Origin: Lytechinus pictus
Lineage: Eukaryota
Direction: 5' to 3'
Assembly: GCF_037042905.1 (NCBI RefSeq)
Contig: NC_087245.1
Location: 6,140,001 to 6,204,000, forward strand
Length of the DNA: 64,000 nucleotides
Shown here piece by piece: positions 1 through 64,000 of this stretch; position 1 is the first letter of the stretch, and every line of letters starts with the position of its first letter. The position numbers were made by a program, and so were the translations under genes. The notes under the pieces were generated by a model. That model saw only the letters and a program-made list of their open reading frames with translations. It was not told where the DNA came from and ran no database searches.

Positions 1-351
1 AGTAGTTAAGTCAGTAGTCAAGTAAGGGGTCAGACAGTTTGGCTGTATTATATTTGTTTAATTATCTTACTAGTGTCAATTTACTAAACTTTTGCTGTTT
101 GTGATTGAACCCCCAAATTGCTCGATAGTACCATTATGTTGGACAGACGTTAATATTGACTAGAGGACTATTATTACTTTCCAAACCAACCTGAAGATAA
201 TATGATACTTCACGTAGTACAGGGGTATATTGTCTCCCTTCCATTGTTGTGATGTATGGGCTGGGTAATATCATCTAACTTGTCCTGGAATAATCATTCT
301 CTGCAACAAGTTCCACTTCAGCGACTCTCAGTTGAACATCATCATTCCTGG

Positions 352-596
352 CATTGGCGGCGGAAGCCAAAAATTTTAGGGGGGAACCGCCAAAACTTTT
401 TGACAAAAAAAAAAAAAAAATAGTGACCAAAAATCTTAGGGGGGGGGGGACACAGGAAACAAAAGTGAAAATTGACAAGCCAAAAAAAAAAAAAAAAAAA
501 AAAGGTTATCAACAAAAAATTTAGGGGGGGGGGTCGTCCCCTCCCCACCTAAAATTTAGGGGGATACGTCCCCCCCCCCCACTTCCACCGCCTATG
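352..596. mobile_element. Non-autonomous MITE with an 8-bp TSD (hAT-like); second copy at 2183-2427
   Basis: Ends CATTGGCGGCGGAAG ... CTTCCACCGCCTATG are inverted repeats. Flanks are ATTCCTGG (344-351) and ATTCCAGG (597-604). Confidence 0.75.
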
Positions 597-1237
597 ATTC
601 CAGGTGCTTGGAGATCTTCGAAAGGCATGCTATAACATCCACTTAAGTTCCAGTTCCTTTCATGTTTTTTCCTCATCTTAGTGAGCATCTCCAAGTGTTC
701 ATATTTTTAGTGTCCTTTTTTAGATTTACCAAACTCAGTTTTATTACCTGATAAATGAAATTACAAAATTCTATCCCAAAAATTGAACACTTTGATCAAG
801 TTTGGTTACTTAAACTTAATGTTAGATAAACTGAAAATATGTAATAAAAGGCAAAATAATAATAATGATGAAAAAAATTTCAGCTGCACCCCTCCTTTAT
901 TTTAGTGAATAAGGTGTGGCACTGCCCTATATGATTCATTTTGAATTTTAATGGGCTCCAAAATGCAGTAATTTATAAATTATAGCATAATCTTATTTCG
1001 ATAAAGCCTTTGACATAAACAAAGCATATTAAAAACAGATTTAGTTATTGCATATCAGAATGTTATGTTTGCCTGATGTTTTCTCAATAACTCTAAGCTG
1101 TTATTAATGAATTCTTTCTAGAAACAAAAATAAGCAATTTATTCAAACATGTCAGTTTCATTTTGTAGACATATGCATTGAATTTACCAATTCAGTACAA
1201 GGTACGTATGCCATCTTTCACAAATGTTGATTTTTAT

Positions 1238-1438
1238 CACTGGTGGATCTGGGGGAGGGCACATCTGGCTCACCCCCCCCCCTTAGAGAGCCTCAGTCGA
1301 GATTTGTAATGAAAATATGCCATTTTCACCAAAGTATGCCCCCCCCCCCCCCCGGAAAGCAAGGCCCTTTTTTTGCTTGACAAATTTTCATCATGAAAAT
1401 GTGCCCCCCCCCCAGGATAAATCCTGGATCCACCCCTG
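1238..1438. mobile_element. MITE (CAGGGGTGGATC-type ends)
   Basis: CACTGGTGGATCTGG ... CCTGGATCCACCCCTG inverted ends. Flanks ATTTTTAT/GTTTTTAT resemble an 8-bp TSD. Confidence 0.65.
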
Positions 1439-3629
1439 GTTTTTATTAAGTTTACATGTATTTTCATTTTGAAAAAAAAGGTTTCCTAGAGATTTATAAA
1501 CAGCATGATTTACACTGAGCGTGTCATACACTTCTGTGCAGAAGAATATTATCTTGAGAAATTTGGTTATTAAATTATGGAAAATATCTTTTGCAAATGA
1601 AATTACTTGATTGCAATTATTTCTTACATTGTATTGTCATTTTACTTGATAGAAATTCATTATTTTTTATAACCATGACAGTGTTCTAATTTCATATTTG
1701 CTAAATTGTAATAATTCTTTTGATCTTCCTTCATCTGAAGTCATGAAAGTATGAATTCTAGTCATCTGCTTCAAAGTCTGCCCAATACAATGGTTACAAA
1801 GGGCCTAAGCATCACTTGTCATTTTTTAATAAGTAGTTAAGTCAGTAGTCAAGTAAGGGGTCAGACAGTTTGGCTGTATTATATTTGTTTAATTATCTTA
1901 CTAGTGTCAATTTACTAAACTTTTGCTGTTTGTGATTGAACCCCCAAATTGCTCGATAGTACCATTATGTTGGACAGACGTTAATATTGACTAGAGGACT
2001 ATTATTACTTTCCAAACCAACCTGAAGATAATATGATACTTCACGTAGTACAGGGGTATATTGTCTCCCTTCCATTGTTGTGATGTATGGGCTGGGTAAT
2101 ATCATCTAACTTGTCCTGGAATAATCATTCTCTGCAACAAGTTCCACTTCAGCGACTCTCAGTTGAACATCATCATTCCTGGCATTGGCGACGGAAGCCA
2201 AAAATTTTAGGGGGGAACCGCCAAAACTTTTTGACAAAAAAAAAAAAAAAATAGTGACCAAAAATCTTAGGGGGGGGGGGGACACAGGAAACAAAAGTGA
2301 AAATTGACAAGCCAAAAAAAAAAAAAAAAAAAAAAGGTTATCAACAAAAAATTTAGGGGGGGGGTCGTCCCCTCCCCACCTAAAATTTAGGGGGATACGT
2401 CCCCCCCCCCCACTTCCACCGCCTATGATTCCAGGTGCTTGGAGATCTTCGAAAGGCATGCTATAACATCCACTTAAGTTCCAGTTCCTTTCATGTTTTT
2501 TCCTCATCTTAGTGAGCATCTCCAAGTGTTCATATTTTTAGTGTCCTTTTTTAGATTTACCAAACTCAGTTTTATTACCTGATAAATGAAATTACAAAAT
2601 TCTATCCCAAAAATTGAACACTTTGATCAAGTTTGGTTACTTAAACTTAATGTTAGATAAACTGAAAATATGTAATAAAAGGCAAAATAATAATAATGAT
2701 GAAAAAAATACCGGTAATAAAAACAAGTTACTCAAATTCACTCAAAACCATACACTTATCTACTCTCCTCAAAAATCAGTTCTCACTTTTAGGTATTGAT
2801 CATTCATTCAGTCAATGAAATAATAAAAAGAGACAGGAGATCCTCATCAAAATAAACACAAACACAGTGTCTCACACACACACTACACATTAATAATAAA
2901 ATCAGTTTGTATCTTTCGTGGGATTTGTTTTTATGTAAATCTGGATTCTTCTTGGTAGTAGGGCCTTAGGTCGCTCTGACTTGAACTTAAAACTTCCAAT
3001 CTCAAGAAGGCAAGATATATCTCGGGAGATAGTCATCATCAAGATGTTTAGGAGTTCAACCTGGTGGTGAGGTTATTCATGGTGGCATCTGGTATTCTGG
3101 CAGAAAGAATCAGAAATATAAAATGCATAAATACAATTGTTTATTTTTTTCAATACAAATTAAATTACCCGAGTCATTCAAGATAGTGGGTATTTTTTTA
3201 GGGGGGGGGGGTGATGGCATGACAAGTTTTTAGTCAAAATTATTTTTATCTTCATTTATCTTTTTTTTCCCACTTTGTATTACCATTTATTCAAAAATTG
3301 CAATAAACATATCAATAAATGAGTTTTTAATCTAGTTGGCAAAAGAAAAACCAGTGCAAAAGTAAAGCCAGTATTGGCAGTAAAACACTGACACCACGGC
3401 ACTGACACTGACAGTGAATGTTCATTTTCCAGTGCATGCACATCACTCGTTTTCAGAAAATATTTAGTTATTTCTCAAATATGACCATGATTATCTTATT
3501 CATGTCATTACTCTGGTGTTTATTCATGATTTTAAATTCAGGAAATCATTCAGCAAACGAAGAAAACAAAGCATTTCTTGACTGTGATTCCGTGTGATTC
3601 AAGTTCAATTTCATTTCTGTGTGTATCAC

Positions 3630-4230
3630 AGGTACGCACGTACGTGACGTAATCTTAATCTCTATTATGATGTAAATTAATCATCCCGCGCGCGATTAAA
3701 ATGGCTCGAAATTCGACCAAATTCAAGGGCAGCTCAGCTTGCAAACCTCACTGAGAAGGGCTTCCCCAGCCCTTGCGATTCCCCGCGCTGCAATTTCACT
3801 GCAATACACAGAAAGGAAATCAACTCAAGTTTCACAATCAACGGAAAATCCGGAACCCTTCGAGACCCATTTTACAAGAAATACAACTAAATAAGGTAAG
3901 AATTGAGAGCAACTCAAGACATTTTCGACTTACCGACACTTTCATCGTTATTTTCGGAAGATTTCATGGAATTTGGGGCACGAAAATGGCATCAGTAGCT
4001 CGCGAAAGTCCTGTGCAATGCAATGACATATTTTTCATCGCACGGGAGGACAATCACAAAGAGAAAATATCATAATCATCCGCGCTAACAGGGGCTTAAT
4101 TTTGACGATATCGCATCGCTATGCGATTGCAATGATTGACATGCGAACGAAGCTTGCGTACAAATTTTGAGCACTTCCGCGACAGCGCCATCTAGTGACT
4201 ACGGCCGTGCCTATCACCAGGCAAACCAGC
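3630..4230. promoter_or_regulatory. CpG-rich, possibly bidirectional promoter-like segment
   Basis: CpG enrichment in an AT-rich background. AAAATGGC motifs near 3699 and 3984 and GCGCCATCTAGTG near 4185. Splice-site-bounded segments run away from it on both strands. Confidence 0.3.
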
Positions 4231-5433
4231 GTGTGTAATTGTTAATGTACACATATCCAATGGGGCCATCCTAATTCTGTGTTACAGATATTGGAATTGA
4301 ACAGGAGCTAAATCACATGGTAATAGCTTGAGTGGTAATTTGGTAAATTGGATGTTCTCAACTTATTTATCATATAGCATAGGCTTAGCAAGTCACAAGT
4401 CGAATGAAGTGAAGGCTCTCGACAGCTGGCAAGGATTCAGGGGGGGGGGGTGATGCGATTGTGGCAGAGGTGCGTTCACACCCAATAAGAATTGAAATCT
4501 AGGACTTATTAAAAAAAATTAGATCCAAGTTTTAAATGGTGCACCCAGCCCGTGGCCATACTGGTATAGCCTATAGACCTAGATCTATCTTAAATTTTCT
4601 TTGACTTTGCACACCCACGTGAAATGAGCCATTGCATAGCTCCCTTTTAAAAAAGATTGATTGTCCAAATTGGGGGAGATGATATAATGCTCCTCATTTG
4701 TGTGCGATTATGAAGTTTGTTTTGCTTTTATTTATCTTAGTCATTTTTAAAAACAAATTACTATTTAGCATCCATATTGAAAAAAATGTTTTACTATTTG
4801 TATGGTTAATGTGTTAATGACCGTCTTGTTTATAATCAATTGAAAATTATATGAATTAAAAAGGATAAATTGTTGACCGTTTTTTGGTATATTCTATAAA
4901 TTTCAGGATAATAAAATAAGAAAAATGATTGGTATATTTGATCATTCCCCTTTATGAAATGTCAACAATATTCATTGAAAGTGCAGTATTTTTCAATGAT
5001 CACTGTGTAAATCTACATAATTTCTTTGCTACATGTATATCAATGTGATATTATTAATATTTTAATTTCAGACTATGGACATTTTAACAATATGCAGAAG
5101 GAGACGGGTCTGGAACTAGAAAGCTAGGCTCTGACTGGTCTATTACAGCAAGGAATGTGCCAGCGGCCAATCTGATGAACATGTGGCAGAAGATTTGGCA
5201 GTGGGTGAAGAAATACTGAGATTGAAATGCAACCACAGGTAACATGTAGACTAGTAAAATGCGATAATGATTACAAAATAATGAAGGACATTTTTTGGGT
5301 TGCAGAATGTTAAATCATTAAAACCCACATCAATGACAATGAAATCAGACTTTGATCAGATTTTCTATTTAAAGTCAGTTTGTAATGCAAACATTACATA
5401 AACATGAAAGACATATAAAAGAATCGATATGTT

Positions 5434-5702
5434 TTGCATGTTAGCTGCAGGGTCAGCGGAACGGTTTTGAAAGTGAGGGGGCTTAGCCGAAAGTGGGGGG
5501 GGGGACTGACCATGCAAAAAATCATTAGCAGATGGTCAATTTTGAATTTTTTGTACATGGTTTTGGAAAACAATGCGGGGGGTGAAAAATGGAAAATGAC
5601 CATCTGGTTATATTTTGCATGGTCAGCTCGCTCACTTTAGAAAATGTTCCGCTGACCCTGCAGCTAACATGCAACCCCCCCCCCCTGTTTCCGCAGCCCC
5701 TG
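5434..5702. mobile_element. Palindromic MITE-like element
   Basis: Perfect 29-bp inverted repeat TTGCATGTTAGCTGCAGGGTCAGCGGAAC (5434-5462) and 5646-5674, plus internal inverted segments. Confidence 0.6.
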
Positions 5703-7074
5703 CTCTCACCCCTCAATCTATTTATCACTACTTTCTCATGTGTATGTACATACAAGCTACATTGTGAGGAATAATTTCTCTATTTAAGTTTCTCAGCCAG
5801 AGCATGTCATTTATTATTGTTTTTATTTTTGATTAACATAATAAAAACTTGAACCCTTTATTTGCCCCCTTCTGTATGGTTATCAAAAGATGTTTTATTT
5901 CCTGTTTTAGACATGTACATATACATGTGAGAAGAAATACAAGATTATGGCAAATATTTTAATTAGTTATTTCAATGCTATTTTTCCTTCAGGTGGAGGC
6001 TTTACCCAAACTTTTCAGACAGACATGAGATACAAAGTTACCCAAGTATAAATGGTTGAAGGTTTAGGAGAGCCAGACAAGAAGGCAGGAAATGTGATGT
6101 CACTTGTAAGGTAAACACTCCTAATTATTACTGCCTCATTTTGGCAAAGAAAGTAAAGTCACATTAAAAAAATATTTAATTACCGGTACTGTTCTCTTCT
6201 TTATTTGGTCTTCTACCAGTCAATATTTGAAAACAATGACATCTATAAGTGCTTAGATGCTTAAATTATTAATGGTGATATTTCTTGGACAGTTGTAAAA
6301 CAGCCAATATCAATCAATGCTAGATGGTGTGACTTGCTTTCTATTGCCAAAGTAGTAAATGAATGTTCCATTGTTCTGCATTCCTATTAGACCCCCCCCC
6401 CCACACTCACACACCATCACCATCTGCTTTGTCAGGGAGGAACACCAGAAGATTACCCCAAAAAGAACACAATTTTTTTTAATATCTCTTGTAGGCCTGT
6501 GTAAATCAGATAAATGTAATGACTACAGAAGCAGTCATTAAACCTCACTAATTCAAATGATCTTGGTAGGGGGGGGGGCGTGCCTCAGGATCTTGCCTGT
6601 TGATTGTGCACTCACTTCAGAAATCAGCAGGTATGCTGCTGCTCCTGATGTTGGTTTTTTATTTATGATAACATGACTCTTGCATGAAATCAGCATTTTG
6701 CTCTAAATCAAGAAATAAAGACCAAATGTGATAATTTTGGATTTTGACTCCCTTTCTTTGGTAAACCAATGAGAAAAACCCAAGTCATTAATTAAAATCA
6801 ATTGTGTATACATGTACATTTTAATCATTTTCTTATGCATCTCTTTGTTTAACTTTTTTGTTTTCGTTGTTTAATAAGGCTTTGGTGACGATACTTTAAC
6901 CATTTAGAATTTAAAGTTATTATTTGAAACATTTAAAAAAATGTAAGTTTTAACAATGACAATTAAATTAGGAATTAATTACTTTGATATAAATAATGAT
7001 GTAAATTAATATGTTTATTAGTAAAATATCACATGCTCTTTAAATCAATTCCATTTCAGTTACTTCAATAAACA

Positions 7075-7230
7075 TGAACAGCAGCAGGAGCAACAACATC
7101 ATCAGCAGCCGAAACCACAACTGCAGTAAGAGATGCAACAACCACACCCACAACAACAAGAGCAGCAGCAAAAACAACAGAAATTCCAGCAACCACGATG
7201 ACAACAGCAGCAGCAACACCAACAACACTA
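7075..7230. repeat. Low-complexity CAG/CAA-rich tract
   Basis: Degenerate trinucleotide repeats (Gln-rich or Thr/Ala-rich depending on frame) with stops nearby. Confidence 0.7.
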
Positions 7231-7584
7231 ATGAATATTGAAAAACTTGTACAAAAGTCAATGAGGTCACAGTTTTCAGACATTATTGATTAAAAAATGC
7301 ACAATGATTTATTCGGGTTGAAGAAAATAACATGAATGTTTGAAAAAGTGTGTACATTTGAAGGTGTTTCCTATCAAATTGTATTGATTAATTTATGAAA
7401 ATATAGTTTTAAAGATAAAAATATGATGCTTGAAATGTCTACTTTTTATTTGTCATTGACTAAGAATAAATACATTTTCTTTGAATTTTCTTAATGAAAT
7501 GAAAAATAAGCAATTTATTAAAATGTTATACTCAAAATCAACTGAAATTTATCGATTTTAGCTGCTAAAGTCCATAAAAGGCTG

Positions 7585-7800
7585 ATTAGTCGGTGAAAAT
7601 AAGTTTTGTCGGTAGGTGAAGGCCACCGACAAAATTAGTCGGTGGTTTCCAATAATTTGTCGGAGAAAATCACCGACAAATTTTCATGAAATGGAATTTA
7701 GTCGGTGATGGCAAAATTGTCGGTGAAAATGAAATTAGTCGGTGAAAATCACAATTAGTCGGAGAAAACCACCGACTAATTGTTTGATGAAACGCCCCCC
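7585..7800. mobile_element. End of a DNA transposon: subterminal GTCGG(T/A)G motif cluster plus terminal TGATGAAACGCCCCC
   Basis: About a dozen GTCGG/CCGAC motifs in both orientations. The terminus resembles the GGGGCCATTTCATAAA-type ends seen elsewhere in the window (58687). Confidence 0.55.
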
Positions 7801-8618
7801 CGATCTGAAAAATCTCGAGATAGTTGGCGGTGGAGACGCAATTATCGCGCTAGTTCGTAGGATTAATCTCGAGATTGCAATCCCAAGTCAACTCGGGTTT
7901 ATTTGCAAAATAGCGCGCTATTTTACGAATTATCCCGCTAATTCGTCGGTGCAGACGCACTCGAGATTGGACTCGGGGTAATTTATTCATGACGTCAGTC
8001 CATAATGCAATTCGCGTTCCACTTCCGCCTCGGTCAAAACATAAACACGTGCGAAAGTCAACTTTATACATGCGAATAGCGTTCATCAATTGCCTAATAA
8101 GCAACGATGGTGTCCCACCAGTGAATGGATTTTGGGAGAGACCAGACCGAAGGGGGAGGCGCTCATCGACGATGGTCATATTCAATGCAGTGTTGTCTTA
8201 TTCCTTCGCAAAATGTGAGCAAATAGCATTTCTTTCCCCCTTCTCTCCCTCTCTCTCTCTCTCTGTCGTTGCCTCCTACTCCGCCATCATATTTAACGAA
8301 GAATACATCACTTCTTCACTCGCTGAGCTGAGAGGATTGTTGCATAACACCGGTCGAATTCGGCGAAAGTGCTAGTGAAAGGAGTACATTGCTTGCATAT
8401 ATATCGCGGGAAGTTATTCAAAAGCGCGGGCCGTTGAAACTCCAAGATCCGAAAGTGCGCATGCTCGTAACATCGGGCTTGTTGCCTCGCTCGAGCAGGA
8501 ATCGCTCTTCTTGCGATGGTGGAGACGGGGTTTCTTGAATCTCGAGATTAATCGCGAAGTGGGCCGATCGGGCTAAAATCTCGAGATTGAGCAAACTCGG
8601 GATGGTGCAGCACCACCT
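7801..8618 (-). mobile_element. PIF/Harbinger-type transposon relic with a decayed transposase N-terminus
   Basis: The minus strand at about 8035-8165 reads PPPSVWSLPKSIHWWDTIV and, after a frameshift, IRMYKVDFRTCLC. This resembles the VW..P.S..WW ... FRM.K.TF..LC N-terminus of Harbinger transposases. Repeated (A)ATCTCGAGAT(T) palindromes and GGTG(G/C)AGACG motifs lie near both ends. Confidence 0.6.
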
Positions 8619-8779
8619 ATTTTTTGGTCGGATACTTCATGGGACTTGCAAGGAACTTTTTACTACAGTCCCACACCTTGGACTTTTTGTGATACTTGGA
8701 GCTAAAAATGTTAGTGAAAGTGAAAGTGGATCAACGTGGGGAAATGTCCTAATTAACATCCCATGCCTGTAAACATAGT

Positions 8780-11700
8780 CTTCTCTTCAAAACAGAGTAC
8801 TACTCTATCAATGCTCTTGTTCACATAAACCTGTCCTCTCATTTGGGTCTTTTCCTTCTCTGCAGCCTTCACTCACATTAATTTCAACAATTTGTTTTGG
8901 ATTATTCCCACTTTTTTCTCATAAACTCATATTTAAATGTAACAATGCCAACAAAAAGGGAATCGGATGACATCGGCCAGCTTGTCATTGACGAGCTAGA
9001 AAAAAATTGTCAATTAAAAAAGCTTGTGCAATATGCAGTTACGGAGGCAATGTCTTCAATTGTCATCCGGCGAGAGATGCAGGGGGCCGGATCATGGAGC
9101 TGGAGGGGGAGATAAAGGCCCAAGAGTCGGAGATACAACTACGTAAGGAGGCGAGGAAAAGAAATCCGTTGAAAAGATGGCAGTCTTGGAGCAAAAAAAA
9201 ATAGATGACCTGGAGCAAAAATCTAGATCGCGCAACATCCGGATCCAAGGAGTGCCTGAATTGAAAGCTGAAGATCCAGAGGAGCCTGTGATTGACATTT
9301 GTAGGAGGATGGGGTCAACGTGACTTCAACCGACATTGTACGATGTCATCGACTGGGTCCTTTAGTAGACAAAGGAGCAAGAAGAAATTTACCTCGTCCA
9401 AAGCTCTTTAGTAGAGTTGTCCTGCCTCCGCACCCGAGCTCGCGTATGGGAGCCAGATCAAAGTTGAAGAGCTAAATCTTTGTAAACGATGATCTGACTC
9501 CCACAAGGCAAAAGCTACTTTTCAATGTTCGCCACTCACCGAAAGTTGAGCGATCTTGGAGCAACGATGGAAAAATCTTCGCTGGACTTAAGAACACGGG
9601 AAATCGGACTTACGAAAAACTCATCACATGTGATGATGATATTTTGAAGCCTTGAATCGTAATCAATGTCTATTGTAGGATATCATACTGACCTATATGC
9701 CCACTTTGAAAAGAAAGGGTCATTTCCTTGCAGGTCAAATCCCATGATTGATAACCTAAAGTTGCTTCTTCTTTTTTTTCATTCATCTTTCCCTATTAAT
9801 TTCCGTTTGTTTCATTATTATTTCTATTACAATCCCTTATAATCTTTTTTTTATTTGCTTCTGTAAGTTATATAATATGTTCATCTTATTTTACATACAT
9901 TGTTGCACGTTTTTCTCTTTTATATTGTGTGTGCATCTTGACAATCTTCCTTTTCATGCTGACATGTTCTTTATGGTGCAAAAAGTTAGATTTCACTTGA
10001 ATTGTATACTCAACATCCAAATGATTAGTATATAGAAGCCATTTGTAGCTTATTAGAAAATAATTCAAGAATACTTATGCAATTAACTGTCAATACTGTT
10101 CAGAAAACCAGTTTATTAATAGTTTTCAAGACAAAATTGAAACTGCTACTGTCTTGCATTTAAATATGAGTAGTATGCCTAGGAACTATGATGCTTTTAG
10201 TACACTAATTGAAAAATGTAAAGATAGTTATACTGTGATTGGAGTCACTGCATGAGACCTGGTTCTCGAGTGTAAACGACTTAAATCTTTATCATATTCC
10301 TGGTCATAGTCTTGTGTCTAATCATAGATATGCTAAAAAGGGAGGTGGGTTCGCTTTACATATCCCAGATTCATTGGACTTTCAATTAAGGTATGAGTTC
10401 GATATGATGACTGAGCACATGGAATCAATCTTCGTGAAGTGCTTCATTCCGGGTAAAAGAAATTTTATATTTGGAGTTGTGTATCAAAGAAACCTAAATA
10501 GTTTTGTGGACGAAATGCATAGTATTCTTTTAAACCCACTTTTCGTAAACAAAACAATTTTCATAATGGGTGATTGTAATATAAACCTCCGTCAGTGTGA
10601 TGAAAATGATCATTATGATGAGTTTCTTAATATGATGCTGTCTTTTTCCTGAATGCTATTAATTATTAAACCAACAAGGGTAACCATGGTAATAGAAGCT
10701 TCATCTACGCTCATAGATAACATTTTTTTTAATAGACAACCTTTTCCATCCTCAGGGATTATTGTATCAGATATTTCAGATCATTTCCCGATCTTCGCTC
10801 TTCTTAACTTGGATAGAGTCTGTAAACAAGAATCCAAATCAATTCGGAAAAACACTTCCGATAATATTGCAGAGCTACGGGAAGCCTTAATCAGTTAATA
10901 GAAACTGACTGGAGTGAAGTTCTTGAAGAAAATGATGTGAACATATCGTTCAACAACTTCTCACAAAAATTCATGTCTCTGTATAATAAAAATGTACCAG
11001 TTGTAAAGCGTAGTAGAAGAAATCGTAAAAACGTTCCTCTTATGCCTTGGGTAAGTGCTTCTTTGTTAAGATGCATTAACAAGAAAAACAAGTTGTATTA
11101 TTCGTATAAAGTGCGTGGTACTGAATCTTCACGTAAACGATATGTAAATTATAAAAATACGCTTACTTCAAGACTTACAGAGATTTTATGAAAGAGCAAA
11201 ATGGTAAAAGTTTATTTTTCTTACCAGTAGTTCGGGAAGAATTGCTTACCATTGTGAAATCTCTTAAAAACCGGGAAAAGTCCTGGTTATGATGGGGTTA
11301 CTAACAACTTAATTAAAGAAATTTTCTTAGAAATTATTCAACCCCTACTTCATGTGGTCAATCTATCAATATCACTTGGGGAAGTTCCTGCTGACATGAA
11401 AATTGCTAAGGTCGTACCCATTTTTAAGAAAGGAGACCCCCAATTAATGCCTTACTAATTACAGACCTATTTCTCTATTGACTGCATTATCAAATATTCT
11501 TGAGAAAGTGATTTATGTTAGAACTTTGAATTTTTCAACAAGAGTAATATATTTTCTATATTTAAGTTTGGCTTTCGCGAGAAACATACCACCACCCATG
11601 CCTTGCTACATAAAATATCACAATCCATTTACAAAAAGATGCATATAATTGGTATATTTCTTGATTATTCGAAAGAGTTCGACACAGTAGATCATATTTT

Positions 11701-13300
11701 GATTGGCAAGTTATCAAATTATGGTATCAGGGGTACAACATTTGACTGGTTCAAGAGTTACTTAGCTGACAGGAAACAATTTGTCTCGATAAAGGGGGAG
11801 AGTCACTAGTCACTTGTGGTATTCCCCAGGGTTCTCTCCTTGGTTCGTTATTATTTATTGTGTATATTAATGATTTGTATCATTCGTCTGATATTTTATC
11901 GTTCACTTTATTTGCTGATGATTCAAGTTTGTATTATTCACACAGAAATCCTGAGACCCTTTTTAAAACGGTTAATAGTGAAATGAGGATAGTCATTTTG
12001 TGGATTCAAGCAAATAAATTATCTCTAAATTTGCAGAAAACAAATTATATGCTCTTTAGCAACACGATTAGAGAAGTTACAGTTGATGTTATATTTGATG
12101 ATGTGTTAATAGATAGAGTAAAGACGACAGGGTTTCTGGGGTTGCACATGGATGAAAAACTGATTGGGAAAACCCATATAAATAATTTCTGTAAAACATT
12201 ATCAAAAAATGGTGATGTAATATACAAATTGATTTTTTTTTCTCTACTGATATTCTTTGTATGATGTATTCAACATTAATTCTCCCGTTCTTGCATGGGG
12301 TAATTCTCTTAAAACCAATGTTGAAAGGGTGTATTGATTCAGAAAAGGGTTTTAAGAATTGTTTGTAACGTTTACTATCGTTTGCATACTACCCCACGTT
12401 TTTATGAGCATAGAATTCTAAAATTACAAGATATCTACGTATTTCACTTTGGTACTCTAGTGCATGCATACAATGAAGGCATCATGCCACCAGCTCTGGT
12501 TACAATGTTCATGAAAAATAGTGACATACACAACCATTATACACGAAATGCTTCTGCATTACACGTACAAGCTTTGCTTTTAGGACAGTTGTAAGTACTG
12601 GACCTAGGTTCTGGAACTCTCTCAATTCAAATATTAAAAAAAATCGGTAAGCATTTATACTTTTCAGCGTTTACTTATCTTCGTAATTCTTATTTGTGAG
12701 TTGCTCTAGGTTAAGATATGCTTTTATATACTATTTTATTTTACTTTTGGAGCCTATAAAAAGTATATAGAAACTGAATAATGTTATGATATATCAATAT
12801 CTATTTATCTTGTATCTTGTCTAACTGGATTCTTTTGCAGAGGGTCAGCCCATTTTCCCCCTTTTGTATTCTATTCTGGTGTTTCTTTTACCTTTGTCAT
12901 GTCTTATTTTTAATTTATTGATTCTAACGTTCTTCCCTTTATAATGTCATGTAATCCAAACTTATTTCTTCTTCCATAATATTTCACTTAATTATATTAT
13001 TGTTAGTTTACAAGACTTAATGATTGTACATTCAAGCAATGTATTGTATTTTTTGTCATTGTTTAGTTTTAGTTTTTGTATTTTTTTTTAAAAAGATATT
13101 ACATGTATACACTGAATACTATTCAGTCATGTACTTGACACAAAGGAGACCCTAGCCTTACAAGCCCTGCTATTTCAGGGGTTCTCCTTGTCTTTCGTTC
13201 AATACATAATTAGTTATTTTCTGTGTTCCTTTTTCTACTGTAACCATGGTAACAATGGTTTATGATTAATTGATTTGCATTTGTAGAGTGTGAAATCACA
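8780..13300 (+). mobile_element. Near full-length, decayed CR1/L2-group non-LTR retrotransposon
   Basis: ORF1 as above. ORF2 endonuclease motifs (ETW, GGG, IMGDCNINL, LIDNIF, SDISDHFPIF) and RT motifs (IFLDYSKEFDTVDH, PQGSLLG, LFADDS, NKLSLN..KT), with many stops and frameshifts. 3' stem-loop GGAGACCC...GGGTTCTCC at 13145-13187. Ends are approximate. Confidence 0.9.
8945..9654 (+). pseudogene. ORF1 of a CR1-group LINE (coiled coil + L1-type RRM-like domain), frameshifted
   Basis: Fragments IDDLEQKSRSRNIRIQGVPE, DIVRCHRLG, FVNDDLTPTRQKL and SWSNDGKIF lie in different frames. Confidence 0.8.
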
Positions 13301-13464
13301 CTTGTAAGACAAAATGTATAAGCAGAAAGGAAAACGAATATATATCTAATCTTATATGTGCACGTATACACTCACATATGTATATATATGTGTGTGCATT
13401 TATTTATTTATTCAGTTATATATTTCACTTCTAGGCAAGATAGAAACAAACATGAAATATACAA

Positions 13465-13555
13465 TTTATTTATTTATTTATTTATTTATATCTGTTTTCT
13501 TTAGAGAGTGTGGTCTCTTCAGTATAAAAACTGCTTTTCGAGAGAGCCCTGCACA
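13465..13555 (-). mobile_element. 3' end of a minus-strand LINE/SINE with an (AAAT)n tail
   Basis: (TTTA)n tract followed by a GGTCTCTTCAGT...ACTGCTTTTCGAGAGAGCCCT stem-loop-like terminus. Confidence 0.4.
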
Positions 13556-15829
13556 CGTAAAAATACATATAACAATCATGATACAGTGATGAACAATAAA
13601 AGTAATAAAACAGAATTAATCAAAACGAAAAACTACATGCTATGTAAAAGAAATGAAATTTAAAATCATACATATCAAATTAACAATACAAAATAGATAG
13701 AGTGATCGAAATGTAACAATACAATGTCGAATTACATGCACATACAATATAAACATAACAAGAGAAATATAAAGTTGAGCACTAGCCAATGCCTTGGGAT
13801 CACCTATAAGAATTGAAAATTCTGTCGAGAGGTTCTCCACATTGGCTGGTGCCGACATAGAAATACGTAAAATAGAAATAAATGTATAAATGTATAATCA
13901 AACTTCTATATAAATTATTTATGTACTTGGTGTTTTACGTAATATTGACACACACAAACAGACATAAAGCACACTGACATATCTAGACAAAAATTTGGAG
14001 GATGCCCCTTACAACAAAACATAAATAAGAGATAGAGATAAGAAAAAAAAGGAAAAATACAAGGTTCCACAACCAAGTCAAACAAGTAAAGGGAAAATGT
14101 GAAATACGATACCATTTTTTTGATATCATGTCGAATCCATCACAGACTTTAATTTTGGAAAGATCAGTATTTTATTCCATCAAAGTGAAAAGTATTCAGT
14201 GATCAAAGTTGAAATGACCAAAAGAAAGTAACCAACATTCATTTTTCAATACATCAATCTATTAAATATTCATCATCACAGTATTTCAAGTTCAATTTCA
14301 ATTCATTCAACTATATACATCAACAGAAACATAATTCAGGCACCATGTCAAAGCAAAGGCTTGTGATCGAGGGTAAGAAGAATATAACAATTAGAACATG
14401 AAATCTATATACACACAAATATATAAGTCAGCCCAAGTACTATACTACTAGGTGTTTGCGGTGATTTTTCAGTACATACTGTTATAGGAAAACGATAAAG
14501 CCCGGTGATTTTCATTGACAACTGTTATAAGTTACTGAACTCTGATTGCCTCAAGATGAAAAGTCAGTGAAAAGCGCTAAGCATTAGCTTCATGTAACAC
14601 TCCCCTGAAACCATCCTTACCTCAGCACCATGCTTGGTAGACCGACCCATTTAACGATCGATAACTATCAGGTATTTCAAGAATTATCAATACATTCATT
14701 GTCATATAAACTTCCGCCAATCGTTATTCGCATTCGTCTATACGCATTTTTTATTTAATCCAGAAGATTGCTGGTTATTTTTATTTCCAGACAAACACTT
14801 GTGACATAATCAGACACATTAAAATAACTAATGATAAGAAAATGTACTTTTTTCACATAAATACAGAAACGATACAGTGGAAAGAATATTATTTCGTTTT
14901 CTCTTCAACAAACGTATTTACGTCATTTGAGGACGTCTCTTTTTCTCTCTTCAAAAAAAAAAAATATTTATCTCTTACAGCTTGAATGTGCAGTTTGTGT
15001 GAATGTATACATTTCTTTGTGAATAGATACCTTTTCATTTTCTTATCAGAACATTTGCAGATTATGAACGATTTTTACGTTCAGGAATGGTTTTATTAAT
15101 CACAAATTATACAAGATTTAGGGCAATATTAGCATTTTTGTATTATAAATATAACTGTACGCTATTCGCGATTCTATACAGTGACTATATAACATTTCTC
15201 GTTATTAGGCCTATTCATGTTATTACAGGACTACCTACAATCCCGTGTAGATGATGATGATGATGATGGTGATGATGATGGTGATAATCTGGGGACAATT
15301 ACTTTACAGTTAAGATCAACTCTACAACATAAATTAGATGATCTATTTAGACCCACTGAAACGCTACATCCGCTAGCAAGCTGAGTTTCTTTATCGCTAT
15401 ATATGCTGTGTGATAAACTATGCACGTAGATAACGATAAAGAGCAAGCAATATCAACGTGGACATGTGATATATTATTATTAATCATAATGGATTGTTGT
15501 TTGTTTTATTGATGCATTTTGGCACGAGTCACGACATTTGCACATAATGGAATGATGATGATACTTATTGCAAGATAAAAAATCAATGTCACGCATTCAA
15601 ATATACGCATTTCTATCAAAAGTCCATATCATATATAACAAATATTAATGTTATGATAAATTTGTATTGTATCCATTATCAAAGATTATTGCAATGCGCA
15701 GTTGAGAACAGAAGTTGCGCAATATAAATGTACAATTATTATTATTATTATTATTAAACAACCATATTTATGCAGTGAGAGGTTAACCTTCATTGCGTAT
15801 GCTTTTGAAGCGTGAAGTTACATTGCTAA

Positions 15830-18800
15830 TTATTTGACGTTAAAAAAGTTAAAATGATCATACGCAAGATCAGATTTATCGGTTCTACCCATGTTATCAA
15901 TACATTCATATTCTGGACAAGCAACTGGACTCTCATTGGAGTTTGTCGACTCCAATGTGTGATACATGTTGCAAGATTGATGAATGTTAGATGATTTCTC
16001 ATTTTCATTGAATCCTTCAGTTTCAAGGATTCCCTTGGACACCTGGTCTGTATTCGGCCGACATCTTTCCTCAATATCACAGTATACTACGTCTTGAACA
16101 ATAGGGGCGATTTGAGGAGAAGAATCAGATTCAAAATTCATACCTTCTCCACAAAACCTAGGTTTATCTTGGTCTAGGTTGGTTTGACTTCTGGTTACGT
16201 CAGAGATATTTTCTGATGGTGACACATCTGAAGAACTTCGAGGTAGTTGGTTGCCACCCGGGTGTTGCCATGATTCAGTACTGGTACCTTCTTCAAGGTT
16301 ATTTTCATCTTTGTTTTTCGGGAAGCCATTATTCTGATAACGCTTGCTTTTTTTGGGCTTCACGTAAGGCGTAGACCCACCGGGTGCCTTCTTGGTTGTC
16401 TGTGTCTTCCCCCGAATAGAGGTAGGCGAATAGTGAATATTATTTGGCGTACAAGGCTTGTGGTACGTGTCAGAATTTCTCAGCTGATCAGTGCGTGTTA
16501 AGGTATGAGCCTTGCGTGGAGGTACAGGAGGTTTGATTAATCCACCCTTTGGACAGTCCGGGAGTGGTCGGTTCTTCATGGTGTGTGATTTAACACACGG
16601 TGGGATCTGAGTCAACTTGGTGGGTATGTCAGTGTAAAAATAATCTGTCCGTGATCCGCATCTGATGAGGTCTGTAGACGAATCTCGAGTGTCGTGATTA
16701 TCCTTGTTGACCGTAGCGCATTCAACCGCTGAGAGCATTGCTACAGAAGTATCTTCTCCTTTAACCCTACTCTGTTGTTCGTCTTGTCTGTTGGGTTCAG
16801 GTGGAATTAGGCTTACCTGTGATGAGTTGACATGTAGATGTTTTTCAGAAGTAGACATGTTGGAGCTGAGTGATATATCATCGCCATGACGAGTCGCTTG
16901 TCTTTTTCTTGGAAATGTCTTGGTAAATCCCAAACATATTTTTCGACAATTCTTTGACTTGCGGCATCTGTATCTGCATAATAGTTTTAAAAGAATGATT
17001 ATCATATTTTCCTTTTCGTCCTGTTTATCCTTCAAAAGTTACAACTTGCATCATTATATATTTATATAAAAAGTTTAAGATTTTGAGAATTGATTGGAAT
17101 TGAGCAATTATGTTTTTAAGAAAACATTAGGTTAAAATAGTGATCAAGTATGATGGTATAATTGAAAACGCAAGATATGATTCCAAAACTGTGTAAAGCC
17201 TTTTCTCCCCCAACGGTATTCCCATGCAGAAATAATTATTGTGCAATAGAGAAATCTTAGTTTGCAGTTAAGAAACAGGCAGATGTCATAATATAGACTG
17301 AACTGGTTCAGTTGTAGCAGACACAATAAATAATTTCATACCTTAGATACAAAATCACAGCAACGATTAATGAAAGAGAAACACTGATAGTAATCCGTAA
17401 CCGTAGCTGAAGAGGACCTTCCCTGTTGGGTTCTAAGAAGGAATAAAGTAAATATCAGATCAAATTTACTATTGCCTAATCTCGATATAATTCATAGAGT
17501 AAGAAAACTATTAATATCGATGGAAATGATAGGACCAATCAATTTGATTGTGATCTACATGTAGCTATATATACATGTTCATTCTATATACCTGAAACCA
17601 AAACGCTTTATGTTTCACTTTTGAAACAAATGCTCATAAAAAAATATGATATCATTTTAGTTTGAAAGCTGGAGTAAGAATAGAAAAGTTACTTTCTACT
17701 GACATGACTGAATGAACGGTATTGTCGAGAAGTATATGGTCCCCTATTACACAATCGACTAATAAAACAAACGATCTTTTAATATGAAAATACACCAAGG
17801 GTTGCAGCATAGTAGTTATTGTAATTTGCAGGGGAAAAATTAATTGAAATGTTTCTTCACAAGTAAAACGATGCTTAATCATCGGTGTCGTTATCATTTA
17901 TATTACGTCATGATAAACTCATATTTATGGTTTATTCTTTGTAGATTTCATAAATGTATTGTATTGTTATAACTCCTCTTCATTTATTTATGTAATCTTG
18001 AGTTGGACGTACTGTGAAACTACCGAATGAGACTGTCCGGTTTACCTTCTATTACTCATGTTACTAGTATAGTAACTAGTGCTGTTGATTTGTTTGAAAA
18101 GGGGATTAAAACACCGCCTCCTTACCACTTTCCGTTGTATGCGATTTTGACCTAATGTGAAAAGTGAAATACCGTCTTCACACGTACTGGCCACAAACAC
18201 CGCTACAGTACCGGAACTGTCCCGAGAATGTACCTGTGATATGTTTACTATAAATGTGGGGGTGTCGTGGTCTAGTGGTTATGACTCTCGTCTTTAAATT
18301 TGAATGACATGGGTTCGATTCCCCGCCTCAAGTATTTTTGGTTTATTAGAGTCGGTCACTTACGGGGTCACCAGCCTACACGTGTTTTGTTACGGAGGGT
18401 AAAAATCACCTGCTGCAGTGTGAATGGATACATGAAATCTATCCCGGGACTGTGCCGGGAATACAGTATTGGTAAGTTGTAACAATAATTCGTATAACTA
18501 AAAAAGGGGGGCTTTATATTTTCAAAATCATCTAAACCAAGCTATTTTGTTCCATCGCTATTTAGAACAAATGAACATGTAATATACCTGAAAGTTTTTT
18601 ATACACTGAAATAGTTTTTTGTCTTATGTATATCGTATGTTCTTTATGGTGATCATGTTTATACTGTATCGGGGCCCGTTTATCAATTGGTTAAATGTTG
18701 CGCCTGCGCTGCATGTATCGATTTTTATTTTAAATGGTACTATAATCAAATGATCTCAACTGAATATATCACGCACTTTGTGTTGGTTCTTGGGGTTCTG

Positions 18801-21800
18801 TTGCCCTCTGACAATCTGGAATCGTCTTGTCCCAATCTTGGCCCATCTTCGTGGAGACTACATTTGGTTTGCATTCGATGAATTCACTTCCATTAATGAC
18901 GTAACCAGTTTCACATGATAATTTGAGTGTAGAGCCTAGATGTGTGTAGTTTGATGACCACCATCCATGATCAACATCACCAGGGTGTTCACAGAACCCG
19001 ATAGTAGCTGAACGTGGAAAATAGAAAAAATTAGAAAATTAACACGAGAATTCACAACACTTTACAAATTTATCAATTTGTATTTATTTGTTCTGATCTT
19101 AACATTTTAACAGAAAAGAAATCAATGTGATTCATGTCATTTACTTTCAGACTTTAATTGATCAGCCAGTGATCTAATCATCACAATAAAACTAGTCTGA
19201 GAGTTATAACCAGGTTTCTGCACTTGTAATGTCAAATAATTGCAATTCTTTCTTTTTTCATAAAAAAATCCCGCATACAAGTTCTAGAGCAAGTTAGACT
19301 TAGTTTGGATTATCATATATTCCGAAACAATTATTAATTAGGGTTCCGTTTCAGGCATGTAACAAATGTACCATTTCAATAACTATTAGTCATTCAAATT
19401 GAGTGGTAGCTTTAAAGTATCATTGCACAATTATTATTACATCATGTTTAAAAAACAGACCCCTGATTTGTCATCAAAACACTCATTTTAATCCCGCTAT
19501 GTAGAAAAAAAACATGATAAATCTGAGGTAATCATGACTACACTTTATTTTTATTCAAGCGCAGACGAGGCCTAATTTGAAAGAAGACAGCTAGACCGTC
19601 TCTATCTTTAGACTTAACCTGTAATAATTCATACCATTGTAATGAAAGGCCCATATCTTAATGCCGTCTCCTACATGAATGTTGTATCCTGTTCGAGCAC
19701 ACATGCTATCGTCTGGATATTCAGTGTGGATCGAGGATTGAGAAACATCGAAACAGTAGCATCCGTCTCCCGTGATCGCTGCTAGTTCTGAGGATGTCAT
19801 AGAGCACGTGTGTATGCATTCATCTACGTCAGTGTCATTGGATCTCAGGTAGAGTTTGTAGTTAGTAGCAAGTGAATAGCACCCACGATATGCAAAATCT
19901 GCGGATCGTAAGAAATATTAATATACTATTTGAGTGGTTCACAAAAACAATTGATAATTTCATAAAACAATATGAAAATAACCATAAAAACACGAATGAT
20001 GTTTGCGATGCGAAAGTATCTATCCGCCCTTTCACACGGTAAAAAATATCGTAATTTGAATGATTCCAGAGTGAAAAGTAAGGCTAATGACGAAGTATCT
20101 AAATTAGCAAAAAATACTTACTGAAACATTGTAACCTGCTAGCTTTGGATGGCTCTTGTTGTGTCATATTCCAAACACACTGTTGAAGTAAAAAGTTTGC
20201 TGAAAAAAAAACCGTAGTGGAAAAAAAAATCTGATAGGACAAACAAGCTGTCACCAAATATCAATATTCAGCTTAGATTCTCTGCATGCTGATAATCGGA
20301 TTATCCGAAGAAAGTTGCAAGAATTTAACATCATAATGAAGCCTTTTCAACTGCTACTGTCAAGTAAAATTTTAATTGTCATTCATAACAACGTCAGGAC
20401 AATCCTACAGTATTTGCATTTTAAGTCAAATTCCTAATAATGTCAACCATTTTACCTGACACAAACACACACATTGTGTGTGGGGGGGGGGGTTGAGGGA
20501 GTCTGAGTGTATATATCGCTAAAATTATACGTATATATCAAAACGTGTAAGAATGAAGAAAGCAAAATATAAACATGACAAAGAATGAACATAATACAAA
20601 AGAAAGAAGAACAGTCGGAAATTTGATAACTGATTTTAATAATTTTTACGAACCTTCATTGATCAAACACAGTAGATATATGATGCATTATACTGATCGT
20701 AAGTCTACCACTATAATGTAAATAAATAACGATTTTTTTTTTTGGCAAGCAACTCTTTACTGATCAAGATTAAAACGTGTTAAAGCTCTATAACAAAGGA
20801 CCAGGTGCCAGTTATAACACTTTTACTTACATTTATCACATACGATGCTGGCACAAGTAGAGTCGTTGTATTGAATGTTTGTTTCATTTGTAAATTGATA
20901 GACCCCAGGGAAGCCTAGCTGTCTGCAGGTGAGCTCAGCAGGATACGAGTTTAAGCTTTCTGTGCAAACTGGAATCCATTGGCCCTGAAGACGAGGACCT
21001 CTAACATGTCTAAAGACCTCCAAGATTCCCTCATTAGCCTTCATACTGCTATTGAGTCTTACGTTTTTTGTTCTTTCTGAATGATGAGACAGATATTTAA
21101 CCTTTAAACTTCCTAACCAAATTTTGAGAAGAAAAATCTTTCCTTTTACAAACTATACAATGATACCTACTGTAAGTGGGCTTCTGGGTGCTTAACGAGA
21201 AAACAAAATCGATTGAACAGTGCAAAGGAGAACATGGGGAAAGGGTTTGCATGTCAAAATTTTGATTTTGACCCTATTTTGGCATCATCAATATTGTCCA
21301 ATTCTTCTTTCGAACACATCTGTTTAAATAGGGAGGGAACAAAATTATCATACTTATTTATCATTTTCACTATCAACATACGTAACAAGCCCATTTGTCA
21401 AAACTTGCATGAGTGTTCGTTTCCGAAAAGCTGCGCTCGATGCAATCATGTATGTGTCTAACGTAGTTTCCAGTGTTATTGCTGATATTGTTTAATTGCC
21501 AAACATACAGTATCTTGATACCATGCAAACGATGGCAGTGAGTACACCTTCGTGGAGTAGGCCAACATGATTACCATCAGCCTGATAGGTATAAGATATT
21601 AATTTATTCCGTCCAGAATTCATTTTAATCGTGTTTAACTGTTAAAAACAGACTTTACCCACAAAGGGCAGTACGGTGGCAGAGAACTTTCTAAAGTTGG
21701 TCTATTTGTTTTACTTATGATGGTTAAATCCCCCGGATTCGAAACGGTGTAATTAATTCTGATTCTAAAATATTACGAGGAAAGCCCAAAACGTAAAGGA

Positions 21801-23365
21801 AGAAGGATCAGTTCATGCTTATCTTCTACAATCATGACAATAATCAGTCATAACCAATAAATCATATCCAGCTCTGATAAAAAAAAATCATCTAAAGTAT
21901 AGTTTTTAATAGACCTATCGGTTTCTCCTATATGTTCTTCTTGAGCATGCGAAACATTTCACGAATGAGGCTTTTCTACCGTATATCATGGATTTTCATT
22001 TCTAGTTTTCTCTTTTTTAACAAACGACCACAAACTGAACAATTTGGTAAAGCACAAACCTGATTTATCAAAACAATGAAGTGCTAGATGGAATCCTGAA
22101 CAGCCTTCATTACGGTCTGATTGAAAAGTGACGCGAAGAGACGACCCTGTTGATAGAAAGGGAGGAACATTTAGGCCTGTTCCAGAATAGTTGCGGCTAT
22201 TGAAGGCCCTTTCAGGGTCATGTATGCCCAACACGTCATCAAGTTTTTCAGTATTGAAATCCTGAAAGAGAATTGCGATCTCTTTATTTGACGGTGCCGT
22301 GATATTCCACATGATGTTTAGGTTGTAGCCATAATTATTGGGATATCCAGGAGATGTCAGATTTGAAGCTGAAGAGTCATTACAAGTTAACCTCATCATT
22401 TCTCCTGTTAACGATACAGAAATCATACAATGTAATTTAATAGCACAATTATATAACATACATTCAATCAGTAAACATCGACACTTCCGTGACGATAGCA
22501 TATTCCATTTGAAATGAATTGGAAACACTTCCTTAAAAAAAAAAATTAGTCACAATCATTTTTCGGAATCAAATGAATTTTCATTGTGTTGCGATATTGG
22601 ACAAATAAGTAATAGAGAAATTGTTTGCCTTTTCTATTTAGAGGTAAATAGATCATACACTAAACAAGGCAAAAAATAACATATTTTGAAGAGTCAGTTC
22701 GGAAAAATCCAAAATTATGAAAATCCAAATAATCCGAATTGGCTGACAAGGTGTTCCTAAAGTCCAAAATGCTGGCGATGATGAAATTGATGTTGAAACG
22801 CGATGGATAATTAGTAGAGTCACTGTAACAAGTTGAAATGTCCGTGAAGACGAAATTGATGATGATGATGATGATAAACAATCGGTTTCAGCAATCTATG
22901 AGTTGACAAATGATTTTCAGAACAGGTTTATGATCCAGATGAGAACTGATAATTCCTCTTTCAAAATAACTCCTAGTATTCTAGTATTGTCTTTAAAAAA
23001 AAGAAATTCTCCTTCTTTCCTGAATAGTCCAGTTCTAGAAGACTCTTGAATGACCTCAGTGAAATGAACAAAATTTTTAACAAAATATAGCTAATCATAT
23101 GAATCTTTTTGCGTTACAAAAATACTTATCATCATTCTGTCTCATGCCTACATACCAAAGCTTAACTGAGACTTCTTGGAATATTCTTTAATCACATGCA
23201 ATGAATATCCTTAGAGAGAGAAAAAAGGAATGGATGAATGATTGAAATTTCTCTTACAATTTTTATATACAACAATTGTTACATACCATTTGAATTTTCC
23301 CATGGCAATTGCAAGATTCCAAAGATTATTATACCCAAGTATTTTCTCGATGCCATGTTTCCCAT
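15830..23365 (-). CDS. Type I membrane receptor: signal peptide-CUB-SRCR-WSC-Sushi/CCP-TM-long cytoplasmic tail (825 aa)
   Basis: Exons 23365-23287 (MGNMASRKYLGIIIFGILQLP), 22404-22060 (CUB: LTSPGYPNNY...GF), 21076-20831 and 20199-20122 (SRCR: VRL..EGILEV..W..VC..CRQLGF), 19898-19635 (WSC: YRGCY..C...C..CYC), 19007-18777 (Sushi: CEHPG..C..GY..G..C..W..P.C), 17432-17342 (TM ITISVSLSLIVAVILYL) and 16973-15830. All introns are GT-AG with compatible phases, giving 2478 nt of open frame. A small extra stalk exon between 18776 and 17433 cannot be excluded. Confidence 0.85.
18257..18325 (+). mobile_element. tRNA-derived SINE head (decayed)
   Basis: A box TGGTCTAGTGG and B box GGTTCGATTCC with no intact cloverleaf. 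Confidence 0.65.
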
Positions 23366-24679
23366 GCAGAGCCATTCATTTATAAACTCGATTTAGAAGA
23401 CTTCGTTGTGTCAAAGTAATGATTATTGCTGGTGGCTGAGATCCAATATCGATACTATACTCAATAACCATATACATGATATACGGATGTGCACAACTAG
23501 ACACTATCGATGATCGATGGCGTAACCTGGCATCCTCATCATGGGGCAGGCAAAATGTAGTAATGGTTAATAGATATATGGATACGGGTATAAATGGATT
23601 GTGGATGATTATGTCTGAATTAATTGAGTAAGATATTGATGATGTCAATCTCTTTCCATTCAGCTGATCCTCTCTATCAATTTAAGGAAGAAGTTCTGTG
23701 TTTTTAAACATTGAAATATTAAACTAAATTTATTTCTATAATATTCGGGGACGATCCGGGGGTTTCGAAAACACTTTGCAATGGGTCATGCTTTTTAGTA
23801 ATCATAGAAATAATTTGTCATAAGAAAGTGAATTGTACATTTGTGGGGAATTTAGGGGGGGGGTATTCATTTGGTCTGCAAGCAGCTGGTCTTCTTCTAT
23901 GATAGTCATATACCACGTGGGCTACACCTATTTGATCTAATTTCCGTTTGGTTTCACTAAACCTCATCTAATAACCACCAAGTCTAATTGCCGTTTTGTC
24001 TAATGCCCCGATGATTTTATTTCTATTTCGTCTGCCTTTGCATTTCGTCTAGGGAAAGTTGCACAAAAACAGTTTATCTAATCATAAAGACGAAGTGGCG
24101 TTTAGACCAATGGGATTTGAGACGAAATTGGCATACCCTAACTTGACATGCTGGATATTGGACAAGATGACATATGGACTATTAAAAATATTATAATTTG
24201 ACATTGATCACGTGGGATGAGACCAAACGGAAAGTAGACCAAGTGTTAGTATACTAGAACAAGTGGCAATTTACCAATGTGTAAATGAGAGTTTGGATGT
24301 GTGTGAGGGTGACAAACTAAAGGATATTGATATGGTATGTCATTTAATGAAAAAGGGAAAAGCAATTAAATTTATGAGAATAATCTTTTTCTTTCGTTTA
24401 CAAGTGGAAACAATGGAGTTGGTCTACAATGCCAAAGTTTATCACGGGATTATCAAAAATTGATAGCACATAAACCCAATAATGAATAAATACGGCCAGA
24501 AACGCAGACGAATATTGGAAATATAACACTGGCAGATATTTATATTCCTAAATGGTCATTCTCAAAACTATAGCATCCTTAATTTTGCAAAGTAATGTAA
24601 TTCCATAAAAATGAAGCTAGACAAAAATGTCTTGCCCATTGAGTACTTAAATAGTTAGCAGCAGTTGAATAGATAGATA

Positions 24680-25832
24680 GGGGAGATTGGGGTTAGTTGG
24701 AACGCGGGATAAGTTGAAACATTGTAATTTTCTTTAACACCTTTAAATAAATTTATGCAATACTGACCTCAATTTATTGCCATTATCAACAGCAATCCAC
24801 CATATTACAGACAACACATGTGCAACAAACCTGGTGAAGATAGAAAGGTATTTTTATATTTTCACCTTTTGAGTAATTTTTTTCTCTTTCAGAAATGTTT
24901 TATTATCTCAGAGAAGTTTATAGATCAAAATTGGCCAGTTTGGGGTATAATAGACACTTGTACCAAGCTACAAAATAAGGTTATTAATATACCATGGTGA
25001 AGTCCCTTTTTGTGCTGTAAGCTTATAAATGTCAAATGGGCATCTGGGGTTAGTTAGAACAAAATTGAAGGGGTTAGTTGGAACATGTTCCAACAAAAGG
25101 TTTGACAAAAAAACAAAGAAATACAAATTTAAAAACAAAAAATATATAAGAAATTATATTTTTTGAAATTTTTTGTGGGTATTTGTTATAAATGATTGAT
25201 ATTCTCACCAAAAATTAGCATTCTACTAGTTTAATAAATAGAGATAAAGGCAAAAACATACAAAACAAAACACATTTAGGGCACATTTCATATGCTTATT
25301 TGCATAATTAAAAAATATAAACAAGTAATTTGTGTCATGTAGATTTGATGCAGAAGTACATGAAATTGCTGATAGTATACTTAATTGCATAAAATCAAAC
25401 GCACACAAATACGCAGAATTATACTACACAGTCAGCTTGCGTGAGTGCCTGTATAATAGAAAACATAAAGTTCAACAAATCCACTTTTAATATTTTGAAT
25501 TTGAAAAAATAAAGCAAATAGGCTAAAACCATGTAATAATATACAATTGTAAGTAGTTTCAGTATAATTCTTAATTGAACATGCAGTGTTCCAACTTACC
25601 CCATACCATGTTCCAACTTACCCCGTATATGGGGTAAGTTGGAACGCTTGCGATGGTCTTGTTTGAGATGGATTTTTTTCAGGAACCATCATTCATAGAG
25701 TTAACAAATTTATGGGGTACATTTGACCCCCTTATATATGCTTCAAGCTGATGTATTGTTTCTCAATTAAAATCTATTTGGATTTTACAGCCATTTTTGT
25801 CAAAAATGTTCCAACTAACCCCGACCTCCACT
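24680..25832. mobile_element. Non-autonomous Tc1/pogo-like DNA transposon
   Basis: TA-flanked inverted ends GGGGAGATTGGGGTTAGTTGGAAC ... GTTCCAACTAACCCCGACCTCC, with the same GG(T/A)AGTTGGAAC-like motif repeated internally. Confidence 0.7.
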
Positions 25833-25953
25833 TAACACCTTCAAATTTATTCGAAAATTGTTCTGAATCTTCGCCGAAATATACATGAATTGTAAACCAT
25901 AAATCTGATCAAAGAGTTGACGAATTATATCATATGTTAGGATCTAAAAATAA

Positions 25954-26078
25954 GAGGCGAGATAGCTCAGTCGGTAGAGCTGGTGACCTGGGTTCGATTC
26001 CCACTTGGTGTGCTAGTGCCCTTATGTGAGGATTGCATCTTCATTACCAGGTCCCTCGTAGAGGACCTTAATCCGTCG
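25954..26078 (+). mobile_element. tRNA-derived SINE
   Basis: TAGCTCAGTCGG A box and GGTTCGATTCC B box with a deleted anticodon arm, followed by a SINE-like body (GTGCCCTT...GAGGACCTTAA). Confidence 0.65.
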
Positions 26079-27188
26079 CGACTTAGATCGGATCGATTTA
26101 GCTTTTATTTTTTTTTTTTTTATTATTTACCTACTGCTACTAATTAACAACAAATAAGGAATACGTAAAACTGATAAATACCGTTATTAAAAGATTTAAT
26201 CAAATCACTTCAATCATTGTTTTGCTTTCTTTTTATTTGTTTTACAATAATTGTACATGGAAATATATATGAATATTGATAACAAAATATAACTTAACTC
26301 AACAATAAATAGTTGACTCGAGCCCCCATCATCTCTTCTGGCCTGACATGCTCCACTCGGCCCTGGAGGTTGGTCCAGTGAATGTATTCGACGTCTATCT
26401 CTGGTTATCTATTTTGTTCCTAAATGAGCACATTTGACACCCTTTTTATCTAATGGATAATGTCTTCTTAGAGACTTTTCAGAATAAAGAACCTACTTCT
26501 AAGATTCTAACCGCTTTTAGTGTATTTTGGCTACCAATGAAAGTTTGTTGACCTTTCTCTGACCTTGTCTTGACCCTTAATATCTTCTGGATAAGGACCT
26601 CTGAAGATGAACTTATTAAAATCGAAAATAACAAAGTACACTCATGCAAAAAAGAAAAGAAAAAAAAATATTAGTTTTCTTAACACCTTTAGTGTAATTT
26701 GCCATATAACGAAAGTTCGCTGACCTTTTGACATTTCCGGTCATAACTTCTTTAACGGGAGGTCAAGAGTATAGGGTTATGTACACTTTTTTTGTTCAAT
26801 ATAACCATACAAACAATTTGATGTATGACTGGACACATTCGGGGCAATTCCAAAAATTGACCCCATTTTGACCCCTCACATGGTCAAGATGACCATGAGA
26901 TATTTGTCACCAAGTTGAAAGTTGTTCCTTGTGATGTCACCAATCACATAAAAGTGAAAAATCGGTCTTAGCCAATTTGTCGAAGTAGATAACAGATTAT
27001 GCTGCCTGACTATAAGCGATGTATACGGTATTCAGAACGAGCAAAATGTCGGGTTCGGTTTTTTTTTTAGTTTGGCAGAAGTTAGTCTATTTATGTAATG
27101 TAATCTTGTAATGCATACAATGAAAAAAAACTCATTCAATACAATGTGAATTTCAGGATCTGATTTCTTCATATAATCTCGGTACCCT

Positions 27189-28397
27189 TCATAGTTTACA
27201 ACACTTCATATTACAAGCCCAACGATCAAAAAGCAGAAAATGTCGAAATTTTCGCCGAAAGTGCACATTAGTGGCGGCATATATGAACGGGTTAATAAAT
27301 GAAATGCACCACACGAGAGAATTTGTGATCTCCCAACTGAGCGTAGACACACAGCTGTCACCACAAATGGCATACATGATGGTGGTTACTTGGATAGGCA
27401 ACCAACAGATCAGGAAACCTCCTACAAGAATGGCAAGGACAACAGCGGCTTTACGATGTCTTGCCAATGTTCTTTCCTTTGTTTCCGAAATGTTGCCTAT
27501 TGCATTGTTACCTGATGTCCGTTCATTTGCCCTTCCTTCGATAGTGTCAGCGACTAGATTAGATGAGGTGGCGATCCGATCTTCCTCGTTTTGATTATTC
27601 AAAACATTTCCAGATTGAACGACATTTCTGTTCTCTGAAAAATGGGTGGATTGTTCCTGATTTCTAGAAATGGATAGAGTCAGTTGGTTTGTAAGGGGGC
27701 TCGGTCCCACAATACCCTTCGATCGCCGTTTGATATTGACATATACGGCTATGTTCATGATTAGCAAGGCTGTAAGCGGGATGAAGAACTCTAGAACATT
27801 CACGAGAACTGTTCCACCAAGGCTGTATGTAAATTCCATTTCACAGTTATAAGCATAATTTACAGAAGACATCCCAGTTACTGGACTCCACGCAAATGCA
27901 AGTACAGTATACCATGTAAAAACAACTATCCAGATGCCAAGTACAATTAGTGTCACCCTTTTATTGGTCTGATACGTCTGATACTGGACCCCCATTGTCA
28001 ATAGACAGTACCGGTCCCAACTAATGAGTACCATGGTCAAAACAGACACCACACTCACCGTATAGTCCGTAATCAACCAAACCTTGCAAAGGACTTCACC
28101 AAATGACCAGTAACCTTTGATGAGCCATGTAAGATTAATTGGCCACATGAAAGCTCCTACGATAAAATCAGTTACGGATAGATTTAAAATGAAGATATTA
28201 GCCACATTAGCACGGATACGATTACTTCGGATATAAGCAGCAATCACCATGGTATTCCCCAATACTGTCACGCATGCTATGATAGAAATAATCAAAGGAA
28301 CTGTTGCCAACCAAACATTTGAGTTAGGTTTTTCATAGCTGTATTCATAAGAATAAGAAGTGCTCTCGGATGAATAATCATTCATATTTCGTGCCAT
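27189..28397 (-). CDS. Intronless class A GPCR, histamine H3/H4 receptor-like (402 aa)
   Basis: Seven hydrophobic segments with GN, LSVTD, CKVWLITDY, DRY, CEMEF, EFFIP, CWLP and NPFIY motifs. First ATG in the ORF is at 28397. Confidence 0.92.
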   Translation of the reverse strand: MARNMNDYSSESTSYSYEYSYEKPNSNVWLATVPLIISIIACVTVLGNTMVIAAYIRSNRIRANVANIFILNLSVTDFIVGAFMWPINLTWLIKGYWSFGEVLCKVWLITDYTVSVVSVLTMVLISWDRYCLLTMGVQYQTYQTNKRVTLIVLGIWIVVFTWYTVLAFAWSPVTGMSSVNYAYNCEMEFTYSLGGTVLVNVLEFFIPLTALLIMNIAVYVNIKRRSKGIVGPSPLTNQLTLSISRNQEQSTHFSENRNVVQSGNVLNNQNEEDRIATSSNLVADTIEGRANERTSGNNAIGNISETKERTLARHRKAAVVLAILVGGFLICWLPIQVTTIMYAICGDSCVSTLSWEITNSLVWCISFINPFIYAATNVHFRRKFRHFLLFDRWACNMKCCKL

Positions 28398-30142
28398 GAT
28401 GGAAGTAATCCCCAAACCCAGATGCAGAAGAAAATATATGTCTTATGCAGTTGTTAAAGATATGTCTTCATAAATTATGCTTGTACAAAGTTTCGTTGAC
28501 GACTTGACGTTGGCAGAAGAAAGTCCACACGAAATATTCAGACAGAGTCGTTGACAGTCACAAAGACATGAAGTATGAACGAATACCATTGCTAGGTGAG
28601 AGGAAATGAAATATTAATGATGACCACTTTTACCACCAATTGCCACACCCGCTCTGACAGAACAAGCTGCACAAGTTCAATCGTATATCGCGCACCCAAT
28701 TCCATTCCTTATCACAACAAGGGTGTAGCCGTCTAATACCAATATTGCTAATTGGTACGTGCAGGGTTACATAAACTTAAATAGCCTTGACTGGTACCGA
28801 GATATGATTTGCACATTTCTTGATACCAACAAACATAACAAAAAATCAATAGTGTGGACACAGAGTTAGGTTGCGCCATGGTAAAGGAATACTCATAACT
28901 TGAATTTTAGGGGGAGGGGAAAGCCTTATGTGTCAATTACTGTTCGTTCACCAATGTCGTCGTGTGTATGCGTGTGAGGGAGCTTGTGGGAGTAGGGATG
29001 CGGATAAGCCCGGGGATGAGCCTCCATAGCATTATTGAAAGTCGCTGAAAATAAATACTTTGATGACATGTAATGATAAATGACATATGACAATAAGTCA
29101 ATTAGGTAAATATATTTCAAAGGATGAAAACTTGTTTAGTGACAGATCGTTAACTCATCATAATACTGCGTGCAAGCAGTCATATTTACTTTGATGACAA
29201 GAAAAGCCAGTTAAAACCCAGATTTAGATAAAGGTGAGTGGTATTATTGATCGAAAGTCAGAAGAAATGGATATATCTCATGACAGGACAGCTATATTTG
29301 ATTTGTTGATAATAATTTACATGATGTTAATAGGGAAATTTAGATGGTGTTATTATCAGTATATGCCATGAATCCTTGATTTCCATTGTCGAAAAACAGC
29401 TTCTCATTCGTAATATACTTGTGATATGGGATTAATAGATGATATTCATAGGAGCCATGTATCGATTTTTCAATCCGACATTCAAAATGTTGACTTTATC
29501 TTTCATATCTGGAAGTGTACACTACTGGACCAATTGGTATGAATGCATAGTTTTGTTTTATTTTGCTAGATATCATAGGCTTCGGAGCAGAGGATTATCC
29601 GTTGTTCATGGGGGGTGGGGACATCTAATGTTGTGCCCCCCCCCCCTAAACACAAAATATAATCCTGTGCTCCGCCACCCATGTCAGCAACCCTTAAACG
29701 AATGTTGATATGTGAAACTGTTGGATTTATTACTTCTTCACTGTTGACTAATACATTCTAAATTTAAATTCCTAGTTCCCTCCCACGAGATGTACCACCC
29801 ATTCAAATCAATCAAGTTAAACGAAAACTTAAATTTTAGCCTATTTTCATTGATTAAAGATTATAAACATTGCAATTGATATATCACAGCGTTTTCGTTC
29901 ATTTGTCTAGGATTTTGTCATTATTCATATGCTTTGTCTATTTTGCTATCTGTTATCGTAAAATCGAACAATCATCATGATCATGATTTATGATCTCTTC
30001 TCAACTAGTCCCTTCATTTACTTCTTTATATCACTTTGTTAAATTTTGCGGTGGCTGTCCAGACAAATCCTCAAAGAGTTTTATAAGGCAGCAAAATTTC
30101 TTATCTAAATCATTTAATATTTATTTGAATATTTTATTTATA

Positions 30143-30342
30143 GGGCAATTCCATAAAACAATCAACCTTTTTGTACGTCCGACCACCATTTTTCTCAAGT
30201 TTTACTTCACTTCATAAACTGATCAAGTCATGATCATTTGAGAGCTTTACAGACTGTAAAAAGAACAAGAAATCAGAGACAGAAAATTTCATGAAGGTCC
30301 CACATATAGGGGGTCGGACGTACATATTTTATGGAATTGCCC
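30143..30342. mobile_element. 200-bp MITE
   Basis: Perfect TIR GGGCAATTCCATAAAA ... TTTTATGGAATTGCCC flanked by TATA on both sides. Confidence 0.8.
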
Positions 30343-32606
30343 TATATTTGATTTTACTAATTTCATATGGAGTCAAAATAAGCAAAGTCGAATTGAACGG
30401 GAATTAATTATACCCAGATGAGATGCAGAAGGCGACCTTTCGAAATGTGTTTAATCGTTTAGTTAAAATTAGAACATATTTCTATGATCCCGACTCCCGA
30501 GAAATTTGATTAAAGTAGTCTCATTTTAATTGGAATGTTTGATGTATATATTATTTACTTATTCGAATAAGAATATTTGAGGATGTGGATGTCGGTTATG
30601 TGTGGATGAGGATGTTTGTGGAACGTGGGTGGGTGTGTATATTTGTGTGAGAAAGGCAGCGTGTGGGAGTGTCTGTATGTGCAAATTCAAATTAAAAAAA
30701 ACGTGAATTCTACCGGTATATGATTTCTGTCAAACATGCATTTTTTATTCTAGAGCTCAAGCAAGATACCTTCACTTATTGTTGAGATGGAAATAACGCG
30801 AAAAATACATTAAATTTTGATTAAATTGTAATTTAAGGGTGCATTCTTTATTTACCCTCTCGTTTCATTTAGATGAAGTTTATTGCGGGAGTTGAAAAGG
30901 AAAGGGGGAAGAAAAGCAATGTCAAGGTATTATTCTTATTGTGGGGCTCAGGCAGGGCGGCAGGAAGGAGCGTATACGTCAGGAATGTTATACATTATAT
31001 TACTTTTATTTTAGTGATTAGTTTTACTTCATTCGGGGTGGCGTTTTCAGCTATATTTGATATTGAAAAATGTGCGTGTGTGTTTGAGAGAGGGAGGGAA
31101 AGATGGATGGTGTGCTTGAGTGGGTTGGTATTTGTGAGAACATCTTGTGATCAAATATGTGTTTCGTTACTAGTAAATGTTTATGTATATTATTTGAAAC
31201 ATCATTTTCATTTTCTTTTCGTTCTCTATACATGTATAATTAAAGATGAATACATATCGAAGGTTAGGATGGAAATGCAAATATTGCAAAAATTACATAA
31301 AACAATTTTGTTGTGTTAGTATGTTATCAGAGCAGCTACATAGGAAAAAACATGGATCAAAATGTAAAGAGCATGGGGATGAAGGTTGCTTAATATTCGG
31401 AATTTAAACAAATCAGGGCAAACATTGTAGCTTACCTGAATTTCAAATTGGAGCAAATCTCTAGAGAGATGTCTCCCTAACTTTAAAAAAATGATATGTC
31501 AATAAAACATTTGAAAGGTTGGAGGAGTGACATTTTCGAAATGTTGCATTTACCACTTTAAATAGTTCGATCATATTAGATTTCAGCTTTACATAAGGTT
31601 TGATATGACATTAGGAAAAGGTTTCCTCTCCAACCTTTCAAATGTTGATTTAACATTTCATTTTTAGAGAGTTCCAGAGCTTTGTAATTGACAGCATCAA
31701 ACCTCTATGTTCGCTTTACCAAACAAAGATACAAAACTGAATACTCTCTGGTAAAAGAGCTGTCAATATATACATTCAATTTCGTTTTGTTGTTCCATTG
31801 TAGACATCCGATTACAAGACCTTGATCTACATATGTGCAATATGGCTTTATATAATAGTTTGATCAAAATATTAGGCGAATAGGCCCATCGTATGCATTC
31901 ATCTTTCATAACGACAACTGATAAATAGTTGTCAGTACGATTTATAGAACTGATTCGAAAAATAACCGTATATGAACAACCAAGTCGGTTTTTTATTATG
32001 ACATTTGAAAAGCATTTTGAGGAAGTAGAGCTCCATTCTAAAATAATCTAAAACCAATGAAGACATACCAATTTCTGATGGTTTCATAAATTTCTTTTCC
32101 TCCTCAAATTGTGTTCAATTGCATTTGTGGAGAACGAAAATAAGACAACTGTGATAAGATTGCTGACGACGTGATCAAAAGCACTAAGTGGCTAAAATGA
32201 TTTTATCAGTTTATTTGGAGTAGGGTGGATCTGCAATTTTTCCAAAATGGTTTTGTCTAAAGAAACATAGAAATAGCTATCATTGACTGAAATGACAAGT
32301 TAAAATGATAAAAAGATTAAAATAATAAGTGGTCAAAAAAGAACTTGATAATAAAAGTAGACCAAATTCGATTGAGTGGTTACAAATAAAAACTTTACAT
32401 GTAAGTGGAGCAAAATTGATCGTGGTCGGTGAGTTTATTATTCAGTGGATCTGAACTGAGCAATTACGTATCATGATTGATGCAATTTGATACCAAATTC
32501 ATATATGCATTACTCGCAATGGAGTGGTAAACCGCAAACTCGATTTCATTATCTTGGCTACGCAGCTCCCCCCCCCCCCCCCACACACACACACACATAC
32601 ACACAC

Positions 32607-34064
32607 CAACCGCGTAGCCAGGATTTCATTTTGGAGGGGGCGGTAAATGCACGCGAAGCGTGCCAACACTTACAGAGCGCGCGAAGCGTGCTCCATAGGG
32701 GGTGGGTGCAGGGAGGGGGAGTTTCCCCCTCCCTTGCGAAGCGCGAAGCTTTTGGTGTTTCATATATTAAAATGAAAAGGAGCCGTCTCTCTTGACTATA
32801 GTTCCTATATCAGCTCCAATTCAGTTGACTATATTGTGATTTTGAACCTTGTTTTCAAAAGTGATTGTGAACGCACAAAAAGGAATACAATGGAGGAAAT
32901 TAAAATCATAACCCCGCGCGAAGCGCGGAAGCTAAAGCGTTTTATCAATTTTTTTGCCATGAAAAGGGTCCCGAGAAAAGGGTATTCTCAAAGATATATT
33001 GAATACTTCCCTTGGAAAGATCATATTTGAATACAAACAATTTAGCGACAGTGCATACATCTTTAACTCGCAAAACAGAGAAGAAGAAGTGTATATGCCG
33101 GGAGGAAGAAATTCCTCCCCGCGCAGAGCAATAAAACTCTGAAATTTCAAAGGGCGGACGTTTCATCAAATGCAGATATCTCTAATACCCCATCGGCTCT
33201 AATTCAATTGATTTCCTAAGATTATTGAACTTCATTACAAGGAAAATAGTGCGCAAAAAGTTGAAACTTCAGTGATTTATTGAAATTATAGAAAAAAAAA
33301 GGATGCCTAATTTCTTTGACTTATCCTGAAGCGCTTCATTTTGAATTATGAAGAAACCTAAGTGTCATTCAAAATTTCAAACTGAGGGCGAAAAACAGGA
33401 CAGGAGATGAATGTGCAGGGAAATAACATGAAGATTAATAGAATTTGAAAAAAAATATTGTACTTTTTTATTCAATACGACACGAATTTTATACATTACT
33501 GTTTTTAAATCAGGAACCTGTTTGCCCCAAATTATGGTTGTTTAGTAATGAGCTGAAAAGCGGGAGAAGTTGACTTTATGGAGGTGACGGCAGAAATTGA
33601 TATAAAGATTTTACCCGCCCGGAGCCGACCCGACCAGAAGTTGCGCGATCCAAAAAAGAAAAGACAACTTCATTATACTTCGGCCTAACCTTACTCTAAT
33701 TCCATGCCCTAATGTATACATTTGAACTTTAACTGGCAAGAAAAACATATAGCTGAGGTGGAAAGCAGGGTTAGAGAAAGGGTGGGGGAAACAATGGAGA
33801 ACTTCAATACTGTCATTTAACCGCGCGCAGCGCGGAAGCAAAATTCATATATAAATTATGAGCAAGAGTGAAGGAGTTTTTCTTTTGAGAAAAAAAATAA
33901 AGAATAAAAAGAAAAAAAACCCGACAAAGCTACCTTTCTTCCCTTTCCTCCCTTCCCTTTCCTTTTTTTCCTCTCTTTTTTCCCTTCTTTTTTTTCTTTT
34001 TGGGGACGTTTTGGGGGGGGGGGCGACCGCCCCCACCGCCCCCCCCCCCCTGGCTACGCGCCTG
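32607..34064. mobile_element. About 1.45-kb non-autonomous DNA transposon
   Basis: Inverted ends CAACCGCGTAGCCAGG ... CCTGGCTACGCGCCTG and internal GCGCGAAGCG motifs. Confidence 0.65.
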
Positions 34065-35332
34065 AGTCACACACTCATTGAACATTCAACATTCACCCCG
34101 AATACAGATATCAGCAGTGGCACAAGCCTCCCTCTCTCTCCCCGTCTACTTTCTCACATTTCTCTCTCACTCCCCCTGGTTGTGTATAGATGGGTAATCC
34201 CTTCCCCTTTATATAGGCCTACCTCTTTTTTCCCCTTATATCTGCTTCAGCAATTTTTGCCTTTTTCATGTTTGTCATACTCGCAATAAGAAATTAAAGG
34301 AGAATGAAACCCTCGGAACAAGTTAGGTTGTATTAAACAGAAAATCGGAGGATAAGATCAATGAGAACAATTGGACAAACAATAAGAAAGTTATGCGCAT
34401 TTGAATGTCGAAAACGGTAACGCTATGGAGATCCTCCAATTGGCAACGCGACCAAGATTTGTGATGTCACAGGTCAACTCTCCCTTTTGTACATTGAAAA
34501 TATACCCCAAAACATATATTATTGCTCATTCTAATGATATTAAAAAACTCTTTTCCATGATGTATCTTATATGTTATATTCATCCCATTAAAATATATAT
34601 CTGATCTATAGATAGACTTAATTGACAAAAATGACAACTTAGGTGAAACATGTACAGTATAACAGTAATTGGGGAGTTGTAAAAGTTTGACATAAAGCCT
34701 ACTGAACTCCCTACTTTTTGATGCAGCTGGATTACCCGTTACAGGTAAGAAAAGTGTGCACCCCCTTCCATCCATTTATCTGGAGAGCACTGCATACTAG
34801 GTCAATAGTTCTAGATTGATTTAAGGAACGGAAGACTAGTTAACTCCCGCTTCCTCATGCACATGCACTCAGCCTTAGCCCTATGCTGTGACATCCGGGA
34901 GCTAGTCTAAATGCTTATAGGGTGACGTGCCAGTTCATTTTCACTAACTTACATCATTACAGTGCATTAAGTAACGAAGTAACTCCTTTTATTCTCTGTT
35001 GGAATTTCTCTATGCCATAGGAATACGAGAAAGGGGTAAGTCCTTTGCAACAAAAGACTCTAACGTTTGAAAGAATGTTGGTTTCACAGATTTCATTTAA
35101 TACCCGGTGAATTCGGACCTAAAACAATCGAATGATGTTTTTTTATTATCCGCAATTCATTCACAAAATACAGTAGCAGGTAGGCCCGATGAACGGGATA
35201 ATTTGTAGGTATGTCCCGTCGAATACTGTCACCAGCGGAAATCACTTTCTAAAACTCAGCAACTCACCAAAGATCGAACCTCATGGTGATGATGCTGCAA
35301 ACTAAAAAGTTTAATAGTTGATTTCAACCAAC

Positions 35333-35370
<38 letters not shown>

Positions 35371-35670
35371 CTCTGGGGAACCTTGATTTAAGCTACGCCT
35401 ACCATTGTTCTCTTCATCCATTTCTTTCACACAATATTTAAATATAAAAGAGTTGCCAAAGCTGTAGTACATGTATAACTTCACACATTTGTATACTTTC
35501 TCCCATACGTGTACTGTATCAAAGCAATAGCTTTGATCCAGCTGAGGCATGGCGGCTTGTCATTGTTCAAAACCCACCTTCACCCGACAAAGGAAATTAT
35601 AATTGGTATGGTGTCGAAAATCTGTCTATCTGACGGTCAATTGGATCGGGGTCGCCCTAGCCACTAACCC

Positions 35671-35742
35671 GTCTCTGTGGTCTAGTGGTTAAGGCACCGG
35701 CGTTCAAAGCTGGGGGCCCGGGTTCGATTCCCGGCAGAGACA
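35671..35742 (+). tRNA. tRNA-like gene with anticodon TCA (opal-suppressor-like, Glu/Asp-type body); repeat-borne, function unknown
   Basis: Acceptor GTCTCTG/CAGAGAC, D stem GTCT/AGGC, anticodon stem CCGGC/GCTGG with loop GTTCAAA, T arm CCGGG-TTCGATT-CCCGG, discriminator A, then TTTTTT. Confidence 0.6.
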
Positions 35743-36082
35743 TTTTTTCGGCATCACCAATTTTTCCAAAAAGGGTAGATAGCTCTGGGGAACCTTGATT
35801 TAAGCTACGCCTACCATTGTTCTCTTCATCCATTTCTTTCACACAATATTTAAATATAAAAGAGTTGCCAAAGCTGTAGTACATGTATAACTTCACACAT
35901 TTGTATACTTTCTCCCATACGTGTACTGTATCAAAGCAATAGCTTTGATCCAGCTGAGGCATGGCGGCTTGTCATTGTTCAAAACCCACCTTCACCCGAC
36001 AAAGGAAATTATAATTGGTATGGTGTCGAAAATCTGTCTATCTGACGGTCAATTGGATCGGGGTCGCCCTAGCCACTAACCC

Positions 36083-36154
36083 GTCTCTGTGGTCTAGTGG
36101 TTAAGGCACCGGCGTTCAAAGCTGGGGGCCCGGGTTCGATTCCCGGCAGATACA
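36083..36154 (+). tRNA. Second copy of the TCA-anticodon tRNA-like gene, with an acceptor-stem mismatch
   Basis: Identical to 35671-35742 except G>T at 36151. Confidence 0.5.
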
Positions 36155-36254
36155 TTTTTTCGGCATCACCAATTTTTCCAAAAAGGGTAGATAGCTCTGG
36201 GGAACCTTGATTTAAGCTACGCCTACCATTGTTCTCTTCATCCATTTCTTTCAC

Positions 36255-36327
<73 letters not shown>

Positions 36328-36479
36328 GATCATAGTTTCACCAAACCTCCGATCGAAGACCGTATATATTTGATTTATATCCGTCATCGGAATTAAATAC
36401 ATCAGATAGTAATGTAGAATGAATAGCAATCTTGAAGAGACGACTAATTAATACTTTTATTAGCTTTCATGTGGCCCCT

Positions 36480-36620
36480 GCATGGCTATCACATACGCGC
36501 TTTGTACGTGCGCATGAGTTTGGGTTAAGCCCCGCCCACCCGTAAATAGTATTTGAAATATTTACGTCTGACGTCACGGCTCGGGGTACTATTCACTGTT
36601 GTGATGTCAGATGTCGGGAT
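36480..36620 (+). promoter_or_regulatory. Candidate promoter of the + strand NWD gene
   Basis: CpG-rich patch with a GC box CCCCGCCC (near 36530) and a CRE TGACGTCA (36569-36576), about 200 bp upstream of the ATG. Confidence 0.4.
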
Positions 36621-36763
36621 TCATGGCATTTTTGCCAATTTCGTGACATTGGTTGGAACTATCTTTGGTCACATGACGGGGTTTAGACCAATCATCTGTC
36701 TAGATTATTATTATGACGGATATGATCATGTATATTTGTAACAGGGTACCATCAGGTACAGAC

Positions 36764-37201
36764 ATGGCGGACGAGCCTACAATGTCAGCTAGATCAGCGT
36801 TCTTCCAGTCTCTGGTGAACGGTGAGACTGAAAACCTACCCGATCAAGAATCGAACACCGTGAGGATCTTCCTGAGTTCTACTTTTACAGGTACTGCAAT
36901 ATAAATCAAAAGACTTGACATATCTATGTCTTATATCATATTTCTTTAAAAAGAATAACACTTTTAGTGTCTTAACACCTCACCAAATGTTATATTGAGT
37001 CAGAGTAATTAAGGTCAGATGTTTTTTGTGTGTAAATCATGGACCTACTAGTAGGTAAAATTTACAGTGAACCAATTTCCGGGTATTCAAAGTCCAAGTT
37101 GTGCAATAACCCCTCTATACCTTCATTGTGCTCCCATGTACAATGACACATTCCTTTGAATTCCTTTGATAATACAATAACCCACTCCCTTCTCTCTCTC
37201 T

Positions 37202-37242
<41 letters not shown>

Positions 37243-38436
37243 TGTGTGTGTGTGTGGGTGTGTGCGTGCGTGTTTGTAAGCATTCCCCTCTTGGTGCTAT
37301 ATATGATTACTCTCTTTTTTTAATAACTCCAATTCAATAGGCCTGATTGTAGCTCAGTTTTCGGTCTCATTTCTTTTCAGGCTTTTACTATAATTCCGAT
37401 CATCATTTCCGAATAATTATTCATTTCAAATATTATGTTAAACATGGATAAAGTCTGGGTCAAAATTCAAGTAAAGGTCAAGTAAAAGAGATTATTATTT
37501 TACTGGTATATCGTCATACACATGTCGCTGAAAGAACTCTAAAGCTTGAAAGATCACTCGTGATAGACCCAACAGGTACACTATCCCATGCATGTCTTTA
37601 TTGATAGACCTATAATTAAAAGCTTTTGTGACAACAGGCAAAGAGTACTTAGGGGCTCTATATAGACTCACACAACTCATCGATTGCGGAAATAGATATA
37701 AAGCTATTTAAAAAAAACCCTGGTTCCATGACATTTGCTCCGGCAACAATTGTTCCGATGTGAAATCTCCACGTTAAGCATGTTAAGCCAAACATAAAAC
37801 CTAACCTCCGAAAATAAATAAACCCTAATCCTAAATCTTTACTTAATTCTGAACTAAAAAGTATATTACACTCCTAACTCTTACCCTATTCCCTTTAAGA
37901 TATCAAGACCGGAGCAAATGGTATCTCTATAATCAAGAGGAAAATCCTCTCCCTGAACCACAGCTAAAAATTTACTTGATTTAGAACCGTTACACATTTT
38001 CTGTATAGTATTCACTGTAAGTTTTTACATCATCATTATTGCACTAAAATTACAGGAATGTACCAGAGTAGAGAAAGATGTTTTTAAATGAAGAGATGTT
38101 GCAATCAGCATGCAAAACTGGAGAAGATAGTTAGACAAGCAAGAAAAAAGGAGGTGTCACTACTAAATAAAGGTTATTTGGGTCCCCAGAAATTCGACAA
38201 GCAATTAAAACAAATGAAAAAGGAGGGTTCACCACAAAATGTAAGTAAAAAATGGTTTCACTAAAGAAATATAGGTCTTTCTGGTTACATTTCTCCATTT
38301 TGCAACGCTTACCAGAACTCCAGAGGGTGCTGCCTATGAAAAATGTCACGTAGCTTGCCAGGGCCATGTTCATCGATAGAAAGATAAATAGACAGACATA
38401 TTTGTATATATACAGATGGAAAGATAGATAGTTAGT

Positions 38437-38489
<53 letters not shown>

Positions 38490-41400
38490 GGATGGATGGA
38501 TGGATGGATGGATCAATTTTAACAGAATAAGGTAGATATAAGAGGAAAAACTACAACATTGAAATATTTTTCATCGACATAAAATCTTTCTCGGAATGCG
38601 TTATATTCCGGTAACGCATTCCATTTTAAGTACTGCCGAGACTTCATAAGATAGGATGTTATTACCGTTTGTCTTGCAGATATGAAAGAAGAAAGAAACA
38701 AATTGATGCAGGAAGTATTTCCAGAGCTTCGACGGTATTGTCAACAGAGGCAGCTTGAGTTTGAAGTGGTTGATATGAGATGGGGTGTACGAGATAGTGC
38801 CACAGCAGATCACCTGACATCGTTCCTATGCCTTAATGAAATTGACAGGTGTAAACGTATGTCTCAGGGACCTTACTTCGTGGTAAGATTGGTTATTGGC
38901 TCATGTGCTAGGCTAACCCAGGACTATGGACAAACAGATCTATTGCAGTTTTTAATTTCACACAATGATACAATCACTTGAGAAAATTTCAAGGTTTTAA
39001 TACAACTGATTTTCGAACATAATTCATAGAAGTCAATGAAATATTCAATACTATATATCAAATCACGCAAAATAAGGCAAATATTATGTTCTTGGTCTAA
39101 GTTAATCAATTCAGCTTTAAAAAGCGCGGAATTACTTTGTCTTTGGTAATCAATTATTCACTTTGATAAACTTAACTCATCATACATCCACTATGCAACG
39201 AAGGTGGTATAGGACCTATGATAACCGATTACATTGACAAAACAAGGAGGCAAAGCGCTACCGCTTCAAATCCCCTTTCTCCATTTCTCTCTTCTCGAAG
39301 GTTTACCTTGATATAACCATAACCATTTCCTTAAAATTGAGCATATTCATGAAAGTTCTGGAGAAATATCGTTAATTCTCAAAAACTTGTCGAATTTGCA
39401 CAGGGTTTTCTTGGAAACAAGTATGGCTACCGACCATTGAAATCAACCATTCAATCACGGATCTTTAAGAAGCTCATGACAATCATATCACAAAACGATC
39501 GCATAACCCAAGACGACATCAATCTTCTGAAGATGTGGTATGCAGAGGATGCAAACGCCATTCCTCCTGTATACGCACTTCGACCTATCACAGCACTTCT
39601 TCCACATTTCCACAACAAGAGTGAACCAGACAAAGAGGGGCAGGCAAGGAGAACCTGGTGGGAAATGTATACCAAGATGAGGAATGTCTTTGACGAATTT
39701 GCCAGATCGTCAGCAGCGAGGGAAGTTTACAGCGAACAGGAAATCCATTCCTTCGTCATGTCAGGTAATTTCAGGTTCTAAAAAATACACGTATTGATGT
39801 TGGGGTTTTGAAATGTGGTATATGTACTTTGAAACAATTCACATACCTTTAGTTACCATGTCCTACTTGATATGTCTATGAAGACCTCATGATCCATCTC
39901 CTAAGCATACCTTTATAGACCAGTTTAGAATGTCATGAACAAGTTTTCTCAAGATATTACGTAAACAAGTATGACATAGCAGGATGCAGAAATTACATAG
40001 ACCAGGTGACTAAAGTAGCACATAAACGAACATCATTTAAGGGGGTATTTGTTGCATTTTTACTTTGAAAATTAAAATCTATATTTTATAGTTCTAAAAA
40101 GAAATATAAAATAGAAATACTCCAAATACTCGTTTTGCCCATTTGATAGTGGGACCGGCAGTCACTAGCTGTGTAGCGCCATATCGATAGGCTGAAAATT
40201 CTATGGTTTGAAGAGATAAATAACAATGAGACAAATAAAACACTGACAATTTTATAAAAATCGGACAAGGAATAACAAAGTGTGACAATATAAAACTTTG
40301 TATTATTTTGGTGAAGCAGTTCTATGTATGTCTAAAAAAAATTAAATGAGCAAATCGATGATGTCATATCCCACTTGCTATTTTTTATTTTATTATATGA
40401 AAAGATGTTTATTCAATTTATTTCCTCCAATGCATATTCATTGCTGTAACTTACTTTAATATAAGGGAGACATATCATATACACATGTATGAATATATCA
40501 AATGATTATGATTTCATAAGTTAAACAGCAGTCACTATTTAATGCATTGCTTTCCAGTGGATCTAATAAAACAAAATTTAAAAGAATAACCAAAAATTCA
40601 ATTTGATGTTTATCTCATTGATTATGAAACCATCATTCAATATGAGTACAAATTACCTTCTTCTGAAGCATAAAAAATTATTCTATTCTGGTCTACTCCT
40701 TTCGTGTTAATGCCCGTAATCCCTCTTTGAATTAAAATGTCTACTTCATTTTTCCATTTGTGATTATGTTCAGTTACGGAAGAGGAAATAAGACATGCCC
40801 TGAAAGACAACACAAACATTCAAGATACATGTTTGTTCTTTATACGAGATTTTCAGAATCTTGTTCCTTCTAGAGAAAATAGAGGTTTAGTTGCAGACTA
40901 TGCTGACGTGGAAATGATAAAGTGAGTATCGCTCATCTACATTTTGTATTAAGTCATTCATTCTTCTAAAGTACCAATGTGTACAACATATTCTGGTTTA
41001 GAGGGGGAGTCCAAGGACAAATTTAAATCAACGGAATAATTCTAAACAACATGAATAAGTGATTACTTTTTCCATGTGTATTTGAATACTTGCTTAAATC
41101 TGCTAGAGTTTGAATATAAGTTTCTCCTTTATTTGGGATGGCTTTCTGGTCTAAAACTTCAATCCTTTCTCGAGAACGTAGGGAAAGTTTTGTCCTGGAT
41201 AAAATTCATTCAATTTTTTTTTTTCGTCTTCAAGGGATGGAGGTGATGTCCAATTCAACAGGTTTCCTCAAGATAAACTCTCCACATTGAAGGCAAAATA
41301 CATTCCAAGTGTAGTCCCATCTGATTCAGTCATGAAGTACAATATACCCTGGACCGAGAAGGGTTTAAACCCAACAGATTGTAAGGAGCATATAGAGTAT

Positions 41401-44400
41401 CTGAACGACATGTGCAAAGTCTTTGAAAAGCGGATGAAGGATATGATAGAGAAGAGCCTGCAGGATCGAAAGATGTTTACTAGAGATTTACTCCAGATAA
41501 ACATGTACAAAGAACTTCTACACCATTCATCCTTCTGTAAAATCAAATACAGGTTGGTATAGCCCCGGCCCTTGCTCTTTAGCTGAAAGCATATGTAACT
41601 AATTAAACATAGAAATTCTGAGTGCATATAATAATTCAATCAGAAAGTATTTGGTATTGAATTAAGACTGTGTTCAGAAATGTTGCAACATATTATGTAA
41701 GGGTACATGTTGGTATGGGTAAAAGTAATTGGGTATTTACACAAATTCAACATTTATATATTAATATCTGGGACAGGCCTAGCTTGACCGACCAGACAGG
41801 GTCCGAAAAAAATGAAACATGAATCGGGGCTCGAACTTCAGACCTCTCAACAAGTTTGCAACTTCCACGCGTAGCTAGCTCGTGTCTGGAGAATGACATG
41901 CAAATGATGGGCTGATTTTCATTACCTTTTATATACTGCAGCACATTTCAAGGACGAGAGGATTTGATGGGTTCAATCCAGGCTTGCCTTACAGCTAATC
42001 TTGGAAGGCCATTGGTTATTCATGGTGTGTCCGGATCAGGAAAGACCTCTATCATGGCAATGGTAGCCAAACACAGCAAAGAATTCTTTGGAAGAAATTG
42101 CGTGACAGTTCTACGATTCCTTGGAACGTCAGTACAGACATCTTCAATACACATGACCCTTCAAAGCATATGTAGACAGGTAGCTGACTCATCTGAAATT
42201 AAACGTTTAACAAGCTTTTTTTTCATTTCCGTTACTCATTGAAAGCTACTTAAAGCATTGGAGTCATTCAACCCACGAAGTATTCACATTTGCTTCTATA
42301 ATATTGATAATTATGTCCGAAGTATTTCTTGTATTCTTAAGGGCATGGATTTCATAACCATATAATTATTTTTCATTTACTTCAATCGCACTGAAAACCT
42401 CTCTGAACCACCAGAACAAAGTCTTTTCATAAATAGCATGGGAAAGATCCAGTGTATAACTCACACAATCTTATACAAAGAATAAAATATTCGAATCCAT
42501 CCAGAGCAACTGTAATTAGTGTGATAGTTGATTAATATACCCAGTGGATATTTCATGGATTCTTCTTATTTATTTTATCTAGATCTGCATTGCATATGGA
42601 GTGGAGCAACCTGCAGATGATCACCTGGATGATTTCTCAGAAACAGTTCAGACATTCAACAACTTGATCAGAACAGTTCCATCCAAAGAAAGGTCTCTTC
42701 TATTACTCCTAGATAGCATTGACCAACTGGCTTCCAATAATAATGCTCATATGATGAACTGGTTACCCAAACACCTCCATGAAAACACCCATATTGTTGT
42801 CTCCATGCTTGAAGAAGAGCACCAATGCCTTAAAAATATCAAAGTGGCTTTGAAGGATAACAGATGCTACATTAAAATGGACCCTTTGGAAAAAGATAAT
42901 GGTCTTGCAATCATGAAGAGTTTGCTAAAGAGCAGAGACAGAACACTGACGCGTGAGCAAGTCGACATTGTGACAGATGCCTTCATAAAATGTCCTCAGC
43001 CCTTGTTCTTGAAACTGTTGTTTGAAGAATTTGTGAGCTGGCCATCTTTCAAGAAGATAGAAGAGATAAATCTTCCTGGTAATATTTCTGAAGCTATCTT
43101 GTCCTTGTTCAAAGATCTAGAAGATCGACATGGAAGACTCTTTGTAGCCCATGCTCTTGGTTATCTGACAGCAGGAAAGAGTGGTCTGACAGAAGCAGAG
43201 ATAGAAGACGTCCTTTCGTGTGATGACAAAGTCCTCAATGATGTCTATCAGTACTGGGATCCTCCTGATGAAGACATTGTTCGAATTCCTCCATCTCTGT
43301 GGAAGAGGTTACGTCTGGACATCGACGAATTCATTACTGAACGTCAAGCAGGTGGAAAGACTGTGCTTGCTTGGTATCACCGACAGTTCATTGAAACTGC
43401 TCAGAAAATGTATCTTGGCGACCCTTATACCAATGTAGTTAGGCACCAGCTACTTGCTGACATGTTTAGGGGAGAGTATAGTGATGGTGCTATCAAACCA
43501 ATTACACTACATGGTCGTAAGAAGGAATTCAGAAAGGCTGATCGCCAAGCAGCAGCTCAACCACTAATGTTCGGAGACGATGTTTTCAATTTGCGCAAGT
43601 TGCAAGAACTTCCATATCACCTCATGCAATGTACACCTGTAGATTGCTTTCCAAATGGTTTGATTAAGTACGTGATGTACAACTATGAATGGATTTTAGC
43701 CAAGTTGAGAGCTTTAAGTTTCATAGAGCTTGTAGATGACTTCATGCAGTATGATGACGAGAGCGCTCTTCTGATAGATGCACTTTACCTCTCGGGGAGC
43801 AATATCAAGGAGGACCCGTTTGCATTGGCAGGCCAGTTAATTGGTCGATTGACTGACTTCGTGGATGTATATCCAAATATTGGAAGACTTCTTCAAGAAG
43901 CCAAGTCCTGGATGCAAACAACTACTCTGTCTCTCATAATTCCCAGAGGTGCATGTCTTATCCCTCCTGGAGGGCAGTTAAAAGCATCTCTTGCAGGTCA
44001 TCCAAATAGAGTCGAGGCCATTCGATATGCATGTTCTGTAGGCATGCTTGTAACCATCTGTAACGATAATGATGGACAACCAATGGCAAATGTATGGGAT
44101 GAACCAAAGATAGAACTCATTCACACCCTCGAGATAAAAGCTAAGCAAAAAGCTTCAGGTAAATTGACACTCGTTCTGAGCCCTGATGAGAAACATGTTG
44201 TCTTTGGTTGTCAAGTGCTTGGTGTGTTCGCACTTTCTAGTGGGTCACTGGTTTGCAAGTTGGAAACTGGAAAGAACCATGCTATCAGCTCATGCACGAT
44301 ACAAGAAGATGGGTGTCATGCTGTAGCTGGTGCAGAAAAGGGCACAAATGTGTACTTGTGGGATTTGAGAAATGGGCAACTCCTGATGAGCTTGAATCAT

Positions 44401-47400
44401 CCTGCAGCTGTTCATTTTACCTTTTTCGAAGGCAATTCTGAGATTCTGTCCGTCTGTCAAGATGGCCGTATCAGACGATGGTCAATCGATACCAAGGACT
44501 GCATTCACTGTTTTGAGGTCCATAGGGCTGGTGATATCAGGGAAGCAACTCGCTCAGCAATGAATAAGACCATGATCACGGGAAGTTACGATGGAACTAT
44601 CAAGATATCAAGCTATCTCCATGAAGAACACAATTCAAGCATAACACTCAAAGCACACAAGAAAGCCATATCATGCCTCTTGATTTTGTCAGAAAACCGA
44701 CTTGCTTCTGGTTCTGGAGACTCTGTTGTTTACATCTGGGATATGGTGACAGGAATGGCGATATTGTCCTTCAAAGGTTAGTCGTAATTTTGTAGTCAAT
44801 GGTCTCTCAGAAAGCTGTAAACCTTTAGATTTCTGCGTTTTGAGATAAATCTTCTGTTACAGTAGGTACATTGAAATAAATATTATGTTAAAGTAGGTGC
44901 ATCTACTTTATAACATGCAAAATGTTATATGGAAATTAAATTATTATTAAGGAGTACGTTTAGAGGTTTTCCTCAAGACTGGAGATATATCCTCTTTATT
45001 TTATACATGTAGGTCATGTTGGGATGATCACATCTCTATGGTTTGGTGAAGCTGACCAGAGTGTTGCTGACTCACGAGAGATTCTGGTAACTGGATCAAA
45101 GGATGATTGCCTGAATGTGTGGAGTCTGAACACTGACCACACTGAGAATTCTCTCATCACCTCCTTAGAAGGACATTCATCATGGATTACAGATGTAACA
45201 GGATCAAGCAGTCAGAAAATATACTCTGCATCTAATGATAAAAGTGCTAAAGTATGGGACTACAAACGAAATACGGTGAGCATGGCCTGGAAGTTGATTA
45301 GCTTTACACTAAAAAAAGAAAATATCACATCTAATCTCAGGCATTGTCGATCATTTCTCTTTCACATCACAGGTGATAAAAAGGGAGAGGCACAAAGAGC
45401 ATGCATTTGGACTTGTCTTTGGACCTGACAAATCAACAGTCATTACGAGTGGACAAGAAGGTACTGTCAAGTTCTCAAGATTCTCCGACTGCCAGGTGAT
45501 CCGCCAAGAATCTGGGTTTGCATACACTCTCTTGATAAGCAGTGATGGCAAGAAGCTCATAGGTGGAATGGTCGATGAAGGCGTGGTCCGTGTATGGGAT
45601 GTTGTTCAATCAGAGGACAGGAATAGTTCATTCGATCTTGAGGGTCATGACAAGGATGTTCTGTGTATTATCCAAGGTCATGATGACGAGATCATCACAG
45701 GGTCACTGGATACAACGGTTAAACTGTGGTCACTGGAATCAAAGTCATGTCTGAAAACACTCGAAGGTAAGTATGTGTGTCTAAAAATGTAAGGGAAATC
45801 CAACCTTAGTTACAAATAATCTGCATGAAAGAAGATATGTGAAAGCATATCAGTGAAAGGATTTTTTAAAGGTATGCCTATTTGAAAACTGAGGGCACAA
45901 AGGCTTTGTAAGTCTAAATTTGGGTGCAGATTGTGTCATGTGGTTGGGACAACTCCCCCATTTGTCGTGTCCTAATTCATCAGCAATATGTGGTTTTCTC
46001 CTAAGCACCTTTCCACCGGGGCGGTTGTACAACATAAACAGATTCTTGTTATATTCCCTTATAAAAGAAAAAATATTAATACCATAACTTTGAAAAATAT
46101 GACCATTTGAAATTTTTATTGAAACGAATTTTGAGTTTTGTTAAAATGGACGATTTTAAAAATTAATCAGAAGTCAATTTGAGGCATCTATTTTACTGAC
46201 ATAAACCTGCTTCCCTGGATATAAATCGAACAGAAGATTAATGTTGTAGTTTAATGAGTTTAATTAAGGATTTAATTACTTTTATTTCTTGACAATTTCC
46301 AAAATTTCCTAAATATGATTTATGTTTCATTTCTTAATTAAGGGCACAAAGGTTCTGTTGAAATTGTGAAAGTGACGAAGCAAGAAGCAGACACTCTGAT
46401 CCTATCAGCAGATAGTAAGGGTATGCTGAATATCTGGGAATATAAGACAGGAGAATGTCTGCTATCAGCTAAAGAGCACAGGACATCAATACGATGTCTT
46501 TCTGTATCCGATGATGGTAAGAAGTGTTTCTATTTGTTCATACTCTGGTATTATATATTTTTCCTTTCATGTCATTAGAGCAGTCTCTAACATTGCTCTG
46601 TTTGTTTAGGGGTTTGGGGGGTGTTACTAAATTTACTTCTGAGGTACATTTAATACTTGTTTGTATTGTGACAAAACATTATTAGCAGTACCCTAGAAAG
46701 AAAAAAATGACACAACAAATATTATGCAAATAATACATATTGAGAGCATTATACATATTTACATGTGCAAGGTACCTTTAGAATATTTCTAAGTAGTCCA
46801 GATTGGAATTTGATGTGTAAAGGCTCTCTTTCCCAAAGCTAACATTCAGTAGAGGTATCCGGACTCCAAGTCCTTAAAGGACAAGTCCACCCCAACTACA
46901 AGTTGATTTGAATAAAAAGAAAAAATCCAACAAGCATAACACTGAGCATTTCATCAAAATTGGATGTAAAATAAGAAAGTAATAACATTTGAAGTTTTGT
47001 TTAATTTCACAAAACAGTTGTACATCCTGGGACCTGTTGCATAAAAGTTACTACTATAGTAACTTTGCGATCCAATGGTAACTAACATGGTAACATGCCC
47101 CAACAGCCAATCAGAATCAAGGATTTTATGAAAGTTACCACTAGACGGCGAAGTTATCATAATGGTATTTATTATGCAATGGGGCTTTGGACGGTATGCA
47201 AATGAGGGGACTTATGACATCACTAACTTTTTTTTTCTTTATATTTCATAATAACTTTATGAAATATGGAACATTATAATTTTATACTCATTGTTCTAAC
47301 ATAGCTGAGGAAATTAGTACTGCTTGAAATTTAACAAGTATTTGTAATTTTCTAATGCTTGAGAAAAGTGATGTTTATTATATGTTTAAAAATAAAGTGG

Positions 47401-48836
47401 TTTGGATCCCTATTATCTGACAAATCATCCTTATCTCAAACCATGAATAGTCAATAGACCTGGGAGTGTTTCACAAAGATTTAAGTATGACTTAGAGTCG
47501 CACTTAAATGCATAATTGCGTGCTTCAAAGGCATTACCGCATTGGTCAGATCATGCGAAGAGGACACACACTACTGCGTATTGATCAAGAAGATTGCGCG
47601 TTGCATTTCAGATATGTGTCGGCATTTAAGTGCGATTTAAGTCATACTTAAATATTTGTGAAACAAAGGTCATTGGTACCAGTCATAGGCAAATTTTCAT
47701 GTCAGCTGAAATATATGACTGGTCACATGGTTAAAAATCAACCAATTATCAGGATATTTATCAACATTTTATGATATATGCTACCTCTAAAGAAACAAAC
47801 TACATGTTACAATATAATTTCCCTTTAATAAAACTTTAAATATATCTGCATGTACGATTGTCTTCCTAGCTAAGCCCCATATTCAATTTCACAAGAGTGG
47901 AGAAAAGTCAGAGCTTTATAGCTTTATAATGAGTTGTATATGTATTTTAAAGAGTATACTTGGATATCATCTCCGCAGGTAAATATGCGGTCACAGGAGG
48001 AAATGACAAGAAGGCCCTACTCTGGTCATTGGATTCGTCTGACGGTTCTTTTGGTAAGGTGCTACAACGTTTGGCAGTACATACATCAGAGGTAACGTGT
48101 GCTATCTTCATGCACGATGGTAGAAGGATTATCACAGCTTCACATTCAGGAAGTAAACAGCTCTATATGTGGAATATATCAGGAGATGAAACAGACCAAC
48201 AGTAAGTAATCTGTCTTTCTTTCTTAAACTACAAACTTCATCCTTTATTCTTCTTCCTTCGAGTGTCCAACCCTACATTCACTTTTTTCATTTAATCAAA
48301 TTCCCCAAACAAATATATATCAATGTCAAATATGGGCGTTTCTTAATCTAGAGGGGAAATGAAAAAAAAGATATTCATGGTGTCGTGTGTACAGAGTGGG
48401 AGTTGGCCACTTTAAATTGGTGCCTAGTGATTAGCTATAATTATAGAGCTCAACTTCAGTGACATTAAAGTCAATTACAATGCCAAGTGGTCTCAACTTT
48501 CAGTTAACAATGACAGATCTTTGTTTTACTCTCGATCTTGTTAGTTTCATCTATGGACATTCCCACGCAATCCTAGATATGCATATATCAGCAAACGATT
48601 GTTACTTGGTTACAGCATCCCGTGACTGCACCGTCAAGGCTTGGCATCTTCCATCCCGACAGTTGATGGCGTCCTTTGACTGCAAATCAGCGATAAAGCA
48701 CATAGATGTGGTTTACATCAATGAAGATCACTACCGTATAGCAGGAGAAAACAAAACTGGAACTATTCTCCTACTGGATCTGTTTCTCCCAAAAGCAGAC
48801 AGGTCTGAAGCCTACTATCAATCACAAGTAATGTAA
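36764..48836 (+). CDS. NACHT and WD40-repeat protein, NWD1/NWD2-like (DUF4062-like N-terminus, NACHT/STAND ATPase, WD40 repeats), 12 exons, 1644 aa
   Basis: Exons 36764-36890, 38680-38882, 39404-39764, 40774-40921, 41235-41552, 41942-42179, 42583-44776, 45013-45275, 45373-45766, 46343-46516, 47979-48201 and 48545-48836. All are GT-AG and phase compatible (4935 nt). Motifs VRIFLSSTFTDM..ERN, VVDMRWGV, LGNKYGYRP, Walker A GVSGSGKT, Walker B LLLLDSIDQL, WYHRQF, RKLQELPYHL and GH...WD repeats. Confidence 0.93.
37203..37275. repeat. (TA)n/(TG)n microsatellite
   Basis: Direct inspection. Confidence 0.85.
38420..38513. repeat. (GATA)n/(GGAT)n microsatellite
   Basis: Direct inspection. Confidence 0.9.
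46878..47290. mobile_element. Kolobok-like MITE relic with a nested small MITE (about 47028-47185); related inverted relic at about 57290-57826
   Basis: TTAA-AGGACAAGTCCACCCCAAC start. The nested element has TTGCATAAAAG ... TTATGCAA ends. Confidence 0.45.
47459..47665. mobile_element. MITE
   Basis: TGTTTCACAAAGATTTAAGTATGACTTA ... TAAGTCATACTTAAATATTTGTGAAACA inverted ends. Confidence 0.7.
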
Positions 48837-48945
48837 TGAAATATGTTCATAGACCACCTTATATTAATATTTGTATACATATATAATATCTAAAAGCATA
48901 TTATGCTTTTAGATTTCTGTGATACATTACAACAAATTTAATTAA

Positions 48946-49527
48946 AGGGATGGTCCGGGCTGAAAGTATTTATAGCTTAATAAATAGAGTAGAATTCACT
49001 GAGCAAAATGCTGAAAATTTCATCGAAATTGGATAACAAATAACAAAGTTATTGAATTTTAAAGTTTAACAATATTTTGTGAAAACAGTCGTCATGAATA
49101 TTCAGTAGGTGGACTGATGATGTCACATCTCCACTTGTTCTTTTGTATTTTATTATATGAAATTAGGTATATTCAAATTTTTTCCTCCAAGAACTAGAAA
49201 AATTGGATTGACAACTGATTTAGTGCATTAGACATTTATTGCTGCAACTTATTTCATTATAAGGGAGACATATTATTCACACAAGTATGAAATAATGAAA
49301 AAATTATGATTTTATGTAATAACATAAGAAAACGGAAAGTGGAGATGTGACGTCATCAGCCCACCTAATGAATATTCATGACGACTGTTTTCACAAAATA
49401 TTGCTAAACTTTAAACTTCAATAACTTTATTATTTGTTAGCCGATTTTGATGAAATTTTCGGCATTTTGCTCAGTGAATTCTACTCTATGTATTAAGATA
49501 AAAATATTTTCAGCCCGGACCACCCCT
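48946..49527. mobile_element. Kolobok-like MITE with TTAA TSD
   Basis: TTAA|AGGGATGGTCCGGGCTGAAA ... TTTCAGCCCGGACCACCCCT|TTAA with long inverted arms. Confidence 0.85.
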
Positions 49528-52031
49528 TTAATGATTGATGGAACAAGAACATCTTGATCATCTATTCATATACTGTATTCCTGTAAATTAAATGCAAACA
49601 ATAAAGGGTTACTGGATCCAAATTTAGAAAACATGTTATCAACAACAATCGCAAGAAGTCTGTGTCAAAAATAATCAAATGATGTGGCTTTAGTAGAGGA
49701 AGTGAACAGAGAAGTTGTGAAACAGGACTCTTATGCATGTAAACACTCCAGGATTGAAAAGAGAGATGGTTGATAAAATGGATAGTGAACTGATGACAAT
49801 CTTGTTCATGGGTCGTCCTAAGATAAAATGGTGCATGATAATTTCATCTTTCTCTTCAGTCAGAAGTCAGAGTATGAATGTTAGAAGCTTTAATGCACCA
49901 CTTTTTAAAAAAATCCAGAATCAATGTGTTCAAACATGAAGCTTAATTAAAACTTACACCCGCTCTGATACCAAAATGGTGGCAAAATTTGAATGAAAAA
50001 AAGTGCCATTACATCCAGGGTTTTCTACATATTACATAACTGAATAGGATTCAAAGTGGAGGTCTTATGAAACCAGCTCTTTTCAGCTGAAAAGCAGCTT
50101 TAATTACATATTTATGAAAAGCAATTACATCTTAGCTTTTTTTATCTATGATATAAGGATATGAGTACAATATACATAGGTAGTTAGAAACAAAAAGATT
50201 TTTTTTTTCAAAAACCTTGCATATGACAAAAAGTATTAGCCTGAATAAAATTCAGTTGTAGCAAGGTAATATTTAGTCATACAAATATTATTGTTCGTTG
50301 TAAACATGAATTATTAATATACTTGTAGTATACCTTTCTTGATGTCACTCATATATGGGTCAAGTCTAGAAAATAAAAGAAATACAACAGATATCAATTT
50401 CACTTCTGAATTTAATTCATTTCACAAAATATTAGAATAGATTTGGTTTACAATATCACAATGAAGGTAACACATCATTTGATCTTCTGACTCTTGCTCC
50501 TCCTCTAATATCTCTGGAGATATTAGGTGAGGGTTGTTATAGGGTTTGCAGTTTAGAATTATGTGAGGATTGGGATTAAGGTTAAGGTCAAGTAGGTTAA
50601 TGTTTGGCTTAATGTGTGAATTATCAATGGGAGGTATTGTCATAAAAGCAAATGTCACAGAACCCACAATGAAACCATGAAAGTCATTAATCATCTAGTC
50701 AATTTATTATTCTCAATTGATATTCAATATGATGATGTGATAACACTAGGATTAAATTGATGATTTATAAATAAAAGAATGGAATGTAATATGACATCAA
50801 ACACCTACACCAATCATTGTTTTTTATTCAGTCAAAACCACAAATGAATATTTTGAATACAAATACAATTGTTCACACAATATCATAGTATATTGAAATA
50901 AGAAAATACATGATAAATAACTACAAATATCAATTTGTCTGTTATCTATGTCTACATATATACAGATTATAATCCTGATTGATTAATTCTAAGCATCAAT
51001 AAAAATGTGTTGTGACAAAGATGATGATGAATTTGTATAGCAAAGCCACTGTATATTTCTACTGCACTTTGCTTACACTAAACACTTAAAATGATGATGT
51101 ACTTAATTGCTTCCCAACAAAGATGTGTCTTCAATAATGATTTGAATAATAATTAAGTATTCTGGACTCAATTTTGTTTAGATGATTTGTTATATCTGCA
51201 TGATATATTCATACCTGAGTAATTTGTTTCTTTGTTTTGTTTTGTTCATGCATGTTATATTACTATAATTATACCAGTGGGAAAAAAAATCTTTGTAATC
51301 ATGTTTATGAAGACAAAATAAAATATCTTGTACATGTAAAATAATTAGCTTTAGAACTGATTATGTACAAAGTGTCATGTTTGAGTGTGACCCTTTCCTT
51401 TGCATCTTTGTAATTTTTCAACATTAAAACACAACTGCATTACAGAAATTATCTTTTACTGCATTTGTGGCTGCTTTGTACTGCACCCCTGTCCTTTTCA
51501 TTTTCATAATTACATGTACATGTATTATTATAATACATGAGATTTACAAGAATTTACAATTTCAAGAAGATTTTAGCCTTTGACTCATTGTAAAGCCAAA
51601 TTTGTAGTTGTTTGTTCATTCTGACATATGTATAAAAATATACATATTCCCTGTTAAATTATATATTTTCCAAGATACAAGGCAAAAATTTACAAGAAAA
51701 GACTTAATCTTATCTAATTTTGACAGAGCTTGATATTATCACTACTATTGCACAAGAAATATTTTCCATTAAGTTCATGAAAGGAAATGTTCAAAATATA
51801 TAAGAGAATAAAAAATCTATGAAATATTTAAGTAGAAAACTACATGTACTTGAAAGCAAGGTAGGTAAATGATTGCAAGGTTTTTAAAGATCACATTATA
51901 TCACAATAAAATCCATTATAGAATGCAAGTGATGAAATCCAACTTGTGATTATAGAGATATTTATGAGTGCACTTGTTCAATTTCTATAAATCTACAATA
52001 CATTCATACATACTGTGAATAAACATTAGTA

Positions 52032-52362
52032 TGTACAATGACATGCACTGTACATATGACTCATCATTACCAGGAAGACAACTGATACTGCCTACATTGT
52101 GCTTTCCCTTTTTCATAATGCCCTTTAACGATAAAAGGAAACAAGTGTCACGTCAATCAAACTCTATTTACAAATATATAGCACTTAATACTTTGTTTTC
52201 AGAGCTCTTTACACTGCAATTATTATATACAGTGATACATTTTTGTACAATGAAATGCTCTGTATGTATGACTCATCATTACCAGAAAGACAACTGAAAC
52301 TGCGTACATTGTATTTGTCTTGTTTCATAATGCCCTTTAAGTACAAAAGGAAACAAGTGACA
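52032..52362. repeat. Diverged direct repeat of about 120 bp (offset 212)
   Basis: TGTACAATGA...ATGACTCATCATTACCAG...AAAAGGAAACAAGTG at 52032 and 52244. Confidence 0.7.
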
Positions 52363-53944
52363 AGCTTAAGTCAATTAAACTATGTACAAGTATCCATATT
52401 TTTGATATTCTACTTAATGTGCTTTTCTTCTGGGCAAAAATTAATCCACTGATACTCTTCCAGAGAAGAGATATGCTGGTCAAGATGAGGTATTTAAATG
52501 ATATCAGTATAGACAAAAGACACATTCTGAACTTTTAGAAAAAATGTCACTTGTCACTTGCTATGTTTTTGTTGTTATAGGGGTGCATGTTACATGTAAG
52601 TAGGAAATATCACAGAGATAACATAGGTCCTTGAACATGATATCAGATACAAGTCCCAAGTACAGGAGAATAACGAAACTATTCGTTGTACAAGAGATGT
52701 GGAAAACTCAAGGGTGGCACTCCACCTACATATTCATACCAATCTTCTATTTTGAGAAGATAGAATGATTTGATATGTTCATATTCAAAAGTAATTCTTC
52801 ACTGGATTATTTAATTGCTAAGGTAGTATTCCAAAAACAATACATTTCTAAATATGTCAATGTAGACGTCTGTTATTTTACAACATTTCTCAAAATCAAA
52901 GAAATTGACATTTTCTTTTTGATTTGTTTATTTACAAATGTACAAACACATGTAAATGTATCTTGATATTATTGTGTTTTTAAATTTTTAATAATGATAA
53001 TAATAATAATGATATTATTATTATTCTTTATGTGTGTCTGGCATCATTTATACATGACCATGTATGGATTAAAAATAAATAAAACATGCATCAATGACAT
53101 TACAACATATTATACATGTATCTCTGGTTCATTTCTAAGAATACACTGTTCATTTATATTACACACACAACCACTATACATGTAATCATACTTCCTGCAG
53201 TACAAGACTGAACTGGTACGAATGTTCACCCTGTATAAATGGAAACTTTATCATAAAATCATTTGAATACATTATGCAATCATAGAATGTGACAAAGAGA
53301 AAGAGAAACATTTTCATAACAAATGCACAAAACTTTAGATGTGAAAGACAGTGAAATTGATAATAAAAATGAAAATTGCAGTACTAAGCACATCGAAACA
53401 TGAAGCATCGTTTTGGCATTCTTTCAAACACATGCATTAAGATATTCAAGAAGTTTTGGACGGATCTCAAGCATATTTCACTCACAATATAATGGAACAC
53501 TACTAGAATATTATTGCAGCAATCTCTTCATATATATCCCTATCTCGTACAAGTATGATTTACATTCAAGAAGATTCCTCATACGGTTCAAATGAAATGA
53601 TTTAAATGCATAGTTCATTGCACACATCCAATGAATCATGCATATTGGTACAAAATACAACCCCAAAAGTACAATTCTTTGATCCCTTTCTTTTCAATGA
53701 TAAAGGAATATGGCATAAGGCCCACCACAAATGACTTACCTTTCTTTGCTAAATTGTTTGACCTGCAGCAAAATGAATGAAGAAATGACGAAGACGAATT
53801 CATATTCATAAATACCATTGAATTCTCGCACAAAACCTTCATGGAGAAGGCTACATGACATATCTTCATTTCTTCTCATTTCAGCTCCTGTTGGATTTCT
53901 TTGATGCTAGGCTGTTAGACCCTTTCTCTTGCTGCGTCCAACAG

Positions 53945-56815
53945 AATGACTGGATTAAATGTTTTTAGTAGAGCATGATTATGGCTGACCTACTCTTCTC
54001 CCCCTCTGAATTACTTTTAGACTTCGAAGTTATATTGTCAGGACAATAGCATTGACGTAGTGACTGGATCAAATGTTCTCAATAGAGCATACAGATAACC
54101 GACCTAGTCTTCTTCTCTTCCGAGTAACTGCTAAACTTTGCTTAACCCTAATTCTCCGGGGGGGGGGGGGGCCATTATGGCCCCCCCTCTACAATTTTTG
54201 TGATATATCTGCTGCGCAAAATTTTTTGACCTCGCCGCTCACTGACTTTTTACTTTCAAGTCTTGCGCAAATTTTGAGACCAAATTTGTGACGCCCGGGT
54301 ACGCGGTTACGACATTACGCAACATTATGTAAGTGCATGTCAGACCCAAAATTGCTCATAAATGTGATTTCATGTACAAATCCAATGCAAATTGTGTATT
54401 TGGCCAAAACTCATAAATGTATCATTATTTCTACTTTTAATGATCAAACTTAATTAATTTTGCCTAGTTTATGATTAGAATTAAGTCTGGAACGATTTCC
54501 ATTGAAAAAACAATAAAAAACAAAAATTTAAAAAACAAAGAAATACATAAGAAATTTAAAAAACAATAAAATACATAAGAAATCGGTCTTGGTACCAGAA
54601 TTTTTTTCATTCACAATTGTTAGGAATGCTATAAAGAATATTTTCACAAAAAAATAGCATTCTAGGAGCTTTATTTAGTGAATCAGAGCAAAAAGTATGA
54701 TTTCATGAATAAATTAGCATAATTAATTCATATAAAATAAAAATATATGAATTCAGTGAAATTTACCAATGCAACTGCGTAGATTACGTCATTCTCTACC
54801 ATCATGCAAATTTTCGTTGTGATCGCGCTATCCACGGCTGAGATCTTAAGGGGGGGCCATAATGGCCCCCCCCCCCCCCCCCCCGGGAATGACAAGAATC
54901 AGAATACCCCAGGAGATTGAGGGTTAAGCTGTACTGTCAGACTCAGAGCACTGATGTAATAACTGGATCAAATGTTCTCAATAGAGCATACAGATAGCCA
55001 ACCTAGTCTTCTTCTCTTCCGAGTAACTGCTAGACTATGCTTAAGCTGTACTTTTAGACTCAGAGCACTGATGTAATAACTGGATCAAATGTTCTCAATA
55101 GAGCATTCAGATAGCTGATCTAGTCTTCTTCTCTTCCAAGTAACTGCTAAACTTTGCTTAAGCTGTACTGTCAGACTCAGAGCATTGATGTAATAACTGG
55201 ATCAAATGTTCTCAGTAGAGCATACAGATAGCCGATCTAGTCTTCTTCTCTTCCGAGTAACTGCTAAACTTCGCTTAAGCTGTACTGTCAAGACTCAGAG
55301 CACTGATTTAATAATTCGATCAAATGTTCTCAGTAGAGCATACAGATAGCTGATCTAGTCTTCTTCTCTTCCAAGTAACTGCTAAACTTTGCTTAAGCTG
55401 TACTGTCAGACTCAGAGCACTGATGTAATAACTGGATCAAATGTTCTCAGTAGAGCATACAGATAGCCGATCTAGTCTTCTTCTCTTCTGAGTAACTGCT
55501 AAACTTCGCTTAAGCTGTACTGTCAAGACTCAGAGCACTGATTTAATAATTCGATCAAATGTTCTCAGTAGAGCATACAGATAGCTGATCTAGTCTTCTT
55601 CTCTTCCAAGTAACTGCTAAACTTTGCTTAAGCTGTACTGTCAGACTCAGAGCACTGATGTAATAACTGGATCAAATGTTCTCAGTAGAGCATACAGATA
55701 GCCGATCTAGTCTTCTTCTCTTCTGAGTAACTGCTAAACTTCGCTTAAGCTGTACTGTCAAGACTCAGAGCACTGATTTAATAATTCGATCAAATGTTCT
55801 CAGTAGAGCATACAGATAGCCGATCTAGTCTTCTTCTCTTTCGAGTAACTGCTAGAATTCGCTCAAGCTGTACTTTTAGACTCACAGCATTGATATAATA
55901 ACTGGATCAAATGTTCTCAGTAGAGCATACAGATAGCCGATCTAGTCTTCTTCTCTTCCAAGTAACTGCTAAACTTTGCTTAAGCTGTACTGTCAGACTC
56001 AGAGCATTGATGTAATAACTGGATCAAATGTTCTCAGTAGAGCATACAGATAGCCGATCTAGTCTTCTTCTCTTCCGAGTAACTGCTAAACTTCGCTTAA
56101 GCTGTACTGTCAAGACTCAGAGCACTGATTTAATAATTCGATCAAATGTTCTCAGTAGAGCATACAGATAGCCGATCTAGTCTTCTTCTCTTTCGAGTAA
56201 CTGCTAGAATTCGCTCAAGCTGTACTTTTAGACTCACAGCATTGATATAATAACTGGATCAAATGTTCTCAGTAGAGCATACAGATAGCCGATCTAGTCT
56301 TCTTCTCTTCCAAGTAACTGCTAAACTTTGCTTAAGCTGTACTGTCAGACTCAGAGCATTGATGTAATAACTGGATCAAATGTTCTCAGTAGAGCATACA
56401 GATAGCCGATCTAGTCTTCTTCTCTTCCGAGTAACTGCTAAACTTCGCTTAAGCTGTACTGTCAAGACTCAGAGCACTGATTTAATAATTCGATCAAATG
56501 TTCTCAGTAGAGCATACAGATAGCCGATCTAGTCTTCTTCTCTTTCGAGTAACTGCTAGAATTCGCTCAAGCTGTACTTTTAGACTCACAGCATTGATAT
56601 AATAACTGGATCAAATGTTCTCAGTAGAGCATACAGATAGCCGATCTAGTCTTCTTCTCTTCCAAGTAACTGCTAAACTTTGCTTAAGCTGTACTGTCAG
56701 ACTCAGAGCATTGATGTAATAACTGGATCAAATGTTTTCAGTAGAGCATACAAATGGCTGATCTACTCTTCTTCCCTCCTGAGTTACTGCTGGACTTCTT
56801 AGAAGATGCACTATC
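53945..56815 (-). repeat. Tandem array of 117/118-bp units derived from the stop-codon region of the minus-strand NWD gene
   Basis: The T(G/C)GATCAAATG landmark occurs at 54964, 55081, 55198, 55316, 55433, 55551, 55668, 55786, 55903, 56020, 56138, 56255, 56372, 56490, 56607 and 56724, with further copies at 54065 and 53951 (the latter more diverged). Confidence 0.95.
54146..54923. mobile_element. piggyBac-like MITE with TTAA TSD, inserted into one array unit
   Basis: TTAA|CCCTAATTCTCCGGGG ... CCCCAGGAGATTGAGGG|TTAA. The repeat unit continues seamlessly on both sides. Confidence 0.85.
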
Positions 56816-59800
56816 TGATCCACTGTCTTGCTGGTTTGTATGTGATGACTGGTGCTTTCCATTGTTCTGGTCACTTGAGGTTAGTATGTGGTGTGTCTCA
56901 TTGAGCTGGGTATGGTGATCAAAGCTATTAAAAGAGAGAGGGAGTCAAAAAATTATTTTTATAAGAGTAAAAAAGAAAAATATTCAAGATGCTAAGATGA
57001 GTTTAATGAATGAACAAGAACATCATGTTTGATGCTTGAATTTTTAGAGATGAATCAAATCTATGTACCCTCCTGCCATAAAATAGGGTGGTATTTTTTA
57101 TACACCAATGATTACTCAAGATCACGTAAAAATAATTCCTTGACAGTCTTGAAGATTTATTTATCACTTAATATTCACCTACATTTAGTGAGAGTGGACT
57201 TTATTTCCGAAGAATCAAGGTTGGTGCAGGATTTGTGTTTTAAGGGCATGAAGATGGCTTAGATAAATGAGAGGAATTTTCAAGGCAAAATAACTTTCAA
57301 TGGATAAATCAATAGAGATAAATGAAACAAGCATATTGTTGAAAACTTCATCAAATTGTAAATAAGAAAGTTATGACATTTTAAAGTTTTGCTTATTTTT
57401 CACAAAACCGTTATATGCACAATACATTGACATGCAAATGAGAGGGTCGATGATATTTCAATTTTTACAGATTTGACAATAAGGACCAACTTGACTGAAC
57501 CATAAATTGTCTAAACAATGGCAAATCCACATGTGGGGGGGACTTTGTTTCACAGGACAATAAGGAGAAAATTACAAATTTCATATTTCAGATACCTGTA
57601 ATAAAATCCAAAAGAAATAGTGAGTGAATGATTTCATCGGTCCCCTAATTTGCATACAGACCAGGATGTGTATATAACTAGTCTGTGAAATTAAGTGAAA
57701 CTTCAAAATGTCATAACTTTCTTATTTTACATCTGATTTTGATGTTTGATGAAATCAAAGTGTTATGCTTGTTGGATTTTTCTCGTTATTCAAATCAACT
57801 TTTTCTTGGGGTTGTATTGTCTGTCAACTAATGAATAAAACAAACAAACCTGATGTCAGATCTATCTGCTTTCTCTAGTAGCATATCAAGAATGAGAACC
57901 GTTCCAGATTTATTCTCTGCTGCCAATCGATAACGGTCCTCACTGCCATAGACAAGGTCTATATTCTTGATCTGAGATTTGCAATCAAACGATGCCAACA
58001 TCTCCATGGTAGGAAGATGCCAAGCTTTCAAGGTACAATCACGGGATGCAGTCACCAAATACTGGTCATCTGATGATATACACATATCCATGATGGCATG
58101 GTTGTGACCAACCAGCAGTCTAAAAGTGCACAAATCATAAAGAATATTGACTTTCATACAAAATTTCAAACATCAACAATGCTCGTTATTGATTTTTGCA
58201 GATCACTAGATCCATGATGTATTCATATTCTCTACTCTAACAAATGTTTCCTCACAGGAACTGTGCACGGCCGTTACCCTGGTGGGCAAGCTACATTGAC
58301 TTTTACAAACATTTTTACCCTGCACTATGCAAACTCCTTAATGTGCATTAAACATCCAATCATGTCTCTTTCGTATTGTCATGGAAGGCCACCAAAGCAA
58401 TCACTAGATTTTCAATACCACTCTTCTAAGATAAGTAATCAACTGAATTCTAATCAAATTCACTAAGAGAACTTCATCTCCTGTAATAATCTCCATAGCG
58501 CTTTGCAGTCAATCTCAAGGATAAACTTAACCATCTTTGTCTCATACAAATACTATATTCAAATCAAATAAATAAGAGCTCCACTGTCAGGCAATCAACG
58601 CCAATAAATGATTTGAATTAAAGCAATAATTTAAAGGAGGCAGCTTATGCTGTGAATGATAATATCAAATTTATGTTTACTTATCTGGGGGCCATTTCAT
58701 AAAGCTGTTCGTAAGTTAAGAGTGACTTTAAGAACAACTGGTGATCCTTTCTTGAGGTAAATAATGTTTATTGGTGATTATCTAGCATGTAAGAAAGGTT
58801 CATCAGTCATTCTTAAATTCGCTTTTAAAGGGATGGTCTGGGCTGAAAGTATTTATAGCTTAATAAATAGAGTAGAATCCACTGAGCAAAATGGCAAAAA
58901 TTTCATTAAAATCGGATAACAAATAACAAAGTTATTGAATCTTAGAATTTAGCAATATTTTGTAAAAACAGTCGTCATGAATATTCATTAGGTGGACTGA
59001 TGATGTCACATCCCCACTTGTTCTTTTGTATTTTATTATATGAAATTAGGTTTATTCAATTTTTTTCCTCCAAGAACTAGAAAAATTGGATTGACAACTG
59101 ATTTAGTGCATTACATATTTATTGCTGCAACTTATTTCATTATAAGGGAGACATATTATTCACACACGTATGAAATAATGAAAAAAAAAAAATTTATGTA
59201 ATAACATAAGAAAACGGAAAGTGGAGAAGTGACATCATCAGCCCGCCTAATGAATATTCATGATGACTGTTTTCACAAAATATTGCTTAACTTTAAACTT
59301 CAATAACTTTATTATTTGTTATCTGATTTTGATGAAATTTTCGGCATTTTGCTCAGTGAATTCTACTCTATGTATTAAGATACAAATATTTTCAGCCCGG
59401 ACCATCCCTTTAACTAACGAACAGCTTTATCAAACACTCAACTGGATTGAAACATCAATCATATATTTATAACCTGTTATTATTGCTATCCCTTTCTAAA
59501 GAACAGAAGCACTCAATATTATTTATCACAGATATGATGCTTTTGGAGTAGACAACTTTTGGAAGGAATACAAAATAGAGCTTAATTTGAATAAATAACA
59601 GTTGTTTACTTACTGGTCATCATCAGCCAAAAAATCCCAGACATGAAGCTGCTCCACACCAGCATGGGTTCCCCAGACAATCTTAGAACTGTCGTGAGTA
59701 AATGCACAACAGATCACCTCTGACACATGAACTGCCATACGCTTGACCACTTGACCAAAGGAGTTTGGAGACAATGACCAAAGGATCATCTGCTTGTCAT

Positions 59801-62800
59801 TGGCACCCGTCACTGCATACCGACCTACAGCAGCCAAGAAAGAAAACAAAGACAAGTTTTCAACAGGAGGTAAAGAGGTAGAATGCTCTTATTCATATTT
59901 TCAGGGATTCATGAATTAAGAAAGACCTGGTCCTGACCCGCCCCTCTCCCTCAAAAAAAAATGTATCAAGAATGAAACAATTTTGAAAATTGAACTATGA
60001 ACAAATGAATGAACATGACAAAGCATACAGTAGAATACAATAAAGAAGAACACCAAATGCCCAATATAACAACTTAATCATTAGAAATCAGGGGCCCATA
60101 ACACAAAGGTTAGCGATGATCGTAGAACATTTTTTATGATTGATTGCATTGACTACAATGTACAATCAATCGTGAAAATCAAGTGTACAATTAATTGTTA
60201 ACCTTTGTGTTACGGGACCCTGGACTTCCTAAATTCTATTTTTAAGAAACTCAGAACAATGTAACAATATCATCAATGAAAGAGGAAAACAAATTGGTAC
60301 TGCTGTTGAGATCACATAGAAAAGAAGTGTTTATATAACACGTAAGCATACCATCACTAGAGACAGCAAGACATCGTATAGATGCATTGTGCTCTTTGGC
60401 AGATAGAAGACATTCTCCTGTGTCATATTTCCAGAACTTGAGGACTCCTTTGGCATCTGTTGATATTATGAAACTATCTTTCTCTCGTGTCACTGTCTTT
60501 ACATGTCCTACTGGAGCTTCATGTTCTGTGCACACACATCAAAATATAAATGAATACAAAATTGATATGAGTCAACCCAAGCATTTGTTACACAATAATT
60601 ATGATGTTCATGACAACATTGGTCATCAGGAGTTGAATCTCAAAATGAGACAAATATGAACATAAAACAAGTGGAGCACCTCTGGCAGTCTCGCCTGCAT
60701 TATGCGATTCGATATAGCAGCAGTACTGACTTTGAGAACAGCTATTGAATAATTATTCACACAAGAAAACATTCATATGATAATAAAATATGTCCATTGA
60801 CCCAAAATGACCTTCGACCATGATCATGTGACCTAAGACGTGTGCAAAACAATCATTCTGACTTAATTACTCTTATGTCTATGTTACATGAACTAGATCC
60901 ATAAACTTTATAAATTATGATGCCAATTCAGCAAATACCCCCTACACGGCCAGAGTTCATTGACCTTAAATGACCTTTGATCTTGGTCATGTCCCTGAAA
61001 TGTGCACAGGATATTCAGGGATACATGGTTGCTCTTGTGTTCAAGTTTCATGAACTAGATCCATAAACTTTTAAAGTTACGATGACAATTCCACAAATAC
61101 CCCCAACATAGCCAAAGTTTGTTGACCCCAAGTGACCTTTGACCTTGGTCATCATGTGACCTGAAACTCAGGCAGAATCTTCAGTGATATACCATTACCT
61201 TTATGTCTAGGTTTTATGAACTAGGTCCATATACTTTCTAAGTTATGACAACATTTCAAAAACTTGACCTTGGTTAAGATTTTGATATTGATTTCCCAAA
61301 CATGGTCTAAGTTCATTGACCCTAAATGACCTTTGACCTTGGCCATGTGACCTGAAACTCAGGCAGGATATTCAGTAATACTTGATTACCATTATGTCCA
61401 AGTTTCATGAACTAGGTCCATATACTTTCTTCTAAGTTATGATGACATTTCAAAATCGTAACTTTGGTTAAGATTTCAATGTTGACGACGACGACGTTGA
61501 AAAAGCGGCGCCTATAGTCTCGCTCTGCTATGCAGGCGAGACAAAAATGGCAGACAAAAGTGGTTCAAAGATAAAAAAAATATAAATATTTTCTACCCAA
61601 ATTCAAATTTCCAGTAACACTTTGGGTGGAACCCATCAGTGAATACAACTATTGTAAGAGTCAACTTTGCCAATAATTTTAATCAGATTGTTGAGGCTAA
61701 GGATAGTACTATTTGACATTTGAAGAAAGTCAGTATTGCCTATTTAAACCACTGGAGGATTAGAGGAACCTAAATGATGACATCTGTAATAGTCATAGCT
61801 GCTGGTCTTTAAATCTAAAGTGTCTTTACTCTTTATTATAGGTCTCAATGATTAATAAAGTGGCTTACATGCAGGGTGATTAATAGCAGATAACATTTAT
61901 AACAAAATCATTCAACCAAAGGTCGTACCTTTCAAAGTAAGTCTGCATGACTTGGTATCCAAATCCCAGACCTTTATCATCTTATCCTGCGATGCAGAGA
62001 CAACCTCATTATCTTGTCCAACTGCCAACCATAGGATGCCTTTCTCATGACCTTCAAGATCAAACACATCTCCACCTTCCTCTGTTGATTGGTCTAATTT
62101 CCAAACACGAAGCCTGCCCTCCTCTTTAAATCCACCAATCAAATTCTTGCCGTCTCTGCTGAAGATCAGCTTGGAGGTAAATCCTGCTTCACGACGGGTC
62201 ACATGGCAGTCATAGAAACTAGAGAACTTAACGGATCCCTCTTGTCCACTGGTTATAACTGTGGAGTCATCCGGAGTAAACTTGACAACAACTGCATGTC
62301 CACTGTGTCTCTCCCTCTTAATCATCTGCAAGAAGGTAGACAATGAATTACGAGATGATCAAACTTTTGAAAAATTTCCGAAACTAAAGACTGGAAAAAA
62401 TGTGTTCTGAAAAGTTTAACAAACTATTTAATCAATCTATCAATCAATCAACCAACTGTGATTGCAGCTTTTCAATATATATCTACAAGAAGATTTTGAC
62501 ACAATCTCTATTATTACTGGCCTGATGCATAAACTGGACTGTTAACCATCAGTGAAAGGTGAGCTTATATGACACCTAGATAGATCCTTGGCATTTGATT
62601 GGTTGTTTGATATCGATCATTCGGACCATTTTACAATGACGTCATCGGCCGTGCAATTTAGGATCCATTCATCATGCAATTTTGGATCCATATGATTTTG
62701 TCCATTGCACACGCAACAATCAACAGACCAAGCTCGCAATGCATGATCACATTTTGCATCGAAACTAATAAATTTCCTATGAAAAATAATCTAGTTTTAA

Positions 62801-64000
62801 GTGTCATATAAACCAAAAAAATGTTCCTTCATTCGTGCAATGGACAGAATACTTCATTCGGAGAAAGATGAAATGAAATGATCCATTCAACTCAGCTACG
62901 CCTTGTTGAATGAATCATTTCATCTTTTACCTAATGAAGGATTCTGTCCATTGCACTCATAAACATTCATTATTTGTATATTAATTGCCCATGATGGATT
63001 TAAACAATATGTGTAATTGGATTACATTCCTAGTCTGCATGCACTTTTTTTCCAAACAACAAACCAAAGGGCTAAAAAATGGAACAAAATTAATTTTATT
63101 TTCTATGTAAATTTGGGACATATCTTCTTTTTGATCAGCTAACTTTATATGTTGCACATCATTGCAGAAGCTCTTCACTTCATCTATTTTCAGTTTCTGT
63201 ACTTTGTTCATTGAAGTTCATTAAGACTATTACCGTTTCCTTGGTATAGACCCACATCTTAGCGCTTTTATCATTCGATGCAGAGTAAAGCACTCTCATC
63301 TTTGTTCCAGTAACATCTGAGATCCATGAAGAATGTCCTTCCAGTGTAGTGATGAGAGGACACTTATCATCCTTTGGCGCCAGGTCCCAAACCTTCAGAA
63401 AGTCATCTTTAGAACATGATACTAAGATAGACTTGGACCCTGTTTCCTTGGGGTCTGCTGGCCAGTGCCAAAGGCAAGTAACCATACCATCATGACCTGT
63501 AAACATACAAAATGATTCACACAAGATCAAAATCAAATGCCAAACAGAATTGTTTTGTTGAAGACAGAACATACATGTGTAAATACGAACGGTTCATATA
63601 AGTGTGCATTGTTCATACAACTTTGGTGTATAATTTATTCCCATTCCATTTTCTACACATTTATGCATTTGTTGGTTAAAATTTAGTTCTGTCATGTCAT
63701 AATGAATGTGTTTGAGTTTTGATAGCAAGTGTCCCATAAGATTTAATTTTACTCTGAGAAATCTACAATGAAGTAAATGTAGCTAAAATATTATTAACAT
63801 ACCAAATAATAATCTGAATATTAAACCCCTACCTTGACATTTCAACAAAGCTGAGCCCTCAGTCATATTCCAGACACGAACAGTAAAATCAGCTGACCCA
63901 GAAGCAAGTAAATCATCTGATAACACTAAGAGACAAGTAACAGCTTTCCTGTGACCTTCCAGGACCATATCAGGGCCACTTGGTTTGCATGCATATCTAG
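56738..64000 (-). CDS. Second NWD1/NWD2-like paralogue, 3' WD40 portion (5' part outside the window), ending in a CaaX-like motif
   Basis: Exons >64000-63833, 63496-63234, 62325-61929, 60525-60352, 59824-59614, 58119-57850 and 56924-56738. Intron positions and phases equal those of the + strand gene (263- and 174-nt exons identical in length). The last exon encodes ...SGGKKSRSAICMLY*. Confidence 0.9.
58685..59440. mobile_element. MITE (GGGGCCATTTCATAAAGCTG ends) interrupted by a second copy of the Kolobok-like MITE at 58829-59409
   Basis: Outer ends ATAAAGCTGTTCGTAAGTTAA ... TTAACTAACGAACAGCTTTAT. Inner element TTAA|AGGGATGGTCTGGGCTGAAA ... CAGCCCGGACCATCCCT|TTAA. Confidence 0.8.
60089..60222. 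mobile_element. Short MITE
   Basis: CAGGGGCCCATAACACAAAGGTTA ... TAACCTTTGTGTTACGGGACCCTG. Confidence 0.75.
60665..61547. mobile_element. Helentron/HINE-like non-autonomous element with internal tandem TGACCT-rich repeats
   Basis: Subterminal inverted repeat GTCTCGCCTGCAT (60688-60700) / ATGCAGGCGAGAC (61530-61542), terminal hairpin at 61517-61542, A-run flanks and about 160-190-bp internal repeats. Confidence 0.6.

Follow-up and report, generated by a model that had tools for sequence, protein, structure and literature searches.

The window analyzed, a 64,000-nucleotide stretch of Lytechinus pictus DNA (contig NC_087245.1 of assembly GCF_037042905.1, positions 6,140,001 to 6,204,000 of the forward strand), includes a short tandem array of a 412-bp unit located between two (TA)n tracts. 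The coordinates of its components are collected in Table 1. An NWD1-like protein of L. pictus is matched with 100% identity by a 732-codon exon in the vicinity, the start codon of which, at 36764, is 440 bp to the right of the element. Motifs that we take to be CCAAT, GC-box and CRE-like elements are present at about 36530-36700, near both the element and the NWD1-like start. The NWD1-like gene occupies 36764-48833 (+ strand) and is accompanied by a tail-to-tail paralog at about 57846-63968 (- strand), which is 41-60% identical in the matched exons. Several other structures were observed in the window. An 878-bp direct duplication (1-878 and 1832-2709, 99.7% identity, period 1831) is a recent tandem or assembly duplication, and a 117-bp tandem array with 16 copies and a 352-bp higher-order period was found at 54924-56798, with a diverged outlier at 53945-54145. 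A 590-bp MITE-like repeat is present in two copies that are 94% identical (48942-49531 and 58825-59413) and also has inverted matches, and a diverged tandem with units of about 163-194 bp is located at 60792-61485. Inspection of the translations by eye identified broken LINE-like endonuclease and reverse transcriptase fragments at 10209-12279 (+) and an intronless open reading frame with about 400 codons and a resemblance to amine-type GPCRs at 27189-28442 (-).

Table 1. Features of the tandem array, numbered from the first nucleotide of the window.
Feature	Coordinates	Strand	Basis
Left (TA)15 tract, putative insertion target	35340-35369		TRF, sequence
Unit 1, 412 bp	35367-35778	+	TRF, period comparison
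71-bp terminal repeat, first copy, pseudo-LTR-like, with junction microhomologies	35367-35437	+	Period comparison
Structured domain 1, branched hairpins, without hammerhead core	35370-35580	+	Predicted fold
Antisense arm, copy 1, degenerate reverse complement of 35681-35767	35591-35669	+	Alignment, predicted fold
tRNA-like gene, copy 1, A73	35671-35742	+	ARAGORN, Rfam, fold
T6 Pol III terminator-like run	35743-35748	+	Sequence
Unit 2	35779-36190	+	Period comparison
Antisense arm, copy 2, identical to copy 1	36003-36081	+	Period comparison
tRNA-like gene, copy 2; T36151 breaks pair 3:70	36083-36154	+	Rfam, period comparison
Partial third unit, last copy of the terminal repeat	36191-36261	+	Period comparison
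Right (TA)33 tract	36259-36324		TRF, sequence

Tandem Repeats Finder (TRF) detected a 412-bp period with 2.2 copies at 35367-36270. An exact comparison showed that identity at this period runs from 35367 to 36261 (895 bp, or 2.17 units) with a single mismatch, G35739/T36151; unit 2 is thus identical to unit 1 at 411 of 412 positions. Short microhomologies are found at the junctions with the flanking TA tracts (ATA at the left one, ATAT at the right one) and, counting them in, the same 71 bp open and close the array. The original prediction, made before any database search, had described about 2.2 nearly identical copies bounded on both sides by (TA)n with short ATA microhomology, and an element that starts and finishes with the same ~70 bp. 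All of these points held. Further copies of the unit were not found elsewhere within the 64-kb window. The locus departs from the majority of the family at 35610, 35642 and 35878, and the alleles are common to both units. Since both units carry the same minority alleles, the tandem would be derived from one template. The change at T36151 may be private to this locus or an error. An assembly artefact is an unlikely explanation for the family, since tandem joints occurred in three of the four sequencing runs that were aligned (see below).

Each of the two full units includes a tRNA-like gene that was called by both ARAGORN and the Rfam model RF00005. The Rfam scores were 60.9 bits (E 9.8e-11) for copy 1 and 55.4 bits for copy 2, and these two genes were the only matches at gathering score in the 64 kb. 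Copy 1 folds as a 72-nt cloverleaf with stems of 7, 4, 5 and 5 bp and a 4-nt variable loop, in which all 21 stem pairs are standard, two of them being G:U. The claim that all four stems are paired in each full unit was therefore correct for copy 1 but not for copy 2, in which T36151 turns the acceptor pair C3:G70 into a mismatch. The other components were located where expected: an A box (35678-35688) and a B box (35721-35731), both read from the sequence, a TCA anticodon (35704-35706) centred in a 7-nt loop, and a T6 run directly after A73. On its + strand, the unit has no stretches of at least four T residues other than this run and a T5 (35761-35765). The sequence 3' of the tRNA has the T6 and neither a poly(A) nor a LINE-like tail. 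The anticodon loop opens with a G at position 32 (G35702), which had been flagged as atypical. To our knowledge, G32 is almost absent from eukaryotic tRNAs as well as from those of bacteria. For the latter, the available part of PMC2018626 describes it as 'almost absent in bacteria'.

ARAGORN labelled the gene 'SeC', and this label derives from the anticodon. Eukaryotic tRNA-Sec has a 9/4 acceptor/T fold, a long variable arm and G73. The element shares with it the UCA anticodon and differs in all the other traits, with 7/5 acceptor/T stems, a 4-nt variable loop and A73; in addition, its best match in the Rfam clan was the generic RF00005. Therefore, tRNA-Sec was ruled out, as had been anticipated. 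The closest true tRNA retrieved was a tRNA-Ile(GAT) gene (82.6% over 69 nt) at 992-1066 of a metagenome locus, L019, which has a second, partial T-arm match upstream, at about 752-785. Two SINE-like tRNA heads located elsewhere in the window, at 18260-18339 and 25956-26002, were called by neither ARAGORN nor Rfam. The first of them has a D-arm motif in common with the element and a T5 (18335-18339) just past its 3' end, and the contrast that had been drawn with SINE heads, said to have no immediate terminator, is consequently weaker than proposed.

The unit or part of it was present in 20 of the 24 sequencing runs listed. Four of them (DNA runs X2 and X7, and X9 and X19) were aligned to a permuted unit (35500-35911), and the copy counts, the flanks and the search for a partner were based on the contigs of these runs and the 64-kb window. 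Matches to the unit were found in 9,450 contigs of X2 and 3,965 contigs of X7. The summed depth at the anticodon was about 0.70-0.74 million, compared with medians of 33 and 50 for eight long diverged pieces per run. From these depths the copy number would be between about 450 and 23,000, figures that serve as loose bounds only. Tandem joints at which the sequence goes back 412 positions were found in 13 contigs of X2, seven of X7 and one of X9, and six of the 15 joints listed connect opposite strands at different breakpoints. Among the 18 loose ends listed (with 833 more besides), about seven were joined to TA. Within this group, the ends behind 35839, 35843, 35858 and 35907 (two runs) enter TA-rich or (TA)n sequences, another, behind 35899, enters (CA)n(TA), and a further end, before 35605, emerges from (TA)n. 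These results agree with the idea of a dispersed unit residing in (TA)n and with a layout longer than one unit of the kind found in Penelope-like elements and retrozymes, both of which had been put forward. A step in depth at about 35780 was considered as a possible fixed end and rejected, because depth follows the structure of the contigs. Spread across species is not claimed: runs of organisms B-E included 0.61-0.74 of the unit's words, and they conflict with runs of the same samples, four of which (organisms C and E) had 0.00. Searches with tRNA patterns produced no matches in viral contigs, prokaryote genomes or metagenomes. A looser pattern matched 23 metagenome loci, 22 SINE-like heads and the tRNA-Ile(GAT), and none of these loci matched the unit outside the tRNA. 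A viral or prokaryotic origin was thus unsupported by these searches.

Sequence variation was unevenly distributed along the unit. Among the rows listed for X2 and X7, variation reached 3% at none of the 72 tRNA sites, compared with 24 of the 340 sites outside the tRNA, 14 of which fell in the 80 bp that precede it on the upstream side. Besides the listed changes, at least 3% was reached by up to three others in X2 and one in X7; even if all of these were in the tRNA, the contrast between the tRNA and this upstream arm would persist (p = 0.010 and 0.003, with sites that are non-independent). On the other hand, only five of the 182 sites in domain 1 varied, a number that does not differ significantly from 0 of 72 (p = 0.33), and the notion that the tRNA is uniquely conserved was rejected. 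Because domain 1 is conserved almost to the same degree, the conservation does not point to decoding in particular. At the anticodon, the change A36>T accounted for 0.22% of the depth in X2, 0.35% in X7 and 8.9% in X9, a run of low depth. Changes at T34 did not reach 3% in X2 or X7, nor did those at C35 in X7, and A>C changes of at least 3% were absent from all four runs. Free variation of the anticodon, one of the outcomes that had been named as fatal to the proposal, was not observed in the young family. One diverged piece in X7, in which eight of 39 letters differ, has G32 together with a TCC anticodon; it was compared by eye and is a single contig.

The region immediately upstream of the tRNA is a feature that the sequence-only reading had missed and that is new here. 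The stretch at 35591-35669 corresponds, in degenerate form, to the reverse complement of the segment that runs from tRNA nucleotide 11 through the trailer (35681-35767). The alignment score between this antisense arm and the tRNA was 66, while the maximum among 2,000 shuffled sequences was 58.5. The whole unit is predicted to fold with a z-score of -7.4, and none of 100 shuffled sequences was equally stable. Domain 2, which comprises the arm and the tRNA, had z-scores of -7.95 on the + strand and -3.15 on the - strand; those of domain 1 were -3.95 and -4.23, respectively, and one control flank had -3.41 on the - strand. On the + strand, the prediction is of a long rod with the anticodon hairpin looped out. 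The pairing probabilities of the acceptor, D and T stems in a unit-length RNA are predicted to be near zero, whereas that of the anticodon hairpin is 0.997, and forcing the cloverleaf would cost 20 kcal/mol (-123 versus -143). A short transcript is predicted to behave differently. With a 10-nt leader and an end at T6, the acceptor, D, anticodon and T stems are paired with probabilities of 0.78, 0.15, 0.89 and 0.76, respectively, i.e., a cloverleaf with a weak D stem. When the leader has 16 nt or more, acceptor and D pairing fall to 0.01 or below and the anticodon hairpin is kept (0.85-1.0). These predictions suggest that, in the unit-length RNA, the arm masks the cloverleaf and leaves the anticodon hairpin accessible. 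The mean predicted cost of the 16 common variants of the arm is 0.79 kcal/mol, compared with 2.38 for type-matched random changes (p = 0.0025, in a test that treats subfamilies as independent despite their shared ancestry), and pairing is lost in eight of the 13 common variants that fall at paired sites. The exact hammerhead core CUGANGA is absent from both strands of the unit. Matches with one mismatch were found three times on the + strand and once on the - strand, and just one of these precedes a GAAA, but it lacks a closing stem II. None of the 32 Rfam matches up to E 10 was a ribozyme.

Penelope-like elements are known to form partial tandems and inverted truncated copies and to target (TA)n, and Naiads among them have no hammerheads (PMC8557442; here and below, statements credited to this source, PMC10886601, PMC7229834, PMC2018626 and 10.64898/2026.07.22.740005 refer to the available part of each). 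Chlamys includes non-autonomous head-to-tail families, and two sea-cucumber Hydra families favour (TA)n (PMC8557442 and its supplement). Retrozymes have been proposed as passengers of Penelope-like elements (10.64898/2026.07.22.740005; PMC7229834). The array under study has a partial tandem with a pseudo-LTR, and the family shows inverted joints and variable ends, structural traits of a non-autonomous Penelope-like derivative. We propose, with a probability of roughly 0.6, that this very abundant non-coding 412-bp repeat is copied into (TA)n via RNA by the machinery of an autonomous Penelope-like element. The element is likely a retrozyme-like passenger of Penelope-like elements that has a tRNA and lacks a hammerhead; our literature search found no description of it, and it may be catalogued in Repbase or Dfam. 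The long frames of the 64-kb window, read by eye, did not include a Penelope-like open reading frame, and reading through TGA in the long frames, also by eye, did not reveal a reverse transcriptase or GIY-YIG-like protein. The autonomous partner with in-frame TGA codons that the original prediction had suggested looking for was not found in those frames. One supplement of PMC8557442, in its available part, did not include an urchin family.

The proposed pathway would proceed as follows. An autonomous Penelope-like element would supply the reverse transcriptase and the endonuclease, and the template would be a multimeric or circular form of the unit-length RNA. Reverse transcription at a nick in (TA)n could run past one unit and generate an insert of 2.17 copies with terminal redundancy. 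In the long RNA, the antisense arm would pair with the D, T and acceptor strands of the tRNA; with its cloverleaf masked, this RNA would not be a substrate for RNase P/Z and could survive as a template. The T6 and T5 runs would stop Pol III, so the unit-length RNA would need another source, and the Pol III product would be only a short pre-tRNA ending at T6. The tRNA cassette may act as a promoter or open-chromatin module for the element, as proposed for SINEs and Helenus. Conservation of the whole cloverleaf, however, exceeds what a bare promoter needs and counts against the promoter-module view; Helenus keeps only the boxes. The UCA anticodon may have originated when C36 of an older TCC form changed to A, and may have risen with the youngest subfamilies, and G32 likely prevents good decoding by it.

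The same arrangement might have been generated at the DNA level. A tRNA-derived satellite or SINE-like repeat could have spread without a Penelope-like element, by rolling-circle copying of extrachromosomal circles, recombination between TA tracts or a Helitron-type partner, and the arm would then be a decaying old inverted duplication. Such routes would suit the 411/412 identity of the tandem units and the short microhomologies at both junctions, which are compatible with recombination, as well as the failure to find an autonomous partner in the window frames read by eye and the many arm variants that break pairing. We nevertheless consider this explanation unlikely, since the inverted joints at many breakpoints and the varied ends in (TA)n match published Penelope-like insertions (PMC8557442), domain 2 folds with a strand bias of the kind that an RNA stage would be expected to leave, and the tRNA is followed by T6 and not by a poly(A) or LINE-like tail.

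The second alternative accepts an RNA stage and assigns a different function to the tRNA, which would replace the hammerhead: RNase P/Z or an anticodon-loop nuclease would cut the multimers and a host ligase would circularize the monomers. The unit has the size of a retrozyme and no hammerhead core, its nearly invariant anticodon hairpin is predicted to be exposed, and RtcB is known to circularize retrozyme monomers (PMC7229834). Yet the acceptor, D and T stems are predicted to be practically unpaired in the unit-length RNA, in which a cloverleaf is energetically expensive, and this mode of processing appears quite improbable.

A more striking possibility is that the element encodes a charged opal suppressor that reads UGA for a Penelope-like partner interrupted by TGA codons. 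The intact cloverleaf, A and B boxes and T6, the near-invariance of the anticodon in X2 and X7, and the existence of Naiads with in-frame UGA codons in spiders and clams (PMC8557442) are in its favor. A charged tRNA that decoded UGA would mean hundreds to thousands of suppressor genes in an animal, which would be very surprising; that many active genes would be expected to be toxic. Moreover, UGA-bearing Naiads rely on SECIS elements and tRNA-Sec and not on a suppressor (PMC8557442), position 32 is a G instead of a pyrimidine, the diverged X7 copy has a TCC anticodon, and the conservation is not specific to the tRNA. There is also a precedent in two rust fungi, where all the Sup-CTA tRNAs predicted (109 of 109 and 245 of 245) came from Helenus, an element whose stop anticodons show no sign of function and that was judged not likely to code for functional RNA (PMC10886601). 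Given the diverged TCC copy and the suppressor anticodons borne by Helenus repeats, the UCA anticodon is probably incidental, and we regard a suppressor as very unlikely. The original prediction that the unit spreads a potential opal suppressor thus fared poorly in view of G32, the TCC copy, the Helenus precedent, the failure to find a TGA-containing partner in the window frames and the predicted masking, and nothing shows that such a suppressor works. In X19, the sole true RNA library aligned, the unit was represented by three contigs with depths of 2.9-4.4 that included the flanks and did not correspond to a mature tRNA. These contigs were rejected as proof of expression since they may be DNA, and so were those of X9, the RNA nature of which was only guessed.

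An elaboration of the suppressor idea, in which a two-state RNA gene would yield a short Pol III product that becomes a charged UGA-reading tRNA and a long transposition RNA that hides it behind the antisense arm, with readthrough of stop codons provided to a TGA-interrupted Penelope-like partner and the two mutually dependent through a private genetic code, would be extremely unlikely. Equally unlikely is the mobilization, by an LTR retrotransposon, of a Helenus-like tandem TRIM (LTR-internal-LTR-internal-LTR) with the 71-bp repeat as LTR, a reading that would suit the repeat-body-repeat-body-repeat layout, the purine-rich stretch (35768-35780) preceding the repeat and a right end readable as ...CA, but not the left end without a TG start, the absence of a PBS-like TGG after the repeat on both strands, the lack of a discernible TSD, the variation of the ends among copies or the location of the tRNA in the body, whereas Helenus has its tRNA-like part in the repeat (PMC10886601).

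The passenger of Penelope-like elements proposed here resembles several known systems without coinciding with any of them. SINE2 elements have internal A and B boxes too, and the D-arm motif of the element heads the SINE-like repeats of 22 of the 23 metagenome loci, heads that ARAGORN did not call as tRNAs. The element differs from SINE2 in its internal tRNA, the immediate T6, the permuted tandem unit and the lack of a LINE-like tail, and does not qualify as one. Helenus/TRIMp3 is non-autonomous too: this retroelement has captured a tRNA-like Pol III cassette, which raises the predicted tRNA counts and carries suppressor anticodons (PMC10886601). However, Helenus has LTRs, a PBS, a PPT, TSDs of 4-6 bp and a tRNA-like part located in the LTR, in which mainly the boxes are conserved (PMC10886601). 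The element lacks the TG...CA LTRs, PBS, TSD and LTR-borne tRNA of that group; it has variable ends in (TA)n and keeps the full cloverleaf.

The partial tandems that create pseudo-LTRs, the truncated copies in inverted orientation and, probably, the (TA)n target are shared with EN+ Penelope-like elements (Naiad, Neptune and Hydra) and with non-autonomous Chlamys families, MRC1 among them, and the absence of a hammerhead is shared with Naiad (PMC8557442). The element has no open reading frame for a reverse transcriptase or endonuclease, in contrast with the EN+ elements. A tRNA module is not described in the available part of PMC8557442, where the sole mention of tRNA is tRNA-Sec. Animal non-LTR retrozymes are similarly short, non-coding tandem units of comparable size with strongly folded RNA; they are dispersed as monomers and multimers and have been proposed to be Penelope-like passengers (PMC7229834; 10.64898/2026.07.22.740005). 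The word 'tRNA' does not occur in the available part of the 2026 retrozyme preprint (10.64898/2026.07.22.740005). The 412-bp repeat is likewise a short, multi-copy, non-coding tandem unit, but in place of the type I hammerhead present in each retrozyme unit it has an intact tRNA gene, a terminator and an antisense arm. The arm offers a possible answer to the question of how a mobile RNA that holds a perfect tRNA can escape cleavage by RNase P/Z. The family would also account for spurious 'tRNA-Sec/suppressor' calls, which are likely in large excess in this urchin genome. Known passengers with small-RNA genes are SINEs for LINEs, and Cassandra and Helenus for LTR elements. If our proposal is correct, a passenger of Penelope-like elements with a tRNA gene would fill the third slot, and retrozyme-like spread would be possible without a ribozyme.

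Follow-up and report, generated by a model that had tools for sequence, protein, structure and literature searches.

Results

The window (the whole 64,000-nt stretch analyzed) carries on its minus strand the 3' part of an NWD1-like gene, whose 5' part lies outside it (Table 1). The Lytechinus sea urchin protein P0001 aligned to it exon by exon with 98–100% identity. The name "NACHT domain- and WD repeat-containing protein 1-like" is given to cluster mates of P0001 from L. variegatus and L. pictus; judged by this name and by its domain content, the host gene is a member of the NWD1/NWD2-like NACHT-WD40 family. One RNA contig (X1 contig 3) spanned the canonical junction from 57850 to 56924 and matched 57850–58119 with 0 differences, and the acceptor at 56924 was strong in splice-site scoring. 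The intronic repeat element attracted thousands of foreign RNA reads. Sequence comparison indicated that the C-terminal tail is also conserved in S. purpuratus and Diadema.

Table 1. Features at the locus (window coordinates)
Feature	Position	Strand	Basis
3' part of NWD1-like (DUF4062/NACHT/WD40) gene	56738..64000	-	P0001 residues 1154-1708
Penultimate exon, last WD repeats; phase-2 donor at 57850	57850..58119	-	X1 contig 3
Last intron	56925..57849	-	unique part with RNA depth 0
Old high-copy inverted-repeat element inside last intron	~57315-57830	.	inverted-repeat search
Last exon, coding part: low-complexity spacer, basic patch, CMLY, stop	56738..56924	-	start at 56924
CaaX-like motif CMLY of the real protein	56741..56752	-	homolog comparison
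u1-u15, contiguous, 3'UTR	56737-54978	-	TRF, unit splitting, sense RNA on unit 1
Proposed cassette acceptor TAG|CAG, unit 1 (repeated in 16/16 interior units)	56669..56674	-	unsupported as splice site
u16, split by insertion at TTAA containing its internal stop	54079..54977	-	empty-site length
778-bp non-coding element, CCCT...AGGG ends, TTAA target duplication	54146..54923	.	sequence
u17, degenerate edge unit, 114 bp, Cys lost, plus ~20 nt residual unit head	53945..54078	-	flank alignment

A tandem array follows the stop codon. TRF reported 16.0 copies of 117 bp at 54924–56798 (91% matches), as well as periods of 235 and 352 bp, and its score of 3061 places the head-to-tail arrangement well beyond chance. 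Splitting at the stop motif yielded 17 units beyond the end of the gene itself, in agreement with a preliminary description of this DNA, made from the sequence alone, in which the gene end was amplified about 17 times downstream. The 117-bp unit of that description applies to 11 of the 17 units, whereas five measure 118 bp, which shifts their frame, and one 114 bp. It had also matched all 39 codons of the unit to the gene end, codon for codon; this holds for the ~81 nt (~27 codons) of coding tail in each unit, but the remaining ~36 nt come from the start of the 3'UTR, a split for which the duplication breakpoint was placed approximately. The translations that it quoted for the gene end and a typical repeat were exact. 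Only 10 distinct sequences occur among the 17 units (u2, u5, and u8 are identical, as are u4 and u7, and u3, u6, and u13), and u1–u15 are ordered A B C A B C A B C' A' C' A' C A'' D, with 352-bp trimers followed by 235-bp dimers. The unit previously noticed near 55105, in which Cys is replaced by a stop, is u14 (codon ~55107–55109), and the most distal unit, described as having lost the Cys, is u17, which differs from interior units at 31–34 positions and ends at 53965. The longest stop-free stretch of the array in any frame is 38 codons. An exact 33-nt pattern had 0 matches in metagenome contigs.

The insertion in u16 and the 352-/235-bp higher-order structure were absent from the preliminary description. 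The element has a 31-bp subterminal inverted repeat, and u16 without it and one TTAA measures exactly 117 bp. We take it to be a piggyBac-type MITE: it resembles piggyBac-derived MITEs in its TTAA duplication, CCC...GGG ends, exact empty site, and lack of coding capacity, although its termini match at 11 of 14 positions.

For transcription, four of the 23 listed runs (~6% of each raw run) were compared with a target consisting of unit 1 and the last two exons; raw-read depth over the exons was 0–6x. The array is transcribed in sense, with the RNA depth of unit 1 being 6–14x that of the coding exon in three runs. Stranded reads, all from the gene strand, covered unit 1 at depths of 25.6 and 30.9 versus 2.5 and 5.4 for the coding last exon, and depth was 0 in the unique part of the intron. 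At 56753, all 17 reads of run X21 carried the repeat allele, which means that these reads cross unit-to-unit junctions. The array is thus located in a transcribed, untranslated tail, and many consecutive units are present in sense mRNA. Unit-type shares at 56681 differed between X21 (12/29) and X22 (34/37; p = 1e-5), although these samples may be pools. Unit-like contigs were also present in a second species (organism B, represented by run X5, the one used of its 15 small-share rows); the best-matching one, chosen for its good match, differed at 6 of 121 letters, proportionally fewer than the coding last exon of this species (16 of 211).

The proposed splice sites were poor. TAG|CAG is found just downstream of the internal stop in 16/16 interior units, in the same phase (2) as the donor at 57850, as the preliminary description had stated for the well-conserved units, but the gene's own Ser-Ser codons AGC-AGT contain the same AG site at 56789. 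Both AG|C and its phase were inherited from these codons, and the same descent accounts for the in-frame product of splicing from 57850 to a unit AG. With a matrix derived from the 17 real acceptors only, TAG|CAG of unit 1 scored −6.0, compared with −0.9 to 5.7 for the real sites, and 69% of 618 decoy AGs scored above it; the proposed unit acceptors as a group (−4.9 to −7.4) fell below 17/17 real acceptors. TAG|C in u1–u3 was outscored by 60–69% of decoy AGs, and CAG|T by 28–56%. The pyrimidine tracts, previously called weak, were absent at these sites, the 30 nt upstream contained 4–5 AGs in violation of the AG-exclusion zone, and the preceding AG was only 5–10 nt away, as opposed to at least 24 nt in 17/17 real acceptors.

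The preliminary description had suggested searching for junctions from 57850 into the array. In X1, the donor bin had a depth of 15.6 and the acceptor bin one of 14.2, equal to the canonical contig alone (15.66 and 14.20); X1 had no second contig at this donor, and the depth of X5 at the same place likewise fits two contigs only. Donor depth in both runs is therefore explained by the canonical junction alone and does not imply splicing into units, whereas the 0–6x raw reads are still compatible with rare splicing. The best 15 of 111 joint rows were dominated by reads of the intronic element and provide no junction count either way. Read-through to a second CaaX was rejected, as the frame closes 17 codons further on, short of the following CaaX.

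Over the 18 codons that follow the AG, 6/14 to 8/16 of the changes were synonymous, against 22–30% expected (p = 0.015–0.17). This comparison, also proposed earlier, thus gave a weak synonymous excess, but variant density was equal on the two sides of the AG (15/66 columns upstream versus 9/52 in the "cassette"; Fisher p = 0.50), and five of nine within-array cassette variants alter the protein, one of them abolishing the Cys. The three differences from the gene in the last 8 codons were, as described previously, all synonymous (p ~0.01–0.015, in a window chosen after the fact); however, the gene's TCA is kept in u10, u12, and u14. Comparison with u17 assigns two of the three to the array's branch, and these codons showed 0 amino-acid changes in u1–u13.

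A Cys at position −4 occurred in 54 of 120 NWD homologs, compared with 1–4 of 120 at other offsets; this Cys with an upstream basic patch is a conserved feature that the host protein shares, and this protein is in no way unusual among NWD1/NWD2-like NACHT-WD40 proteins. Tyr was the last residue in 2 of the 54, both echinoid. In one supplementary file (PMC9231725, file 7), CMLY is predicted to be prenylated by two of four methods. Tyr at X is non-consensus, yet it is listed among the enriched residues in the available part of a yeast GGTase-I screen (PMC10942308); the available part of PMC9141697 does not address it. A C-terminal Cxxx, for which lipid anchoring is predicted, is carried by many NWD1/NWD2-like proteins of animals as distant as corals, sharks, and amphibians. 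Full-text literature searches on NWD1 with CaaX or prenylation found no paper on Cxxx ends of NWD proteins, and searches on Lytechinus NACHT-WD40 genes found none.

Discussion

The array is probably a near-neutral, fast-turning, gene-derived 3'UTR minisatellite. This was one of two options in the preliminary description, and it agrees with the sense transcription, the higher-order repeats, the transposon-like insertion, the Cys-to-stop unit, and the sample-variable composition. What speaks against near-neutrality is the weak synonymous excess, the unchanged residues of the last 8 codons in u1–u13, and the unit contig of organism B, which differs less than the coding last exon but was chosen for its good match. 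We infer that a single ~117-bp tandem duplication across the stop codon (~81 nt of coding tail, ~36 nt of UTR) would have kept the first copy in use as the end of the protein, with the remaining copies lying beyond the stop. The interior copies (A, B, and C, with trimers and dimers arising later) may then have been multiplied and homogenized by unequal crossing-over and conversion, while the copies at either edge (gene tail and u17) would have left the exchange and subsequently diverged; the TTAA-specific element presumably entered u16 later. Splicing of the mRNA joins 57850 to 56924, its frame ends at 56738, and it carries the array untranslated, so that the protein would have one C-terminus.

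An inflated copy number in the assembly, with a true array of two or three units, might be suspected from the near identity of the 352-bp blocks, but three runs show RNA depth of 6–14x the exon, and the allele shares of X1 (0.58, 0.50, and 0.23) are close to those of the assembly (0.63, 0.50, and 0.31), which makes it scarcely credible. Somewhat more weight, although still little, is due to the idea of co-option, in which the array acts as a regulatory element of the 3'UTR and its copy number tunes mRNA stability, localization, or polyadenylation, for example via the ATTAAA of five C-type units (56486, 56134, 55782, 55547, and 55312). Other candidate poly(A) sites are at 54675, within the insertion, and at 52932. 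The array is in the mRNA and common to a second species; however, X1 contig depth on unit 1 (13–14x the exon) suggests that most transcripts extend beyond the ATTAAA sites, unit depth in organism B was only 2.3–2.6x, and Rfam returned no match in the array, the sole hit (snoR9, scoring 22 bits where the cut-off is 90) being in the insertion's G/C run. A structured RNA was rejected, given that the trimer folded worse than 100/100 shuffles (z = +2.5). We regard this regulatory role as unlikely, if the least unlikely of the alternatives.

The second option of the preliminary description, a bank of alternative last exons, found no support. The donor at 57850 would join a unit at its TAG|C or CAG|T, giving a short-spacer isoform ending S-S-Y-x-E-E-K-K-T-R-S-A-I-C-M-L-Y. 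Its in-frame product, the CaaX kept in 15/16 interior units, and the weak synonymous excess speak for it, but the inherited AG and phase, the decoy-level scores at sites crowded by upstream AGs, the donor depth, and the near identity of the copies, which would add almost no diversity, render it improbable. KRAS4A/4B, like CDC42, have comparable alternative CaaX-bearing last exons. The alternative segment here would likewise carry a lipid-anchor motif and a stop; in CDC42 and KRAS4A/4B, however, each such segment is a complete exon that has an acceptor of its own and a distinct motif, whereas the units have no acceptor, all encode the same CMLY, and showed no unit junction. The CDC42 precedent is taken from the accessible part of its report (10.1101/366369). 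Exchange at the DNA level, in which the array would donate a new pre-CaaX spacer to the gene tail through unequal crossover with a unit or conversion by one, is highly improbable. The in-register homology is 81 nt, and P0001 has Asp at 1684, like the A/C units and u17, while Asn is found in the three further echinoid sequences compared; yet the tails of P0001, P0006, P0007, and organism B are all gene-type at the diagnostic codons, and Asp is GAT in the gene but GAC in the units, so that a parallel point change is equally likely. Rare splicing into units may still occur, given that a weak synonymous excess remains, raw reads are 0–6x, and the joint rows cover the best 15 of 111. That some tissue or stage exhibits low-rate, selected splicing from 57850 into units, or conversion of the gene tail by units, is a long shot, only marginally less improbable than the exon bank; in that case, short-spacer prenylated NWD isoforms would come from a minisatellite that arose at a stop codon, and the synonymous excess near the CaaX would be explained.

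Minisatellites and VNTRs, including ones with higher-order repeat structure, occur in 3'UTRs; that of SLC6A3 reportedly has a 40-bp unit. The array resembles them in its head-to-tail units within an untranslated tail, variant-unit mosaics, diverged edges, and sample-dependent composition, but its unit, at 117 bp, exceeds theirs in length and reproduces the last codons and stop of the host gene, which is why the array resembles coding sequence. Titles and abstract openings of literature on minisatellites and on CaaX or last exons contained no matching case. On this reading, the locus clearly records how the stop-codon region of a gene gave rise to a minisatellite, with a history readable in its edge units, higher-order repeats, insertion, and second species. 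Its importance is modest, and it also cautions that arrays of this kind can look like exon cassettes; if splicing into units were true, it would represent a new route to C-terminal isoforms. The Cxxx ends of NWD1/NWD2-like proteins may be worth more than the array itself.

Organization of the array

Tandem Repeats Finder detected 16.0 copies of a 117-bp unit at 54924–56798 (91% matches, score 3061); the longer periods, 235 and 352, gave a better fit than 117. When the minus strand was cut at the stop motif, the end of the NWD1-like gene itself (stop at 56740–56738) was followed by 17 more units: 15 contiguous (u1–u15), one interrupted (u16), and one degenerate (u17). This agrees with the preliminary description, which reported about 17 amplified gene ends, translated the gene end and a typical repeat correctly, and noted three synonymous differences in the last 8 codons, a Cys-to-stop change in one unit (u14), and the loss of Cys from the most distal unit (u17), all of which are present. 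Its reading of the unit as 39 codons of the gene end holds for the typical length (117 bp; 118 bp in five units and 114 bp in one), but only ~81 nt derive from coding sequence, the other ~36 nt coming from the start of the 3'UTR.

Only 10 of the 17 units are distinct (u2 = u5 = u8; u4 = u7; u3 = u6 = u13), and copies are therefore not independent evidence. Interior types, ordered A B C A B C A B C' A' C' A' C A'' D, are 6–12 bases apart, whereas edge copies are much more diverged, u17 differing from interior units by 31–34 bases. Six of eight diagnostic states in u17 were clean with one side (five gene, one array); codon 11 went with the gene, and codon 13 was in a third state. Homogenized interior types with diverged edges are the pattern expected from unequal exchange in a tandem array. 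Removing the 778-bp element from u16 leaves exactly 117 bp. This TTAA-flanked insertion, in the presumed 3'UTR, carries the first AATAAA (54675) past the gene's stop, and the mRNA may end there.

Features of the array neighborhood and other elements in the window
Feature	Position	Strand	Description
Insertion	54146-54923		778 bp, CCCT...AGGG ends, TTAA duplication; inside u16
Paralog P0014	36764-48836	+	Inverted, tail-to-tail; 58% identical
Palindromic element	48942-49531; 58825-59413		590 bp, two copies 94% identical; behind paralog and in gene intron
Local duplication	1-878 / 1832-2709		879 bp, 99.7%
Tandem repeat	35364-36270		412-bp unit x2.2, 99%; AT runs on flanks
Direct duplication	52032-52393		~150 bp, 81%; between two converging NWD genes
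Non-LTR retrotransposon-like frames	8900-12600	+	Broken; endonuclease- and reverse-transcriptase-like (by eye); stops, frameshifts
Membrane-protein gene	15833-23700	-	Multi-exon; CUB-, SRCR-, WSC-, sushi-like exons (by eye)
Seven-transmembrane receptor frame	27192-28442	-	Intronless, ~400 aa (by eye)

Host gene and its C-terminal end

Exons within 56738–64000 encode residues 1154–1708 of the host protein P0001, a DUF4062/NACHT/WD40 protein that is 98.1% and 96.7% identical to NWD1-like proteins of L. pictus and L. variegatus, respectively, which suggests that the window comes from a Lytechinus sea urchin. A basic patch and a C-x-x-Y end are conserved (CMIY in S. purpuratus, CLVY in Diadema), and Cys occupies position −4 in 54 of the 120 homologs listed (of 524; neighboring offsets, 1–4) and in 9 of the 13 best. 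In a yeast table, CMLY, the end of P0001, was positive for prenylation by two of four prediction methods (PMC9231725), and Tyr at X, albeit non-consensus, was among the enriched residues in a GGTase-I screen (PMC10942308). Given this conservation and these data, the CaaX label is reasonable, prenylation itself being a prediction. Among the 120 listed NWD1/NWD2-like proteins, Cxxx ends (54 proteins) occur in coral, molluscs, echinoderms, hemichordates, sharks, salmon, and a caecilian; their last residue is mostly Leu or Ser, and long Asp/Glu tracts end many others.

In paralog P0014 the coding sequence stops directly behind the final WD exon and lacks a CaaX tail, and 36764–48836 contains no counterpart of the 56738–56924 tail exon. 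The S. purpuratus paralog (gene models P0002 and P0003) keeps the basic patch, has the tail SKAAYLLF, and continues into a hydrophobic stretch, beyond which the models disagree. Its Cys and stop appear to have been lost, and the lipid anchor was possibly exchanged for a transmembrane one. Our literature search, with most subscription papers outside its scope, turned up neither a report of NWD1 prenylation nor a published description of the array.

Transcription of the array

Four contig sets, presumably RNA, contained 65–72% of sampled words of 54930–56923, whereas only 156 of the 711 distinct 31-mers of this interval can be attributed to coding sequence. Four of 23 listed runs were aligned to 56621–58200, which spans the last two exons together with unit 1. 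Two of these were stranded RNA runs, in which depth was 25.6 and 30.9 over unit 1 versus 2.5 and 5.4 over the coding last exon, all unit 1 reads were on the gene's strand, and the unique part of the last intron had zero reads. Reads across the stop carried repeat alleles in 17 of 17 (run X21) and 9 of 12 (run X22) cases, so consecutive units lie on single molecules. The X1 contigs, with zero intron depth and an exon–exon contig, behave as RNA; their unit depth was, by a rough measure, 13–14 times exon depth. Sense-strand unit reads, the empty intron, and consecutive units in reads thus place the array in the sense 3'UTR.

Alternative explanations

The preliminary description also raised the option that units serve as alternative last exons, spliced from the penultimate-exon donor (57850) to TAG/C sites in the units, for which CDC42 is the nearest functional analogy (10.1101/366369). 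One 1632-nt X1 contig connects 57850 to the canonical acceptor 56924 with zero differences, and it alone gives depths (15.66 and 14.20) matching those of the donor and acceptor bins (15.6 and 14.2); hence, no second X1 contig leaves this donor (depth 19), a check that reaches only isoforms exceeding roughly 10%, since rare ones are lost from contigs. Raw-read depth over the penultimate exon was zero in X21 and 1–6 in X22, and the linked-read view, covering 15 of 111 rows, was dominated by intronic-repeat reads. Scored with an acceptor matrix from 17 acceptors of two NWD genes, the TAG/C sites reached −4.9 to −7.4, at the level of decoy AGs (n = 618, median −4.1), versus −0.9 to 5.7 for real acceptors (leave-one-out), a wide gap, albeit on a small matrix. 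Upstream of these sites, pyrimidines make up 33–44% and another AG lies 5–10 nt away; all 17 real acceptors have no other AG within 24 nt. The sites do share the donor's phase, but this requires no selection, since any AGC Ser codon supplies a phase-2 AG, as in the host gene itself at 56789 (AG/C, same phase). Read-through of the real stop to the next CaaX was likewise rejected, because the internal stop of the unit ends the frame 17 codons on.

We counted each change once over the 18 codons after the unit AG. The branch to the array had 3 non-synonymous and 4 synonymous changes; a non-synonymous difference at codon 5 was dropped and assigned to the gene's branch because the array's residue also occurs in u17 and L. 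variegatus. Within-array variants comprised 5 non-synonymous (one nonsense, at Cys) and 4 synonymous changes, two of the latter reverting to the gene's base and being perhaps not separate events; CpG transitions made up 4 of the 9. The synonymous total (6 of 14 to 8 of 16 versus 22–30% expected, p = 0.015–0.17) is a weak excess and the sole result favoring alternative last exons, whereas most within-array variants are non-synonymous and variant density is equal on the two sides of the AG (p = 0.50). With acceptor scores at decoy level, the array would on present evidence fall outside that class, and we regard this explanation as improbable. A regulatory UTR role for the array is somewhat less doubtful, though still unlikely; DNA-level swapping of the gene tail with units is very improbable, and an assembly artifact scarcely credible.

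Proposed origin and turnover

The X22 unit mix departs from the assembly at 56664 (36 of 36 versus 62.5% expected) and 56681 (34 of 37 versus 50%) and is also unlike that of X21, while X1 agrees with the assembly; unit mix differing among samples points to turnover, with reads perhaps non-independent and samples perhaps pools. In a second, related species (organism B), the last exon differs at 16 of 211 letters, and two unit-like contigs, one of which covers unit 1 and differs from it at 6 of 121 letters, indicate that the duplication is older than the split between the two. Unit depth there was 2.3–2.6 times exon depth, and the large expansion, judged from contig depth, may be recent. Sense 3'UTR transcription and the exchange-type unit pattern favor the neutral option of the preliminary description. 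The array behaves like other UTR minisatellites, with which it shares head-to-tail units and a place in the transcribed untranslated tail: a minisatellite probably arose across the stop codon of the NWD1-like gene, and unequal exchange then multiplied its units, most likely without function.
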